Positions 1 through 64,000 of a DNA stretch of 64,000 bases are shown piece after piece. This DNA comes from Candidatus Doudnabacteria bacterium (GTDB lineage: Bacteria; Patescibacteriota; Doudnabacteria; UBA920): the NCBI GenBank assembly GCA_963837465.1, contig CAWINB010000004.1:330853-394852 (forward strand), read 5' to 3'. How positions within the stretch are numbered: the stretch's first letter is position 1; each line of letters starts with the position of its first letter. Under the pieces are notes generated by a model that saw nothing but the letters and a program-made list of their open reading frames with translations, did not search any database and was not told the DNA's origin. The translations under genes and the position numbers were made by a program.

Positions 1-96
1 GCCGTAGCCAGGCAGTTTTATCGTTTCCGCGGCAATACAGAGTTATCTAAACAGCCAATCTTAGCCTTAAATTAATTTGTGGTAAAATAAAATTAT

Positions 97-507
97 ATGG
101 AAAACAACATAACAATCACCATTCAACGTTTTACTGAGTGGGCAAAACTAAAACTTAGTATTCACCTTAACCATGACCCTGGAGCTATTTATTTTAAAGA
201 GCGACAAATTTGGTGGGTGAGCTTAGGGCAGAACATTGGCAGCGAGCAAAACGGCAAGCACAAAAACTTTGAGCGTCCGGTGTTAGTCCTTAAAAAGTTT
301 AACGCTGAAATGTTTTTGGCCGTTCCTCTGTCTAGCCAGGTTAAGCCTGGCGACTACAGATTTGTCTTTGAGCGCAACCAAACAAAATTTACAGCTAACT
401 TATCTCAAATTAGAGTGTTAAGCAGTAAGCGTCTGCTCCGATTAGTGGACAAAATGGAAGAATCAGACTTTGAAAATCTGCAGCAAATATTCCGCAAGCT
501 GACTTAA
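97..507 (+). CDS. PemK/MazF-like type II toxin
   Basis: 136-aa ORF. The string IWWVSLGQNIGSEQNGK...RPVLVLKKFN...AVPLSS fits the PemK/MazF toxin pattern. No antitoxin ORF lies between the window start and 97. Confidence 0.6.
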   Translation: MENNITITIQRFTEWAKLKLSIHLNHDPGAIYFKERQIWWVSLGQNIGSEQNGKHKNFERPVLVLKKFNAEMFLAVPLSSQVKPGDYRFVFERNQTKFTANLSQIRVLSSKRLLRLVDKMEESDFENLQQIFRKLT

Positions 508-518
508 ACAAGTAAAAA

Positions 519-548
519 GCCACTGGCCTAATAACCGGTGGCTTTTAA
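519..548 (+). terminator. Rho-independent terminator after the toxin gene
   Basis: gccactgg / ccggtggc 8-bp stem (one G-U) followed by tttt. Two further perfect hairpins follow at 557-576 (ggcctccc tttc gggaggcc) and 580-597. Confidence 0.55.
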
Positions 549-677
549 AAAATAACGGCCTCCCTTTCGGGAGGCCTCGGAACTCCTTACGGAGTCAAAA
601 TGTATTTATACATTAGCAGGTGTATAAGTACCTTGTCAAGCAATTTTACAAAATTTTAAAAAGTGTTATAATCAAGG

Positions 678-854
678 CACAATTTAATTGCCTAAACCTA
701 TAGCAATATGGGCATGGCATAAAACCCTTGAGAGATACTGAACCCCGCGTTCAGCGTCCTCTCAAGGTCTTGCTCGGAAACGGGTATGTGGCCGCAAGGC
801 CTCGTTGACACGGGGCTTTGTGTAAGCAAAATTATTAAGAATTAAAAAAACCAA
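678..854 (+). ncRNA. Candidate structured 5' leader RNA upstream of the bPH_2 membrane protein gene
   Basis: Extended -10 tgttataat at 664-672. Nested hairpin 726-767 (ccttgaga/tctcaagg enclosing ctgaa/ttcag). GAAA-capped hairpin at 773-784 and GCAA-capped hairpin at 790-801. Confidence 0.2.
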
Positions 855-2057
855 ATGGACCAACAATCTAGTTTCCAAATGCAGTATCCCTTAAGCCCTA
901 AAAAGTTCTGGAAAAAAATTTTTCCGAACCTGTTTACTTATTTTTTTCTTGCGATTATACCAGGTTTAGCTATTGGGTTTATAGTATTTCTTGCCCTCGG
1001 CGGCGGTAATGGCAGTAGTAATGGTTCAATATTGCCTTACTTAGGCTATGCTTTTGTTTGTACTCTAATTTCCTATGCGGCAATTATCTCTTTAAATGCC
1101 TGGTACATAAAAACCTATATCAAAAGATATTACTATGATTGTAGCGACCAGTTTGTAACAATCAAAAAAGGAGTTTTTACTCCTACAGAAATTCATGTGC
1201 AATATCCCAAAATCCAGGATGTATATGTTGACCAAGATTTTTTAGACAGACTAATGGGATTATATGATGTCCATATTGCTAGCGCTACCGTAACTTCCGG
1301 CATTGAAGCTCATATTGACGGTGTTGAAAAAGATGTAGCCGAAGCCATTAAAAATTTTTTGCTGGCAAAAATTCAAGGTGTTAGTATGTCATCTGGTGTT
1401 CCAACTCCTGGGCAACCTGCAGGCATGGCTCCGGCAGCTCCAATGCCTCCACGGGCAGCCAGCTTTCAGTCGACTACAAAAGTTTCCAGCGACACTTTTC
1501 CCATTAGCGGTGCATGGACATTTAGCGCAATAATAGGTGCCTTCTTTTATAGTCTGCTGCTAACGTTGATTTTTGGCAGCTGGATTGGCAGGCTTGCCGT
1601 GGATGTATTTTCCTCTTCATCAGTAAATTCTACTGATGCAGGAGCTATCTTAGGCTATGCATTTTTACTTTTTTTACTTATTTTCTTTGGAAGAATAATT
1701 TGGGTCTTGATTTGGAAAAGCAGTTATTATTTTGAGTTTTTACCTGATTATATTTTACTCCGCACAGGCGTAATTAGCAGATCAGAAAACCACTTGCCTT
1801 ATAAATCAATCCAGAATGTTACCAATAAACAAGGTATTATTGAAAGAATGTTAGGCATTGCTACTGTTAGTGTAGAAAATGCAGCCTTTGTTACCAGTAA
1901 CGCTCCGCGATCATTCTCTCTTGGAGGCCGCTCTAGCAGCAGGTCAGCCGGTATCGCGCTTATTGGCCAGCCAAAAGAAAGAGCCGAACAACTGAATCAA
2001 CTCTTGAACCAAATTACAAGCGCACAGGGTAACACAAGCGTCTTGATGGGGGTTTAA
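855..2057 (+). CDS. Membrane protein with two bacterial PH (bPH_2, YdbT/YdbS-like) domains
   Basis: 400-aa ORF with TM segments. Two repeats of the bPH_2 pattern: FVTIKKGVFTPTEIHVQYPKIQDVYVDQDFLDRLMGLYDVHI and ILLRTGVISRSENHLPYKSIQNVTNKQGIIERMLGIATVSV. Confidence 0.6.
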   Translation: MDQQSSFQMQYPLSPKKFWKKIFPNLFTYFFLAIIPGLAIGFIVFLALGGGNGSSNGSILPYLGYAFVCTLISYAAIISLNAWYIKTYIKRYYYDCSDQFVTIKKGVFTPTEIHVQYPKIQDVYVDQDFLDRLMGLYDVHIASATVTSGIEAHIDGVEKDVAEAIKNFLLAKIQGVSMSSGVPTPGQPAGMAPAAPMPPRAASFQSTTKVSSDTFPISGAWTFSAIIGAFFYSLLLTLIFGSWIGRLAVDVFSSSSVNSTDAGAILGYAFLLFLLIFFGRIIWVLIWKSSYYFEFLPDYILLRTGVISRSENHLPYKSIQNVTNKQGIIERMLGIATVSVENAAFVTSNAPRSFSLGGRSSSRSAGIALIGQPKERAEQLNQLLNQITSAQGNTSVLMGV

Positions 2058-2795
2058 TTTTTTACCAATAAGGACAGGGTTAATACTAAATTGAGTCTAT
2101 GCTAAATCAAGAAGCCTTAGATTATATAAAACAAAACCGGAATGCTGGAATAAACGACCAAGTTATTAGGCAAAATTTGGTCAACGCGGGTTGGCCTGTG
2201 GCAGATATAGACAGTGCTTTTTCTAATAATGCGCACGTCGCCCAATTTCAGAGTCCAACACTGCCCCTTTCCTCTAATGCAAACAAAGTTCCGGTTTTTA
2301 AGATTTTAGTAGTCGGTTTTATTTTTCTTATTGTTTTAGCAGGAGTTGGTTGGCTATTGATAAGTCATACAAAAAAAATTACACCCACTTTGCTCAATCA
2401 AAATCTTGGGGATGTTAAACCAACAGACACCCAGCCACAAGATATTGATGTTTTGCCAATGTATGGCGGCTACCAAAAAACCGCGGCCGAGCAAAAAGCT
2501 GATACTGATTTTATAAATACGGCGAGCCAAGTGTCTGGGGGTCGCACAGCAGCTGCAGCCACTTTAGTTCAGACTGCTAACCAATCTTTAAATCAGGGAG
2601 ATTACGATACAGCAATAAAAAGTTTTAACCAGGCGTGGCTCTTGGATTGGAATAATTCCGATATCTATAAAGGGTATATTCAGGTAAGTGAAAAACAAAA
2701 CACACTCCTTGACTTACGTCAGTCTACTGAAAGAACCGTTGCTCAATACCCACAGCAAGCAACTATACAATGTTTTTTAGGGGTTATAGATACTA

Positions 2796-3928
2796 TTGAC
2801 TTTCGCCAATTAGATTGAATAGTCTTAAACATAGAGTACCGAGGCTCTCAGAAATCCCCGTAACAGTTCCCGGTCATTCCTGATTTTACGATAACTCCTG
2901 CCAACCGCGGCCTTTAACAGCGGCAAGCCTTTGGGCCGCAGGTTGCATAAATGTTTGTTCTTCATAGCGGACCACAGGTATTCGGCCGGGTTGAGTTCCG
3001 GCGCGTAAGCCGGAAACCGCTCCACCTTCAGCCAATGCTTTTGAGTTTTGAGGTATTCTATCGTCGCTTTAGCCTTATGCGCCGATAGTCCGTCCCAAAA
3101 CAACAACAGCTTCTTACCCTTTAAGTGGCGTTTCAGTTCTTTTAAATAGTCAATAACATCGGGAAATTTGACGCTATGGGGCAGGCTTTTTAAAAACAAC
3201 CGGGGATTATTGCCTTTAGGGGTACAAACAATTGTCCCGGAAAGGCTCATTGTCGCCCAAGAGCCCGTGGATTGTATTATCGGCGTCCTGCCCACCACAG
3301 ACCAGGTTCTTCTGACAGTAGGTTTTTCAGAAATTCCCGACTCATCGTGGAAGCCCAGTAAATACAGGTGTTTATCAGCCCATTTTTTTTAAGGCCGGAA
3401 AGCTTTGAACTTTCCAGGCTTTGATGGCTGACTCATCGCGTTCTTTGGCTCTGGTTTCAGGCTTTTGGCAGGAAAAGCCCAAAGAGATGAGAATTTTCCA
3501 GACATGGCCCGGGTGGTAGTTAACCTTACTGATGCTTTTAATTACCTTGCCGATCCTTTGAAGTGTCCATAAGTCGGTGGAATAACCCAGGGCTTTGGGG
3601 CCCTTTAAGATAGCGGCTTTGAGCTTTCTCCGGTCTTCATTATCCAGTTGAGGCTTGGGGCCGGGCCTGCCCTTGCTTTTTAAGCCCTCTAAACCGCCAT
3701 CTTTATAGAGCTCCACCCAGTTACTGACCGCCTCAAAGCTGACTTTTAGCTTTTTGGCTATAAAATACTGGCTTTTGCCCTGGCTATGGAGCCTGATGGC
3801 TTGTCTGCGGCGCGACTCCAGCGCCTGTGGATCCCGTTTGCGAGACCCTGAAGATATATGTTTGTTTTTCATATACCTTCATGGTAGCACAAAATTAATC
3901 CATATTCAAGCTAATTGGCGAAGGTCAA
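2796..3928 (-). mobile_element. IS630-family insertion sequence (about 1.13 kb)
   Basis: 26-bp terminal inverted repeats, ttgactttcgccaattagattgaata (2796-2821) and its complement at 3903-3928, with 24/26 matching. TA on both flanks (2794-2795, 3929-3930). Encodes an HTH plus DDE transposase. Confidence 0.85.
2825..3872 (-). CDS. IS630-family DDE transposase, read in two frames across an A8 tract
   Basis: N-terminal HTH ORF 3375..3872 ends ...PALKKMG*. The next frame continues WADKHLYLLGFHDESGISEKPTVRRTWSVVGRTP... into ORF 2825..3298. The frames meet in the T8/A8 run at 3383-3390. A +1 shift, or loss of one A, would fuse them. Confidence 0.8.
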
Positions 3929-4727
3929 TAGTTTTGCTTCTGATTACCAAAATACACAAACAGATTTATCAAGCATAGAAAAAGCAGAGTTTGAAAAAGG
4001 ATTGGCTTTAGATAATAATAATCCATTTTGCCAGTTGAACTACGCGGCTTCACTTTATGTTAATGGAGACTATCAGGATGCTTGGACCCATCTTGTAGCT
4101 AACTCACTTTTACCAAACAGTCGTTATGATAACCAGCTAACTTTAAATATATACAATAAAGTTCAAACCTTAAATTCTGCCGACGAATATAGTTTGATTG
4201 AAACTACTTATCAACGCCTTGGCCAGACGGATAATGCCTTTGCTATTCTTCAAAAGGGAGTTGCTTTGTATCCCAATAACGTTCCTTTAATGTGTGATCT
4301 TGGGGGCGTGTATATAAACAAGTGGTATGCCGCCGAGCAGGCCAATCCTAATGTTTCAAATGATTTATTGAAACAGGCAGAAATGTATTTGCAAAAGGGC
4401 ATACAGTTAAATCCGCAATCAGCCTCCTGTCACGGCAATTATGCACTCGCAATATATAATGATAATAGCCAAAGTTTAAGTCTTGTGTGGCCAGAAGTAG
4501 AAAAAGCGGAAAGTCTTGGATGGGTTTTTGACCAAAAATTCCTTACTAACTTACAAGCAGTATCTCCTGAGCCCAAGCAATAAGTTACAAGAAAAGTAGC
4601 CACATAAAAAAGGGCGTCGTGCGTTGGCCGATAGCCCTTTTTATATACTTTTTTGATAGAGTGGTTTTAGTATTTTTTACATGCTATAATATAAGTACAA
4701 TTTTTGTACAGGTTTTAGACCTTACAC

Positions 4728-5336
4728 TCAAATGAGTTTGAGGACATGCCACCAATTCTCAATGTAATCAGGCCTTTTGTTCTGGTACTTGAGGTAGTAG
4801 GCGTGTTCCCAAACGTCTAGGCCTATTAAGGGGATGTGGCCTTGCATTACCGGGGAGTTTTGGTTGGGTGTGGAATAGACCTGGAGCTTGCTGTCAATGT
4901 CGCGAACCAGCCAGGCCCAGCCGGAGCCAAAGCGGGTGGTAGCCGCTTCCGTAAATTTTTTCTTAAATTCATCAACAGAACCAAAAGCAGAGGTAATTTC
5001 TTCTACAAGTTTGGAATCCGGTTCTTTTTTGGGACCCATAATCTTCCAAAAAAAACTGTGGTTTAAATGGCCGCCGCCGTTGTTGCGCAGGGTGGTTTTA
5101 TCCTTTTCTTCCATTTCCAGGGACTCAAAATTTTCCAGCAGATTTTCCAGAGGCTGCTCGGCCAAATTTGGGTATTTTTCCAACACAGCGTTGAGCTTAT
5201 CTATATATGCCTGATGGTGTTTGGTGTAATGTATTTCCATTGTTTTGGCGTCAATATAAGGCTCCAAGGCATTATAGTCGTAGTTTAATTTGGGTAGTTC
5301 ATATTTTCCGCCGGAGGCGGACATATCAGTATTCAT
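4728..5336 (-). CDS. sod: Fe/Mn superoxide dismutase
   Basis: YELPKLNYDYNALEPYIDAKTMEIHYTKHHQAY... and DVWEHAYYLKYQNKRPDYI are canonical Fe/Mn-SOD motifs. Confidence 0.95.
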   Translation of the reverse strand: MNTDMSASGGKYELPKLNYDYNALEPYIDAKTMEIHYTKHHQAYIDKLNAVLEKYPNLAEQPLENLLENFESLEMEEKDKTTLRNNGGGHLNHSFFWKIMGPKKEPDSKLVEEITSAFGSVDEFKKKFTEAATTRFGSGWAWLVRDIDSKLQVYSTPNQNSPVMQGHIPLIGLDVWEHAYYLKYQNKRPDYIENWWHVLKLI

Positions 5337-5726
5337 ATAATTTCCTTTCTTTAAGTTTTCTGTCTAAATTATATCACATACTGGGTTAAATTTTTATTAA
5401 GTCTCAAAAAAACGGGCTTTTGACACCACGGGGCATTTATGGTAGCATAATGTTACTTGGAATTTATTGATCCTCCTTCGCTAAAGCTTCGGAGGACAAG
5501 CTTCTAATATAGCATAGTAATTTGTAGCCATTAATTTCCGTGCGAAAGATTTTGCCGTAGTTTATATGCAATTTTTGTCTTCTTTTAGAGCGTTTATTGG
5601 GACCGTGCTAAATTTTGGTTCATCGGCCGTTTCTCAAATCTTATTTACTGCTTAAAGTTTGGCTAAAACTTTGGGTTTTTGCATATACGGGTAAAAATCC
5701 TTATCGCGCGGATATAGGGAATTTTT

Positions 5727-7268
5727 ATGATGACGATTTTCGCCGCGATTATAGCGGCAGCAGCCGGGTTGGCCGTGGGGTATTTTGTCCGCAACTCCAT
5801 TGCCGGCAAAAAAGTTGCAGGCGCGGAAACCAGGGCGGAAAAAATCCTGGAAGATGCCAAGGCCCGGGAAAAAGAACTGTTACTGGACGCCAAAACCAGA
5901 AGCCTGGAAATAATTGACCAGGCCAAAAAGCAGGAAGCCGAGTTCCGCGGCCAGATTGTAAGGTTTGAAGACCGCATAGACCGCAAAGAAAAAGAACTGG
6001 ACCAGAAATCCAATCTTTTAGATAGGCAAAAAAGCGATTTGGAGCAAAAAGGCGAACAGATTAAGCAAATCCAGGAAGAAATCAAGGAAGCGCGCCAGAA
6101 GCAGCTGGATAATCTGCAAAAGATTGCCGGTATGACGCGCGAGGAAGCCGCCAAAGTTTTGCTGGATAACGCTGAAAAGACCATAAAGGAAGAAATGGTC
6201 GGCCTGCATAAAAAACTGCTGGAACAAACGCGCGAAGACGCGGAGCGCGACGGCCGCAACATTGTGGCCCAGGCTATTGAACGCGTGGCCAGCGAAGTTA
6301 CGGCGGAAGTTACCACCACCACGGTACAAATCCCCAGTGAAGAAATGAAGGGCCGCATTATAGGAAAAGAGGGCCGCAACATCCGCGCTTTTGAACAGAT
6401 GATGGGCGTGGAAATTTTAATTGATGATAGTCCCGATACGGTAGTCATCAGCGGCTTTAATTCCATACGCCGCCACATTGCCAAACTGACTTTGGAAAAG
6501 CTGCTGGCCGATGGACGCATCCATCCTGCCAGAATTGAAGAAGCTTACGAAAAAAGCAAGGCGGAAATTAACGAACAAATCAAGCAGGCCGGCGAACAGG
6601 CGGTTTACGAACTTGGCATTGCCAATTTTCCGCCAAAACTGGTTCATCTTATAGGCCGGCTGCTGTTTAGAACATCTTATGGCCAGAATATTTTGCGCCA
6701 CAGCGTGGAAATGGCCAAAATTGGCGCGCTTATGGCGGAGGAATTGGGCGCGGATGTTTTAATCACCAAACAGGGCGCGCTGCTGCATGACATCGGCAAA
6801 GCCCTGGACCAGGATCTGGAAGGCAGCCACGTGGAGCTGGGTAAAAAAGTGGCGGAAAAATTCGGCCTGGATCCAAGAGTGGTGGAGGCCATTGCCAGCC
6901 ATCACCACGATACCGATGTTTCCGGCAAAAGCGTGGCCGCGCAAAGCGTGGAAGCTATTATAGTTGATGCCTGCGACAATATTTCCGGCGCGCGGCCGGG
7001 AGCGAGAAAAGATTCTTTGGAAAATTACATAAAACGTTTAACGGATTTGGAAAATATCGCCAACTCTTACGAGGGCGTGGAAAAAACCTACGCCATCCAG
7101 GGCGGCCGCGAAATCCGCGTGTTTGTTACCCCATCTAAATTAGATGACCTTGCCTGCCAAAAATTGGCGCGCGATATTGCCAATCGTCTGGAGCAAGAGT
7201 TGAAGTTCCCGGGGGAAATTAAGGTGCATGTTATCCGCGAGACGCGCGTCATAGAATACGCGAGGTAG
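5727..7268 (+). CDS. rny: Ribonuclease Y
   Basis: N-terminal TM helix, long coiled coil, KH domain (GKEGRNIRAFEQMMGVEILIDD) and HD domain (LLHDIGKA...HH). 513 aa. Confidence 0.95.
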   Translation: MMTIFAAIIAAAAGLAVGYFVRNSIAGKKVAGAETRAEKILEDAKAREKELLLDAKTRSLEIIDQAKKQEAEFRGQIVRFEDRIDRKEKELDQKSNLLDRQKSDLEQKGEQIKQIQEEIKEARQKQLDNLQKIAGMTREEAAKVLLDNAEKTIKEEMVGLHKKLLEQTREDAERDGRNIVAQAIERVASEVTAEVTTTTVQIPSEEMKGRIIGKEGRNIRAFEQMMGVEILIDDSPDTVVISGFNSIRRHIAKLTLEKLLADGRIHPARIEEAYEKSKAEINEQIKQAGEQAVYELGIANFPPKLVHLIGRLLFRTSYGQNILRHSVEMAKIGALMAEELGADVLITKQGALLHDIGKALDQDLEGSHVELGKKVAEKFGLDPRVVEAIASHHHDTDVSGKSVAAQSVEAIIVDACDNISGARPGARKDSLENYIKRLTDLENIANSYEGVEKTYAIQGGREIRVFVTPSKLDDLACQKLARDIANRLEQELKFPGEIKVHVIRETRVIEYAR

Positions 7269-7446
7269 CATATAGACTCTCCATCCCGGAATTTTTTGCG
7301 CCGATGGTAATTCATAAGCCGCAAAAAATATCCGGGATCCAGAACAAAGCTTAATCCTGGACCCAGGATATTTTTCACCTGATGATAGGCGCTGAAGTGA
7401 AAAATTCGGGGGTGGAAACAGTTTGACTTTTTTATTAAAACGCAAG

Positions 7447-8247
7447 ATGCCCAAAATTCTTTTCATCGGTGACGTCGTCGGAAAACCCGGGAGAAAAATT
7501 CTTTCCCAGGTTTTGCCTGTGTGGAAAGAAAAATATAAGCCGGATGCCACCATTGTCAACGTGGAAAACCTGGCGCACGGCAAAGGGGTGACGCCGACAA
7601 CTTTGGCGGAAGTGGAAGCCCTGGACGCGGATTGTTTTACTTCCGGCAACCACATTTTTAAAAAAAAGGATTTATCCAACGAATGCTTTGATATATATCC
7701 AAAACTTATCCGTCCGGCTAATTTTGGAGACTCCCCGGCCGGCCACGGGTATTACCGCTTTGCCAAAGACGGTCGGCAATATTTGATAATCAACCTAAAC
7801 GGCCAGGTGTTTATGGAAAACCAGTTTGACGGCGAGATCGGGAACCCCTTTTTGGCCGTGGACAAGCTTATTTCCGAGCAGGGGCAAAAAGGTGATATAA
7901 TAATTGTGGATTTCCACGCGGAAGCCACCAGCGAAAAAGTATCCATGGGTATACATTTAAACGGCCGGGTCGCCTCCGTGTTTGGCACCCACACCCATAT
8001 TCCCACGGCCGATGCCAGAGTGCTGTCCGGCGGCACCGCTTACATAACCGATGTCGGAATGGCAGGAACCAGAGATTCGGTTTTGGGAGTCATTCCCGCA
8101 AACGCCCTTAAAAAATTTTTGGATTCCAGCGCGAAATTTGTAAATGAGATTCAGGAAGACGGAGTGCTGATGATAAACGGGGTGTTGATAGAGATTGGCG
8201 AGAATCAGAAAGCGATAAAAATAGAAAAGCTTTATCAGGAAATATGA
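7447..8247 (+). CDS. ymdB: YmdB-family metallophosphoesterase (TIGR00282-like)
   Basis: MPKILFIGDVVGKPGRKIL...NVENLAHGKG...GNHIF...DFHAEATSEK...GTHTHIPTADARVL. Lies directly after rny, as in Firmicutes. The first ATG at 7447 is preferred to the track start at 7423. Confidence 0.85.
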   Translation: MPKILFIGDVVGKPGRKILSQVLPVWKEKYKPDATIVNVENLAHGKGVTPTTLAEVEALDADCFTSGNHIFKKKDLSNECFDIYPKLIRPANFGDSPAGHGYYRFAKDGRQYLIINLNGQVFMENQFDGEIGNPFLAVDKLISEQGQKGDIIIVDFHAEATSEKVSMGIHLNGRVASVFGTHTHIPTADARVLSGGTAYITDVGMAGTRDSVLGVIPANALKKFLDSSAKFVNEIQEDGVLMINGVLIEIGENQKAIKIEKLYQEI

Positions 8248-8480
8248 GTTTAAAAGTTATGAATGAAGGACTGCTTCCTGTTTCAAAAATAGGCGCGCTA
8301 TGCATAGCTATTTTTGGATTACTTCTGATGTATGTAAGTAAATATTTTGAACGGATGCCCATTTTTTTAGCCGCCAGTTTAATTATTGGATTCTTATTGT
8401 TTTTCCAGATATTTTTATCCTCTTTATATAAAACTCTCAAAATCAAAAACAGGTATTTAATTTGGTTTGAGATAAAGTAA
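8244..8480 (+). CDS. Small hypothetical membrane protein
   Basis: 78-aa ORF with two hydrophobic helices. Its start overlaps the ymdB stop (ATGA). Confidence 0.3.
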   Translation: MSLKVMNEGLLPVSKIGALCIAIFGLLLMYVSKYFERMPIFLAASLIIGFLLFFQIFLSSLYKTLKIKNRYLIWFEIK

Positions 8481-8484
8481 CATT

Positions 8485-8853
8485 ATGGCTCCAAAATTCT
8501 TAAACGCATCTTTGTTCATCCTTTTTGGATCCCAAAACAAAGGCCATGCCGGCGCGGCTTCCGATTTTGATATCGGCATATTGGCGGATGAGCCTTTGAC
8601 CTTTGAACAAAAAAGCAAATTAAGCGAAGAAATTGCCAAGGAGTTTGGTTTTGCGGAAGATAAAATTGACCTTGTGGACTTAAATGAGGCTTCGCCTTTG
8701 CTGCAAATGGAGGCCGCTAAAAGCGGAAAGCTCCTTAAAGGAAAAGAATCGGATTTTTTTAAATTTAAACTTTTGGCGTGGAAACGTTACCAGCACACCG
8801 CGAAATTCAGAAGAATGAGAAAAGAGCACTTACAGCAAATATATGGGCAATGA
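8485..8853 (+). CDS. MNT-type nucleotidyltransferase (type VII TA antitoxin)
   Basis: GSQNKGHAGAASDFDIGIL nucleotidyltransferase motif (GS...D.D). Overlaps the downstream DUF86 gene. Confidence 0.75.
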   Translation: MAPKFLNASLFILFGSQNKGHAGAASDFDIGILADEPLTFEQKSKLSEEIAKEFGFAEDKIDLVDLNEASPLLQMEAAKSGKLLKGKESDFFKFKLLAWKRYQHTAKFRRMRKEHLQQIYGQ

Positions 8854-9265
8854 AATTGTGGAAAAAAAATCCGAACAAATCCATTCTCTTATTGAAGAGT
8901 TAAAAGAGTGGACAGCGGTGGATTTTGGGACTTTTGACGGGACCGTGACTTTAGTGCGGGCTTGTGAAAGGAATTTGGAATTGTTAGTTGAGCTGGCCAG
9001 CGATATAAATGCCAGTATCATTTTGGAAAAACAGGGCAAGACCCCCGATAGCTACAAAGATTCTTTCCAATGGCTTCAAAAATTGGGTATAATAGGTGAA
9101 GATCTTTGCAAAAAACTCATAGATTCGGTAAAATTACGCAACGGCTTGGTGCATGAATATGAATTTGAACTTAATAACAGAAAATTTTACGATTCCATAA
9201 AGAATGATTTTATTCCCGCTTACCAAGAGTATTTAAAGTCAGTAGTCAAAAGCACCGCAAAGTAA
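8843..9265 (+). CDS. HepT/DUF86 toxin
   Basis: R-x4-H-x-Y motif (RNGLVHEY). 140 aa, overlapping the MNT gene by 11 nt. Confidence 0.75.
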   Translation: MGNEIVEKKSEQIHSLIEELKEWTAVDFGTFDGTVTLVRACERNLELLVELASDINASIILEKQGKTPDSYKDSFQWLQKLGIIGEDLCKKLIDSVKLRNGLVHEYEFELNNRKFYDSIKNDFIPAYQEYLKSVVKSTAK

Positions 9266-9294
9266 TTTACACTAATTTTCTCTCAGAAAATTAT

Positions 9295-9825
9295 ATGCCC
9301 TCAAGATTTTTAAATCCAAGCGAGGTGGTGGCGCAGACCGGCCTGATGCAGGGGCAGGTTGTGGCGGACATGGGTTGCGGCAACGGTTTTTATGTATTGC
9401 CGGCCGCGCAGATGGTTGGGCCCACGGGCACGATTATTGCCGTGGATGTTATGGAACAAAAATTGGCTGCTACCATTTCCATAGCCAACCAGTTCGGTTA
9501 CAAAAACGTGCGCGTTTTGCAGGCGGATTTGGCCAAACCGCTTTTGGATATTCCGGAAAATTATTGCGACCTGGTCATTATCGGCAATATCTTTCACGAA
9601 ATCAGCCAGAAGGACCAGCTGATAAGAAATATTTACCGGATTTTAAAATCCCAGGGCCGCGTGGTGATAGTGGAATGGAAAAAAACCGCCACGCCTTTTG
9701 GGCCACCGCTGGACAAGCGCGTGGATCAGGAGAAAATGGAAATAATGCTTATGGAGGCGGGACTGCGCAAGGACAAAGATTTGCAGGCCGACGGGTATCA
9801 TTACGCGGTGTTGTTTGAAAAATAA
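9295..9825 (+). CDS. Class I SAM-dependent methyltransferase
   Basis: VADMGCGNGFY (motif I), IIAVDV, LKSQGRVVIVEW. Confidence 0.7.
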   Translation: MPSRFLNPSEVVAQTGLMQGQVVADMGCGNGFYVLPAAQMVGPTGTIIAVDVMEQKLAATISIANQFGYKNVRVLQADLAKPLLDIPENYCDLVIIGNIFHEISQKDQLIRNIYRILKSQGRVVIVEWKKTATPFGPPLDKRVDQEKMEIMLMEAGLRKDKDLQADGYHYAVLFEK

Positions 9826-9907
9826 TCTACAGAGTTGGCGCATTAACCGCGCTACAGAAGCCTACAGAACCTGGTGGCCCTGATTGTTTCTGTAGTTTTC
9901 TGTAGAT
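9825..9907. repeat. Composite palindromic intergenic element built from CTACAGA units
   Basis: atctacaga (9825-9833), ctacagaag, ctacagaac, then the inverted ttctgtag and tctgtagat (9899-9907). Followed by tataat at 9911-9916. Confidence 0.6.
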
Positions 9908-9934
9908 TAGTATAATGAGTAATTCTATAGTTTT

Positions 9935-10333
9935 ATGAATTTAAAATCATATTTTAACTCCCAATACCTTTTTCAGATTAATTCCGCCTTTATCAGCCCT
10001 GGCGAGAAGCTTTTTTTTCTGCTGGGCGTGATTTTGCTTTTGGTCGCCGTGGTCCTGAAAATATCAGCCAAGCTTGCGCCTACCCCCGTGGACTCCGGTT
10101 ACCGCAAAAAGTTTTACGTGCTGTTGCTGACCATCGGCCTGCTGGAAATTTTTTGGTACCTGCTGCGTTACGAGAACGTGGAGTTTTTTGGCAGCCGTTT
10201 TACGGCTTTCTTGTTCCTGTTCATCGGCCTGGTCTGGCTTCTGCGCGTTTTGCTGTCGATGTTAAAAAATTACCGACCGGCTAAAGTTGCCTGGGAAAAA
10301 GAACAGGTCAGGATGAAGTATTTGCCCAAATGA
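9935..10333 (+). CDS. Hypothetical membrane protein
   Basis: 132-aa ORF with three or four hydrophobic helices. Confidence 0.4.
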   Translation: MNLKSYFNSQYLFQINSAFISPGEKLFFLLGVILLLVAVVLKISAKLAPTPVDSGYRKKFYVLLLTIGLLEIFWYLLRYENVEFFGSRFTAFLFLFIGLVWLLRVLLSMLKNYRPAKVAWEKEQVRMKYLPK

Positions 10334-10360
10334 CAAAAATAAAAAGACAAATGTTTATCC

Positions 10361-10780
10361 ATGTTCAATCTTTTTAAACCAACAATCAGGAAACCAAAAT
10401 CTTTGGGTCAGCTGGGTGAACAGTTCGCCCAGGAAGAATATAAAAAGCTCGGTTATAAAATTATCGCGGCCAACGAGTACAATAAAAAAGGCAAACAACT
10501 TGGAGAGATAGATTTCATCGCCAAAAATAACGAATCCATAATATTTGTGGAGGTTAAGACCCGTAAAGATCGCCTGGGTAAATTTGGCACGGGCGCCGAA
10601 GCGGTTGATGTTTACAAACAGCGGAAACTGCTGGCAGCGGTAAAAATGTACTTTTTGCGCAATCCGGCAATGTCCGAACTTAAGCCCCGGATTGATGTTT
10701 GTCTTATGGAATTCGGCGAGCTTGACAAAAGCTTTAAACCTGCTAAAATAATAACGAATGCAGTAGAAGATTGGAACTGA
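10361..10780 (+). CDS. yraN: YraN-family (UPF0102) endonuclease-like protein
   Basis: GEQFAQEEYKKLGYKIIAANEY...GEIDFIAKNNESIIFVEVKTR fits the YraN pattern. Confidence 0.8.
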   Translation: MFNLFKPTIRKPKSLGQLGEQFAQEEYKKLGYKIIAANEYNKKGKQLGEIDFIAKNNESIIFVEVKTRKDRLGKFGTGAEAVDVYKQRKLLAAVKMYFLRNPAMSELKPRIDVCLMEFGELDKSFKPAKIITNAVEDWN

Positions 10781-10826
10781 CTGACGAGCGATGCTCGTCA
10801 TTTTAATTAGTAAGCCGCTGAAAAGA

Positions 10827-10893
10827 CGCTGATAGGTACGCTGAATAAACGCTGAACCGGCGTTTCAGCGACAAATCAGCGTACCTATCAGCG
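10827..10893. repeat. Composite palindromic intergenic element built from CGCTGA units
   Basis: Perfect 18-bp outer stem, cgctgataggtacgctga (10827-10844) / tcagcgtacctatcagcg (10876-10893), enclosing an inner cgctgaa/ttcagcg stem. Extra cgctga copies lie upstream. Confidence 0.65.
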
Positions 10894-10912
10894 ATAAATT
10901 AGCGCTTTAAAT

Positions 10913-12130
10913 ATGAATGAGCAACTAGAACAAGCTTTGGATCAGATTGCCGAAGAAAAAGGCATTAGCCGCGAGGATTTAATTTCTATGATAGAGGCGT
11001 CTTTGGCCGCGGCCTTCCGCAAGGATTACGGTGAAAAAGACCAGAATATCGTGGTGGAATTTAACCCCGAAACAATGGGCGCCAAGGTTTTTGACGTTAA
11101 AACCGTGGTGGAAACCCCAACCGAAGCCGAGGAAGACCCGCAAAAATTAATTGATTTGGAAGCGGCAAAACAAATCAAAAAATCCTATAAAGTGGGTGAC
11201 GAAATTAAAACCGAAATCACGCCAAAAACCGGCACCTCTTACGGCCGCATTGCGGCACAGACCGCCAAACAGGTAATCATTCAAAAGCTCCGCGAGGCTG
11301 AACGCAACGTCCAGTTTTCCGACTTTAAATCCAAAGAGCGCACTCTGCAAAACGGTATTGTGCAAAGAGTGGAAGGCGATACCGTGCTGGTGGATTTGGG
11401 CAAGGCCGCCGGAGTGCTGTTTCCCAGCGAGCAAATCCGCGGCGAGCGTTACGCCATTGGTCAGCGGGTAAAAGTTTTAATCCTCCATGTCGAACCGGCC
11501 ACCAAGGGCCCTAAAATTACCCTGTCCCGCTCGCATCCGGATATGGTCCGCAAGCTGTTTGAGCTGGAAGTGCCGGAAATTTATAACGGCAGCGTGGAAA
11601 TAAAAGCCATTGCCCGCGAGGCGGGATCCCGTTCCAAAGTGGCGGTAATTTCCACCCAGGACGGCATTGATCCCATAGGCAGTTGCGTAGGGCAAAAAGG
11701 CAGCCGCGTGCAAACCGTAATGGCCGAACTCGGCGGCGAGAAAATAGATATTATAGAATTTTCAGACGACACCGTAAAATTTATCGCCAACGCGCTTTCC
11801 CCGGCCAAAATTTTAAATGTTCAGCTGGATGAAGACAAAAAAGAAGCCAAAGTCGGCGTTTTGGAAGACCAGTTATCCCTTGCCATCGGCAAAGCCGGAC
11901 AAAACGTGCGGTTGGCCGCGCGGTTGACCGGATGGAAGATTGATATCAATGGGGAAAAATTGGCCGGAGATGCGGCATCAGAACCTGCTGCTGAAGGCGA
12001 AGAAGCAGAAACCGTTGCCCCCGAAACATCAGCCACGGAAGAAGCTCAAACCGACGCCGGCGGAGTAAGCGAAGGTACTTTGCAGGAAGCGGAGAACCCC
12101 GAAAAGCAGATGGAAGAAAAGGGAGAATAA
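10913..12130 (+). CDS. nusA: Transcription termination/antitermination factor NusA
   Basis: N-terminal NusA domain, S1 domain (GIVQRVEGDTVLVDLG), two KH domains (GSCVGQKGSRVQ, LAIGKAGQNVRLA) and an acidic tail. Confidence 0.95.
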   Translation: MNEQLEQALDQIAEEKGISREDLISMIEASLAAAFRKDYGEKDQNIVVEFNPETMGAKVFDVKTVVETPTEAEEDPQKLIDLEAAKQIKKSYKVGDEIKTEITPKTGTSYGRIAAQTAKQVIIQKLREAERNVQFSDFKSKERTLQNGIVQRVEGDTVLVDLGKAAGVLFPSEQIRGERYAIGQRVKVLILHVEPATKGPKITLSRSHPDMVRKLFELEVPEIYNGSVEIKAIAREAGSRSKVAVISTQDGIDPIGSCVGQKGSRVQTVMAELGGEKIDIIEFSDDTVKFIANALSPAKILNVQLDEDKKEAKVGVLEDQLSLAIGKAGQNVRLAARLTGWKIDINGEKLAGDAASEPAAEGEEAETVAPETSATEEAQTDAGGVSEGTLQEAENPEKQMEEKGE

Positions 12131-12229
12131 TAATTAATTTCAAATTACAAATATCAATTTGCCGAGTCACGCAACTTGGTATTAAATCATTAGGATTTTA
12201 TTTGGAATTTGATATTTGGAATTTTACTT

Positions 12230-12805
12230 ATGCCTTTAATACCAATGGTCATTGAGAAATCCCCGCAGGGGGAGCGCGGCTATGATATTTACAGTCGACT
12301 TTTAAAAGATCGAATAATTTTTTTAGGCGAACCTATAGACGACGCGGTCGCCAATATTTTAATCGCCCAATTGCTTTTTTTGGACGCGGATAATTCCAAG
12401 CAGGATATCAAGCTTTACATTAATTCTCCCGGCGGCTCGGTAACCTCGGCTATGGCGCTTTATGATACTATGAACCACGTTAAATCCGATGTTTCCACTA
12501 TTTGCATCGGCCAGGCCGCCTCGGCTGCCGCGGTACTGCTTGCGGCCGGAGCCAAAGGCAAAAGAATCGCCCTGCCTAACGCGCGCGTGCTTATCCACCA
12601 GGTTATGGGCGGAGCCGAAGGCCAGCAAAAAGATATTGTCATAGCGGCCAACGAGATTACGCGCATAAAAAACCAGCTTAACCATATTCTTTCCAAACAC
12701 ACTGGTCAGCCGGTAAAGAAAATAGAATCGGACACCGATCGTGATTTCTGGATGACTTCGGACGAGGCCAAGAAATACGGGATTATAGATAAAATTATCC
12801 AGTAG
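12230..12805 (+). CDS. clpP: ATP-dependent Clp protease proteolytic subunit
   Basis: [19 protein letters not shown]...[18 protein letters not shown]...[11 protein letters not shown]...IHQ. The ATG at 12230 is preferred to the track start at 12209. Confidence 0.95.
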
Positions 12806-12840
12806 TGCTGTTTTCAGGGCGGTTTCCAATATGTATCAAT

Positions 12841-12870
12841 AAAAATCCGGACCCAGGGTCCGGATTTTTA
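12841..12870. terminator. Bidirectional rho-independent terminator
   Basis: aaaaatccggaccc a gggtccggattttt: a perfect GC-rich stem flanked by an A-run and a T-run, between convergent clpP and the phosphoesterase gene. Confidence 0.75.
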
Positions 12871-12903
12871 TATATATTATTTCGCCTGCCGACGGCAAAA
12901 TTA

Positions 12904-14016
12904 TTAACCCAAGCTCTGAAAAGTTATTTTAATTATTTCAGATTCGGTAAAAATTCTCAAAGCCGGGCCCCAGGTGCCCACGCCGCTGGAAGTTAAAACC
13001 TGTAAGTCCCCTAAAGCCTTAAGGCCGTAATCGTAACCTTTAAAAATTTTGCGGGTAACATAGCGACCCGGCCAAATTTGTCCCAGGTGGGTGTGGCCCG
13101 AAAGCTGCAGGCTTACTCCGCTTTGTTCCGCGACGGACAAATGACTGGGTACGTGTTTTAAAAGTATGGAGGGCTTGTTGTTTGCCAAACCGGTTTTCAG
13201 TAGCCGAGTTTTAACAGTTTCATCAGTTTCCTGTTTATAGGCCAGGCCTAAAACCTGCAAACCCTCTATCTCCACTTTCTGGTCTTCCAAAATTTTGATG
13301 CCGGCATTTCTTATGGCTTGTTCGCAAATACCGTAACCGGCGAACATTTCGTGGTTGCCGGAACAAAAGTAAATTCCCAATGGAGCTTTGATTTTTTTAA
13401 ATTCATTTGCCAATCCCTGGAAGTCGCTGCGCGCGCCGTCATAAAAATCTCCGGGAATAAAAACAATCTCGGGATTTAAAGAGTTGGTAATTTTGATTAT
13501 TTTTTTGGCGAAACCGTTTTTTAAAATCTGCCCCAGATGCAAATCGGAAACCATAACCGCGGTTTTGCCTTTCCAAAAATCCGGCAAATTGGGCAGATTG
13601 ACCGTTAGGTGCTTAATTCTTATTACGCGCGCGTTAACGGCGCCGTAAACAACCAGGGTCAATGAGACGATAATGCTAAGGTGCCCCGCGGTAGTTAGTG
13701 CCAGCAGGCCTAAAGCGCAAAGGACCAGGGTTAAAGCGGAAGCCATTAAAAAGTAGAGCCCCCATACTATCCAAATTCCGGCCAAGACGTTGCCCCAGTT
13801 TAAGAGGAAACTTTGGTAATTATGGGTAAGCAGTGTAAACAATAAAAAAGCAAAAGATAACAGCAGCATTATTACGGCCAGCAAAATGTGGTAAGGGTAA
13901 AGGGCGGGGAAAAACAACAGCAGGAGCTCGTATCCCAGCCAATGGCAAGCGGCAATAAACAATTGCGCGATTCCAATTACGTAAATTAAATTTTTAGGCA
14001 TGTTTACAGTATACAT
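12904..14016 (-). CDS. Membrane-anchored calcineurin-like metallophosphoesterase
   Basis: Several N-terminal TM helices, then VSDLHLGQ, PGDFYDG, GNHE and GHTHLGQ motifs. Confidence 0.75.
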   Translation of the reverse strand: MYTVNMPKNLIYVIGIAQLFIAACHWLGYELLLLFFPALYPYHILLAVIMLLLSFAFLLFTLLTHNYQSFLLNWGNVLAGIWIVWGLYFLMASALTLVLCALGLLALTTAGHLSIIVSLTLVVYGAVNARVIRIKHLTVNLPNLPDFWKGKTAVMVSDLHLGQILKNGFAKKIIKITNSLNPEIVFIPGDFYDGARSDFQGLANEFKKIKAPLGIYFCSGNHEMFAGYGICEQAIRNAGIKILEDQKVEIEGLQVLGLAYKQETDETVKTRLLKTGLANNKPSILLKHVPSHLSVAEQSGVSLQLSGHTHLGQIWPGRYVTRKIFKGYDYGLKALGDLQVLTSSGVGTWGPALRIFTESEIIKITFQSLG

Positions 14017-14173
14017 TATAATTAAGTTGTTGTAATACGCATAGCCGAAACTTAAATTTTTACCGAGAAAATTAAATTGACGTCCGGGGAGGCGTTGTTA
14101 AAGTCGCCGTCCTATCCAAACGAGCATGGAAGCAGTTTTAAGTTTAATAAAACCGCAGTAGTTTCTAATCAAG

Positions 14174-15578
14174 ACATGGCCCCTATCCGCCAGCGGCCAT
14201 TTTTTGATGTTCCTTAAGTTTAATGTTTTTAAATACTGCTGACTTTGCTTCCTGCATAAGTTTTGCCCATCCGTTATGGCTGTGGCCGGTGCTGATGTCA
14301 TCCAGTTGTTTTTCCGTCCGTCCTGGGGCAAGGTAGCGTGTCCAATTATCCAGAGTCTTCAGTTTGGCATAGGGAGTTAAGTAAATATCATATTTTTTCT
14401 TTTCCTTGCCCTTATGGTCAACCGTGGTGGTGGCAAAGCCGCAGGGTCTGTGGAAGTTCAGGTAAGGGTTAAAAAACTTCTGGTAAAATTCGTTAATCTC
14501 CTGCGCGTAGGTTTTCGGGATATGAGTGTAGCCCATATACTTTCTGATGACACTGCCGTTCTTGCTTTCCACTAAGGCATTGTCATTGCAGTGCCTGCTT
14601 CGTGATTTTGTCTGTTTAATAACTAACCTTCTAAGAATATCAGCTACCGTGTAATTAATGTTCTCGCTACCGTTGTCAGAGTGGAAGTTAATTACTGTAA
14701 AGGGAAACATTTGCTGCAACTGTTCAAATATGGGTTTTAAATGCAGCTCGGAAATCGTTTCCACACAGAAGACCATTTCCCATTGGGTGACTTCATCCAC
14801 CAGGTTTAAGTGGTAAATACCTTTCTCATACTTGCCCAAAGCCAGCTTACGGTCGCCCTGATGCACGGTATCCACCCGCAGATAGCCCGGAATGCCCATA
14901 TTGTCGGGTCTTCTTCTAATACCAATCGGGGTGCTTACTGGATCGGTTATGGTAAAGGTGGTGGAGTGGCTGGTGTAAATTCTTTTAACTCGCAGATTGT
15001 AGATATGGGAAACGGAAATATCTTTTAGTCTTTTAAACCGTTCGTCACCGAATATTTCATATTCAGCCATTAGGATCTGTTTGGTGGCATGGGCATTCAT
15101 TCGTTGGTGCAGATTATCGGTTTCAGCCAGCAATAGTATTTCTGCCGGGCCATAAACAGTAACAAACCGGTTTTTCTTGCCCCAATTCGGGGACAAGGCC
15201 ACTAACCCACTTCCTCTCTTGTTGGTAATCAGTCGTTTTAGCTGTCTGCCCGACATGCCGGTCATCCGTTGGATATATTCCTTAATCTGCCCCTTGTCTT
15301 TTTTGCCTTTAAGCCGGACATAGCCAAACTTGTTTAAGACGTTGTTAATCCATTCATATTTCTCCTTTCTGGAAACTGAGGTAAAATTAATTGCTGTATT
15401 GACCTTTAGAAATTCCTTGATTTGAGCTATGCTCGTAACGCTTAAGTCTGTCATATCGATTGTCATCAAGTCAGTGTGGCAGGCTTATGCTCTTTGTACA
15501 GCTTCCGGGCAACCCTCCGGTTTCAGCAATTGGGGTACCGTCCTCCTTTAGAGGCTGTCTCAAAGATAGGGGCCATGT
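14174..15578 (-). mobile_element. Insertion sequence encoding an rve-type DDE transposase, just upstream of the rRNA promoter
   Basis: 14-bp terminal inverted repeat, acatggcccctatc (14174-14187) / gataggggccatgt (15565-15578), bracketing a 428-aa transposase ORF. I saw no clear target duplication. Confidence 0.5.
14183..15469 (-). CDS. DDE (integrase-core, rve) transposase
   Basis: GYLRVDTVHQGD...GIYHLNLVDEVTQ...HSDNGSENIN...NDNALVESKNG is the DDE integrase-core pattern. The family (IS481 or ISNCY-like) cannot be settled by eye. Confidence 0.75.
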   Translation of the reverse strand: MMTIDMTDLSVTSIAQIKEFLKVNTAINFTSVSRKEKYEWINNVLNKFGYVRLKGKKDKGQIKEYIQRMTGMSGRQLKRLITNKRGSGLVALSPNWGKKNRFVTVYGPAEILLLAETDNLHQRMNAHATKQILMAEYEIFGDERFKRLKDISVSHIYNLRVKRIYTSHSTTFTITDPVSTPIGIRRRPDNMGIPGYLRVDTVHQGDRKLALGKYEKGIYHLNLVDEVTQWEMVFCVETISELHLKPIFEQLQQMFPFTVINFHSDNGSENINYTVADILRRLVIKQTKSRSRHCNDNALVESKNGSVIRKYMGYTHIPKTYAQEINEFYQKFFNPYLNFHRPCGFATTTVDHKGKEKKKYDIYLTPYAKLKTLDNWTRYLAPGRTEKQLDDISTGHSHNGWAKLMQEAKSAVFKNIKLKEHQKMAAGG

Positions 15579-15599
15579 TCCATTGTATAAGACTGGCGC

Positions 15600-15628
15600 T
15601 TGACACCTTTTTCCAAAAGGTTTATAAT
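15600..15628 (+). promoter_or_regulatory. Consensus sigma70-type promoter, probable rRNA promoter
   Basis: TTGACA (15600-15605), a 17-nt spacer, TATAAT (15623-15628). It starts 22 nt outside the IS end and lies about 670 nt upstream of the 16S. Confidence 0.5.
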
Positions 15629-16293
15629 TGCTTGGCGGTTAGGAATTAAATCTTAACGTTTAAAACTTCAATAAACTTTTAGTTCAATTTTGCTCTTATG
15701 TAAGCGGGCATCGCTGATTATAGGAGATCCCTATTGGCACCTGGGAGACTGGACATTATCCACATTTAAGATGGATATGTTTTTTTTAGCCTCAATTTTA
15801 GACCCTTCAGGATCAAATTATAGAGGCTAATCCGCCGAAGCCTTGGCGAAGGCTGGATAACTAAGTTTGATCGCCGATAAATCGGCACGCTACGCCAATC
15901 ATCTTGGTCAAAGCAAAGTACCTCAAAATGAGATGCTCCGCTCCGCTCAGGATGCGTTCCTACGGAACTGTACCTTAACAGTTAAATAGTGATTAGAAAA
16001 CACTGAATACCGCCCGGTATTTAGTGTGTACAAAACCATCGCGTCTTGACCTATTTAAACCAGGTTGAGATGCAATGTTTGCGTCAATTCAATATGAGTT
16101 CAATGATATTCTGTGAATAACAGAAAAATGTTTTGTTAGGTTTACATTTTACAAAAATAAATCTAACGCCAACTTAACATCAATATTTATATTCGTGTTA
16201 AGAGGTTTGTCTTTTAGACAGATCAAACTTTCAATTTTATTTCCGTCCCGCCAAAGGCTGGGACAATTCAGGATTTATAATTGATTTCTAATA

Positions 16294-17860
<1,567 letters not shown>

Positions 17861-17872
<12 letters not shown>

Positions 17873-18137
17873 AAGGAACTTTTCTTGACTACACTGGTTT
17901 TCGAACTGTGTGTCAAGACATTCTGTTGGTCGTCGTCAATTATTTCGATTTTTGACGCAATCCTTTCTCAATAAGAAACGACGTAAACGTAAGTGGTTTT
18001 GTATAGCGGTAATTCTACCCATATTTAGCAATAAATATGGGCCTGAGCGCCTTTAATGCTCGGGGTCACTATTTAGCCGTTAAAAAACGGAAATTGCAAT
18101 TAAAAAGCCTGACTTCTACTACTGAAGTGAGGCTTTT
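17861..18137 (+). other. 16S tail + trailer + terminator segment, copy S-A
   Basis: gtcactatttagccgttaa (18065-18083) pairs 18/19 with the leader ttaacagttaaatagtgat (15975-15993). tggttttgta (17994-18003) pairs with the leader tacaaaacca (16029-16038). Terminator hairpin at 18107-18137. Confidence 0.75.
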
Positions 18138-19121
18138 ATGTTTTATAAGGAAAGTGTCGTAGAAACATCTACGAAAACCGACAGTAGGGTTTTGCCATCG
18201 TCCCCGGCTGTTTACAGCCCAAAGATGAGCGAGTTGGTTGATGGGTTTTTAAAGCACGGTCAGTTTGATTTAAGCTGGTCGGCTGGGACAGTCGCAAAAT
18301 ACGGTGAGTGTTTACGGATGACTATTCGGGACATCGGCGATTTGCCGGTAAATGAAATCCGTTTGGTTCACCTTACGGAATTAAAATCTAAAATAATAAT
18401 GCGCGGAGCCGGAGAGTCCAGAGTCGGCTCAATGGTTTTTGCGTTAAAAAGTTTTTTAAAATACTGCAAGGAAATTGTGGAGTTGGATGTGCTGGACTTT
18501 AACAAGATTACCCCGCCAAAACGCCATCGCCGGGAAGTGCTGTTTTTGACCAACGAAGAAATTCAGCGGTTTGTGGATGTTATAAAAATAAAAAATACCT
18601 GGGATGGGAAAAATAAAAAGAGTTGCGTCCGAATGGATGGTCTAAGGTTCAGGGCTTTGGTAGAAGTCTTGCTTGGCAGCGGTATGAGAATATCCGAGGC
18701 GTTATCGCTTAACCGGGGTAGTATAAATTTTGAAAAGAAAGAGGCAAAAATTATCGGTAAAGGTAGCAAGGAACGCACGGTATTTTTTAACGATCGTTCG
18801 TTGGAATGGGTTAGGTATTTATTGGAAGAAAGGAAGGACAGTCACGAACCTTTATTTCTTTCCCAAAAAGGCAACAGGTGGGATAAGGGAGAAGTTAATA
18901 AACTGTTTCAGCGTTATACTAAAAAAGCGGAAATCACCAAAAAATTAACGCCCCATATTCTGCGGCATACTATGGCCACAAACTTACTTTTTAACGGTTG
19001 CCCGATTTCCCACGTCAAAGAAATTTTAGGCCATGATAGGCTGGAAACCACGTGCCGCTACTATCTGGGTTTGGACAAGAGTAAGGCCAAGGAGGCTCAC
19101 GAAAAATTCTTGAATTATTAA
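18138..19121 (+). CDS. Tyrosine recombinase/integrase, class A (copy 1)
   Basis: GMRISEALSL (R), HILRHTMATN (H-x-x-R), LGHDRLETTCRYY (H and Y). 327 aa. Paralogs at 34943 and 47997. Confidence 0.9.
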   Translation: MFYKESVVETSTKTDSRVLPSSPAVYSPKMSELVDGFLKHGQFDLSWSAGTVAKYGECLRMTIRDIGDLPVNEIRLVHLTELKSKIIMRGAGESRVGSMVFALKSFLKYCKEIVELDVLDFNKITPPKRHRREVLFLTNEEIQRFVDVIKIKNTWDGKNKKSCVRMDGLRFRALVEVLLGSGMRISEALSLNRGSINFEKKEAKIIGKGSKERTVFFNDRSLEWVRYLLEERKDSHEPLFLSQKGNRWDKGEVNKLFQRYTKKAEITKKLTPHILRHTMATNLLFNGCPISHVKEILGHDRLETTCRYYLGLDKSKAKEAHEKFLNY

Positions 19122-19159
19122 AAAAATTTATTGAATAAATAGCTCAATTTCGCTATAAT

Positions 19160-19365
19160 TAGAATAATTGAATAGGTGCCTAACCCCATGGCTAAAACTA
19201 TGGGTATGGTAGAAGTAAAGAATCCTCAGCTACGTAAAGACGGTCTCTTAACCGCTCTCGTAGCTGAGGTGCGTGCGAAAGCATGCGGTGGTGTCGAAAG
19301 GCACTGCTGCGGTTGGGAGGCCCTTTTTGTATCCAACCGCAATTTAAAAACCTCAGCTACAACAA
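19160..19365 (+). ncRNA. Candidate structured leader RNA upstream of the type III mod gene
   Basis: tataat at 19154-19159. 11-bp perfect stem cctcagctacg (19224-19234) / cgtagctgagg (19259-19269). Two adjacent GAAA-capped hairpins (cgtgc gaaa gcatg, gtgtc gaaa ggcac). gcggttgg/ccaaccgc stem. A second cctcagctac at 19351-19360, 5 nt before the ATG. Confidence 0.35.
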
Positions 19366-21255
19366 ATGAATAACAAATCACTGATTTTTGAATTGCCCAA
19401 AATTGTGGAAGAGGGCAAAAAAGAAGTTGAAAAAATATTGGAACGGCTTTCCAGTCAAAGTCGGTTAGGTTTGCAGACTAATGAGCTGGTTCTACCGGCA
19501 AAAGATAGTGGCGGGCTTTTTCGCGGGCATATAGCAGAACAGAAAAACAATGAGTGGCTGAATCGCTTAATATATGGCGATAATTTGTTAGCTATGCAGG
19601 CTTTGCTTTCCGGCGATGAGCAGAGCGGTCTTGCCAGTATGCGTGGGAAAATAGATTTAATTTACATTGATCCACCGTTTGATAGCAAAGCTGACTACCG
19701 CACAAAGGTTACCTTGCCTGGCGTGGATTTGGAGCAAAAGCCAACAGTTATAGAACAATTTGCATACGCCGATACTTGGAAAGATGGCACCGTAAGCTAT
19801 TTGAAAATGCTTTATCCTCGTCTTGCTTTAATGCGCGAGTTGCTCTCCGAACAAGGCAGTATTTATGTGCATATTGATTGGCACGTCGGGCATTATGTAA
19901 AAATTTTACTTGATGATATTTTTGGAAAAAATAATTTTAGGAACGAAATAATTTGGTGGTATCTTTGGGGAGGAAGAGGTAAGACACAATGGAATAGCAA
20001 ACATGATAATATTTTATTTTATTCCAAGGATAATAATTGGATTTTTAACTTTAAGGATGTATTAGATGATCACAATTTAATGACAGAAGGGTCAAAAAAT
20101 AGGTTGAATTACAAAGGTGCGATGGTAACTACCAAAAGCGAATCCTCAGAAATACCCGAAGATAAAGTGCTGCCTTCTGATACTTGGTATATAGCAACCA
20201 TTAATGCAATGGCAAAAGAAAAATTAAATTATGGTACTCAAAAACCAGAATCTTTGGTAGAAAAAATAATCAAAGCATCTTCAAATGAAAATTCCATTGT
20301 AGCAGATTTTTTTGCGGGGAGCGGGACAACTGGAGCGGTGGCGGAAAAACTTGGACGGAGGTGGATTATGTCGGATATTGGCAAGCCAGCGGCTTTGATA
20401 ATGCGCAAACGGTTAATTGACCAAAACGCCAAACCGTTTTTGTATCAATCCATCGGCGACTACCAAAAAGAAGCGTTTACCTCCTCAAAGTTATACCGCC
20501 GGGTTGGCGACCTGGCCCAGGTGGTATTGCAACTTTACGGCGCAATCCCTTTTACAGAAGACCAAAGCCAAATGCGAAATTTGGGGTATATAAAAGACAG
20601 TAAAACTTTGGTAATGGTGGATTCGCCGAATAAAATGACCGGCCTTGCCACGCTTAAAAAAGCGCAGGAGCTTAAAGCCAGTTTTATGGGCGGATTTAAC
20701 AAAGTGGTGGTCTTGGGCTGGAATTTTACTTTTGATATTACCGAAGCTATTCATTCGCTTAACGATAAAAGCGTGGAAGTTTTAGTTATACCCCCGGATC
20801 TGTTAGATAAGTTAAAGAGCAAAGCTGATTACAAAGACTTGATTGACAGCGGTAAAATTCGTTTTTCCTCTTTGCAATATCTGACTTTAAAACCAATTAC
20901 GGTAAAAATATTGCCGGATGATAAAGAACAGTTGCATGTTGAATTAGATAATTATGTTTTACTTTCCCCAGACAACATACCTTTGGACGAAAAGGACAAG
21001 GAAAAATTAAAAGAAGTCATTGCTAAAGATCCATTGTCTTTGGTTGAATATTGGAGCATTGATCCCGATTATGACGGAGTTACTTTTCGCAGCCTATGGC
21101 AGGATTATCGGGAAAATGAAGACAATGACGCAGAGCCTTACCATGTTGTAAAATCGGTAGATTTGACTGTCCCCAAAAAGAAAGAAAAAAGAATTGTATG
21201 CGTAAAGGTCGTGGATGTTTTTGGTTTTGAAAGTATTGCGACCGAGGAAGTTTAA
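19366..21255 (+). CDS. mod: Type III restriction-modification methyltransferase (Mod)
   Basis: [11 protein letters not shown] (motif IV) precedes [20 protein letters not shown] (motif I). 629 aa, directly upstream of res. Confidence 0.85.
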
Positions 21256-21258
21256 CAT

Positions 21259-24171
21259 ATGCCATCACCAATCAGCATAGGCACAAGGGACATTCCCTTA
21301 AAACTTGCCAAGACAATTAGTGAGAAAGTAAATTTAGCTTGGGACAGTGGAGAGTTTTTAGACAAGACCACGGCCGTTACTCAAGATTTGCTAAAATTTT
21401 GGTTTACCGAACCACACATAGAAAACCGATATATTAATTTTCACTCCGGCCAGCGCCAGGCTATTTTAAACACCATTTATTTGCACGAAATTTTAAGCAC
21501 GAAGTCCGTTAAAGATATTTACGAGAACATAGAATTTGAACTGTTGCCGGAAATAGACATAGCCGAGCTAAAAAAGCCAAAATACGAAATTCCCAAATAC
21601 GCTATTAAGATGGCAACCGGGACGGGCAAAACATGGGTGATGCACGCCTTGTTAATTTGGCAATATCTAAACGCCAAATATGAAGCCCAAAAATCAGGAA
21701 AGTTTTCCAAGAACTTTTTATTAGTCGCCCCCGGCATAATCGTCTACGAACGGCTGCTGGATGCTTATTTGGGTAAGGAAAATGAAAATCGGGAACGCCA
21801 ATTTGAGCAATCTGATTTTTACCAGTTTAAGGATTTGCTCTTGCCTCCGGCCTTTAGGGAAGAATTTTTTGGCTTTATCCAGTCGGCCGTAGCCAAGAAG
21901 CAGGACATCGGCAGCAAGGTGACTGGTGACGGCCTGATCGCCATTGCCAACTGGCATTTATTTATGGGGGAAGAAGAATCGGAAGACAAACCCGTTTCGC
22001 CATTAGACAGTCCACAACAAATCCTCAAAGACATCATGCCAATTCGGCCGGGAGTATCCGGCGGCAATTCTTTGGATGCTTTAGATAGTGCCTATTGGGG
22101 CGGCAAGGAATTGGATTATTTGGCCAATTTGCCGGATTTAGTTTGTATAAATGACGAGGCACACCACATCCACGAAAATAAAACCTACGGGGAAGTCAGC
22201 GAGGTGGAATGGCAAAAGAGCTTGAATAAAATTGCCGCCTCCAAAGGCCATAAATTCATGCAGATAGATTTTAGCGCCACCCCTTACGACGTAACCGGCA
22301 GCGGGCAAAATCGTATCAAGCATTACTTTCCCCACATCATTGTGGATTTTAAGCTAAAGACGGCCATAGACGGCGGCTTTGTAAAGACCATAGCCATAGA
22401 CAAGCGCAAGGAACTTGTGGATTTGCCTTTAGACTTTAAATCGGTACGGGACGAAAACAATACCGCTATTGCGCTCTCGGACGGGCAAAAGCTGATGATC
22501 CGTGCCGGATTAAATCGATTAAAAATTCTTGAAACGGAATTTGTTAAATTCACTAAAGATGCCGATGGGGTTTCCAATAAATATCCCAAAATGTTGATCA
22601 TGTGCGAGGATACTAAAGTTACGCCATTGGTTGAGGCTTTTTTTCTGGACGAAGGCTTAAGCGAGGACGAGGTGCTTCGGGTAGATTCCAATAAAAAAGG
22701 CGAGATACCGGAAACGGAATGGAGAGAACTTAAACAAAAATTATTTAATATTGATAAGCATGATAAGCCTAAAGTTATTATTTCCGTGCTCATGTTGCGT
22801 GAGGGTTTTGACGTAAATAATATCTGCGTTATTGTCCCGTTGCGTTCGTCCGCCGCCCCGATTTTGCTGGAACAGACTATTGGCCGTGGTTTGCGGCTGA
22901 TGTGGCGGGAGCCGGAATATCGTGAAGCCAAAATGGACAATATCCGGCAATTGATAAAAGAAAAACGGGAACCGCAAAACTTGCTGGACTTGCTGTTTAT
23001 TGTTGAGCATCCGGCGTTTTTGCAATTCTATGAGGATTTAGACAAAGAAAGCATCGTAGAAGTTGGTGACATACCAGAGGGAGGGGTGTTGGGGGAAATT
23101 ATTAAGGTTGGCTTAAAACCCGACTGGCAAAAATATGATATGTATTGGCCGATCATCTTGCGTGATGCGGAAGATGAAATGTCCGGCAGCCGTCCGCCGG
23201 TTGAAAAAATGGAAAAATTTACCGTTTATGCGTTGGAAGATTTAAAGAAGTTTTTTCATAAAGGCGGCGAAAAATTCGTGTCCGAGGAGTTAACCGTTAA
23301 AACCCGTTTTGGGGAGTACATGGTAGATGCCAGCCTGTTTACTTCCCAAAGCTATAATGAGTATTTGCAGAAAATAATCCACGCAGTAGTCAATAGGACG
23401 GCGAAGACAAGTGCACGTGGGCATAAAGTTTACCCGACGTTACAAATAAACCAACTGCAATTAGTTGAAGCTTTGGATTTTTATATCCGCAATCTGTTGT
23501 TTGGTAACTCATATGACCCGTTTGTTGATAATAATTGGAAAGTGCTTTTACTGAAGAATGGCGTTGTTACCCAGCATATCGTCAAAGAGGTGGGCAAACT
23601 AATTTTTGAAATGCAGAATAACACTACCACGAGCGAGGCATTGGTAGAAAAGCGCCATTTTGCCGAAGTGGACAGTTTGAGGATGAGGGAAAATTATTCC
23701 TTGCCGATTGTAAAAACTATTTACGAAAGATTGCGCTACCCTTCTAACAAAGGCGGTTTTGAAAAAGACTTTTTAAGCTATGCGGATGGCGACGGGCAGG
23801 TGGAGGCGATAATTAAAATCGAAGAATACCAGCACACCTTTGCCGTTATCAACTATATGCGTTCCGATGGTTTTCTCGCCCAATACCACCCGGACTTTTT
23901 AGTGCAGGCGGTCAATAAAATCTATGTTATTGAAACAAAAGCCGACAAAGACATTGACGATAAAAATGTCCGGCAAAAGCAGCTGGCTACGCTGGATTGG
24001 ATTAAGCGGATCAACGGGTTAAAAACCGAAGACAGATTAAAAAAAGAATGGGAATATGTTTTGCTAGGTCAAAGCAATTTTTACGGTTTAAGCAAAAACG
24101 GGGCTTCCATAACTGAAATTTGCGAATTAGCCAAGGTTAGCGAGGCTGCGGTGACCGGCAGGCTACTTTAG
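21259..24171 (+). CDS. res: Type III restriction enzyme Res subunit (helicase-nuclease)
   Basis: Walker A MATGTGKT, DEAH box NDEAHHI, helicase C motifs (VLMLREGFDV, QTIGRGLR). 970 aa. Confidence 0.85.
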   Translation: MPSPISIGTRDIPLKLAKTISEKVNLAWDSGEFLDKTTAVTQDLLKFWFTEPHIENRYINFHSGQRQAILNTIYLHEILSTKSVKDIYENIEFELLPEIDIAELKKPKYEIPKYAIKMATGTGKTWVMHALLIWQYLNAKYEAQKSGKFSKNFLLVAPGIIVYERLLDAYLGKENENRERQFEQSDFYQFKDLLLPPAFREEFFGFIQSAVAKKQDIGSKVTGDGLIAIANWHLFMGEEESEDKPVSPLDSPQQILKDIMPIRPGVSGGNSLDALDSAYWGGKELDYLANLPDLVCINDEAHHIHENKTYGEVSEVEWQKSLNKIAASKGHKFMQIDFSATPYDVTGSGQNRIKHYFPHIIVDFKLKTAIDGGFVKTIAIDKRKELVDLPLDFKSVRDENNTAIALSDGQKLMIRAGLNRLKILETEFVKFTKDADGVSNKYPKMLIMCEDTKVTPLVEAFFLDEGLSEDEVLRVDSNKKGEIPETEWRELKQKLFNIDKHDKPKVIISVLMLREGFDVNNICVIVPLRSSAAPILLEQTIGRGLRLMWREPEYREAKMDNIRQLIKEKREPQNLLDLLFIVEHPAFLQFYEDLDKESIVEVGDIPEGGVLGEIIKVGLKPDWQKYDMYWPIILRDAEDEMSGSRPPVEKMEKFTVYALEDLKKFFHKGGEKFVSEELTVKTRFGEYMVDASLFTSQSYNEYLQKIIHAVVNRTAKTSARGHKVYPTLQINQLQLVEALDFYIRNLLFGNSYDPFVDNNWKVLLLKNGVVTQHIVKEVGKLIFEMQNNTTTSEALVEKRHFAEVDSLRMRENYSLPIVKTIYERLRYPSNKGGFEKDFLSYADGDGQVEAIIKIEEYQHTFAVINYMRSDGFLAQYHPDFLVQAVNKIYVIETKADKDIDDKNVRQKQLATLDWIKRINGLKTEDRLKKEWEYVLLGQSNFYGLSKNGASITEICELAKVSEAAVTGRLL

Positions 24172-24192
24172 CATTATGGATTGTAAAAATTT

Positions 24193-24369
24193 ATGTCACA
24201 TGAAGATTTAGACATTGACGAGTTCAAAAGAATTTTTGGAAAGTATTATGACAAGCCGCTTTCCGACCAAGATGCATATGAAGGCGCTTATGATTTGCTT
24301 AACGCTTTTAAATGGTTAGTAGATCAGGACGAAAGCAACAATCTAAAAATTCAGCCAAAAACTAGATGA
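24193..24369 (+). CDS. Small hypothetical protein, paralog 1 of a three-member family
   Basis: 58-aa ORF not in the track: MSHEDLDIDEFKRIFGKYYDKPLSDQDAYEGAYDLLNAFKWLV... It aligns with the next two small ORFs. Confidence 0.4.
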   Translation: MSHEDLDIDEFKRIFGKYYDKPLSDQDAYEGAYDLLNAFKWLVDQDESNNLKIQPKTR

Positions 24370-24533
24370 TTTCTCAAGAAGCGTTAGAAAAATATAAGGC
24401 TATTTACAAGGAAGAGTATGGTGCGGATATTTCAGACGCAGAAGCCTTGGATTTGGCCGTCAATCTTTTAACAATGATGAACGCAGTATATCGGCCGATA
24501 AAAAAAGAATGGGCTGAAGATGCTGACCTTTGA
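24366..24533 (+). CDS. Small hypothetical protein, paralog 2
   Basis: 55-aa ORF: MISQEALEKYKAIYKEEYGADISDAEALDLAVNLLTMMNAVYRPIKKEW... Its start overlaps the previous stop (ATGA). Confidence 0.45.
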   Translation: MISQEALEKYKAIYKEEYGADISDAEALDLAVNLLTMMNAVYRPIKKEWAEDADL

Positions 24534-24560
24534 ATTTAACAATCAAATTTAGATAAATTT

Positions 24561-24698
24561 ATGAAGGTATTTATTAGGTTAGTGTTAGGCTTAGTGGCAT
24601 TATTGTTTATAACTTTTATGTCGGCTGCTTTTGGGATAGGCGGGTTTTTGTTCACGCTCGGTTTGTTTGCGGTTATAGTTTATGCTTTTGCTAGGTAG
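24561..24698 (+). CDS. Small hydrophobic peptide
   Basis: 45-aa ORF: MKVFIRLVLGLVALLFITFMSAAFGIGGFLFTLGLFAVIVYAFAR, with two predicted helices. Confidence 0.3.
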   Translation: MKVFIRLVLGLVALLFITFMSAAFGIGGFLFTLGLFAVIVYAFAR

Positions 24699-24707
24699 CT
24701 ATTTTTT

Positions 24708-24893
24708 ATGATTTCAAAAGAGCATCTTGAAAAATATAAACAGATTTATAAAAACCGTTTTGGGAAAGAATTATCTAACCAAGAGGCTCTTGAGCAGGCC
24801 ACTAAGTTGCTTAGGTTAATAGAAATTATTTACCATCCCATGACCCAGGAAGAGCTGGATATGGTTAATAGGCGGAGACAGGAATTGGGTTAA
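24708..24893 (+). CDS. Small hypothetical protein, paralog 3
   Basis: 61 aa: MISKEHLEKYKQIYKNRFGKELSNQEALEQATKLLRLIEIIYHPM... It shares the LEKYK.IY....G...S..EAL pattern with paralog 2. Confidence 0.5.
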   Translation: MISKEHLEKYKQIYKNRFGKELSNQEALEQATKLLRLIEIIYHPMTQEELDMVNRRRQELG

Positions 24894-24980
24894 AAAGCTT
24901 TGACTAAAGTTTGCCATCACAAAGCTTGGAATTTTGCTATAATTAAGAGGCACAAAGCCTCTTTTAATTTAACCCCCTCT

Positions 24981-26114
24981 ATGAACTATATCGAAGATTG
25001 GAAATTATATCTTTGGAAAAAACTGTTGCTGAAATCTGATTATTTCAGCCAGCAAAACCTTAACCTATTTCAGGCTATCCGTAATTTTGTATTTGGCCAG
25101 GACTGGGGCGGAACTGTAGGCAACGATTTGATAGCACAAGCATTAATTGAAATGAGCAATTTTCAGCCGCCCGCTGTTGAGATTACCAACGTTAGGATGT
25201 TAAAAGATTACCGAGATTACCATTACAAGAGATTGTCTGAAGAAGAAGCAAAAAAGGCGCTCGCGGCTGCCACAAGCTCAAGCTATACAAATCCAAATTC
25301 CAAAACCGTCCACGTTGTTTTGCAGCCCAACCACGGATTGCCTAAAGAAGTAGACCAGAAGCTGGAGAAACTTGAGAAGGACAAAAATCTGGCTGACTTA
25401 GATTTGGCGGACTTAAAAACGATGGCCTATAATGCCAAGCTCCCTCAATACTTATGGAATTACGTTAGCTTTGATGCGAAATTCCACAAAGAGCCTTTAG
25501 AAAAAAAGCTAAACGATTACATCGACTCTTTTATCCAAGGGGATTTGGTAGCGCCAAGGGGTTTTAGACTTTACGGCCCAAGACAGCAGATGGAGAGAAT
25601 GTGGCAAACTATACAGGTATTAGCGACTGGTCAGGGCTCGAAAAACCTCAAAGTTACTTTGCGGGACATTGTGCCGCCGGGACGTAGCCCAGTAAATGAG
25701 CATAATCTCTATAAATTTTATGAAATGATACTGGCTTTGGAGCGCAGTGGCGACATCACAGTTACTGATATAGTCGGCTCCGAGGCAGTTATTTCCATAG
25801 CCCCAAGGCATTTAAAAAATCTCGACCCGGACTTAAGGATACCCCCTGCTTTTGCTAAATTTGAAGGCAAGTTTGTCGAACATGAACTTCATTGGTATTG
25901 CCCTATATGCGGCAACAAGATTAAAGTCTTTGAGGACAAAGACACGCTGGCGGAAACCCTTACTATCCGCACCAAACGCTGTAAAAACGGCCACGAAAAC
26001 AAAATAATGATTATCGATGATAAGCTGTATTTGGAAAATACGCCCATTGCCGTTTCAGAAGCAATGGCACACTTTAAGCGCAGGAATAAAGTCCAAAAAC
26101 CAGATGGCGTTTGA
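24981..26114 (+). CDS. Hypothetical protein with a C-terminal zinc ribbon
   Basis: The first ATG at 24981 is preferred. C-terminal CPICGNK...CKNGH Cys/His pairs. Confidence 0.45.
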   Translation: MNYIEDWKLYLWKKLLLKSDYFSQQNLNLFQAIRNFVFGQDWGGTVGNDLIAQALIEMSNFQPPAVEITNVRMLKDYRDYHYKRLSEEEAKKALAAATSSSYTNPNSKTVHVVLQPNHGLPKEVDQKLEKLEKDKNLADLDLADLKTMAYNAKLPQYLWNYVSFDAKFHKEPLEKKLNDYIDSFIQGDLVAPRGFRLYGPRQQMERMWQTIQVLATGQGSKNLKVTLRDIVPPGRSPVNEHNLYKFYEMILALERSGDITVTDIVGSEAVISIAPRHLKNLDPDLRIPPAFAKFEGKFVEHELHWYCPICGNKIKVFEDKDTLAETLTIRTKRCKNGHENKIMIIDDKLYLENTPIAVSEAMAHFKRRNKVQKPDGV

Positions 26115-26376
26115 CAGTAAGTTATTTTGGGTGTAAAATGTAAGCAGTTAATCTTTTACAATTTAATTGTTTCGCCTTATCGGTCTTGCCAGGCGGCGAG
26201 AGGTAAGGAAGGAATGATTATCCAAAACTTTTTAGACGGTTATACCCAAAGCTATTTGGCTCTGCCAGGAGGCGGAGGAGTAAGCGAGTAAGTATAACGC
26301 CATTAAGCCAAGATAATAGAAAAATCGGACCGTTGATTCGGCCTGGTCTTCTTGTTATTTTGGCTTTTTTCGTTTG

Positions 26377-26405
26377 ACCAGCGCTTTTAACGGCGCTGGT
26401 TTTTG
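26377..26405 (+). terminator. Rho-independent terminator
   Basis: accagcgc ttttaacg gcgctggt followed by tttt. Confidence 0.6.
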
Positions 26406-26425
26406 CGTTTTACGCAAGAAAATGG

Positions 26426-26502
26426 GGCAATTAGGTTGCTGCCTTGGGATCTGGTTTGCTCATAGAGGGGTTATCCTGAAACCGGGCAGCACCCTAATTG
26501 CC
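26426..26502. repeat. Long hairpin upstream of the 393-aa ORF
   Basis: ggcaattaggttgctgcc (26426-26443) pairs 17/18 with ggcagcaccctaattgcc (26485-26502). The loop is 41 nt. Confidence 0.6.
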
Positions 26503-26524
26503 TCTAAATAATCAAAATCCCTCT

Positions 26525-27703
26525 ATGATGATTGACAGTATACGTCTAAGAATTTCTATATTTAGTAGCGTGAAAAATAACTTCTTTTTTAGAGAAAAAA
26601 GAGGGAGCCTTGATTATGATAATAGTAATAGACAGAGGGTTAAACAATTTATACGAACCAATTTTAAGTGGAGCGAACAACAACGGTCTCAGGGTAAATA
26701 TATCCCAAAATATTGGACAGAAACCAACAGCTTTGAGGGCGGTAAACAGTATCTTATTTTTGAATTTTCAGTTCCAAAGTTCTTGCAGGGACATAATTTA
26801 GTCGAAATTGCAGAAACCATGCTGCCTGTCTTGGTGGATCGTCTCGAGGACTTCTGTAAAATAATTCAACTATCAGTTGCGGAGGTAGATATTTTGGGTG
26901 CGCAAGTCACGATGGTCGCATATTGTCATAATGTTCCGATAGCCCATCTGGCTCCTTCGCAAGAAGTTATGAAATTGTTATCTGGATATACCTATCGTTT
27001 TCGTTCTAAATTTCGGCCCGAGCAAAATGAATTGGGACAGATTACTCATTTACAACTCGGTAATAATACTTCCCATGTTACTGCTTATGATAAGTTGCCG
27101 GAGATTATAGTGCATGCCCGAACTACTGAGGAATTGGAAATTGCCAAAATAATTAAAAATAAACAGTTGCCAAATCCTTACGGAAAAATTATTCAAGACA
27201 CCATTAGGTTTGAGCTCACTTTACATAATACTGTGTCGGTAAGGCAAGCAATGAAAAAATTTTATGGTGACAAGCCTTTTTACACACTCAAGGATGTGTT
27301 CAAAGCCGATATTGCGGCGGCATTATTAAAGTTGGAAATGGAGGAAATTTATAATCACCCCCTTAAAAATATAGCTGCAAATTCTAATTATGACTTCCGA
27401 AAACTAAATGATGAGGTCGGTAAATTTATTCGAGACCGCCATCAGGACGGCAAACTGATTGGCTTGCTGGAACAGGCCACCCTTGTTCTACACGCCGGGG
27501 GCTGGGCGGCGGTCAGAACTTATTTAGCGAAAGGTTGTTGCCGCCGGACTTTGCAATACCGGATAGCTGAACTACGCGAAATAGAAAAAATTGGAATTAA
27601 TTTGGGAACGCCAAATGAAAAAATTATGGAATATATTTTAAACCAATTTGGCATTGGAAAAACTAATTTACTTCCTAAAGGCCAACAATTATTGTTTAGC
27701 TAA
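26525..27703 (+). CDS. Hypothetical protein (weak suspicion of a replication initiator)
   Basis: 392 aa. The N-terminus MMIDSIRLRI recalls the MIDW... start of gene II/X-type replication proteins. I could confirm no catalytic motif. Confidence 0.4.
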   Translation: MMIDSIRLRISIFSSVKNNFFFREKRGSLDYDNSNRQRVKQFIRTNFKWSEQQRSQGKYIPKYWTETNSFEGGKQYLIFEFSVPKFLQGHNLVEIAETMLPVLVDRLEDFCKIIQLSVAEVDILGAQVTMVAYCHNVPIAHLAPSQEVMKLLSGYTYRFRSKFRPEQNELGQITHLQLGNNTSHVTAYDKLPEIIVHARTTEELEIAKIIKNKQLPNPYGKIIQDTIRFELTLHNTVSVRQAMKKFYGDKPFYTLKDVFKADIAAALLKLEMEEIYNHPLKNIAANSNYDFRKLNDEVGKFIRDRHQDGKLIGLLEQATLVLHAGGWAAVRTYLAKGCCRRTLQYRIAELREIEKIGINLGTPNEKIMEYILNQFGIGKTNLLPKGQQLLFS

Positions 27704-27916
27704 TTTATATGCAACTGCCATGTTTATCTATAGCCAACAAAAACCATACAGTCTATGCGTCTTTTGTCTCCCTAAGTATTACGTCAATACACGTGCAATC
27801 TTTTGCACATTTTCACAGAGAATAATTGTGCAAGTTATAAAGCGCAGCTTAGGCAATATATGTGCAATCGCAAAAAGCCAAAATGTTACAAATCAATGAC
27901 TGAATAAAGTTGTCTC

Positions 27917-28885
27917 ATGAGCCAGTTTAACCAAAACCCAGATCCTAATTTTATACAGCAGCCATCTGCTCCGGTTTTAGGTTTGCCGGTCGTAAATACC
28001 CCACAGCTTTTGACCTTTGAACAGTTGATCCCGTTGTTTGGCGATTACGTCACTTACGATTTGAATCATAGTCCTAAGACATCCAAAAAGTATGTCGAGG
28101 GGTTAAGGCATATTTTGAAAGACCTACCCTTTATAGTTTACCCCCAAGACTTAACGTTGCCGCATATTACGGAACTGAAGAAAAAAGTGCAGTTGCGTGG
28201 CGCAAAAGAGTCCCGAGTTAATAGTCTACTATTCTCATTGCGAAAATTTTTAACCTATTGTAACGAAGTCTATAAACTGGTTACAATAAATCCAAAGGAA
28301 ATTAAAGTTATGCGATTACCAAAAAGGGAAGTGGTGTTTTTGGCTCCTGCCGAAATTGAGCAATTTTTAAGCGCAATGGATACAACAACTTTGCCGGGAT
28401 TACGAATACGGACGCTTGTAGAGGTGCTACTTTCCACTGCTATGCGAATTTCCGAAGCCCTGTCGGTCAGCCGTGGGGACATTGACTGGGAGGGCAAGGA
28501 AATTGTCATTATAGGGAAAGGCAATAAGCAGCGGACGGTATTTTTAAGCGATAGGGCAATCGGTTGGCTTCAAACCTATTTACTCCGGCGTAAGGATAAT
28601 GACCCTGCTTTGTTCGTAACCTTTGGCGAACCCAAACGCTTGTCGCCTTATGACTTGTCTAAGCAGTTTAAGCACTATGCTGAAAAAGCAGGATTAAAGA
28701 AAAAAGTAACACCCCATATTTTACGCCATACGGCCGCGACAACCATGTCCCATAACGGCGCGGACATTCGTAACATTCAGCTAATTTTAGGCCATAGCGA
28801 CATTAAAACAACCGCCAAATATTACTTAGGCGTGGACAAAGAGGCTTTAAAGGAAGCCCATAAAAAGTTTCTAAAATACGATTAG
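27917..28885 (+). CDS. Tyrosine recombinase/integrase, class B (copy 1)
   Basis: AMRISEALSV, HILRHTAATTM, LGHSDIKTTAKYY. Its closest paralogs are at 39633 and the fragment at 48956-49412. Confidence 0.9.
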   Translation: MSQFNQNPDPNFIQQPSAPVLGLPVVNTPQLLTFEQLIPLFGDYVTYDLNHSPKTSKKYVEGLRHILKDLPFIVYPQDLTLPHITELKKKVQLRGAKESRVNSLLFSLRKFLTYCNEVYKLVTINPKEIKVMRLPKREVVFLAPAEIEQFLSAMDTTTLPGLRIRTLVEVLLSTAMRISEALSVSRGDIDWEGKEIVIIGKGNKQRTVFLSDRAIGWLQTYLLRRKDNDPALFVTFGEPKRLSPYDLSKQFKHYAEKAGLKKKVTPHILRHTAATTMSHNGADIRNIQLILGHSDIKTTAKYYLGVDKEALKEAHKKFLKYD

Positions 28886-28962
28886 GCAGGCAAACTACCT
28901 ATGGATTGAGTGGTTTCTAAGATAGTTTACCCCTTATTTTATAGGGTTTTTATGATTTTGGC

Positions 28963-28991
28963 TTGACAGAAGCCATAAAATCAGGTATAAT
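28963..28991 (+). promoter_or_regulatory. Consensus promoter upstream of the DGR target gene
   Basis: TTGACA (28963-28968), a 17-nt spacer, TATAAT (28986-28991). Confidence 0.55.
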
Positions 28992-29128
28992 TAAAAGTTA
29001 ATTTTGAGACTGGAAATTGAGCTATCAAAGTTTATTTAATGGCTGAATTGCCTGTCCCAACTGTTGGGATTTGGTGTGCCGTGGCTTTCACGGATGCAGT
29101 TAATGTTCCTATAAATCAATAAGGAGGG

Positions 29129-29806
29129 ATGACGCCAATGGAAACCCCGTTGACCGTATCCACTAACAATCCCCGAGAAGGCAAACAGGGCCGGAAGTTG
29201 TATTACCGGCTCAAAACCTCAATTAAGAAATCCGGATTATTAATTGTAGCGCTTCAACCCGCGCTTGAGTTCCCCGGCACAGCGATGGAAGACGACATCG
29301 CGGCTATCTTGGTAAAGTATTCCAAGATGGCTCGTGGCATCGTTACTCCCGTCCGCGCCGAGGACACCGGCCTCATGCCCCAGGGCTATTCGGTATACCT
29401 CACGCCGCAGGGCGTTCGCAAGGATCGTCTGGAAGGCGACGTCGAGCTGGCTAATGTCGACTACATCTGCCCGTTGCGGGATGATGATGGCGACTATATC
29501 GGCGGCGAGGTAATGCTCCAGCGGTCGGTCGAACTCAAGGCCATCGGTAGCCTCGGCTACGCTTTCGCGCTTCTCAAGGCGCAGGAGCAAGGGAAGGAAA
29601 TCTTTCCTGTCGAGTCGCGCGGCAAGCATTATTTCATTATGCCGCTCACCGAGCTGCTCGGTGACGACCGTGGCCGCCGCGTGGCTTGCTTCGGCTGGCA
29701 CGGCAAGTCGCTGCGTTGGGTGCTCTTCTTCCGTTGGGTCGGCGGCGTCTTCGCTCGCCGCGGTCGGTTTGTTGTTCCCCGCGAGAAGAAGCCCTCGGTC
29801 GCTTAG
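29129..29806 (+). CDS. DGR variable (target) protein
   Basis: 225-aa ORF whose last ~50 codons are the variable repeat. The C-terminus ...ACFGWHGKSLRWVLFFRWVGGVFARRGRFVVPR parallels the TR-encoded ...AYFNWNDKSQRWVLNFNWVDNNFNRNDRFVVPR. Confidence 0.85.
   Translation: MTPMETPLTVSTNNPREGKQGRKLYYRLKTSIKKSGLLIVALQPALEFPGTAMEDDIAAILVKYSKMARGIVTPVRAEDTGLMPQGYSVYLTPQGVRKDRLEGDVELANVDYICPLRDDDGDYIGGEVMLQRSVELKAIGSLGYAFALLKAQEQGKEIFPVESRGKHYFIMPLTELLGDDRGRRVACFGWHGKSLRWVLFFRWVGGVFARRGRFVVPREKKPSVA
29654..29782 (+). repeat. DGR variable repeat (VR)
   Basis: 129 nt aligning without gaps to 30148-30276. By my hand alignment there are 26 differences, all at template adenines. Confidence 0.9.
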
Positions 29807-29853
29807 TCCCTCGGCTCTGCCGCTGGGTTCTGGACTCTTGGCGCTTCGCATTG

Positions 29854-29894
29854 CCCCGCATTTTGACTTCGGTCAGGATGCGGGGTGTTTTTTT
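29854..29894 (+). terminator. Terminator after the DGR target gene
   Basis: ccccgcat...atgcgggg stem with an inner tgac ttcg gtca, followed by a T7 run. Confidence 0.7.
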
Positions 29895-30147
29895 GTCCAA
29901 AATTTTGAAAGTTTGGTATAATTTAAGTAGATGGGATTTATGCCTGCGGTTAAGGCTTCAGGTGACCACATCTCGCATTGTTAAAAAACCAGAGTATCGG
30001 CGGCTACGGTTTCCGGTAGAGTGTTTTTTAACAAATCTTAAAAAGAAGATACTCGGTGCAAAGTATTGGCGGGCTTTAAGGCCCCAAATAAAATACAACC
30101 CCAAGAGTATTCAAGGGGTGGTGGCTTGGAATATACTTTGCATAATC

Positions 30148-30276
30148 CTGCTCGATGACAACCGTAACCGCAACGTGGCTTACTTCAACTGGAACGACAA
30201 GTCGCAGCGTTGGGTGCTCAACTTCAATTGGGTCGACAACAACTTCAATCGCAACGATCGGTTTGTTGTTCCCCGC
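30148..30276 (+). repeat. DGR template repeat (TR)
   Basis: Rich in AAC/AAT codons. Identical to the VR except at adenines. The last 19 nt (tcggtttgttgttccccgc) are A-free and identical in both copies. Confidence 0.9.
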
Positions 30277-30644
30277 TATTGTCTTCTTACTCCTCCCACA
30301 ACGGGAGGAGTTTCTTTTAATAACTGCCGCTGCCAGCCGCCAAACATTTTACCCGCGTCAACCAGAGGTGTTGAAATATCACTAAATTGTTTATTGTCTA
30401 AGGCTTTTAACTCCCAAGCCAATTGTAGGAAGTATTTAAGGGTATCAAGTTTAATGCTTGCCTTTTGAATTAAGATTGACTTGCTATCCCTTGAGGTAAA
30501 GCCCGCTGTCAGCGTTAGTTCAATAACATCGGTGAACAGGACATTGATTTTTTCAGCCAAGGAGTATTTTACCAGCTTGGGCAGGTGTGGCAGGTAGTTG
30601 TGCCAGAGTTTGTAAGCATCGGTAATTTTTTGTAATACCGGCAA
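30276..30644 (-). CDS. avd: Avd-like four-helix-bundle accessory protein
   Basis: 122 aa. The pattern KITDAYKLWHNYLPHLPKLVKYSLAEKI...LDTLKYFLQLAWELKALDNKQF fits the four-helix-bundle (23S-IVS protein/Avd) family. On the opposite strand to the TR and RT. Confidence 0.7.
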   Translation of the reverse strand: MPVLQKITDAYKLWHNYLPHLPKLVKYSLAEKINVLFTDVIELTLTAGFTSRDSKSILIQKASIKLDTLKYFLQLAWELKALDNKQFSDISTPLVDAGKMFGGWQRQLLKETPPVVGGVRRQ

Positions 30645-30662
30645 GTTGATAAAATTTCCGTT

Positions 30663-30673
30663 GGGGGGGGGGG
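30663..30673. repeat. G11 homopolymer between the avd and RT starts
   Basis: ttgggggggggggttg, counted as 11 G. Confidence 0.9.
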
Positions 30674-30703
30674 TTGTTAAAAGTCATTTTTATAAGTTTA
30701 ATT

Positions 30704-31717
30704 ATGAAAACGCAATTAAAAATAAGTTACGAGGAAATCATTTCACTCGAAAATTTGTTTGCCGCCTGGCAGGAGTTTTTGCCGGGCAAGAGAAAAAAGA
30801 AAGACGTGCAGGAATTTGGCCTTAGGCTTGCTGATAACATTTTACAGCTTCAGGAGGAACTTGCCAATTTTAGCTATATCCACGGCCCATACAAGGCCTT
30901 TAACATTTCTGACCCCAAGCCGAGGAATATCCATAAGGCAAGCGTTCGGGACAGAGTTTTACATCACGCCATTTACCGCAAACTATATCCGTTTTTCGAC
31001 AAAACTTTTATCGGCAGTTCGTATTCCTGCCGTTTGGACAAAGGAGTTCACAAGGCTTTGAATAAGTTTAGGGCATTGGCGTTTAAAGCAAGTAAAAATC
31101 ATACGCAAACAGCTTGGGTGCTCAAGTGTGATATTAAAAAGTTTTTCGCCAGCATTGACCATGCAAAACTGCTGAAAATTTTATCAGCTTACGTTCCCGA
31201 TAAAAATATTCTTTGGGTTTTAGAGCGAATTATTTATAGCTTTGATTATAAGGTAGCAGGCCGCGGCCTCCCGCTTGGCAACCTGACCTCCCAATTATTT
31301 TGCAACGTATATATGAACGAATTTGACCAATTCATAAAACACAAACTCAAGGCCAAATATTATATCCGTTATGCTGATGATTTTGTTTTTTTATCGGGTA
31401 GCAAGGACGAGCTAATATCCTTAGTTCCTAAAGTAGCCGAGTTTTTAGGAGAGGACTTAAAACTGTCTTTGCATCCGGATAAAGTTTTTATAAAGACCTT
31501 GGCCTCGGGCGTGGACTTCCTGGGCTGGGTGCATTTCCCTCATTACCGGGTTCTAAGAAAAAATACCGGCAGAAGAATGTTCAAACGAATTTACGGCCAT
31601 CCAACAAATGAAACATTCCAGTCATATTTAGGGTTAATGAGCCACGGAAATACTTACGGGCTTAAACAAAAATTGTTGAATTGGTATGGGTTACTTAAAA
31701 CAGCACAGCAGGAATAG
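30704..31717 (+). CDS. DGR-type reverse transcriptase
   Basis: RT motifs including LPLGNLTSQLFCNVYMNEFD (the DGR-typical GxxxSQ) and YADDFVF. 337 aa from the ATG at 30704. Confidence 0.9.
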   Translation: MKTQLKISYEEIISLENLFAAWQEFLPGKRKKKDVQEFGLRLADNILQLQEELANFSYIHGPYKAFNISDPKPRNIHKASVRDRVLHHAIYRKLYPFFDKTFIGSSYSCRLDKGVHKALNKFRALAFKASKNHTQTAWVLKCDIKKFFASIDHAKLLKILSAYVPDKNILWVLERIIYSFDYKVAGRGLPLGNLTSQLFCNVYMNEFDQFIKHKLKAKYYIRYADDFVFLSGSKDELISLVPKVAEFLGEDLKLSLHPDKVFIKTLASGVDFLGWVHFPHYRVLRKNTGRRMFKRIYGHPTNETFQSYLGLMSHGNTYGLKQKLLNWYGLLKTAQQE

Positions 31718-31786
31718 AAAAGGCCACGTTGCTGGAACGTGGCCCCCGTCTTAATGTGACGACGGATTGAGTGGCTGCTTGCGGGA

Positions 31787-32242
31787 TTACCGACTGACGT
31801 AGGCGAACTGGCCTTCCTGCACCGGCTTGCGTTCGGTAGCGCCGACCAGCGAAGCGACAGTCATGCGCATACCCACCGGCAGATTTTGGAGGAGTGTGGC
31901 ATGGCCGCCTTTGAAGCGGATTGCATCGCGGTAGTTGTTGACCCGCTCGCTGAGCTGATCGAACGTCGCTTCCTGCGGTTTTCCATTGCCTTTGTTGAGA
32001 TTCAACTTGGCTCCGGGTGGAACGCAGATGGCGCAGACAACGGGCGGGTTATTGCTGGTGACAGCTTGTTTGATTTTAGCCACCACACCCGTTTCATTAC
32101 GAACCGACTGCCACGCCTGAAAGGCGTTTAAGTCAGCTACGGAGGCCAGACCGATTGTGCCTGTGCCGAAGCGGTGAGTAACGAGTTCCTCACCCTCTTG
32201 AGCCAGACGGTTATTGACTCCCATCAAGGAGTAGTCGCACAT
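31787..32242 (-). CDS. Hypothetical protein in a G+C-rich patch
   Basis: I prefer the start at MCDYSLMG, which has agaggg 9 nt upstream. Composition is visibly more G+C-rich than the surroundings. Confidence 0.45.
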   Translation of the reverse strand: MCDYSLMGVNNRLAQEGEELVTHRFGTGTIGLASVADLNAFQAWQSVRNETGVVAKIKQAVTSNNPPVVCAICVPPGAKLNLNKGNGKPQEATFDQLSERVNNYRDAIRFKGGHATLLQNLPVGMRMTVASLVGATERKPVQEGQFAYVSR

Positions 32243-32549
32243 AGGGTTAAACCCTCTTTCCAATTGGATTTTCAAGGTCATGACAGCACCATGAATTATC
32301 CAAATCATAAACGAACAGAGAGAGAGAGAGTCAATAGAGGATTTTTTATGCAAGGTCGCTAAAAAAATTGATTTTTGCTAAAATATAGTAAACACTACGG
32401 GTCGATTTATAAAAAATTTATGCCGGACTATAATCACCTGCTTGTAACAACCCAAGCTAAAAGCAAAAGGCCAAAATGGTGGTGGATAGTAATTGTTATT
32501 TTTGCAGTTTTGATAGTAATTGTGCTATTAAAAAAATAATTTTATAACT

Positions 32550-33200
32550 ATGGAAACTGAAACCCGTTCTACCCCCCCCCATACCTCTTCCGAGAACCCA
32601 GACACTTGGGTCAAAGACACCACCCAAGCTATGAGGAAGCCTGGCGGCAGGGACTTGGCCGACTACAAGGAATTTTTAGGATTTACCGAAAATGAGCTTG
32701 CAGGCAAGACAATTTTAGATTTGGGTTCGGGTTCAAAAGAAAAATTATCACGCCAGCTAAAGGAAGCCGGCGTTGTTGCTAATGTAGTTAGTCTGAACCC
32801 GGATTATACCATTCCTAAGTATAGGCGCATTATAAACAACGAGGAAGACTGGCAGAAAAAATCCGTAGCCGCCTTAGCCCAAAGCCTGCCTTTTAAGGAT
32901 GGCAGCTTTGACAGTGTTTTATCTTTGGAAGCCATAACGATGTATGAGGATGCTTTTGAAAAACCGGACAGTGCCAAAAAATGGGCGGCAGAAATAGCAA
33001 GGGTCTTAAAACCCGGCGGCGAAGCAAGGCTGGGAGAAATTTTGGGTTTCAAAGGTGAACTAAAGCAACAGGCTTGGCAGGAGCTGGTTAGGCTTTTTGC
33101 GGATTTAGGCGTAGAGGCAAGAATTGAGCAATTTAAAATCAGGGAAACAAACCCGATGCCGAGATTTAGGTTGGTTCTGAAAAAATCTTTAATCCAATAA
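32550..33200 (+). CDS. Class I SAM-dependent methyltransferase with a C9 tract in codons 8-10
   Basis: ILDLGSGSKE (motif I), FDSVLS, LKPGGEARL. The C9 run is at 32572-32580. Confidence 0.65.
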   Translation: METETRSTPPHTSSENPDTWVKDTTQAMRKPGGRDLADYKEFLGFTENELAGKTILDLGSGSKEKLSRQLKEAGVVANVVSLNPDYTIPKYRRIINNEEDWQKKSVAALAQSLPFKDGSFDSVLSLEAITMYEDAFEKPDSAKKWAAEIARVLKPGGEARLGEILGFKGELKQQAWQELVRLFADLGVEARIEQFKIRETNPMPRFRLVLKKSLIQ

Positions 33201-33222
33201 TTAACCATTAACCTTTTTATTT

Positions 33223-33657
33223 ATGACAGAAATCAAAAGAAATTTTGAGGATGAACCCACTCGCCAAGAGCGTGATCCTCAACATTTAGAAGTAAAGCGT
33301 TTGTTTGAATCCTTAGCAGCCCAACACGGCACTGGGATTATGCTTAAGTATATTGAAAGTGTTACCGATGTTGCTCCCAAAGTGGCGTCCGAATGGTTTG
33401 AAGGTCATCGTCATCCCAGCTCAGGTATTCGCAAGGCTATCCTTAACTGCTTGCGGAATTTTAAGCATGAAGATTTACCCAAGCAACCGGAACATATAAA
33501 AGCTCCGCTGGCTACCAGTCAGCCAAAAGAAAATAAACAAATTCCAACAAGACAGCCAAGGCCGCAGGAGCAGAAAAAACAGGAAACCATTGCAAAAAAT
33601 GAAGCTGAGCTTAAAGCCATAATGGATAGGGCAAGGGAAAAGGGGCAAATAACTTAG
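33223..33657 (+). CDS. Hypothetical protein
   Basis: 144-aa ORF with a charged, low-complexity C-terminus. Confidence 0.35.
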   Translation: MTEIKRNFEDEPTRQERDPQHLEVKRLFESLAAQHGTGIMLKYIESVTDVAPKVASEWFEGHRHPSSGIRKAILNCLRNFKHEDLPKQPEHIKAPLATSQPKENKQIPTRQPRPQEQKKQETIAKNEAELKAIMDRAREKGQIT

Positions 33658-33725
33658 TTTTTTATAGATTTATTGGTCTTTATATAGGACTTGACAATGT
33701 GGTGTTTACCATATACAATTGAAGT

Positions 33726-34040
33726 ATGGATTTCATATTAAACAATTTTGAGGGTTTTGAGTGGGATGAGGGGAACGAACAAAAGAGCTTTTTGAAACAT
33801 GGCATTACGCCATTGGAAGCGGAAGAAGCATTTTTTAACCCCAATTTTATATCAGCTGATCCTGTCCATAGCCAGAGCGAAAAGCGTTACCGCTTATTGG
33901 GCAGAACTAACAGTAGTAAAGTTTTAATAATAGCTTTTACAATAAGAAGTAACAAAGCGAGAGTTATCTCTTCGCGATTAGCCAATAAAAAAGAAAGGAC
34001 ATTATATGACCAAGCAGTTAAAGCCAATTCCCAAATTTAA
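33726..34040 (+). CDS. brnT: BrnT-family (DUF497) toxin
   Basis: FEWDEGNEQKSFLKHGITPLEAEEAF is the BrnT signature. Confidence 0.8.
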   Translation: MDFILNNFEGFEWDEGNEQKSFLKHGITPLEAEEAFFNPNFISADPVHSQSEKRYRLLGRTNSSKVLIIAFTIRSNKARVISSRLANKKERTLYDQAVKANSQI

Positions 34041-34272
34041 GACTGAAGCCGAAGAAGCCAAGTTTTGGAATAGCCACGACTCTACCCAGTATATTGACTG
34101 GTTAAAAGCCCCGCGTGGCGTTTTTCCTAACCTAAAACCATCTTCTCAATCTGTTTCACTTCGCATTCCAGCCAACATATTAGCTCGCATTAAAGTGCAA
34201 GCCAATCAGTTAGACGTGCCTTATCAATCTTTGATGAAGCAGTATATTGCTAACGGTGTAATGAAGAATTAA
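34006..34272 (+). CDS. brnA: BrnA-family antitoxin
   Basis: Overlaps brnT. EEAKFWNSHDSTQYIDW plus a C-terminal ribbon-helix-helix-like segment. Confidence 0.75.
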   Translation: MTKQLKPIPKFKTEAEEAKFWNSHDSTQYIDWLKAPRGVFPNLKPSSQSVSLRIPANILARIKVQANQLDVPYQSLMKQYIANGVMKN

Positions 34273-34277
34273 ATGCA

Positions 34278-34487
34278 ATGGGCAGTATAAGACATATTGA
34301 CGCAGGTCATCCGGATGAGTGGTATAAGGACAGGTTTATGGTCACATTTACCGAGGAAGGTATAATGGATCTGAGGTACCAAGATTGGGTTGGCGGCAGG
34401 ATGGAAGTGTATGTTGTGGGAGAGCAGTATGCAATAGATGAAATTCGGTTTTTTTACCCCAAACACATTAGAATGGATAAACTTTAG
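34278..34487 (+). CDS. Hypothetical protein
   Basis: 69-aa ORF with no recognisable motif. Confidence 0.25.
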   Translation: MGSIRHIDAGHPDEWYKDRFMVTFTEEGIMDLRYQDWVGGRMEVYVVGEQYAIDEIRFFYPKHIRMDKL

Positions 34488-34587
34488 GGAGCAATATGAT
34501 GGCAAGTGGTTAGATAAAACTGCATTTGAAGACGTAGTGGAAACGGTAAAGAAAAGGTTTTACACCAAACCAGAAAGCAGAATTTAA

Positions 34588-34662
34588 CAATTAAATTGAT
34601 CTTTTAAATTTTTAATACAGTAGTAGTTTGTCAGGCAATTTCCGTTTACAACGGCTCAGAAA
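34588..34662 (+). repeat. Right-end repeat R1, copy a
   Basis: Matches 51785-51858 except for a 1-nt indel. Ends ...gcaatttccgtttacaacggctcagaaa immediately before CACCTCC. Confidence 0.85.
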
Positions 34663-34679
34663 CACCTCCTTTCTAAGGA
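34663..34679 (+). repeat. att core copy 2 (cacctcctttctaagga)
   Basis: 17/17 identical to the 16S 3' tail at 17861-17877. Confidence 0.85.
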
Positions 34680-34942
34680 ATAAATATGCAGCCTTAAACT
34701 TTTCGAAGTTTATGTTGTTGCACATTCCAGTGGTCGTCATCTTCTATTTCGATAGAAGGTGCACATACTCTAACGATTGAACGTAAACGAACGGTTTTGT
34801 AAAAGGTAATTCTACCCTTATTTTCGCAAGATTATAAGGAGTCTCAACGCCTTAAATGTTGGGAGTCACTATTTAGCCGTTAAGGGAACTTAACGAAATT
34901 GCAAATAAAAGCCTCGTCATCAGCAATGATAACGAGGTTTTT
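34663..34942 (+). other. 16S tail + trailer + terminator segment, copy S-B
   Basis: Shares ggtcgtc, acgtaaacg, ggttttgta, ggtaattctaccc, gtcactatttagccgtta and gaaattgcaa with S-A. UUCG hairpins at 34696-34711 and 34741-34758. Terminator at 34912-34942. Confidence 0.75.
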
Positions 34943-35929
34943 ATGTATGAGGTTAATTCGGTAGAAAGAGTCGCAAAAGGTGGAATTGCGGCGACAGTCA
35001 GCCCCGCCGCTCCTATCGGCACAAAGATTAGCACTTTGGTGCCGCAATTCTTGGCTTATGGCCAGTATGACCTGTCCTTTGCCGCAGGCACCATAGAGAA
35101 ATACCGCGATAGCCTAAACGTCTTTATGCGGGACGTTGGGGATTTGCCCGTAGAGGAATTAAACTTTGGGCATTTTACTTTGCTGAAACAAAAAATTATG
35201 GAAAGGGGGTCGGGGGTCTCACGCATAGCGGGCGTGGTCTTTGCGATGAAAAGTATGTTAAAGTTTGCTACCGACGTATTGGAGATGCAGATTTTGGATT
35301 ATAAGAAAATCAGAGCGCCGAAGCGGCGCAGGCGGGACGTAGTTTATTTAACCAATGCCGAAATCCAGCAGTTCGTTGACAGCATAAAGTTTGAAAAATG
35401 CTGGACGGGCAATACCCGTAAAAAGGGCATCAGCGTCCACCGCCTGAGGTTTCGGACTTTGGTTGAAGTCTTGCTTGGCACGGGGATGCGTATAAGCGAA
35501 GCATTGTCGCTTACAAGGGATGTTATAAACTTTGAAAAAGGCGAGGCTAAGATAATCGGCAAAGGAAGCAAGGAGCGCACAGTGTTTTTTAACGAACGGG
35601 CTTTGTATTGGATTAAGTTTTATTTGGAACAGAGAAACGACGACAATCCCGTTATATTTTTAAACCGAAAAGGCAAGCCGCTGGACAGGGGCGATGCCGA
35701 TACTTTGTTTAAGCGTTACGCAGAAAGGTCAGGTATAACTAAAAAATTAACGCCGCACATTTTGCGGCACACGATGGCGACGAATCTGCTTTTTAACGGA
35801 TGCCCGATTGGCCATATTAAGGAAATCCTCGGACACGACCGATTAGAGACAACTTGTCGTTATTATTTGGGCTTAGACAAAGATAAAGCTAAAGAAGCCC
35901 ACGGCCAATTTTTAAATTACGAACAATAA
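34943..35929 (+). CDS. Tyrosine recombinase/integrase, class A (copy 2)
   Basis: GMRISEALSL, HILRHTMATNLLFNGCPI, LGHDRLETTCRYY. Confidence 0.9.
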   Translation: MYEVNSVERVAKGGIAATVSPAAPIGTKISTLVPQFLAYGQYDLSFAAGTIEKYRDSLNVFMRDVGDLPVEELNFGHFTLLKQKIMERGSGVSRIAGVVFAMKSMLKFATDVLEMQILDYKKIRAPKRRRRDVVYLTNAEIQQFVDSIKFEKCWTGNTRKKGISVHRLRFRTLVEVLLGTGMRISEALSLTRDVINFEKGEAKIIGKGSKERTVFFNERALYWIKFYLEQRNDDNPVIFLNRKGKPLDRGDADTLFKRYAERSGITKKLTPHILRHTMATNLLFNGCPIGHIKEILGHDRLETTCRYYLGLDKDKAKEAHGQFLNYEQ

Positions 35930-35934
35930 GGCCT

Positions 35935-36690
35935 CTAAACAAGCTGGTGATAAATCGTCGCTGTAATTGTTCCAGCATCAAGCATAACAATAATCTGCTC
36001 GCAAGCATTTTTGAAATCGCCGAAGAAGTCTTCTGCAACTAAAATTAAGTTACCTTTTTGGTCAGAAGATAGATTTTGTTTATTATAGATGCGCTCGGAG
36101 AGAATGATTGTCTGATGTGGCAGAGTATAGTGATTAACACCACACCTGAGTTCTTTATAAAGCCTGTCCTTGTAAGGCTGGTATGATGGCGGAAAGAGTT
36201 TGTCTATGGCATTTTTAAATCTGTTGCCGCTTTCCCTGTCCACAAAAAAAGAATTGCTGGTATCAAGGAATGTTCCCAATAATTCTACCCCAGCCATCAT
36301 CAAACTCCAAGAATAAAACGGGTGCTTCTGAACAATATCTTGGGTTTGGCTTATTAAGTCCTGCAATATTTGTTTTTGAGACATTGCATTCGCAGGCGCT
36401 GGTATGGAGCCTATGGAAAAGCTCTGCGTGCCAGCTGTAGAATGGGCGAGCGCAAAACCTACGGTGGTTCCAGAAGAAGATAGACCAGCCGCTACTGTTG
36501 TTCCGCTAAAACCGCCTATTGGCTGATTTAAAGCAGGTGCTGGTTTATTGGATGTTTGAGTTTCGGGTTCTGTTAAAAATTTGTTTTTTAGTTTGAAATA
36601 AAGAACTATAAGCAGAGCCGCTACCAAAATTGCAAAAACTGTCCATCCAAAAATTAGCACTATAAATTTTATCAGACCCCAGATAATCAT
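35935..36690 (-). CDS. Hypothetical membrane-anchored protein
   Basis: 251 aa with an N-terminal TM helix, a Gly/Ser/Thr-rich linker and a globular C-terminal domain. Confidence 0.45.
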   Translation of the reverse strand: MIIWGLIKFIVLIFGWTVFAILVAALLIVLYFKLKNKFLTEPETQTSNKPAPALNQPIGGFSGTTVAAGLSSSGTTVGFALAHSTAGTQSFSIGSIPAPANAMSQKQILQDLISQTQDIVQKHPFYSWSLMMAGVELLGTFLDTSNSFFVDRESGNRFKNAIDKLFPPSYQPYKDRLYKELRCGVNHYTLPHQTIILSERIYNKQNLSSDQKGNLILVAEDFFGDFKNACEQIIVMLDAGTITATIYHQLV

Positions 36691-36791
36691 ATAATTTAAT
36701 TTGTTTCTTTAATTATACTCGCTTTGCCTATTATTGCCATTGGTTGCGGATAACCCGATAGACATTTTATTTTGAATCCTTTAGAGTCGAG

Positions 36792-37004
36792 TTGAAATTA
36801 AACAACTTGGCTATGAAATTTAAAAATCGGGCAGAAAAAATGGAATGGCTAAAAGCCACAGGGCAGAAGATACAGCAAATGGCGCACGACCGCCGAATCG
36901 CCATTGTGCGGGGCGAGTTTGGCCGAGCCTATGACTTGCTACGTGGTATAAACTTCGCCCGCCGAGAATTTAAGAAAATTAGCGAATCGCTAAGGCCTCA
37001 CTAA
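36792..37004 (+). CDS. Small hypothetical protein
   Basis: 70-aa basic ORF. The start is uncertain. Confidence 0.3.
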   Translation: MKLNNLAMKFKNRAEKMEWLKATGQKIQQMAHDRRIAIVRGEFGRAYDLLRGINFARREFKKISESLRPH

Positions 37005-37187
37005 TAATTATATTTTACCGTCCGTGAGATTAAGCGGGCTGTTCGTAATAGATATAAAAAATTGAGAGAAAAAAAATTGGAAAATTAGTGTCACACCTTT
37101 GATGACCGCAATCGAGTTGTGAGATAAAATTGTAGATACATAAAGAGTATCTATTTTTTTATGTAAATTTAGAAAATTATTTAGGCC

Positions 37188-38048
37188 GTGGAAACGGCCA
37201 GAAAGGTAAGTATGAAAGATTTTAAGATAGTCCCCGATGAATTACAAGACCGCCTTATCAGCGGCGAAATAAATATCAAAAATTGGATGGTGGCAATATG
37301 GATATATGTAAACACCAACCGATTTAATGGTTATTGCGTAACCAGCTATCAGGAAATCGCCAGCATCTTCAAAGGGTTGATAGAAGAAAGTAATGCCAGA
37401 ACCATTTTCCGCAAATTGCGCCACCTGAAAATAATAACATTTAAAAATCATAAGGGAGTGGCGGGCAAGTTTAAAGTTTGGCCGAATAAAATAATAATGT
37501 ATAACAAAAAAATTCAGTTGGTAGTTGGCGAGCAGGGAGAAGTTAAGCGTATAGGTAACGGCGACAAAAAAGATGACGACCTTGACCCACCTTCCGAGCT
37601 AGACCATTCACAGCTTACAGCCGAAATTCACAACCTAAATGATGGCAAAGCCCCTGAACTATTGCCAGAAAGCGACCCTATAAATAGTAGAATTCACAAC
37701 CACCAAGAGAGAGAGTCAGAGTCAGATGAAGATTCATATAACGATACGAACGATGCTTTGCCTGAAGGCAAAGCTCTCTCAATCTACATTGCTATGAAAT
37801 TAGGAGAACCCAATGTCGCCACTATAGAGGCATTAGAAAAACAGTATAGCCCTGAACAAATGCTAGAAGCTTTGGAGTCTACTTTAAGACGGGCAAAAAG
37901 AAAGGGCGGCGATGATGATAGCTATGTGGAAAATCCCGCCGCTTATTTTACCACCACATTAAAGCAGATGAAGAAATTAGAGGAGATGGATAAAACACGT
38001 GATGATTCTTGGATGCTTAATTTTCCTAAAGCCGACAGCAACCAATAA
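37188..38048 (+). CDS. Hypothetical protein, possibly with a winged-helix DNA-binding N-terminus
   Basis: 286 aa. The N-terminal ~110 aa look like a winged helix (YQEIASIF...ARTIFRKLRHLKIITF), followed by an acidic linker and a helical C-terminus. Confidence 0.4.
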   Translation: METARKVSMKDFKIVPDELQDRLISGEINIKNWMVAIWIYVNTNRFNGYCVTSYQEIASIFKGLIEESNARTIFRKLRHLKIITFKNHKGVAGKFKVWPNKIIMYNKKIQLVVGEQGEVKRIGNGDKKDDDLDPPSELDHSQLTAEIHNLNDGKAPELLPESDPINSRIHNHQERESESDEDSYNDTNDALPEGKALSIYIAMKLGEPNVATIEALEKQYSPEQMLEALESTLRRAKRKGGDDDSYVENPAAYFTTTLKQMKKLEEMDKTRDDSWMLNFPKADSNQ

Positions 38049-38258
38049 AGTTTAATTTAATTATTCATTTAGAAAGGAGTAATATGTAACATCCAACATT
38101 TATTAGGGGTTCCCGCCGCTGAAACCCGCACAAATAAAAAAGCCCACCCGTGGAAGGACTAGGCTTTTCAGTGGCAACACATTAACAACTAATTTTCGTT
38201 AACGGCTCTGCCTATTTATATTATAGGCGAGCTGGCGAAAAAAGCAAGAAAGGCCAAA

Positions 38259-38477
38259 ATGCCAAAAACAGCAATAAGTAAAGTATCACCCAACCATAAG
38301 GAACTTCTAAAAAATTATAACCAGCAAAAAGTGGAACTTCATCAAGCGTTGAAACTTTTAATCGTTTGCAGTGATTCCTTAGATTCTGCAATAGATGGGA
38401 TAATAGATGCAACGATGGATGTTCTGGCCAAAGCTGAAGAGGAATGTCGTATGGAGTTCCAAACAGTAAATAAGTAA
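38259..38477 (+). CDS. Small hypothetical protein
   Basis: 72-aa helical ORF. Confidence 0.3.
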   Translation: MPKTAISKVSPNHKELLKNYNQQKVELHQALKLLIVCSDSLDSAIDGIIDATMDVLAKAEEECRMEFQTVNK

Positions 38478-38582
38478 GATTGGTAGTTTTATTCAGAAAT
38501 TTAATAAATAATTTTCGTTTCGCCTCCCGCCCGCATTTCTAATCGGGCGAGAGGCGGCGAAAAAGACTAAGGAAATTATAAA

Positions 38583-39614
38583 ATGCAAAATACAGCAGTA
38601 GCAACTATGAACCCGCCTATGCTGGCGGTTGCAGAAGACTTGTCGCCGATAGAAATTGTCTATTTGGCCACAAGCGAGATTCGGCCTGATAAAAATCAGC
38701 CCCGTAAATCTCTAGACAGTAAGAAAATTAAGGAAATGGCGGAAAGCATTAAGGCCGTTCGGGGGATTATAAATCCCATCGAAGTCGACCAAGACTATAT
38801 TATTGTTACGGGACAGCTCCGCTGGGAAGCCGCTAAGGTGGCGGGGTTAGAAAAAGTGCCGTGCAAAATAATAGAAATCAGCGATGAGGAGCGCTTCCGC
38901 AGGCAAGTAGTGGAAAACTTGCACCACAACGTGATGAGCGATATGGATATTGCTAAAGCATTTGCTAAGATGCTTAACATTCTACCTGGTAGCAGGTTGC
39001 AGGGAAAAGACGCTGGCCTTAGCCGCTTGGCTGAAGATATTGGTAAAAGCGTGGACTACATCAGCCAGCATTTAGACCGATTGGAAGACTCTGGGCGCAT
39101 TCAGGAAGCTTTGAGTTCGGGAAAAATTTCTTTTACCCACGCAAGAGAGACAAAGAAAGTTCCCGCTGGCTTCAGGGAAGCCGTAGAGAAAAAAATGCTG
39201 GCGGGCGAGTTTCCCCATAGCGGTTCCATAGCGGAATTGGCTAAAGGCTTAAAGAGGAATCCAGATAAAGCCGACCAAATTTTGGCATTTAATTTTACGG
39301 AGTTAAAGTCGCCTGAGGAAGTTAAACAGGCAGTATCCAAAATTGCATCTCCTGCGGCGGATGCTTCGGGGGCAGTAGAGGAATTCAATAGAATTATAAA
39401 TGGGCTTATGCACTGGCTTGAAAACACCCCGTCGTCCTATGCCGCTGAACACCCCGAATTGAAAATCAACCAAACGCTAACCAAGCTCGGCAAGGAGATT
39501 AAGAAATGGCTGAAAAATCTGAAAGAATTTCAGGCTCGAGCGGAAGTTAAGGGGCAGACGATGTTGGATATGGATATCCCCGAAATAACAGTAGATGATA
39601 TCCCCGAATTCTAA
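38583..39614 (+). CDS. ParB/Srx-like nuclease-domain protein
   Basis: IRPDKNQPRKSLDSKKIKEMAESIKAVRGIINPIEV...VTGQLRWEAAKVAGLEKVPCKI is the ParB N-terminal domain pattern. Confidence 0.75.
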   Translation: MQNTAVATMNPPMLAVAEDLSPIEIVYLATSEIRPDKNQPRKSLDSKKIKEMAESIKAVRGIINPIEVDQDYIIVTGQLRWEAAKVAGLEKVPCKIIEISDEERFRRQVVENLHHNVMSDMDIAKAFAKMLNILPGSRLQGKDAGLSRLAEDIGKSVDYISQHLDRLEDSGRIQEALSSGKISFTHARETKKVPAGFREAVEKKMLAGEFPHSGSIAELAKGLKRNPDKADQILAFNFTELKSPEEVKQAVSKIASPAADASGAVEEFNRIINGLMHWLENTPSSYAAEHPELKINQTLTKLGKEIKKWLKNLKEFQARAEVKGQTMLDMDIPEITVDDIPEF

Positions 39615-39632
39615 AATTAAAGACATAACCAT

Positions 39633-40682
39633 ATGAACAATATGACAACCTTCACTAAACAGTGGACTTCCAATAGGCCTAGAATTTTCGGGGTCTTTGG
39701 GAAAACCCAGCAGGATGACACATTTGAAATTTTAATTCCAAAATTTCTTGACTACGCCCAATTTGATTTGAAACTGGCCAAAGAGACCATCGGAAAATAC
39801 AAAGAATCTTTGGGTTGGGTGACAAGGTATCTGCCCGACGTGGAACGCCCCGCCCAAATGACGCTGGAAGATGTTACCCGAATTAAAAAGCAGGTGGCAA
39901 TGCGTGGCAATAGCGAGGCTCGGACTAACTCCATTATCTTCGCCTTGCGGAAGTTTTTGGACTATTGCGGCAAGCGGATGCAGATTGAAACCATTGACCC
40001 AAAGACCATAGAGCCGCTGAAAATCCCCAAGCGGGAAGTTATCTACCTTAACAAGGACGAGATAAAAAATCTGCGTGATGTATTTGACTTAGCCAACAAG
40101 CGGGAGTTCCGAATGCGGGTGCTGGTGGAATTTCTGCTCGGCACGGGAATGAGAATCTCTGAAGCGCTATCGGTCAATCGTGAGCAGATTAATTATGACA
40201 GCAAGGAAATAAAAATTGTCGGCAAGGGCAACAAGGAGCGCACAGTTTTTGTTTCCGATGATGCCTTAGGCTGGATAAAAAGGTATCTGGATACCCGCAC
40301 GGATGACAATCCTGCTGTCTTTATAACCTTTGGCGAGCAAGAAAGGTTAAGGCGGGGCGACTTGGCAGAATTATTAAGAGGTTATGGAATAAAAGCGGGG
40401 CTACAGAAGAAAGTTACGCCGCATATCTTGAGACACTCATCGGCAACCACGATGATGCGGAAAGGCTGTCCTCTGCCTTACATCCAGCAGTTGCTCGGCC
40501 ACGCCGACATTAAAACGACCGCCAAATATTATCTTGGCGTTGATAAACAATCCGTCAAAGATGCTCACGAAAAATATCTTAAGTTCGACCACCACCGTTT
40601 GGGAATGGCGGCACCTGTGCGTAAAGGTATTGACTTGGATAGCTACCTTGAGTATTTCTCGGCCTATCTTCCGAAAGAGTAG
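39633..40682 (+). CDS. Tyrosine recombinase/integrase, class B (copy 2)
   Basis: GMRISEALSV, HILRHSSATTM, LGHADIKTTAKYY. Has a ~30-aa C-terminal extension. Confidence 0.9.
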   Translation: MNNMTTFTKQWTSNRPRIFGVFGKTQQDDTFEILIPKFLDYAQFDLKLAKETIGKYKESLGWVTRYLPDVERPAQMTLEDVTRIKKQVAMRGNSEARTNSIIFALRKFLDYCGKRMQIETIDPKTIEPLKIPKREVIYLNKDEIKNLRDVFDLANKREFRMRVLVEFLLGTGMRISEALSVNREQINYDSKEIKIVGKGNKERTVFVSDDALGWIKRYLDTRTDDNPAVFITFGEQERLRRGDLAELLRGYGIKAGLQKKVTPHILRHSSATTMMRKGCPLPYIQQLLGHADIKTTAKYYLGVDKQSVKDAHEKYLKFDHHRLGMAAPVRKGIDLDSYLEYFSAYLPKE

Positions 40683-40823
40683 AACAACAGCACCCGCCTG
40701 ATATTTATCAGGCGGGTGTTTGTTTTTAATTTTGAACCCGTCAAAAATAATGTTATAATTTAGGTAGTTTATGCACGCTGAAATATGAGCGTCATAGTAT
40801 ATAAAACAGTATAGGGAGCGGAT

Positions 40824-41861
40824 ATGGATACAAATTACCCCAATAAAATAAACAAAATTTTAAAGCCTAAGGCCGATAAGCGGTTGCCTTTGGTTATTGA
40901 CCTTTTTGCTGGCTGTGGAGGCTTGGCTTTGGGTTTTGAAGCGCAGGGTTTTGAAACTTTAGGCTATGAAATGGATAAAGACTGTTGCGAAACCTATAAT
41001 AAAAATTTAACTGGTAAATGTATACAGCAGTTTTTGGATGTTAATAGTGATTTTCCCAAAGCGGAAATTGTGATTGGCGGTCCACCTTGCCAGCCATTCA
41101 GCGTTAGGGGAAAACAAAAAGGTTTGGCCGACGAGCGGAACGGTTTTCCAGCTTTTATTGCCGCCGTTGAAAAAGCCAAGCCCCGCTTTTGGATGTTTGA
41201 AAATGTGAGAGGGTTATTTTACAAAAATAAAGAATATTTAAACGAAGTAATAGAAACGCTAAAAAATCTTGGTTATTTTGTTGAGTCTCATTTAGTTAAT
41301 GCTTCCAATTATGAAGTTCCCCAAAACAGGGAGAGGGTTATAGTAATAGGCTATAAAAATGGAAGTTTTAAATTTCCCCAAAAGCTCGGCACTAAAGTGA
41401 CGGCTGGGGAAGCTTTGGGCGAAATGGCCTTATCTGCTCCTAAGGGTTCAAGGTATTTGACCCCAAGTATGGACACTTATGTTGCTAAATATGAAGCGGC
41501 TTCTAAATGTGTTGTCCCAAGAGATTTGCATATGCACCTACCAGCAAGGACTTTGACGTGCAGGAATTTGTCGGGTTCTACAAGCGATATGCACAGAATT
41601 AAATTACCAAACGGCAAGCGTAGACAATTACTCGTTAGAGAGGCCGCTCGCTTGCAGAGCTTTCCTGATAAGTTTGAGTTTTGCGGGAGCGAGAGCAGTG
41701 CTTTTAAACAAATAGGCAATGCTGTGCCGCCTATGCTTTCCTACCACATTGCTGGTGCTGTAAAAGAATATTTGGAATCCGTAAATAAAACCCCGACCAA
41801 ACATATCAGAAATAATTCATTTGCTTACCAATATCAGCAAGCTATAAAATTCAATGTATAA
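40824..41861 (+). CDS. DNA (cytosine-5) methyltransferase
   Basis: DLFAGCGGLALGF (motif I), GGPPCQPFS (IV), ENV (VI), PQNRERVIVIG (VIII), GNAVPP (X). Confidence 0.9.
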   Translation: MDTNYPNKINKILKPKADKRLPLVIDLFAGCGGLALGFEAQGFETLGYEMDKDCCETYNKNLTGKCIQQFLDVNSDFPKAEIVIGGPPCQPFSVRGKQKGLADERNGFPAFIAAVEKAKPRFWMFENVRGLFYKNKEYLNEVIETLKNLGYFVESHLVNASNYEVPQNRERVIVIGYKNGSFKFPQKLGTKVTAGEALGEMALSAPKGSRYLTPSMDTYVAKYEAASKCVVPRDLHMHLPARTLTCRNLSGSTSDMHRIKLPNGKRRQLLVREAARLQSFPDKFEFCGSESSAFKQIGNAVPPMLSYHIAGAVKEYLESVNKTPTKHIRNNSFAYQYQQAIKFNV

Positions 41862-42873
41862 AATCTTAGATAAGTTCGCTCCCTCGGCGGAATTTAAAAC
41901 GAAGTCAAAGCAAAATAAAATTTTAGTTGACCAAGCCGCTTACGCCTTGATGAAGTTTGGTGTGCCTTTTGACGGCCTGTCTTTTAGGAGAATAGAGCGG
42001 ATGGCATTGTCCTTTATGGCGGTTTGCCAAGTTAGCGCAAAAAGCCACTGGCCAAAAACTAAGGATTTTACGGACAAGGTTGCTATGAAAACTAGGGACA
42101 TTATCAATTACGTTAATAAAAATTTTCAGGAAAATATATCGTCTGGTTCCTATGACGACATCCGCAGAAAAGATTTAAAATTGCTGGTGCTTGGAGATAT
42201 TGTCATTAGGACTAACCCCGAAGCGGCAAGGAACGACTCTACCAGAGGCTATGCGCTGAATCCAGCTTACAAAACAATAGTTAAGGAAATTGGCAAACCT
42301 AACTGGGATACCACAGTCAAAAAGTTTTTAAAAGGTAAAAAGACGGTTGCGGAATTACTTTCTTCCAAACGCAATGTGGCGACTATTCCCGTCGTGCTTC
42401 CCTCGGGAGCCGAGCTTCAATTTTCGCTTGGAGAACATAACGTATTACAAAAAGCCATTATAGAAGAATTTTTGCCTCGCTATGGCTATGGCTCCGAAGT
42501 TTTGTATGTTGGCGATACAGCCGACAAGTTCTTATATTTGAACAAAGAGAAGCTGGAAGCTTTAAAGTTCTTTGAGCTATCCCACGGCGAATTGCCCGAT
42601 GTTGTCGCTTATTCAAAAAGCAAAAATTGGTTATACCTTATAGAAGCCGTTCACAGTTCGGGACCGATATCGTCCATTAGGCTTGCGGAGCTAAAAAAGC
42701 TCACACAAAAATGCACCGCCGACATTGTATACATAACAGCATTTTTGGACAGGGAAACTTTTAGGAAATTTATAAAAGACATTGCCTGGGAAACCGAAGT
42801 TTGGATTGCTACCAACCCTGACCATTTGGTGCATTTTAACGGCGACAAATTTTTAGGACCCTACAAACAGTAG
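41854..42873 (+). CDS. Type II restriction endonuclease (BsuBI/PstI-like C-terminus)
   Basis: Overlaps the methyltransferase stop by 8 nt. The C-terminal LPDVVAYSKSKNWLYLIEAVHSSGPIS...IAWETEVWIATNPDHLVHFNGDKFLGPY resembles the BsuBI/PstI family as I remember it. Confidence 0.55.
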   Translation: MYKILDKFAPSAEFKTKSKQNKILVDQAAYALMKFGVPFDGLSFRRIERMALSFMAVCQVSAKSHWPKTKDFTDKVAMKTRDIINYVNKNFQENISSGSYDDIRRKDLKLLVLGDIVIRTNPEAARNDSTRGYALNPAYKTIVKEIGKPNWDTTVKKFLKGKKTVAELLSSKRNVATIPVVLPSGAELQFSLGEHNVLQKAIIEEFLPRYGYGSEVLYVGDTADKFLYLNKEKLEALKFFELSHGELPDVVAYSKSKNWLYLIEAVHSSGPISSIRLAELKKLTQKCTADIVYITAFLDRETFRKFIKDIAWETEVWIATNPDHLVHFNGDKFLGPYKQ

Positions 42874-43047
42874 GGTTAGCAGGAGAGCCTATGAAAATCG
42901 CTTAAAAGGCGATTTTTTGCTATTATTTAGATATAAAATTGTTGGATAACAGTCGGGGAAAAAACTATATATAGTTAAACAAGATTTTAAAATTTTATAT
43001 AGTTTCAGCTAACCTTAAACCAAAAAAATACTGAAGTAGATTGGCTT

Positions 43048-43614
43048 ATGATAAATAGAAAAATGATTTTTGAAGAAGTAAAAAATTGCTCCAAAAAATT
43101 AGGTTTGGGTAAGGCGAAAGTTAGTTTGTTAATTGTAAACAAGTCAGCGAAAAACAGGTTGGGCAATTTGGAATTAGAAGGAGACATCTATGCGAATCTT
43201 TTGCCCCTAAAAAGTGGTTATAAAATTAGATTTAATATAACGACCATAAATGATAATAAGTTAAACCGTAAGCAGTTGCGTGGATTGGTTTTTCACGAGT
43301 TAACCCACATATTGCGTCACGAATACACAAAATTTATCAGAGGCAAAGACAAAATTTCCTACGCCGAATTTGTAAAAGCCAATAAAAATTATAGTTATTG
43401 GCACGGCAGTTCCATAATTTCTGATATTAACGAATTAGAGGAGCTTTTGATTGATATTTTTGTAACTAGGCTGTGTATATTAGAAGGGTTTTCTTGGGGT
43501 TTGCCAATAGAGGATGAAAGTGGCGAAGCTGTGAATGATAGGAATTATTTGTCCAAAAGAGCCGAAGACTTTTATAGTTCCCTAAAAGAAAAAATCAGTA
43601 ATTTAAATGTTTAG
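43048..43614 (+). CDS. Putative zinc metallopeptidase (HExxH)
   Basis: The single HELTH motif in VFHELTHILRHEY gives a SprT/WLM-like flavour. 188 aa. Confidence 0.4.
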   Translation: MINRKMIFEEVKNCSKKLGLGKAKVSLLIVNKSAKNRLGNLELEGDIYANLLPLKSGYKIRFNITTINDNKLNRKQLRGLVFHELTHILRHEYTKFIRGKDKISYAEFVKANKNYSYWHGSSIISDINELEELLIDIFVTRLCILEGFSWGLPIEDESGEAVNDRNYLSKRAEDFYSSLKEKISNLNV

Positions 43615-43623
43615 AAAATCTTT

Positions 43624-43806
43624 GTGTATATGGCACTCAAAGAAAAGCAGGCTTACTATAAATGCAAAAAGTGCGGCGATGAGATTTATTGGAATACCCA
43701 CAAAAGGTATACCAAGTGCAGTTGCGGAGCTTTGGCGGTAGACGGGTGCGAAGAATATGTAAGGGTAATAGGCAACGCTAAGGACTGGGGGGAGATAAAA
43801 AAATAA
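43624..43806 (+). CDS. Small zinc-ribbon protein
   Basis: CKKCGDE...CSCG...DGC cysteine pairs. 60 aa. Confidence 0.4.
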   Translation: MYMALKEKQAYYKCKKCGDEIYWNTHKRYTKCSCGALAVDGCEEYVRVIGNAKDWGEIKK

Positions 43807-43817
43807 TTCTAGAAATT

Positions 43818-44237
43818 ATGTCAAACCAAGACAGGTTAAAAATGTCCGATGTATACAGAGATTTTGTTCCAATTTTTGGCAAGAAAGTTCCGTTTGCAGA
43901 AGCTTACCCGCAAATTGAGAATATTAAAGTTGAGGTTGAACAACGAGGACAAGGAGTAAGAGAGTGGAATAAAAATTGGGTCTTGAACGGTATAAATGAC
44001 TTTAGACAATATATAGATTGCAGTAATCCTTTATGCGCCAAAGGCGGTTTTGCGTTGGGTGAAATGGTGCGAGATATGGTGCGCAACAAAGACGAATCCT
44101 TTGAGCAGAGTAAAATTTGTATTGGCAACGAGGGGTCGCCAAAAGGTAAAAGAATTTACCGAAAGTGTATGAATTATTTTACTGTTAAGGTAGCTATTCA
44201 ATACAAAAAGGAAGTAGACAAAGAAAATAAAGAATAA
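43818..44237 (+). CDS. Hypothetical protein
   Basis: 139 aa, in the same operon-like string. Confidence 0.35.
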   Translation: MSNQDRLKMSDVYRDFVPIFGKKVPFAEAYPQIENIKVEVEQRGQGVREWNKNWVLNGINDFRQYIDCSNPLCAKGGFALGEMVRDMVRNKDESFEQSKICIGNEGSPKGKRIYRKCMNYFTVKVAIQYKKEVDKENKE

Positions 44238-44241
44238 ATTT

Positions 44242-44856
44242 ATGCCTGAAAGACCAGCCCCCGAAGAGTTTAATAGGCCAATAGAAAGTCGGCAAGACCA
44301 AACTACGCCGATAGAGTTTCCGCACGCCGAAGCTGGCTTGGAGGCTTACCTTAAAGAGTATCCAAACGAAGCGTCCAGAGCGGAAAAGTTACGAGCCGTG
44401 TTCCAAGAGTTTTTACAGCGGGAAATAAAAAACATAAAAATATTCAAATCAGAACAGCTTGGTGCCGAATTGCCGTATACTTCTATTAAGATTGGGGAAT
44501 TAGCAAGAAGCATTTACAAAAAATACGCTGAGGCAGACAGTTTACCTGTTGAAGCCCCCGATGTCGCACCAGTGGCTCAAGAATTTGTATTTAATTCAGC
44601 CTTGTCCACGGATGAGGGTAATGAGTTTAACTTTGTAGAGGAGGCTATGCACGAAGCCGTTAAACATTTGCCCGCCGCTCTTAAAGCACTTAGAGAGGGC
44701 AAAGCTCCCGAAGAACGGGAAGTTTTTACTCTTGGTATGCCAACTAATGTATTAGGCAGGGTGTCGCCCGAACTGGCGGACAGAATAAACAAAGAACCTT
44801 TTGAGGAATTGGGCAAAGTCTTTGCTGAATTGGTAAAAGCAGAGAATGCGAGCTAA
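44242..44856 (+). CDS. Hypothetical protein
   Basis: 204 aa, acidic. Overlaps the next ORF. Confidence 0.35.
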   Translation: MPERPAPEEFNRPIESRQDQTTPIEFPHAEAGLEAYLKEYPNEASRAEKLRAVFQEFLQREIKNIKIFKSEQLGAELPYTSIKIGELARSIYKKYAEADSLPVEAPDVAPVAQEFVFNSALSTDEGNEFNFVEEAMHEAVKHLPAALKALREGKAPEEREVFTLGMPTNVLGRVSPELADRINKEPFEELGKVFAELVKAENAS

Positions 44857-45817
44857 AGCAATAAAATTTCAAGGCGTATCTTTGAGTAGCAATATAGCAA
44901 TTAGAACGGCAGAAAATTTAGTTGAAAAAGGCTTGGTTACTCAAGACTTTGCCGTAGCCGAAAAAGACCATTTGCCGTATTTGCAAATTGAAGCCGAGGT
45001 TCCCGTTTCCCTTAGCCCGTCTAAAATAAAAGCCCTGCAAGTGCCAGTTGGTTTTTTTGCCGATGCTTTAAAAGAAAGAAAGTTGCCAGAAGTCAAAAGG
45101 ATAGAAGCTGGTAAGCCGCAGTTTGGAAAAGATGTAAATGAGGTGTTAGCCCAAAGGGGTATACACGAGCAAATGGCTGATGACCAAAAGAAGACTAAGC
45201 GTGGGGTCATACTTGATATACTCAAAAAGGTTGGCAACACTTTTAAGCCAAAACCTGAAACAAAAATTACCACCCTTTATGGTTTAAATGATTTAACCAC
45301 CAAGTCGCCGTCTATGGTTAAAGCGGCAAAAGTCCGCAAGCAGGAATTTGGCGGCACGCTTGGCCAAAACCTTTTGGAAAGGGCTAAGCCCAACGAAAGA
45401 GTGTTTACTGCCGAAATGATGCACCTTAGTCCTCGGTTTAGAAAAACTCAGCTAAGAAGAATGCGGGTGCTTGCTATAACTTTAGAAGATTTGGAACAGG
45501 GTAAAAATTTATTAGAGGTAGCACCAGAGCATATACCAACCCCCGAAGAAGTAAATTTGGTTTTTAGGGAACTAATAGGCAAGGAATACAGGGAAGTGCG
45601 TAAACGAGAAGACGAGCAAGGTCTTTACTTGTTAGAGGTGGAAGTTGCTGGAGAAGCGGAAGGTGAAATTACCGAATACGCTTATATGCGAAAAGGCCGT
45701 TATGCGGAAGGTCAAATTTCGGCAACCGAAATTCACGTTACTTATTACAAGGACGGCAAACCCGTAAGCGGAACATCGGCGGCAAGGTATGTTGATGGGG
45801 AATGGAGAATTCTTTAG
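44846..45817 (+). CDS. Hypothetical protein
   Basis: 323 aa with no motif I recognise. Confidence 0.35.
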   Translation: MRAKAIKFQGVSLSSNIAIRTAENLVEKGLVTQDFAVAEKDHLPYLQIEAEVPVSLSPSKIKALQVPVGFFADALKERKLPEVKRIEAGKPQFGKDVNEVLAQRGIHEQMADDQKKTKRGVILDILKKVGNTFKPKPETKITTLYGLNDLTTKSPSMVKAAKVRKQEFGGTLGQNLLERAKPNERVFTAEMMHLSPRFRKTQLRRMRVLAITLEDLEQGKNLLEVAPEHIPTPEEVNLVFRELIGKEYREVRKREDEQGLYLLEVEVAGEAEGEITEYAYMRKGRYAEGQISATEIHVTYYKDGKPVSGTSAARYVDGEWRIL

Positions 45818-45833
45818 TAATAGCATAAAAATG

Positions 45834-46049
45834 CCAATTTAGTTTTCCTACAAAAAGCTATTAAAACTCAATCGGCTAATTTAGGCTCTTAAACAATAGT
45901 GGGTAGCACAGAGGGTAAACTTTGGGAGGGGATAACTGTGTTGCTACAACTTTTTGTAATCGCTAACATCTGTGTAAGACTTTAAAAATTAAATATCTTT
46001 GCTGACCGAAGCGTAGTGCAGGAATTATTTTTTTACACCTCGGATTAAA
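45834..46049 (+). repeat. Right-end repeat R2, copy a
   Basis: About 216 nt, homologous to 47498-47720. Shared blocks are ctattaaaac, aaacaatagtggg, ggtaaactttgg, ggataact, cgctaacatc, tttaaaaattaaatatc and ttacacctcggattaaa. Confidence 0.8.
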
Positions 46050-46056
46050 CACCTCC
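46050..46056 (+). repeat. att core copy 3 (cacctcc followed by atacggctaca)
   Basis: Heptamer preceded by ...cggattaaa and followed by the short left-end type. Confidence 0.6.
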
Positions 46057-46124
46057 ATACGGCTACAACTTCCTCACTTAGCAAAAATCGCCCAAAAGGC
46101 GGTTTTTTTTGTTATAATTTAACT

Positions 46125-47486
46125 ATGCACGAACCAACTGAACCTAATAATCAACCCTGTCCAGGTTGTGGCTATCCAGCTCAAGCTGGCCACGCTCCTA
46201 ATTGCCCTACTGTCAGCAAAGGCGAAAAGGAAAAAAACCTTGAAGGAGTAGAAGCAAGGAAGTATACGGCCGAGGATATACAAAATTTTCAGGGTGAATT
46301 ATCACAATTTGAAAAAATGCGTAAGGCTGATAATGCCAACTACGTCTTTGATTTTACCGAGTATTACCAATTTTTAACCCAGCACAAAAAATCTCAAGAA
46401 CGACCTTTTACACAAAGAGATGTTTCGACACCTGGCTATCAAGATTTGGAAGTTGGCATATTCAAAGGCTGGAAACAAAATTTGTTAGCCAAAAAAGACA
46501 AACTCATCCAGTCACGACCAAAATTAGCACCGATTATCGGAATGCTAGAGAGCGAGCCTACGCCAAAAACCTTAGATGAACTTCGGGATTTGTTTAGAAA
46601 ACATCCCGACTTAAATGAATTTGGCGCAGTCCAATACCAAGACGGCGTGGGAGAACAGGGAGAAAAGAAAAGCGGATTTTTGCATATCAATATGTCCCGC
46701 TATAACGGCTATGAATACGAACTACCCAAGACGGATACCAGAGTTTACTTAAACCCGCCACCCGAAGCTATACCGCAAATATCTATGGAGCTTTGTAATA
46801 TAGCACAGGCTAAAAGATTTCCGTTATATTTTAAAACCATAGATTATTCTTTTCAAAAACCCAATCCCGACAACACCAACAGGCTGGATAAGTTTATTGT
46901 TTATACAGACAAGGCGCACGTGACCGCTCTCTCCCAAGAATTAAAAACTTTGCAAAGCAAACATCCCGAATGGTTTAACGGCAGAGAATTGCCAACTATG
47001 GTTGCCAAAATGGGCGAGGGCGTGGGAGTAGCGGAAGACCCTAACGAACAACAAATGCAAAAGTTTGGCGAGCGTGGCAAGTCATTTAACGGTATGAGGG
47101 CTTTATTTTTAAAGGATGTTTGGACGGGTGTGACAAAAGACATTATCTTAGCGCAACGGACTTGGCGGCCAAGAGGCGGTAGGACTATGGAAGAAATTTT
47201 TAATGATAATCTAAAAGCTGGGCTAACTCGTAGGCAGTTACAGCCTAATGTGATAGCCGATGTTATCGGCAAGGCTTGGGCGGCACAATTAGATAGTTCA
47301 AGAATGGGAAGTCTTCCCGACAGCAGAATAGCAGATGAAGTTGATAATGCCGTGGCAAGAACTATGGCTGATGTAATTCCTAACATTACCCCTGATTCCT
47401 TGCAACCAGCCGTGCAAAACCAAATCAACAAAAAAGCAAAGGATTATTTTATTAACCCTAATAATTTAGCTTTTAATCAAATTTAA
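46125..47486 (+). CDS. Hypothetical protein with an N-terminal Cys-rich knuckle
   Basis: 453 aa. The N-terminus contains CPGCGYPAQAGHAPNCP. The -10 box lies about 9 nt before the ATG, so the 5' UTR is very short or absent. Confidence 0.45.
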   Translation: MHEPTEPNNQPCPGCGYPAQAGHAPNCPTVSKGEKEKNLEGVEARKYTAEDIQNFQGELSQFEKMRKADNANYVFDFTEYYQFLTQHKKSQERPFTQRDVSTPGYQDLEVGIFKGWKQNLLAKKDKLIQSRPKLAPIIGMLESEPTPKTLDELRDLFRKHPDLNEFGAVQYQDGVGEQGEKKSGFLHINMSRYNGYEYELPKTDTRVYLNPPPEAIPQISMELCNIAQAKRFPLYFKTIDYSFQKPNPDNTNRLDKFIVYTDKAHVTALSQELKTLQSKHPEWFNGRELPTMVAKMGEGVGVAEDPNEQQMQKFGERGKSFNGMRALFLKDVWTGVTKDIILAQRTWRPRGGRTMEEIFNDNLKAGLTRRQLQPNVIADVIGKAWAAQLDSSRMGSLPDSRIADEVDNAVARTMADVIPNITPDSLQPAVQNQINKKAKDYFINPNNLAFNQI

Positions 47487-47497
47487 GGGATTATGGC

Positions 47498-47720
47498 CAG
47501 TTTAGTTTTTGTATAAGAATCTATTAAAACTAAATCGGCTTTAAACAATAGTGGGCGGTAGTGGGGGTAAACTTTGGAGGGGATAACTTTGTTGCTAAAA
47601 AATTTTACTGCCGCTAACATCCGAGTAGCAATTTAAAAATTAAATATCATCGCTGTAAGCGAGCTTGAAAATAAATAGTGGGAGCGAGTGGGGGTGAACA
47701 ACTTTACACCTCGGATTAAA
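47498..47720 (+). repeat. Right-end repeat R2, copy b
   Basis: See 45834-46049. Contains ataaatagtggg (leader-like) and ends ...ttacacctcggattaaa. Confidence 0.8.
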
Positions 47721-47737
47721 CACCTCCTTTCTAAGGA
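47721..47737 (+). repeat. att core copy 4 (cacctcctttctaagga)
   Basis: 17/17 identical to the 16S 3' tail. Confidence 0.85.
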
Positions 47738-47996
47738 ACAATATGCACCCTTTTCCCTTTTCGAAGGGGAATGTTGGTTCACATTCCGTAGGTCGTCGTT
47801 AATTTTTTCGAAAATTAGCGCACTTCTTGAAACTTCAAAGAACGACGTAAACTGGTGGTTTTGTAACGGTAATTCTACCGTATTTAGCAATAAATACGGC
47901 CTAAGCGCCATTAATGCTTGGGATCACTATTTAGCCGTTAAAGGTTAAACACGAAATTGCAAAGAAAGTCTCGGCCGTTATGGTGCGAGGCTTTTT
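47721..47996 (+). other. 16S tail + trailer + terminator segment, copy S-C
   Basis: UUCG hairpins at 47754-47769 and 47800-47817. ggttttgta, ggtaattctacc and atcactatttagccgttaa are conserved. Terminator at 47967-47996. Confidence 0.75.
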
Positions 47997-48968
47997 ATGT
48001 TCTATGCAAAAACGTCACTTGAATCAACCGCTAAAGTAGGAACTTTAGCGCCAATCTCCAATGATTTGACAATGAGCCAGCTCATTCCAATGTTTTTAAA
48101 GTACGGTCAGTTTGAATTAATGTTCTCACAGAACACGCTCACCAAATACGACGAGTGTTTAAAATGGGTTGTTAGGGACATCGGCGATTTGAAGGTCACG
48201 GAGTTAAGCCTGTTCCATTTTACCGAGTTAAAACAGATAATAACTAACCGTGGTTGCGGCACCAGCCGCGTTGCTTCCATGGTGTTCTCCATGAAGAGTT
48301 TCCTTAAGTATTGCAAGGACTATCTAGAGCTGCCGGTCATGGATTACAAAAAGATAAGGTCGCCGCGGTTTAAGCGCCGTGAAGTGATTTATTTAACTAA
48401 CGAAGAGATTGAGCAGTTTGTCAGCGCCATTAAAATAGAGAATGGCCCTCGTGCCATAAATTCGGTACGTATGGATGGCCTAAGGTTTCGGGTACTGGTG
48501 GAAGTCTTGCTCGGCACCGGCATGCGCATTTCTGAAGCCTTGTCGCTTAACAGGGATATGGTTGATTTTGAAAAGGCCGAAGCCAAGATTATAGGCAAAG
48601 GCAGCAAAGAACGTACAGTATTTTTCAGCGAGCGGTCGCTTGATTGGGTCAAGCGTTATCTATCCCTGCGTACAGACAATGAACCCGCTTTGTTTCTCAC
48701 CCAGCAGAATACGCGCCTGTCCAAGATAGATGTGCCCGGCTTCTTTAAACGGTACAGCAAGAAGGCCGGTATAACGAAGAAACTGACACCGCACGTGCTC
48801 AGGCATACCTGTGCTACGAACCTCTTGTTTAACGGCTGTCCCATAAACAATGTTCAAGTAATTTTAGGGCATGACCGGCTGGAAACCACCTGTCGCTATT
48901 ATCTCGGTGTTGACAAAACAAAAGCCAAAGAGGCACATGGCAACTTTTTAAATTATCAATTGTCGTAA
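47997..48968 (+). CDS. Tyrosine recombinase/integrase, class A (copy 3)
   Basis: GMRISEALSL, HVLRHTCATNLLFNGCPI, LGHDRLETTCRYY. Confidence 0.9.
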   Translation: MFYAKTSLESTAKVGTLAPISNDLTMSQLIPMFLKYGQFELMFSQNTLTKYDECLKWVVRDIGDLKVTELSLFHFTELKQIITNRGCGTSRVASMVFSMKSFLKYCKDYLELPVMDYKKIRSPRFKRREVIYLTNEEIEQFVSAIKIENGPRAINSVRMDGLRFRVLVEVLLGTGMRISEALSLNRDMVDFEKAEAKIIGKGSKERTVFFSERSLDWVKRYLSLRTDNEPALFLTQQNTRLSKIDVPGFFKRYSKKAGITKKLTPHVLRHTCATNLLFNGCPINNVQVILGHDRLETTCRYYLGVDKTKAKEAHGNFLNYQLS

Positions 48969-49412
48969 TTTAGATACTTTGCGTGCGCGGCTTTCAGCGC
49001 GCGTTTATCGGTGCCCAGATAATACTGGGCCGTGGTGCGAATGTCCGAGTGCCCCAAGAGTTCCTGGATATAGCGGATGTCGCAACCGTTTTCCAGCATG
49101 ATCGTCGCGGCCGTGTGCCGCAGCGTATGCGGCGTGACTTTTTTCTTGATCCCGGACTTGGCCGCATACCTGCGGAATTCCTTGCCCAGGTCATAGCGGG
49201 CAAGCCGCTTGGCTTTGCCGAACGTCACGAAAAGGGCCAGGTTGTCATCGGTTCGGCTTTGCAGATACTTATTTATCCATTCCAAAGCGCGATCGCTTAT
49301 GAAAATTACCCGTTCCTTGTTGCCTTTGCCGATTATGGTAGCTTCTTTGGTTTGCAAGTTTATGCTGTCGCGGTTAAGGCTTAAAATTTCCGAAATACGG
49401 CCGCCGGTGTCG
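48956..49412 (-). pseudogene. Class B tyrosine recombinase, C-terminal half only
   Basis: The minus-strand reading ...DTGGRISEILSLNRDSINLQTKEATIIGKGNKERVIFISDRALEW...HTLRHTAATIM...LGHSDIRTTAQYY runs only from the catalytic Arg region onward. The upstream part is replaced by IS256-like sequence. Confidence 0.75.
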
Positions 49413-50210
49413 GAAACTTATGGTGTTGAGATTTCGCAGTCAGCGATTTCCGGCATCACGGATAAAGTTTTTCCACAAATGAAGGAATGGCAATCCAAAC
49501 CGCTGTCGTCATTATATCCGTTGCTTTATTTGGACGGTCTGTGGTTTAAAGTTAGGGATAGCGGCAAAATTGTAACCAAGTGTGCCTATATTGCTTTGGG
49601 TATTTGGATTTGCGAGAGCGAGGGCGCAAAATTTTGGTTACAGGTTTTGAGCGAGATAAAAAATCGGGGCGTGGAGTCTGTGCTTATTGCTTGCGTGGAC
49701 GGCTTGAAAAGTTTTCCCGAAGCTATTAAAACTGTGTTCCCGGAAGCCGAGGTGCAAGCCTGCATAGTTCACCAAATTCGTCACACCATAAAGTTCGTGT
49801 CCCACAAAGACCGAAAAACTTTATGCGAAGATTTAAAGAGCGTTTATGCTGCACCATCTGAGGTGGTTGGGTTACAGGCTTTGGAGGAGGTTAAGCAAAA
49901 GTGGCCCCAATACAGTTTCTGCTTAAACAAGTGGGAACAGAGATGGACTGACCTTGCGCCATTCTTTGGCTATCCCGAGCAGATTCGGCGGATAATGTAT
50001 ACCACTAACGCCATAGAAAACCTAAACCGCCAGTTTCGCAAAGTCACCAAGACCACGCAGGTCTTTCCGCACGATGACTCTCTGCTTAAATTGCTCTGGC
50101 TGGCGCAGGACGAGTTGGCAAGGAACTGGGTTATGCCCATGCATAACTGGGGTCAAATTATCACCCAGTTTGCTATCCTGTTTCCAGATAAAATAAATAC
50201 AGAAAATTAA
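49413..50210 (+). pseudogene. IS256-family (Mutator-type) transposase fragment
   Basis: YGVEISQSAISGITDKV...LYLDGLWFKVRD...ACVDGLKSFPEAI...CIVHQIRH...TTNAIENLNRQFRKVTK. The N-terminal part is missing and a segment after YIALGI appears to be deleted. The N-terminus of track ORF 49209 is antisense integrase sequence. Confidence 0.7.
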
Positions 50211-50382
50211 TTATTAACTGAACTTTCCCAAATTTGCCCGGCGGTAGAATAGCTCAAAAACCTTAAAGAATTTGGGCAAAATGGGCTATTTACAGCCTAT
50301 GTGGGTATCTCACTTGCAACAGTTTCGATTATATGTTAATATGGTTCTGAAAGATACGGTTAATCGTATCTAATGGAAACAT

Positions 50383-51003
50383 ATGCAGTTTTACGAACTT
50401 AAGGAACAATTAAAGGATTTTATGGTTTTTTCCTTAGCCGATATTCGGAAGGTAGAGCCGAAGTTTTACAGGCCACGCTTGAGTGAGTGGCAGGATAAGG
50501 GTTTGCTGAAGAACTTGCGCCGGGGCTTTTATATGTTCGCCGATACAAAGCTAAATGAAGAAACGTTTTTTTTAATCGCCAATAAGCTCTATGCGCCGTC
50601 CTACGTTTCCTTTGAAATGGCCTTGTCTTATTACAACTTAATTCCTGAAGGCGTATATTCCATAACTTCTGCTACGAGCAAGAAGACAGAAAAGTTTAAG
50701 ACGCCGGTTGGGGAATTTTCCTACCGCAGCTTAAAGCCGCAGCTGTTGTTTGGTTACAATTTGCAGGGCAACGGCAAGCAGCAATACAAGTTGGCGGAAA
50801 TTGAAAAGGCAGTTTTAGATTATCTTTACTTAAATCCAAAGTCTACCAGCAAGGCGGATTTGCAGGAGTGGAGATTTAATGCCCGGGAATTTTTAGCCCG
50901 AGCGGATATGGACAAGTTTAATAGGTATGTTAAAGTTTTTAATAGCCCAAGTTTGGAAAGACGGGCAAAGCAATTTATAAAGTTTATTAAGCAAGCACAA
51001 TAA
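50383..51003 (+). CDS. abiEi: AbiEi-like antitoxin/transcriptional regulator
   Basis: 206 aa immediately upstream of, and abutting, the AbiEii gene. The N-terminus is winged-helix-like. Confidence 0.6.
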   Translation: MQFYELKEQLKDFMVFSLADIRKVEPKFYRPRLSEWQDKGLLKNLRRGFYMFADTKLNEETFFLIANKLYAPSYVSFEMALSYYNLIPEGVYSITSATSKKTEKFKTPVGEFSYRSLKPQLLFGYNLQGNGKQQYKLAEIEKAVLDYLYLNPKSTSKADLQEWRFNAREFLARADMDKFNRYVKVFNSPSLERRAKQFIKFIKQAQ

Positions 51004-51779
51004 TGCTGACTTTAGAACAAATTGAACAGCAGTATCCGGAAAACTTACGAGGCTTTAAGCGTTCGCTGCTTCGGGAGTATTTGCAGTATAAGATTTTAGA
51101 AATTATTTTTGCCTCTGAGTATGCCACCAAGTTAGTTTTTATCGGCGGCACGGCTTTAAGGATAGTTCACGACAACAGTCGTTTTTCGGAAGATGTGGAC
51201 TTTGATAATTTCGGATTAACGGCAGCCGAGTTTGAGGAGACATCGCAAAAGGTTAAGGCAGGACTTACAGCGGAAGGGTTTAATGTTGAAATAGGCTTTA
51301 GGGGTAAGGAATCCTACCGCTGTGATGTAAAGTTTCCCGGCTTACTCTTTGGGAGCGGACTTTCGCAGCACGAAGGCGAAAAGATACTGGTGCAAATAGA
51401 TAGTTTATCCCAAGGCTTTAGCTATAAGCCTGAACGTAAGATATTAAACAAGTTTGATGTTTTTACGGAAATTTTTACCCCTTCGCCCGAGTTATTACTA
51501 TCTCAAAAGATTAACGCTATTTTTACACGGAAGCGGGCAAAGGGCAGGGACTTTTATGATGTTGTGTTTTTACTATCCTTTACAAAGCCAAACTATCAGT
51601 TTTTGACGCAAAAGTGGGGAATTGAGAATGGTGAGGGATTAAGAGCAAAGCTAATGGAAATGGCTTCCAAGCTCGATTTTAAGGATTTGGCACGGGATGT
51701 AGAGCCGTTTCTATTCAATCCGAGTGACAGTAAGAAGGTTGAGTTATTCGCGGATTTTATTAAGCAAGCTAAGTTGTAA
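51003..51779 (+). CDS. abiEii: AbiEii/DUF1814 nucleotidyltransferase toxin
   Basis: LREYLQYKILEIIF...LVFIGGTALRIVHDNSRFSEDVDFD is the AbiEii pattern. Confidence 0.75.
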   Translation: MLTLEQIEQQYPENLRGFKRSLLREYLQYKILEIIFASEYATKLVFIGGTALRIVHDNSRFSEDVDFDNFGLTAAEFEETSQKVKAGLTAEGFNVEIGFRGKESYRCDVKFPGLLFGSGLSQHEGEKILVQIDSLSQGFSYKPERKILNKFDVFTEIFTPSPELLLSQKINAIFTRKRAKGRDFYDVVFLLSFTKPNYQFLTQKWGIENGEGLRAKLMEMASKLDFKDLARDVEPFLFNPSDSKKVELFADFIKQAKL

Positions 51780-51784
51780 GTTAG

Positions 51785-51858
51785 CAATTAATTGATCTTT
51801 TAAATTTTTAATACAGTAGTAGTTTGTCAGGCAATTTCCGTTTACAACGGCTCAGAAA
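51785..51858 (+). repeat. Right-end repeat R1, copy b
   Basis: Nearly identical to 34588-34662. Confidence 0.85.
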
Positions 51859-51865
51859 CACCTCC
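51859..51865 (+). repeat. att core copy 5 (cacctcc followed by ctccggctaca)
   Basis: Heptamer preceded by ...ggctcagaaa. Followed by a short left end with the terminator cccgctc gtaatt gagaggg ttttt. Confidence 0.6.
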
Positions 51866-52033
51866 CTCCGGCTACAGAAAATGCAAATACAGAAACTGTC
51901 CAAGAATGAAATCGCCCGCTCGTAATTGAGAGGGTTTTTGATTATAAGAGACCGATGGGTTGTGGTTCATGTTACCTCTGGACAGTTTTCGGCCGTAGGT
52001 TATAATTAAGGCAAGATATTAACTAATTATTAT

Positions 52034-52891
52034 ATGGGGACTTATGCAGGAGGCAGGCCAGGTGGAGAAGTTGACCCGGGGCTTATTGCCGGTCAAATTT
52101 TGGACAAATCAAAAAAAGGCGAAAGCAAACAGAAACAGCCTTTAGCCGAGGCTCTTGCTGATAAGGCATTATCGCGAGACCAGATGTTTCAAAAGCTGTA
52201 TAGTATGGTGCCAGCAATGGAACGCTATGCCGAATCACGGCTCGGCAGCCATAAAGCCAATGCGGCCGACATTGTGAGCAAGGCCATGGCCTACGTGATT
52301 CAGAGTGCAAGCGTTACCTTTTGGGTGCTTATTTCCGGAAATTTTTTTACGAAAAAACTTAATCAAAATCGCAATGTTCAAGAAATACGCGTGTTTTGAA
52401 ATTTTCATTTCAACACACACATATCCCTTGAAGCAACTTAACTAGTTAAACCACGATTTTTTGTCTTAATTGTGTTTTAAAAATACAATCTCACGCACCC
52501 AAAAGGTAACGCTCTCATTCAGAGTATAGATAACGGGGTTTTTCGGTTTAATGCGCCGTTGAGCAGTTGGTTTAAAATCTCGGTAAATGGGCGCATCCAG
52601 GATCGTTTTCGGTCGGCAACTAACGACCCCTTGGATCGAGCGGAAAGCATGGATGCGCCTATGGAGTCGGCAAAAGGGGATGAAAGCTATCGCCAGTATG
52701 CTGATTCTACTCCAAATATCGAGGAAAAGTTGGTGGCACAATCCAACGAACAGGCGCTTAAAAGAGGTATCGCCGTGCTCCTAAAACAGAACCAAAAACT
52801 TGGCGACGTTATGAGTTTGGTTGCCGACGGTTTAACCAACCAAGAAATCGCTGAGCGGCTAGGCGTTAATAGCAACCAAGTCAAAGTATAA
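52034..52891 (+). pseudogene. Sigma-70-family/LuxR-HTH-like regulator gene, split by a MITE and truncated by IS3
   Basis: Removing 52307-52525 fuses 52034..52306 to 52526..52891 in frame. The region-4-like ...LVADGLTNQEIAERLGVNSNQVKV stops abruptly at the IS3 end. Confidence 0.6.
52307..52516. mobile_element. MITE (210 bp) with 22-bp terminal inverted repeats and a 9-bp target duplication
   Basis: gcaagcgttaccttttgggtgc (52307-52328) vs gcacccaaaaggtaacgctctc (52495-52516), 20/22 complementary. Flanked by attcagagt at 52298-52306 and 52517-52525. The AT-rich interior has no ORF. Confidence 0.8.
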
Positions 52892-52965
52892 TGGACTGGG
52901 AATCCTGTACAGGTATATTAGATAGAAAATCGGGGGTATAATACTGTCAGGAAGGAATAACAAAA

Positions 52966-53256
52966 ATGAAAAAGGTGTTTACCCCGCAGCAGAAAGCTGC
53001 GGTAGCCCTGGAGGCCATTAAGGGCGAATTAACAATTGCACAGATTGCCAGTCAATACGAAGTTCATCCCACTCAGATCGCAGTCTGGAAGAAACAGGCC
53101 ATAGAGATTTTAAAGGCCGGCTTTACCGATAAGCGTAAAAAGGAAAATTTTGACCAGCAGAGGATAACTGATGACCTCTACAAGACCATCGGCCAGCGCG
53201 ACATGGAGCTGGCCTGGCTTAAAAAAAAGTTGCAGCCATTTGGACTTTCAGACTAA
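52966..53256 (+). CDS. IS3-family transposase OrfA (HTH)
   Basis: MKKVFTPQQKAAVALEAIKGELTIAQIASQYEVHPTQIAVWKKQ... plus a leucine-zipper-like end. Confidence 0.8.
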   Translation: MKKVFTPQQKAAVALEAIKGELTIAQIASQYEVHPTQIAVWKKQAIEILKAGFTDKRKKENFDQQRITDDLYKTIGQRDMELAWLKKKLQPFGLSD

Positions 53257-53701
53257 ACAGAATTTAATTATTCCCGGTCTCCAAGGCCTTTCCATTGCCA
53301 GGCAAGCAAAGCTCCTTAATATTTCCCGCTCCGGTTTTTACTACAAGCCCGCGTCCCTAAGCCCTGAAGAAATTCGCATCATGGGCTGTATAGATAAAAT
53401 CTTTACCGATTGCCCATTCTACGGCTCCCGCAGGATCAAGCACGAGCTGGAAAGTCAGCCGTACAAAATTTTCATCTGTCGAGAGCATGTGCAACATCTT
53501 ATGCGCCAGATGGGACTGGAAGCTATATATCCAAAAAAAATTACTACCATACCTAACCTGCAGCACCTTAAATACCCCTACTTGTTAAAAAATTTGCCTA
53601 TTGTGAGGCCTAACCAGGTCTGGGGCACGGATATTACCTACATTAAGCTACTCGGCGGCTTCTGTTATTTAGTCGCCTTACTGGACTGGTTTTCCCGATA
53701 C
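53228..53701 (+). pseudogene. IS3-family transposase OrfB, truncated after the first catalytic Asp region
   Basis: Track ORF 53171..54139 is a chimera. Transposase similarity ends near 53701, and residues from GEYRDTKNQ onward are unrelated. Confidence 0.7.
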
Positions 53702-54227
53702 GGGGAATATAGGGATACAAAAAATCAACCGTACATAGAACTGCAAAAATCCGGGTGGAAAGGTGAATTAGGTCAAGAGCTAAAAAATAGATTTAGCTCT
53801 GCCTCTGAACAATCGCATGCAAACTTGTTTAAAATGATGTTTTGGAGAGGCTCAAGAACAGAAAAAGAAAATGGTCAATTTAAGATAGTAGATCGTTTTG
53901 AATTTTTTGACAATCCAAACCCGCCAGATTGGATGATAACTAACCTCCACTGGCTGATAGACACCTCTTTTACCATACTGATTTTGTTGTCAGAAACTTT
54001 TCAGGAACCTCAAAAAAACAGTGATTTTAAAAAAGCAGTACAGACTAAATATTCAAAGTATAAAAAATACATACTTGAGAACCAGGACAAAATATTGATT
54101 AGACATAAGCTCACATATATTCCAGAAGAAGAAGTTTAATTTTTTGGTCAAACTCCACTGTCGATATTTTATAATTGATTTGTTATGACCGTTGGTTGTT
54201 TTTTAAAATTTTTGTTATAGTTTTATC

Positions 54228-54483
54228 GGAGTAGTGAGAGTTGGTGTTTTTAGCCCTTTTGGCTAAAACACTGCCGTGTAATAAGTCCGCCATCCGCCTT
54301 GTGCGGTGGATTTGCCCGAGTAGGGTGAAAGGTGCGGTTAAAAGCGGCAGTGGCTTACGGGTCCACCAAGAGTTCAGCCGAGCAATAACTGGAGCAAAAC
54401 CGAGGGCTGGAAAGCGAAATAGGATTTTCCTCTCGCTTGCTACTCCCGCAAAGAACTTCCAATTTTGGGAGTTTTTTGTTTTT
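54228..54483 (+). ncRNA. Candidate ~255-nt structured RNA ending in an intrinsic terminator
   Basis: Extended -10 tgttatagt at 54213-54221. Stems gtgttttagcc/ggctaaaacac, ctgccg...cggcag and cagcc...ggctg. Terminator aacttcc aatttt gggagtt plus a T-run at 54454-54483. The overlapping 83-aa ORF looks non-genic. Confidence 0.3.
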
Positions 54484-54543
54484 AAACAATAGGGAATATG
54501 GAGGTATTGTTATAAACACCTCATTTTGTGGTATAGTATAGGT

Positions 54544-55152
54544 ATGAAAATGTTGCTTGAATTTGACTACAAAAAAGCCACCCAAGCGATAAACTACCTC
54601 ACAAAAAAAGAGGGCGGACAGATTGATAAACTGAAACTCATTAAGCTTGTCTACCTCGCAGATAGGTATCACTTGCGGCGATATGGTCGGCCGATGGTCA
54701 ACGATGCCTATTTTGCCATGCCTCTCGGCCCAGTTGGTTCATCCGTAAAAGACATTGCGGAGTTTTCTGGTTTTCTTGATGGGTCAGAACTAACCTATGC
54801 TGTAACATATTTGGGACGCGGGGGCGTTGAAAATACAGTGGTGTCCATAGCAGATGTTGATACGGGAGTTTTTTCAAAGAGCGAAATCGAAGCTCTTGAT
54901 TTTGCCTATAATGAGTTTGGCGGACAATCAGCCCCGTCTTTAGTAAATATTACACATCGCTATCCGGAATGGGATAAATTTAAGAGTGCGCTCCAATCAA
55001 AAGAAACAACCCGTGAGCCGATGTCTTATACTGATTTTTTTAAAAACCCCATCAATGGGACAGAAGATAAATTTGTCCTCTCAAGTGACATACTTGCGGC
55101 TTCCAAAGAACTTTTTGATGAAGACTACAAGATTGCCGAATACTGGAGATAA
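54544..55152 (+). CDS. Panacea-domain (DUF4065, SocA/PanA-like) protein
   Basis: IDKLKLIKLVYLADRYHLRRYGRPMVNDAYFAMPLGPVGSSV...THRYPEW fits the DUF4065 pattern. Confidence 0.7.
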   Translation: MKMLLEFDYKKATQAINYLTKKEGGQIDKLKLIKLVYLADRYHLRRYGRPMVNDAYFAMPLGPVGSSVKDIAEFSGFLDGSELTYAVTYLGRGGVENTVVSIADVDTGVFSKSEIEALDFAYNEFGGQSAPSLVNITHRYPEWDKFKSALQSKETTREPMSYTDFFKNPINGTEDKFVLSSDILAASKELFDEDYKIAEYWR

Positions 55153-55174
55153 ACGGGATAACCGATATACGGAT

Positions 55175-55627
55175 ATGAAAATCCCAGCGCACATTCGCAT
55201 TTTAGCGACAATACAACCTGGCTCGATTTATTATTTTGAAGAAGAGCAACTCTCTTCACCAGAGCCGCACTACTTCATAGTTTTGAATAAAGACCCGCTC
55301 ACAGAGGAATTTCTTATTCTTGTTTGCGCTTCTTCCCAAGTTGAGAAGCGTCGGCAGATAGCAATAAAGCTGGGCTTTCCAAAAGAAACTTTGGTATTTG
55401 TATCACCATCCGAATGCTCGCTTTTCACAAAGGATACCGTTATAGATTGCAACAGGGTTTTTGAAAAAACTTCGCAGTCTCTCATTGAAAAACTTGAGCA
55501 AGAGAATCTCAAAGTATGCGCAGAAGTAATTGCCACAGAGATTATCGCCAAACTGATACAGGGAGTGTTGGCAAGCTCGCAAGTATCCGAAAAGATACAG
55601 CAATTACTCTTAAATCATACCAACTAA
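55175..55627 (+). CDS. Hypothetical protein, candidate toxin partner of the Panacea protein
   Basis: 150 aa from the ATG at 55175, 22 nt after the Panacea gene. No motif recognised. Confidence 0.4.
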   Translation: MKIPAHIRILATIQPGSIYYFEEEQLSSPEPHYFIVLNKDPLTEEFLILVCASSQVEKRRQIAIKLGFPKETLVFVSPSECSLFTKDTVIDCNRVFEKTSQSLIEKLEQENLKVCAEVIATEIIAKLIQGVLASSQVSEKIQQLLLNHTN

Positions 55628-56072
55628 GCCCCGGGCTTAAAAATCCTATGCATAGTCAGCCAGCGTAAACTTTAGCAAACCTTGTTCGAACCTCTCTGCA
55701 GGTGGCGAGCCACATGGGACGAACAACCTCGAAAGAGGGGGTTCGTCCTTTGTTTATCGATGGATTCTTTTGTTCGAACCTTGCAGATGCCTTTGGTTCT
55801 TGCTTGATGCCATTTTTTATTATTTCCAGCTCTTCAGGCAAGCAAACATTGAGGATTTTGTTGATTAGGGTTGTGTTCGAACCTAATTCCGAAAGTATCT
55901 CTCGTTTCTTTTTAATATCGCCGTGCTTCAACAAATATTTGGCTTGGAACACAAAATCACCGTACGGCAGTGGCGACACCAAATTGTAGTAGAACCTAAA
56001 TTAACAAAATAAATCTCTCTTGCCTGAAGAGAGATTATTGGTGTTAGTTTTGGTTTTGGTAGATTTTTTGGT

Positions 56073-56348
56073 TTAGCCATTGGCTTGGACAATTTTTTGC
56101 AGATCGAGAGGTTCGTCTTTTTTTGCGTTTTTCATTGGCGCGGTATCGTATACATATTTAAGCAACGAATCCAAGGTAAACGAACCAAACTGTTTTATTA
56201 TGGTATCAACGATGTCTTTTTTTACCGGTGCTATATTCAACTCTACTGGCTTGCCGGTATATTGGAAAAGAAAATAGACTTCATCGGGATGGGATACTTT
56301 ATTTTGTTGTTTGACCTCAATAAATTTATGGGCTTCAAGTGGGCACAG
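56073..56348 (-). pseudogene. C-terminal fragment of a second Panacea-domain protein
   Basis: The startless minus-strand reading ...APVKKDIVDTIIKQFGSFTLDSLLKYVYDTAPMKNAKKDEPLDL parallels EIEALDFAYNEFGGQSAPSLVNITHRYPEW of the intact copy. Confidence 0.35.
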
Positions 56349-56587
56349 TCATAGTTGAAAGTCAGGGATGAAAAGCAATTCCGAAGCACCAAGTTTTTGC
56401 CAGCCGGGGCCGACATAAAAACTTCACAGTTCATTTATGGTAATACCCTGGCTATTATTTCCCTCAATAAGCGCAAGCCCGTAGCCATAATCATGGAAGA
56501 CCCGGATAGTGGATGTTACCAATCTGCCGCGAGGAACCTTTATTGAATCGTGTTATAATAAAGGAAATTAACCCATTAGAAATAAAT

Positions 56588-57043
56588 ATGAAAATCCATA
56601 CCCAGACTGATAAAGAGAGGCAGCAGCAGTTAAAGCTGTTTTATGATTTCATAAGATCGCACAAGCTGGCGGTTATGGCTACGGTAACCGGAAGCGCTTT
56701 GCCTGAAGCTGCGGTGGTAGGCATTGGGGTGGAGGAAAACTTGCAATTGCTTTGCAGCACTTTCAGCACCTCCAGGAAATATGAAAATATTAAACTGAAT
56801 CCGAAAGTCGCGTTGGTCATTGGCTGGGAACACGGTAAAACGGTGCAGTACGAGGGGACGGCCGAGGAGTTAAGTATTGAGCAGGCCGAAGAAAATCCGC
56901 TGCGGGACGGATTGGAAAAAATACCGGCCATTGCCAAGTATGTACAAAGGGAATACGGCGTGTTCTATAAAATTAAGCCAGAGTGGGTTAGAATGAGCGA
57001 TTTATCGGTAGACCCATGGGAACGGTTTGAAATTAAGTTTTAA
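56588..57043 (+). CDS. Pyridoxamine 5'-phosphate oxidase-family (FMN-binding split barrel) protein
   Basis: LAVMATVTGSALPEAAVVG...KVALVIGWEHGKTVQYEGTAEEL pattern. The ATG at 56588 is preferred. Confidence 0.6.
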   Translation: MKIHTQTDKERQQQLKLFYDFIRSHKLAVMATVTGSALPEAAVVGIGVEENLQLLCSTFSTSRKYENIKLNPKVALVIGWEHGKTVQYEGTAEELSIEQAEENPLRDGLEKIPAIAKYVQREYGVFYKIKPEWVRMSDLSVDPWERFEIKF

Positions 57044-57080
57044 CTAAAAATAATTAAGAACCTGTTTTAAAACAAAACAT

Positions 57081-57638
57081 ATGAACGAAACACAAAATGT
57101 TGTGCAAATCCCCGAGCCGGCCTTGTCGCGGTTTTTATTCGCCGACAGCCGCTTTGCCTGGTTCTGGCTTATCGTCAGGTTGTATGTCGGCTGGCAGTGG
57201 CTTTCGGCAGCTTGGGAAAAATTCAACAGCCCCATGTGGGTGGGTAGTCAGGCTGGTGTTGCCATTAAAGGCTTTCTTATGGGTGCCGTGCAAAAAGCTG
57301 CCGGAGCTCATCCTGACGTTTCCGGATGGTATGCTGCTTTTTTGCAGAACTTTGCCATTCCCCACGCCGCGGCTTTTTCTTATGTGGTAACTTATGGCGA
57401 ATTGTTGGTAGGAATTGCCTTGATTTTGGGCGTGCTTACGGGTATAGCGGCTTTCTTTGGCACGTTTATGAACTTGAATTATTTGTTTGCCGGAACCGTC
57501 AGCATCAATCCTTTATTGGCCGTATTAGGATTGTTCTTGATTTTGGCTTGGCGCACAGCAGGCTGGTACGGGCTGGACCGCTGGTTGTTGCCAACCTTGG
57601 GCACGCCTTGGCAAGCAGGCAAAATATTTAAAGGTTAA
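57081..57638 (+). CDS. DoxX-family membrane protein
   Basis: Four TM helices. RLYVGWQWLSAAWEKF and YGELLVGIALILGVLTGIAAFFG are typical of DoxX/DoxD. Confidence 0.65.
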   Translation: MNETQNVVQIPEPALSRFLFADSRFAWFWLIVRLYVGWQWLSAAWEKFNSPMWVGSQAGVAIKGFLMGAVQKAAGAHPDVSGWYAAFLQNFAIPHAAAFSYVVTYGELLVGIALILGVLTGIAAFFGTFMNLNYLFAGTVSINPLLAVLGLFLILAWRTAGWYGLDRWLLPTLGTPWQAGKIFKG

Positions 57639-57678
57639 TAGGTTCTAGAAAAAATTAATCTTTACTATAATATGCAAT

Positions 57679-58470
57679 ATGCAACCATCCTTACAACAGC
57701 TTATAAACCTTAAAGACAAAACTGCCGTTGTTACCGGCGGCGCTATGGGCATTGGCTTTGGTATCGCGTATCGGCTTGCAGAAGCCGGAGCCAATGTAGT
57801 TGTCGCGGATATGAATGAGAAAGTTGGCAAGGCTTCAGCAAAGCAATTGGCTGATAAAGGCTGGAAAGCCGGCTTTGTCAAGGTTGATGTCTCTGATGAT
57901 TTGCAGGTAGGGGCGGCAGTGGAATTTGCCCGCAAAACCTACGGCGGCATTGATATTTTAGTCAATGACGCCGGCATTTATCCCATAGCTCCGATCATGC
58001 AAATGGCTGTGAAGGATTTTGAGAAAGTCCTTGCCGTAAATTTAAAGAGTGTTTTTCTTTTTACCAAAGCCGTGGCGCAAGTTATGATAGAGGACGGCAA
58101 GGGCGGTAAAATTATAAACATCACTTCCGTGGACGCTCTCCATCCTTCTTCGGTGGGTTTGGCTGTTTATGACGCTTCAAAGCATGGGCTGTGGGGTTTT
58201 ACCAAAAATACCGCCTTAGAACTGGCGCCGCATAACATTCAGGTTAATGCCATAGCCCCGGGCGGTATCGCTACACCCGGCACAGGAGCGGGCCAAGCGC
58301 AAACTCCGCAAATAGAGGCAGTCACCAAAGAATTTTTGAAAAAAATTCCCATGAAGCGCATGGGTGATCCCGACGACATCGGCAAAGTCGCCCTGTTCCT
58401 TGCTTCCGACCTTTCCAGCTACATGACCGGGTCACAGGTAGTGGTTGACGGAGGAGTTTTGCTGGCCTGA
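57679..58470 (+). CDS. Short-chain dehydrogenase/reductase (FabG-like)
   Basis: TGGAMGIGFG (cofactor site), NDAG, YDASKHG (catalytic Y-x3-K). Confidence 0.85.
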   Translation: MQPSLQQLINLKDKTAVVTGGAMGIGFGIAYRLAEAGANVVVADMNEKVGKASAKQLADKGWKAGFVKVDVSDDLQVGAAVEFARKTYGGIDILVNDAGIYPIAPIMQMAVKDFEKVLAVNLKSVFLFTKAVAQVMIEDGKGGKIINITSVDALHPSSVGLAVYDASKHGLWGFTKNTALELAPHNIQVNAIAPGGIATPGTGAGQAQTPQIEAVTKEFLKKIPMKRMGDPDDIGKVALFLASDLSSYMTGSQVVVDGGVLLA

Positions 58471-58489
58471 TAAATTATTATATAATCGC

Positions 58490-59072
58490 ATGACCGGCTA
58501 CAAAGATGTTTTGGGTATTGTTACTTTATTAATCGCAGTAGTCAGCTACAGTTTTTATTTTAAAGATGTCTTTTTGGGCCATACCAGGCCGCAGCCTTTT
58601 TCTTGGTTTGTTTGGTCAGTCCTTTCTGCCGTAGCCTTTGCCGGCCAAATTGCCTCAACTGCCGGGCCGGGCGCTTGGATTACGGGATTTACTGCCAGTG
58701 GTGTGCCTTATCATTTCCGTAATAGCTTCCTTTAAAGGAGCAACGCAATTTAAAATTTTAGACTGGATTTCGCTGTTTGCGGCTTTAGCGGCGCTCCTGC
58801 TTTGGTATTGTACAAGGCAGCCGGTTTTGGCAGAGATGTTGGTAAGCGCGGCTTATGCGCTAGGTTTTATCCCAACCATTGTAAAAAGCTACAACAAGCC
58901 CCAAGAAGAAACGGCTACCACCTTTGGGCTAAATTCCATTAAGTTTGGCATTTCCATTTTTTCCTTAACCGTTTTTTCCGTTGCCACCTGGCTGTATCCG
59001 CTGACACTTTTTGTCTTAAATGGTTTATTTGCCATTATGCTGTTAGCGCGCCGTCAGCAAACGGCTGGTTGA
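58490..59072 (+). pseudogene. Multi-pass membrane protein with an apparent +1 frameshift near 58700
   Basis: ORFs 58445..58735 and 58638..59072 are both hydrophobic. Together they read as one protein if one base is skipped around actgccagtggtgtgcc. Confidence 0.45.
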
Positions 59073-59168
59073 ATTAAAAGCAGGTTCTAGCTTAAAATCT
59101 GCCCGGCTATACGGAATATTGTGCCAAAGCGCATTGGTCCCTCATGTCGGCGATTTTCTAAATTAGTC

Positions 59169-59612
59169 ATGAATCCCATAATTTTCCTTATCCTCAATCT
59201 GGCTTTAGCCTTTTATAACGTCGGTACCATCTGGGCCATGGAAGTGGATATTTTCCGCTCCTGGAAACTTGCGGGCGCTGATTTTCCCAAAGTCCAGGAA
59301 GTTCACTGGCGAAAACTTCCTTATTGGGTTTTTGCTCCGGTAGTTTCGGCCCTTTTAGGCGGCATCGTGCTGGTTTGGCATCACCCGGCCAACTCGCCAG
59401 CTTGGGGATACTTCGGAGCTTTGCTGTGCCAAGCCGCCTCTTTAATTTTAACCGCCATCTTTTGGGGGCAGTGGCAGGCAAAGCTGTCCAAAGATCCGCT
59501 CGGTCCTAACTGTTTGTACTTGCAGAAAATTTTAGCCACCCACTGGATCAGAACCTTGCTTGTCAATGCCTATGCTTTTATCTTGCTGGCATGGATGGTA
59601 AAAATCATATAA
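59169..59612 (+). CDS. Hypothetical four-helix membrane protein
   Basis: 147 aa from the ATG at 59169. Confidence 0.45.
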   Translation: MNPIIFLILNLALAFYNVGTIWAMEVDIFRSWKLAGADFPKVQEVHWRKLPYWVFAPVVSALLGGIVLVWHHPANSPAWGYFGALLCQAASLILTAIFWGQWQAKLSKDPLGPNCLYLQKILATHWIRTLLVNAYAFILLAWMVKII

Positions 59613-59668
59613 CCCGCGAAGGCTATTTAATGAAACAATAAAATCTAAATTACTAATCCAGAAAAGAA

Positions 59669-59788
59669 ATTGCAGGCTTTAGGGACAAAGCGATCCACGA
59701 CTATGCCGGCCTTCATGCCGGGATAGTTTGGGAAACCATCCAAACGGATTTAAAACCACTACAAACAGCCTTGTTAAAAGTATCATAA
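59669..59788 (+). pseudogene. HepT/DUF86 C-terminal remnant
   Basis: IAGFRDKAIHDYAGLHAGIVWETIQTDLKPL retains R-x4-H-x-Y but has no N-terminal half and no start. Confidence 0.55.
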
Positions 59789-59935
59789 GAGCTAAAAGTT
59801 GATATTTTTGACAGGCTGTTTTGTTTTCTCAAAAATGCTATAATGTAATTACTAATTGTTATCTCAACTGGAGATAAAAGCCTCTTTTCAAACTAAATAG
59901 TGACTCCTGCAACACAGTTCCTACGTCGGGGTGAA

Positions 59936-59947
59936 CACCTCCTTTCT
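59936..59947 (+). repeat. att core copy 6 (cacctcctttct), distal boundary of the array
   Basis: 12/12 identical to the 16S tail. Preceded by gtcggggtgaa (compare 16S gtcgtggat). Followed by unique sequence and the LCP gene. Confidence 0.7.
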
Positions 59948-60017
59948 TTCGCACATTTTTATATTTGTTCAGACCCTAAGTTTATTGGGAAACTAAGGGT
60001 TATTCAAAAGGTCTATT

Positions 60018-61226
60018 ATGAAAGTCTATGAAGTCTCCGATTCCCAGCAGCCAAATGCCGCTCCAAAAATAAATTACACCAGCGAGCCTACTCCAAAAGC
60101 AACCGGCAAACGGCAGGTTTCCCTTGTCGGCCCCAAAATAATTATCGGGACTATTGTTTTTGTGTTTTTATTGCTGGTCGGCAGCGCCTATGCTTTTCTT
60201 TCGCATTCCCTGTCGCGTACCAGCAAGAGTTTTAAAAATGGCCAGGCCATCAGTTTGGCTTCTTTCGCGGCGGCGGCAAATACCAAGCTTATGGGGGAAG
60301 ACCAGGATCGCACCAATGTTATGATTTACGGGCTAACCGCGGACGGGCTTCGCACCGACACAATAATTTTGGCCTCGTACTACTGGAATGAACGCAAGTT
60401 GGTCATGCTTAACATCCCCAGGGATTTGTACGCCAACTACGACAACCATGATACAAAGATTGTTTCCCTGTACGCCATTGCCAAAGACGCGGATCCGGGG
60501 GACGAGAGCTATCCCCCCCAGTACGTCAGCGACTTTATTTCCAAGGAATACGGCATCCCCGTAGATTACTGGGTCGTTGCCAATATGAATGCCTTTAAAC
60601 AGCTGGTAGATTCCGTTGGCGGCGTAACCATAAATGTGCCAGACTCTTTTACCGATTATGAGTACCCAACTGACGATTACAGCGGCTACATCCGTCCCGC
60701 TCCCCATTTTAGCGCCGGCGTTCAGACCATGGACGGCGCCACGGCGCTTATTTACGCCCGCAGCCGCCATGCCGCCGGGCCGGAAGGCACGGACTTTGCC
60801 AGGAGCAGGCGCCAGCAGGTTATTATAGAGGCGATTTTAAGCAAACTTAAGCAGCAGGGAGCGTTAACCGATGCGACCAAGCTTGATTCCTATCTGCAAA
60901 TTTTTGGCAGCAATGTTTTTACCGATATGACGCCGGCCGAACTGATTAAATCCGGCCAGCTGGCCGGCCAGCTGAATTTATCGCAGGACGTTATTACTGC
61001 CAACTGGAGCAATGATATTGGTTTTTTGTGTGATTCCACGGACGCGGGAGGTTCTTACGTGCTTCGTTACGGCGTTTTGGGCAACTGCACAGGAGCGGCC
61101 GGCGACAACGACAGCTCCCCATACAGGCAACAGGCCGTTAATTATGTACAGAACCTTTTACAGAGCGCGGAACCTCCGGTTTCAACCAGCACGGCCACCA
61201 GCGCCACAACTACCTCGCCTGACTGA
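60018..61226 (+). CDS. LytR-CpsA-Psr (LCP) family protein
   Basis: N-terminal TM anchor. RTNVMIYGLTADGLRTDTIILASYY...LNIPRDLY and ALIYARSRH motifs. Confidence 0.85.
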   Translation: MKVYEVSDSQQPNAAPKINYTSEPTPKATGKRQVSLVGPKIIIGTIVFVFLLLVGSAYAFLSHSLSRTSKSFKNGQAISLASFAAAANTKLMGEDQDRTNVMIYGLTADGLRTDTIILASYYWNERKLVMLNIPRDLYANYDNHDTKIVSLYAIAKDADPGDESYPPQYVSDFISKEYGIPVDYWVVANMNAFKQLVDSVGGVTINVPDSFTDYEYPTDDYSGYIRPAPHFSAGVQTMDGATALIYARSRHAAGPEGTDFARSRRQQVIIEAILSKLKQQGALTDATKLDSYLQIFGSNVFTDMTPAELIKSGQLAGQLNLSQDVITANWSNDIGFLCDSTDAGGSYVLRYGVLGNCTGAAGDNDSSPYRQQAVNYVQNLLQSAEPPVSTSTATSATTTSPD

Positions 61227-61445
61227 CTTTTAAGACATAGCTTAATAATCAAATATGTCGCAAACCCCGTAAAATCAATATCTCCATTAATTTAAGTCTT
61301 AAAGGCCAGTAAGCCTTGGCCAATCCATCATCTTCCATGTCCACGCGGGACTGCCCCGGGCCATAGGCTTCCGGCGGCGCGAGTATTGGATTTGTCCCTT
61401 AATAACCCGGTTTTAAACCAGGCTCCGTTGTGATATTATAGAGTC

Positions 61446-62165
61446 ATGTTGAAAATACAGCAGCTTACCAAAAAATTTGGAAACAAAATTGCCTTAAATA
61501 ACGCGGATTTGGAAATAAAATCCGGGGAAGTTTTTTGTCTTATTGGACCCAACGGCGCCGGTAAATCCACACTGGTTAAAATTGTGGCCGGGTTGCTGCA
61601 ACCCAGTTCCGGACAGGTTAGCGTGGAAGGGTTTGACTCGGTTAAAGATCCGGAAAAAACCAAAGCCCGGCTTGGCTATATTCCGGACGAACCCACGGTC
61701 TGGAGCGCTGTTACCGGAGGTGAATTTTTGCGGATTGTGGGCGCGCTATACGGTATAAGCGCCCAAAGGCTTGGGGAAAAAATTCCCGCGCTCCTTTCCG
61801 TGTTCGGCTTAGAAAATATAGAGCAGGATTACTTTGAAGATTACTCACGTGGCAACAAGCAAAAATTTTCTATTTTGGCGGCACTGCTGCACAGCCCAAA
61901 TTTTTTACTGGTAGATGAGCCCATAGTCGGCCTGGATCCCACGAGCGCCGAAATCGCCAAAGTCCAATTTTCGGAATTCGCGAAAAACGGCGGCGGTGTT
62001 TTGATGGTCACCCATACCTTGAGTGTAGCCCAGGCTATTGCCGACCGCATAGGTTTTTTGGAAGACGGCCGGCTGAAAGCCGTAGGCAGTATGGCGGAAC
62101 TGCGTTTAAAAGCCGGCTTGCCGGAAACCTCCTCCTTAGAAGAAGTTTATAAAAAGCTGGTTTAA
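61446..62165 (+). CDS. ABC transporter ATP-binding protein
   Basis: Walker A GPNGAGKST, signature YSRGNKQK, Walker B LLLVDEP. Confidence 0.9.
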   Translation: MLKIQQLTKKFGNKIALNNADLEIKSGEVFCLIGPNGAGKSTLVKIVAGLLQPSSGQVSVEGFDSVKDPEKTKARLGYIPDEPTVWSAVTGGEFLRIVGALYGISAQRLGEKIPALLSVFGLENIEQDYFEDYSRGNKQKFSILAALLHSPNFLLVDEPIVGLDPTSAEIAKVQFSEFAKNGGGVLMVTHTLSVAQAIADRIGFLEDGRLKAVGSMAELRLKAGLPETSSLEEVYKKLV

Positions 62166-62198
62166 TTTTCGGTCAGAACTTACGCAATCAGTCCAAGG

Positions 62199-62349
62199 CC
62201 AGGGGTAGCCGGAAAATTTTTTTGCCTTCGTCTTGCCCAGAAGCTAGCTTAAAAATAGTTTGCAGCCCAAAAGATTTATAAGACAGGTTCTAGTTAAATC
62301 CTTGCAGGGCAAGACGTGAGGCAAAACAAATTTATCCGCCAACCCCTGG
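62199..62349. repeat. Long imperfect inverted repeat between the ABC ATPase and permease genes
   Basis: ccaggggtagccggaaaatttttttgccttcgtcttgccc (62199-62238) vs gggcaagacgtgaggcaaaacaaatttatccgccaacccctgg (62307-62349). The ends are perfectly complementary (ccagggg, gtcttgccc). Confidence 0.6.
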
Positions 62350-62430
62350 CTCACGGTCGGGCGCGGAAGCCATGCGCCAACCTTAATTTCAATAACTAAG
62401 CTCGTCCAAAACGGGCAAATCGGCAGGCAA

Positions 62431-64000
62431 ATGCTAAAATTTTTGTGGCAGATAAATTTAAGGCGCTTGCGCCGCTATTTCCGGAAAAATTTTCTGGCCA
62501 AAGCCGTTACCACGGCTATGTTCGCGCTCGTCTTTTGCGGCGTGGCAGGGGGTATTTACGAGTTTTTTTACCGCGGGTTTTTATACTTAAAAACTTTTCC
62601 TTATTTTAGGTCGGCGCTGATGCTGTATTCGTTTGAGATCTTTTTTTTGCTGACTTGTTTTTTAATCTGGCTGGGCTCGGTCATCTCTTTGTTGTTCGGC
62701 TTGTTTAAAAACGGGCGCTCCAATTTTATTATGGCCACGCCAAAATTCGGGACGCTGCGGATTTATACTCTCTGTTCAAGTTTGCTGTCATCAGTCTGGA
62801 TTTTATTGTTTGTTCTGGCTCCGGCGCTGTGGGCCGGGGAGGTGGTTTTTCATAGCGGTTTTTGGGCTTTTATTTTGGAGATGCTGGCCTGCCTGCTGAT
62901 AATTATTTTCTCGGTTTTACTGGCTTACGTCATGATTTTAGGCACGGCTTATATTTGGAGGTTTTTGCTTAAATCCGGCCCTGGGTTTTTGGGATTGGCG
63001 CTGTGCCTGGCCATTTTGACTTTTATGATATTCGGTGTAGTGGCAGCTAAAATTTCCCATAACGATATTGTCGCGATTTTGAGCACGGAAGATTTAAAAT
63101 TAAGCCAGGCTCCGCTTGGTCCTGTGCTGCAAAGTTTTAAATTATTGCCCACCAGCATGGCGGCCCAGATTGTGACTTTCGGCCAGTTGGGAGAGCTGGG
63201 AAAAACTTCCAGTTGTTTTGCCGTCCTGGCGCTTTTGATAATTATTGAGTTGCTGCTGACCTGGCTTTTGGGAAAAGCTTTTTTGCCGCTGTGGCAAAGC
63301 CTGGCGGAGAGCGGCGGGGCGGCCCGCGGGCGGCCCGGGAATAAAATCCCAAAATCAAACTTGCTGAATTCCCCGTTTGGCGCTGTGCTGTATAAAGAAA
63401 AAATACAACTGTTCCGTAATCCCAAAAACGCTTTTTGGCTGATGTTTTTGCTGCTGCTGTGGCTGAGCTATATTGGTTTTACCCTGACTTTTCAGCTGCG
63501 CTTGCGCAAAGACAGTGACCAGATAAGCCAGCTGCCCAATATTATTTTGGCTGTCCAACTGCTGGTTTTGGTTTATTTTGTCAGCGCGCTGTGTTTGCGT
63601 TTCGTGTTTCCTTCGTTTTCTTCCGAGCGTAATACCGCCTGGATTTTTGCCTGTTCGCCTCTGCGTTTGGGTCGGCTGTTGTGGGCCAAGTTTTGGTTTT
63701 TTGCCCTGACGTTTGGAGGATTCGCATTGTTGGCGGAAGCTGTCAATGTTTTATTGCTCAAGCTGCCAGGCGGCCAGGCCGGACTATTTTTAACATTGGG
63801 ACTGACAACAGTTTTTACGCTCTGCGCTTTGGGTCTGTATTTTGGGGTCAAATTTGCCAATTTTGAAACTGACGATCCCCAGGCTTTGGGCACCTCCGTT
63901 CCCGGCCTGATCTTTATGCTTTGCGCCGTAATCTATGGAGCCTTGTCCGCCTACGTTTATTATGTTTTTTTATCCGCCGCTTTGCCGGCGCTGCCCGTGA
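62431..64000 (+). CDS. Polytopic membrane protein, probable ABC permease partner (partial, runs off the window)
   Basis: Open frame from the ATG at 62431 to the window end, not in the track because it has no stop. Many hydrophobic helices, directly downstream of the ATPase. Confidence 0.55.
   Translation, partial: MLKFLWQINLRRLRRYFRKNFLAKAVTTAMFALVFCGVAGGIYEFFYRGFLYLKTFPYFRSALMLYSFEIFFLLTCFLIWLGSVISLLFGLFKNGRSNFIMATPKFGTLRIYTLCSSLLSSVWILLFVLAPALWAGEVVFHSGFWAFILEMLACLLIIIFSVLLAYVMILGTAYIWRFLLKSGPGFLGLALCLAILTFMIFGVVAAKISHNDIVAILSTEDLKLSQAPLGPVLQSFKLLPTSMAAQIVTFGQLGELGKTSSCFAVLALLIIIELLLTWLLGKAFLPLWQSLAESGGAARGRPGNKIPKSNLLNSPFGAVLYKEKIQLFRNPKNAFWLMFLLLLWLSYIGFTLTFQLRLRKDSDQISQLPNIILAVQLLVLVYFVSALCLRFVFPSFSSERNTAWIFACSPLRLGRLLWAKFWFFALTFGGFALLAEAVNVLLLKLPGGQAGLFLTLGLTTVFTLCALGLYFGVKFANFETDDPQALGTSVPGLIFMLCAVIYGALSAYVYYVFLSAALPALPV

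Follow-up and report, generated by a model that had tools for sequence, protein, structure and literature searches.

The 64,000-nt stretch of Doudnabacteria DNA analysed here, referred to below as the window, contains a single 16S rRNA gene, with neither a tRNA nor a 23S rRNA gene in the window. The final 12 nt of this gene, which form its anti-Shine-Dalgarno (anti-SD) tail, constitute a core sequence (CACCTCCTTTCT) present in four copies (c1 to c4), all on the forward strand and starting at 17861, 34663, 47721, and 59936; about 0.28 copies are expected in the window, and four copies were reached in 0 of 100 shuffles. Cores c1 to c3 are each followed by a homologous trailer of about 265 nt, approximately 75% identical between copies, which ends in a terminator hairpin and is followed by the ATG of a tyrosine recombinase of about 325 aa, so that the PF00589 integrases begin 265 to 276 nt past these cores (Table 1). 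The trailer of the first element contains covarying hairpins, the box GTCACTATTTAGCCGTTAAA, the sequence GAAATTGCAA, and a terminator hairpin carrying GAGG on its 3' arm, directly ahead of the integrase ATG. The fourth core has only the core in common with the other junctions, with unrelated sequence on its right, and a LytR-CpsA-Psr (LCP) family gene lies immediately 3' of it.

The array holds at least three integrase-headed units (E1, E2, and E3), each with its own integrase, in addition to integrase-less units at the partial cores 46050 and 51859, and unit sizes range from 1.7 kb (46057-47720) up to about 17 kb. The end of a unit distal to the integrase, preceding the next core, is called the P arm. 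The P arm ahead of the partial core at 46050 is about 80% identical to 47496-47727, and the junction formed by the second E1-type P arm (51790-51865) is kept in another Doudnabacteria genome (89% match, L038:16794-16956). The cargo includes type III restriction-modification, a reverse transcriptase, ParB, a C5 methylase, AbiEii, SocA, transposases, and, in E1, a Rep-like protein that is a weak match to rolling-circle Rep. The GC content is about 0.42 in the array and 0.48-0.50 past position 60000, a rise that gives weak support to an array boundary at this point.

Table 1. Features of the 16S-associated array in the window, with the basis of each assignment.
Feature	Position	Strand	Basis or remark
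True 16S leader strand ttaacagTTAAATAGTGAT	15975-15994	+	Inverted repeat; leader profile
16S rRNA gene	16287-17872	+	Rfam SSU_rRNA_bacteria match at 16287-17870, 1274.6 bits, model positions 1-1533
Core copy c1, final 12 nt of 16S	17861-17872	+	attL junction of the array
Element E1	17873-34662	–	Integrase-headed unit
Trailer of E1 (c1R)	17873-18137	+	Alignments with compensatory changes; fold
Integrase 1 of E1, tyrosine recombinase	18138-19121	+	Pfam PF00589, 9.6e-40
P arm of E1 (c2L)	34548-34662	+	Complementary to own integrase side
Core c2 and E2 trailer (c2R)	34663-34942	+	Core search; trailer alignment
Element E2	from 34675	–	Integrase-headed unit
Segment GGAGTCACTATTTAG of c2R	34862-34876	+	15-nt partner of the distal box
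Integrase 2	34943-35929	+	PF00589, 1.2e-39
Partial core CACCTCC	46050-46056	+	Junction with small integrase-less unit
453-aa ORF of small integrase-less unit	46125-47486	–	Sequence
Core c3 and E3 trailer (c3R)	47721-47996	+	Core search; trailer alignment
Element E3	from 47733	–	Integrase-headed unit
Integrase 3 (int3)	47997-48968	+	PF00589, 2.3e-40
Second E1-type P arm, ending CACCTCC	51790-51865	+	100% identical to 34594-34669
Integrase-less cargo unit	51866-59935	–	Starts at partial core 51859
Promoter-like region of distal P arm, outward-facing	59808-59844	+	Consensus matches
7-bp hairpin in putative transcript	59859-59877	+	MFE and centroid folds
Segment ATAAAAGCCTCTTTTC	59874-59889	+	Resembles 5' arm of integrase terminators
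Leader-like box, trailer-complementary	59893-59907	+	Complementary to c2R (15 nt), c1R (12 nt), and c3R (11 nt)
Core copy c4 CACCTCCTTTCT, attR crossover region	59936-59947	+	Right side not trailer-like
Hairpin ACCCTAAGTTT...AAACTAAGGGT between core c4 and LCP gene	59973-60000	+	Fold
LytR-CpsA-Psr (LCP) family gene	60018-61226	+	PF03816, 7.4e-34

The aligned trailers have hairpins with compensatory changes and an invariant block, (G/A)TCACTATTTAG(C/T)(C/T)GTTAAA, which pairs over about 19-21 bp with the conserved homologous host leaders CTTTAACAGCTGAATAGTGAT carried by relatives; by this covariation, they are judged to be genuine conserved RNAs with covarying hairpins. The same extent of pairing, about 19-21 bp, was found between the true leader of the window and the element-borne trailers. 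A leader profile, derived from true 16S leaders in nine other genomes, recovered the real leader of the window at 15966-16003 (E=1.9e-7) and, in the reverse orientation, the three trailers as well. There are two exact copies of the trailer block GTCACTATTTAG (18065 and 34865) and a third that differs at a single position (47923), and the sole inverted copy in the window lies at 59893, within the distal site. The replacement trailer, on the integrase side of each element, is read as a processing-stem strand pairing with the host leader, followed by a terminator, and because the elements bring such a trailer with them, the 16S gene stays functional after insertion, as judged from sequence and comparison.

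The context of these elements was examined in approximately 140 loci around integrase relatives, fetched from genome and metagenome collections and derived from Doudnabacteria, other Patescibacteria, and MAGs labelled Deltaproteobacteria, Acidobacteria, and Rokubacteria. Integrase 3 has more than 2000 homologues, and matches were counted when CACCTCCTT occurred within about 500 nt upstream. On this basis, the integrase directly follows a true 16S end (GATCACCTCC preceded by GTCGTAACAAGG) in 47 loci and a non-16S arm typically ending in AACACCTCC in 32 others; the gap from core to integrase was 195-333 nt in the genome loci examined. Locus L008 contains a 4.9-kb element between two identical repeats of about 187 bp. 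Each repeat starts precisely at CACCTCC and extends through the trailer, and a terminator and host genes follow the second one. Short integrase-less units ending in similar sites were also found at L027:3564 and L027:7227, spanning a few kb in that locus. Many short-read contigs start exactly at the 16S end. An ORF at 97-507 beside the other LOOT copy was not integrase-like, and the literature searched held no functional information on LOOT RNA. Searches of IMG/VR with the integrase profile and a distal-arm 21-mer found no viral or circular contigs for these elements, which are thus not catalogued viruses. The placement of the integrases, the flanking repeats in L008, and the conserved trailer RNAs together identify the units, at the level of sequence, as integrative elements whose recombination at the anti-SD tail of 16S replaces its trailer.

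The distal end of the array had been described in the first-pass annotation as a miniature rRNA operon, with a promoter, a leader-stem strand, an h45-like sequence, and the anti-SD tail but no 16S body. All of the sequences listed there are present at the positions given: the extended -10 TGcTATAAT at 59836-59844, the hairpin tatctc/aactg/gagata at 59860-59876, which appears in both the MFE and centroid folds, ctaaatagtgac at 59893-59904, and CACCTCCTTTCT at 59936-59947, as well as the leader-like motifs at 45895, 47553, and 47672. The operon-like description holds for the promoter, the trailer-complementary box, and the 16S tail, but fails for h45: a local alignment of the 45 nt preceding the core with the 3' region of 16S scores no better than chance (p=0.46), and 5 of 20 end-anchored positions are identical, so that similarity to 16S ends at the 12-13 nt core. 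No Rfam SSU match was obtained at the distal site. In the promoter-like region, a perfect TTGACA at 59808-59813 lies 17 nt ahead of a weaker -10, AAAAAT, which overlaps the extended -10, and the TATAAT ends 92 nt before core c4. A single extended -10 box is not rare within 64 kb; that of the distal site gains significance because the same position is conserved in related elements.

The claimed complementarity of ctaaatagtgac to the trailer block proved longer than proposed, as all 15 nt of CTAAATAGTGACTCC (59893-59907) are perfectly complementary to 34862-34876 of the E2 trailer. When the 150 nt preceding the core were shuffled 400 times, no shuffle reached this length and the longest match was 13 nt. 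Mimicry of the leader was borne out only in part. The box is identical to the true leader 15983-15994 at 10 of 12 positions, but it also reaches trailer bases (GGAG) that the true leader leaves unpaired, and for this reason it is better named an inverted copy of a trailer segment. By the leader profile it ranks sixth in the window (E=4 window-wide), with a match spanning the stem-strand part alone (model positions 17-30). The sequence CTCTTTTCAAA resembles boxA, as judged by eye. When the site was folded together with the trailer copies, as the first-pass annotation had proposed, the distal box paired with the trailer box in the reconstructed attP folds and closed the trailer domain when joined to c3R or c1R. 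In addition, the adjacent segment ATAAAAGCCTCTTTTC could pair at 15 of 16 positions with GAAGTGAGGCTTTTAT of c1R, and over 9 bp with GAGGCTTTT (c3R) or GAGGTTTTT (c2R, one G-U pair), just upstream of the integrase ATG. The latter stretch may be the integrase SD plus a U-tract, and both putative pairings of 59874-59889 are offered only as leads.

Taken as a whole, 59808-59947 has the sequence organisation of an attR-type junction, composed of the P arm of the last unit, the 12-bp crossover core, and non-element DNA. That the site is a P arm terminating the array, one of two readings offered in the first-pass annotation, is well supported: the promoter-like box lies about 92 nt upstream, the core is present, and the junction has 'AA' before CACC, as in related right ends, instead of the 'AT' found in 16S, while the site closes the succession of integrase-headed units, the first of which adjoins the real 16S end. 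As a P arm the distal copy is an orphan, with no trailer or integrase downstream and not matched to int3, with whose terminator it is not cognate (rank 7 of 13). Its promoter, assigned as a consensus match, most likely now just reads through the core towards the co-oriented LCP gene. It is plausible, and we infer, that the distal arm belonged to the first element to integrate, as had also been proposed; against this, internal junctions could be targets too, and the array is a mosaic.

The sequence to the right of c4 fits this reading less well. The DNA right of this core is not trailer-like, and terminal junctions in six other loci (L008, L013, L042, L099, L102, and L106) keep the native trailer; it must therefore be assumed that the right flank is original host DNA whose trailer was deleted, or yet another, unrecognised unit. 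Homologues of the LCP gene (73-75% identity) in three relatives have different neighbours, lack both 16S and core on their upstream side, and are preceded by intergenic regions of only 30-63 nt, compared with 400 bp in the window. Neither an empty target site nor a circular junction was observed. Exact-protein look-ups returned no record for LCP and int3, and that for the SDR protein led to a 6.7-kb contig ending 700 bp short of the junction. Further points against the attR interpretation are that the distal arm is non-cognate to int3, that it has no homologue in loci L001-L054, nor by exact 21-mer in IMG/VR, that its complementarity to the trailer box is not general among P arms, as described below, and that the promoters and terminators are assigned by consensus matching.

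Promoter-like sequences were found in P arms beyond the distal one. A perfect TATAAT occurs in 10 of 47 P arms, compared with 4% of random windows and 2 of 47 on the opposite strand, and -10 boxes matching at least five of six positions occur in 39 of 47, compared with 37% of random windows and 28 of 47 on the opposite strand. These boxes cluster at -107 to -90 from the core, with the distal one at -92. The matches point to a promoter at the integrase-distal end that faces outward and has the same orientation as the integrase.

The P arms also show complementarity to the integrase side of their own elements. RNAalifold applied to 12 junctions of one clade predicted a helix between the P-arm block CTTTCCATAAACAA and the terminator loop plus its 3' arm, spanning about 350 nt across the core to the terminator just before the integrase ATG. 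In this 12-pair helix, 88.8% of cells are paired, against 42-45% when the partner is slid, and seven of the 12 pairs show compensatory changes; none of 500 shuffles reached the observed values. In the window, the E1 P arm contains the blocks CAGTAGTAG, GTCAGGC, and GGCAATTTCCGTTT, which are complementary to the E1 integrase-proximal region 18088-18125 (block pairs CAGTAGTAG/CTACTACTG and GTCAGGC/GCCTGAC), with a duplex energy of -38.8 kcal/mol for the cognate region, whereas the two non-cognate integrase regions gave -16 and -24. Its 13-nt perfect complement was reached in 1 of 400 shuffles. This specific complementarity of the E1 P arm to its own integrase side places the crossover inside the core. 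Among 13 elements for which both ends were available, the summed cognate duplex energy was -361 against -260 expected (permutation p=5e-5), and the cognate duplex ranked first in eight. In MFE folds, the terminator is intact in attL_E1, with 16S upstream, and is lost in the reconstructed attP_E1. The frequent G-U pairs fit only the strand transcribed from the P-arm promoter, which favours pairing that acts in RNA. These observations suggest that pairing of the P arm with its own integrase terminator/RBS region makes integrase control dependent on the recombination state.

The complementarity of the distal box to the trailer did not extend to P arms in general. A trailer-box probe was not enriched in CPR-type P arms (Fisher p=0.27), L042 alone being individually significant, and the leader-stem mimic was accordingly dropped as a universal P-arm feature. 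The best ungapped helix between a P arm and the whole trailer was likewise significant for L042 alone, the test being non-significant in general, and whole-sequence RNAduplex comparisons of P arm and trailer gave long structures that were uninformative. As a P-arm profile HMM found no matches among true leaders, homology between P arms and leaders was not demonstrated. Some P arms carry a TTAACAA motif resembling the boxA-like CTTTAACA of true leaders, a similarity that is only a lead.

A mechanism can be proposed for these elements, which use a XerD-like tyrosine recombinase to integrate at the extreme 3' end of 16S. The predicted P-arm promoter faces outward across the core, and the 5' part of its transcript would be complementary to the integrase side, the target being the trailer box in the case of the distal arm or the terminator/RBS hairpin before the integrase. 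Only where the two are joined, as in the excised circle or a tandem junction, would the P arm and the integrase side share a transcript; pairing there would remodel the terminator, and integrase expression would then report the recombination state. With 16S upstream instead, the terminator would form and rRNA read-through would be stopped. On this view, the P arm would encode the 5' portion of an attP-spanning RNA that controls the integrase terminator/RBS only once the ends are joined. This explanation as a whole, in which the distal site is the attR junction of 16S-tail elements with RNA pairing that depends on recombination state, is considered probable. A broader proposal is held more tentatively: the elements may represent a widespread, undescribed family using the anti-SD tail of 16S as attachment site, whose attP would amount to a 16S-less pre-rRNA (promoter, leader, 12-nt tail, trailer, and terminator) and whose RNA pairing across the crossover would act as a switch, with the integrase on if excised or in tandem and off behind the rRNA operon, leaving the distal site as an orphaned half-switch. 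The broader 16S-tail element system is of more interest than the distal site itself.

Other explanations were weighed against the attR interpretation. The P-arm promoter and leader-like box might serve to re-transcribe and process the displaced native trailer and downstream genes, as a 16S-less pre-rRNA, any effect on the integrase being secondary. Terminal P arms elsewhere do precede a pairable native trailer (e.g., TTTTGCGG/CCGCAAAA in L099, L102, and L106), the distal promoter points in the same direction as the LCP gene, and the TTAACAA of some P arms resembles the boxA-like CTTTAACA. However, the 16S trailer of the sampled hosts ends in a terminator followed by unrelated protein genes, and with no 23S or tRNA downstream of 16S there would be little to rescue; true leaders are also missed by the P-arm profile, and both the covariation and the cognate specificity indicate the integrase terminator as the partner, not host sequence. 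This explanation is therefore regarded as unlikely. A function at the DNA level is distinctly unlikely as well. The complementarity could fold a single-stranded or cruciform attP for a Xer-like recombinase (cf. CTX phage, integron attC), or the blocks could be inverted protein-binding sites, as might be expected from integrases that are XerC/XerD-like by their source names, from the weak rolling-circle Rep-like protein in E1, and from complementarity on both sides of the crossover core. Nevertheless, it is only on the promoter-sense strand that the many G-U (G-T) positions are tolerated, conserved RNA hairpins occur in the 250-350 nt that separate the partners, and there is a conserved promoter upstream and a terminator/RBS at the target. 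Moreover, the paired segments cover the integrase SD and U-tract, not core-like sites.

The alternative reading of the first-pass annotation, a transcribed RNA of about 100 nt displaying a free anti-SD sequence, found no positive support. Such a trans-acting small RNA could titrate mRNAs or ribosome-maturation factors, and a promoter-like site, a weak terminator-like hairpin with a T-rich tail at 59928-59950, and the exact 16S tail CACCUCCUUUCU are all present. Yet the RNA predicted to start near 59851 does not fold more stably than shuffled sequences (z=+0.61 and +0.70), its anti-SD is half-paired with GGGGU, and, besides lacking homologues in the collections named above, the distal arm has no Rfam match: in Rfam 15 at a permissive threshold the best hit to the distal site was snoZ103, at 21.7 bits against a gathering threshold of 44 and on the opposite strand, and the c2 junction gave no match. 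Conservation of the core says nothing in favour of a small RNA, because recombination needs the core anyway, and this possibility is judged very improbable. It is hardly credible that the site is an ordinary LCP promoter region in which the 16S-tail 12-mer and the trailer-complementary 15-mer arose by chance. The LCP gene needs a promoter, and in 64 kb of sequence chance alone should produce single extended -10 boxes, but the core and the box both exceed shuffles, which was the outcome for the trailer complement and not for h45 in the shuffled-sequence test foreseen by the first-pass annotation. In addition, the orientation, the spacing, and the 'AA' before CACC are as at other junctions, and the LCP relatives lack a 400-bp intergenic region.

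The literature searched contained no prior description of integration at the 16S end or of a comparable mechanism, and the system of 16S-tail targeting, replacement trailers, and cognate pairing between P arm and integrase terminator appears to be undescribed there. A family of this kind would explain why contigs of uncultured Patescibacteria often break at 16S or carry integrases just after it. It would also mark a hotspot at which, within a tiny genome, defence and cargo islands of at least 40 kb build up beside the gene with the highest transcription. In practice, the recurrence of 16S tails and trailers can lead to errors in rRNA annotation, ITS analysis, and binning.

Bacterial pre-16S rRNA is processed through a leader-trailer stem, with an RNase III stem and a boxA region. 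The distal box resembles this arrangement in its 10 of 12 identities to the true leader and its pairing with the same trailer block, with a promoter upstream and the 16S tail in between. It differs in that the site has neither a 16S body nor h45 similarity, and in that the box pairs with GGAG, lacks boxA-side pairing (CCGTTAA), and is not conserved among P arms. Compared by architecture, the array shares with integrons the short integrase-less units that each end in a similar site (46050, 51859) and a tyrosine recombinase at one array end, whereas its units are much larger, three encode an integrase themselves, the recombination sites do not look like attC-type hairpins, and the target is the 16S end. 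A likeness may also be drawn with the islands of tyrosine recombinases that target the 3' ends of tRNA and tmRNA genes, which include tandem accretion arrays, integrase-less cis-mobilisable units, and tycheposon-like arrays. As in these islands, the integrase adjoins the att site, the element's copy of the target 3' end restores the gene, direct repeats flank the units, successive insertions lead to tandem arrays with degenerate or integrase-less units, and the cargo is rich in defence and toxin-antitoxin genes. In contrast, the target here is the last 12 nt of 16S rRNA, and the restored part is mainly a non-coding trailer of about 260 nt with a processing-stem strand and a terminator. Integration into tRNA and tmRNA genes is textbook knowledge; in the literature searched, no description was found of a 16S-tail target combined with a working replacement trailer.

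The coupling of integrase expression to recombination has a parallel in ICEclc Pcirc/Pint, where an outward promoter at the integrase-distal end is described that comes to lie upstream of the integrase only after the ends recombine, integrase expression rising in the circular form (Sentchilo et al. 2003, reviewed in PMC5812530). The elements described here likewise have an outward-facing promoter, assigned by sequence alone, at the end far from the integrase. Unlike in ICEclc, the integrated integrase lies downstream of the cell's strongest operon, a position in which a terminator is indispensable, and the proposed coupling adds RNA pairing of the P-arm leader with the terminator/RBS hairpin or trailer, with covariation. 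Such covarying pairing between the far end and the integrase terminator/RBS would provide a concrete RNA mechanism for sensing the recombination state, beyond the promoter fusion of Pcirc, and the P-arm RNA may accordingly be seen as a riboregulatory elaboration of the ICEclc Pcirc principle.

The P arm (the right end of the element, directly before the core, the 12-bp crossover sequence that forms the last 12 nt of 16S) is duplicated in the tandem array. A 76-nt stretch of the P arm of E1, the unit headed by integrase 1, running as far as CACCTCC, occurs at 34594-34669 and 51790-51865 with 100% identity, the surrounding DNA having diverged. In the second junction, the 51790-51865 copy and its CACCTCC are followed by ctccGGCTACAG; a different genome of the Doudnabacteria (L038:16794-16956) shares this junction with 89% conservation. 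Together with the duplication, this suggests that the unit is composite or mosaic. Additional tyrosine recombinases are encoded in both E1 (27917-28885) and E2 (39633-40682), neither adjoining a core or a trailer, the replacement 16S trailer on the integrase side.

At all three window integrases, a hairpin lies 3' of the conserved GAAATTGCAA, a possible -35 element; its loop holds a -10-like hexamer, its 3' arm holds GAGG, and the integrase ATG is situated inside the U-tract behind this block. Given this layout, a predicted terminator, promoter, and RBS appear to be nested ahead of each integrase. Upstream of the window 16S, a hairpin and then a T-run precede a boxA-like leader block, an arrangement kept in relatives. 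An anti-SD-like sequence was also detected inside a native 16S 5' leader at another locus (L010:8299-8340), just before the gene start, where CACCTCCTTTCTAC is hairpin-paired with GTAGAAAGAGAGG. At the window copy of LOOT RNA near the window start, the adjoining ORF (97-507) showed no likeness to an integrase.

Features located in the window and in a Parcubacteria locus (L031)
Feature	Position	Strand	Context
Integrase-proximal regions	18088-18140, 34895-34945, 47950-48000		Conserved GAAATTGCAA ahead of each integrase
Perfect TTGACA-17-TATAAT promoter	15603-15631		~650 nt upstream of 16S 5' end
LOOT RNA (RF03000)	19177-19305	+	~55 nt past integrase 1
LOOT RNA (RF03000)	L031:11383-11513		Same post-integrase position
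LOOT RNA (RF03000), third copy	689-802	+	Unrelated context

Integrase placement in a Moranbacteria genome (L045, L103, L104; L106:2323-4479) departs from the usual one: the 16S retains its native trailer and terminator, a same-family integrase lies ~1.2 kb further downstream, and the P arm-core-trailer junction is found 6 kb beyond the integrase. Outside CPR (Patescibacteria-type) hosts, intact P arm-core-trailer-integrase modules were identified in Deltaproteobacteria and Syntrophorhabdaceae MAGs or chromosome (L017, L020, L022, L043), with no 16S found by Rfam search within 10 kb upstream; an attP-like configuration, joined as in the excised circle, is therefore present in non-CPR host chromosomes.

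An Arenicellales chromosome (L027), likewise non-CPR, carries near-identical P arms at 3564, 7227, and 9749, all ending in AATCACCTCCTT, ahead of an integrase of the window family, with 16S absent within 10 kb. Those at 3564 and 7227 are directly followed by small ORFs in place of trailers, resembling the cassette array of an integron. A 1.7-kb window unit flanked by two ~80% identical P-arm copies (45833-46056 and 47496-47727) resembles an integrase-less cassette bounded by CACCTCC; the sole protein it encodes is 453 aa long and matches the HopA1 domain weakly.
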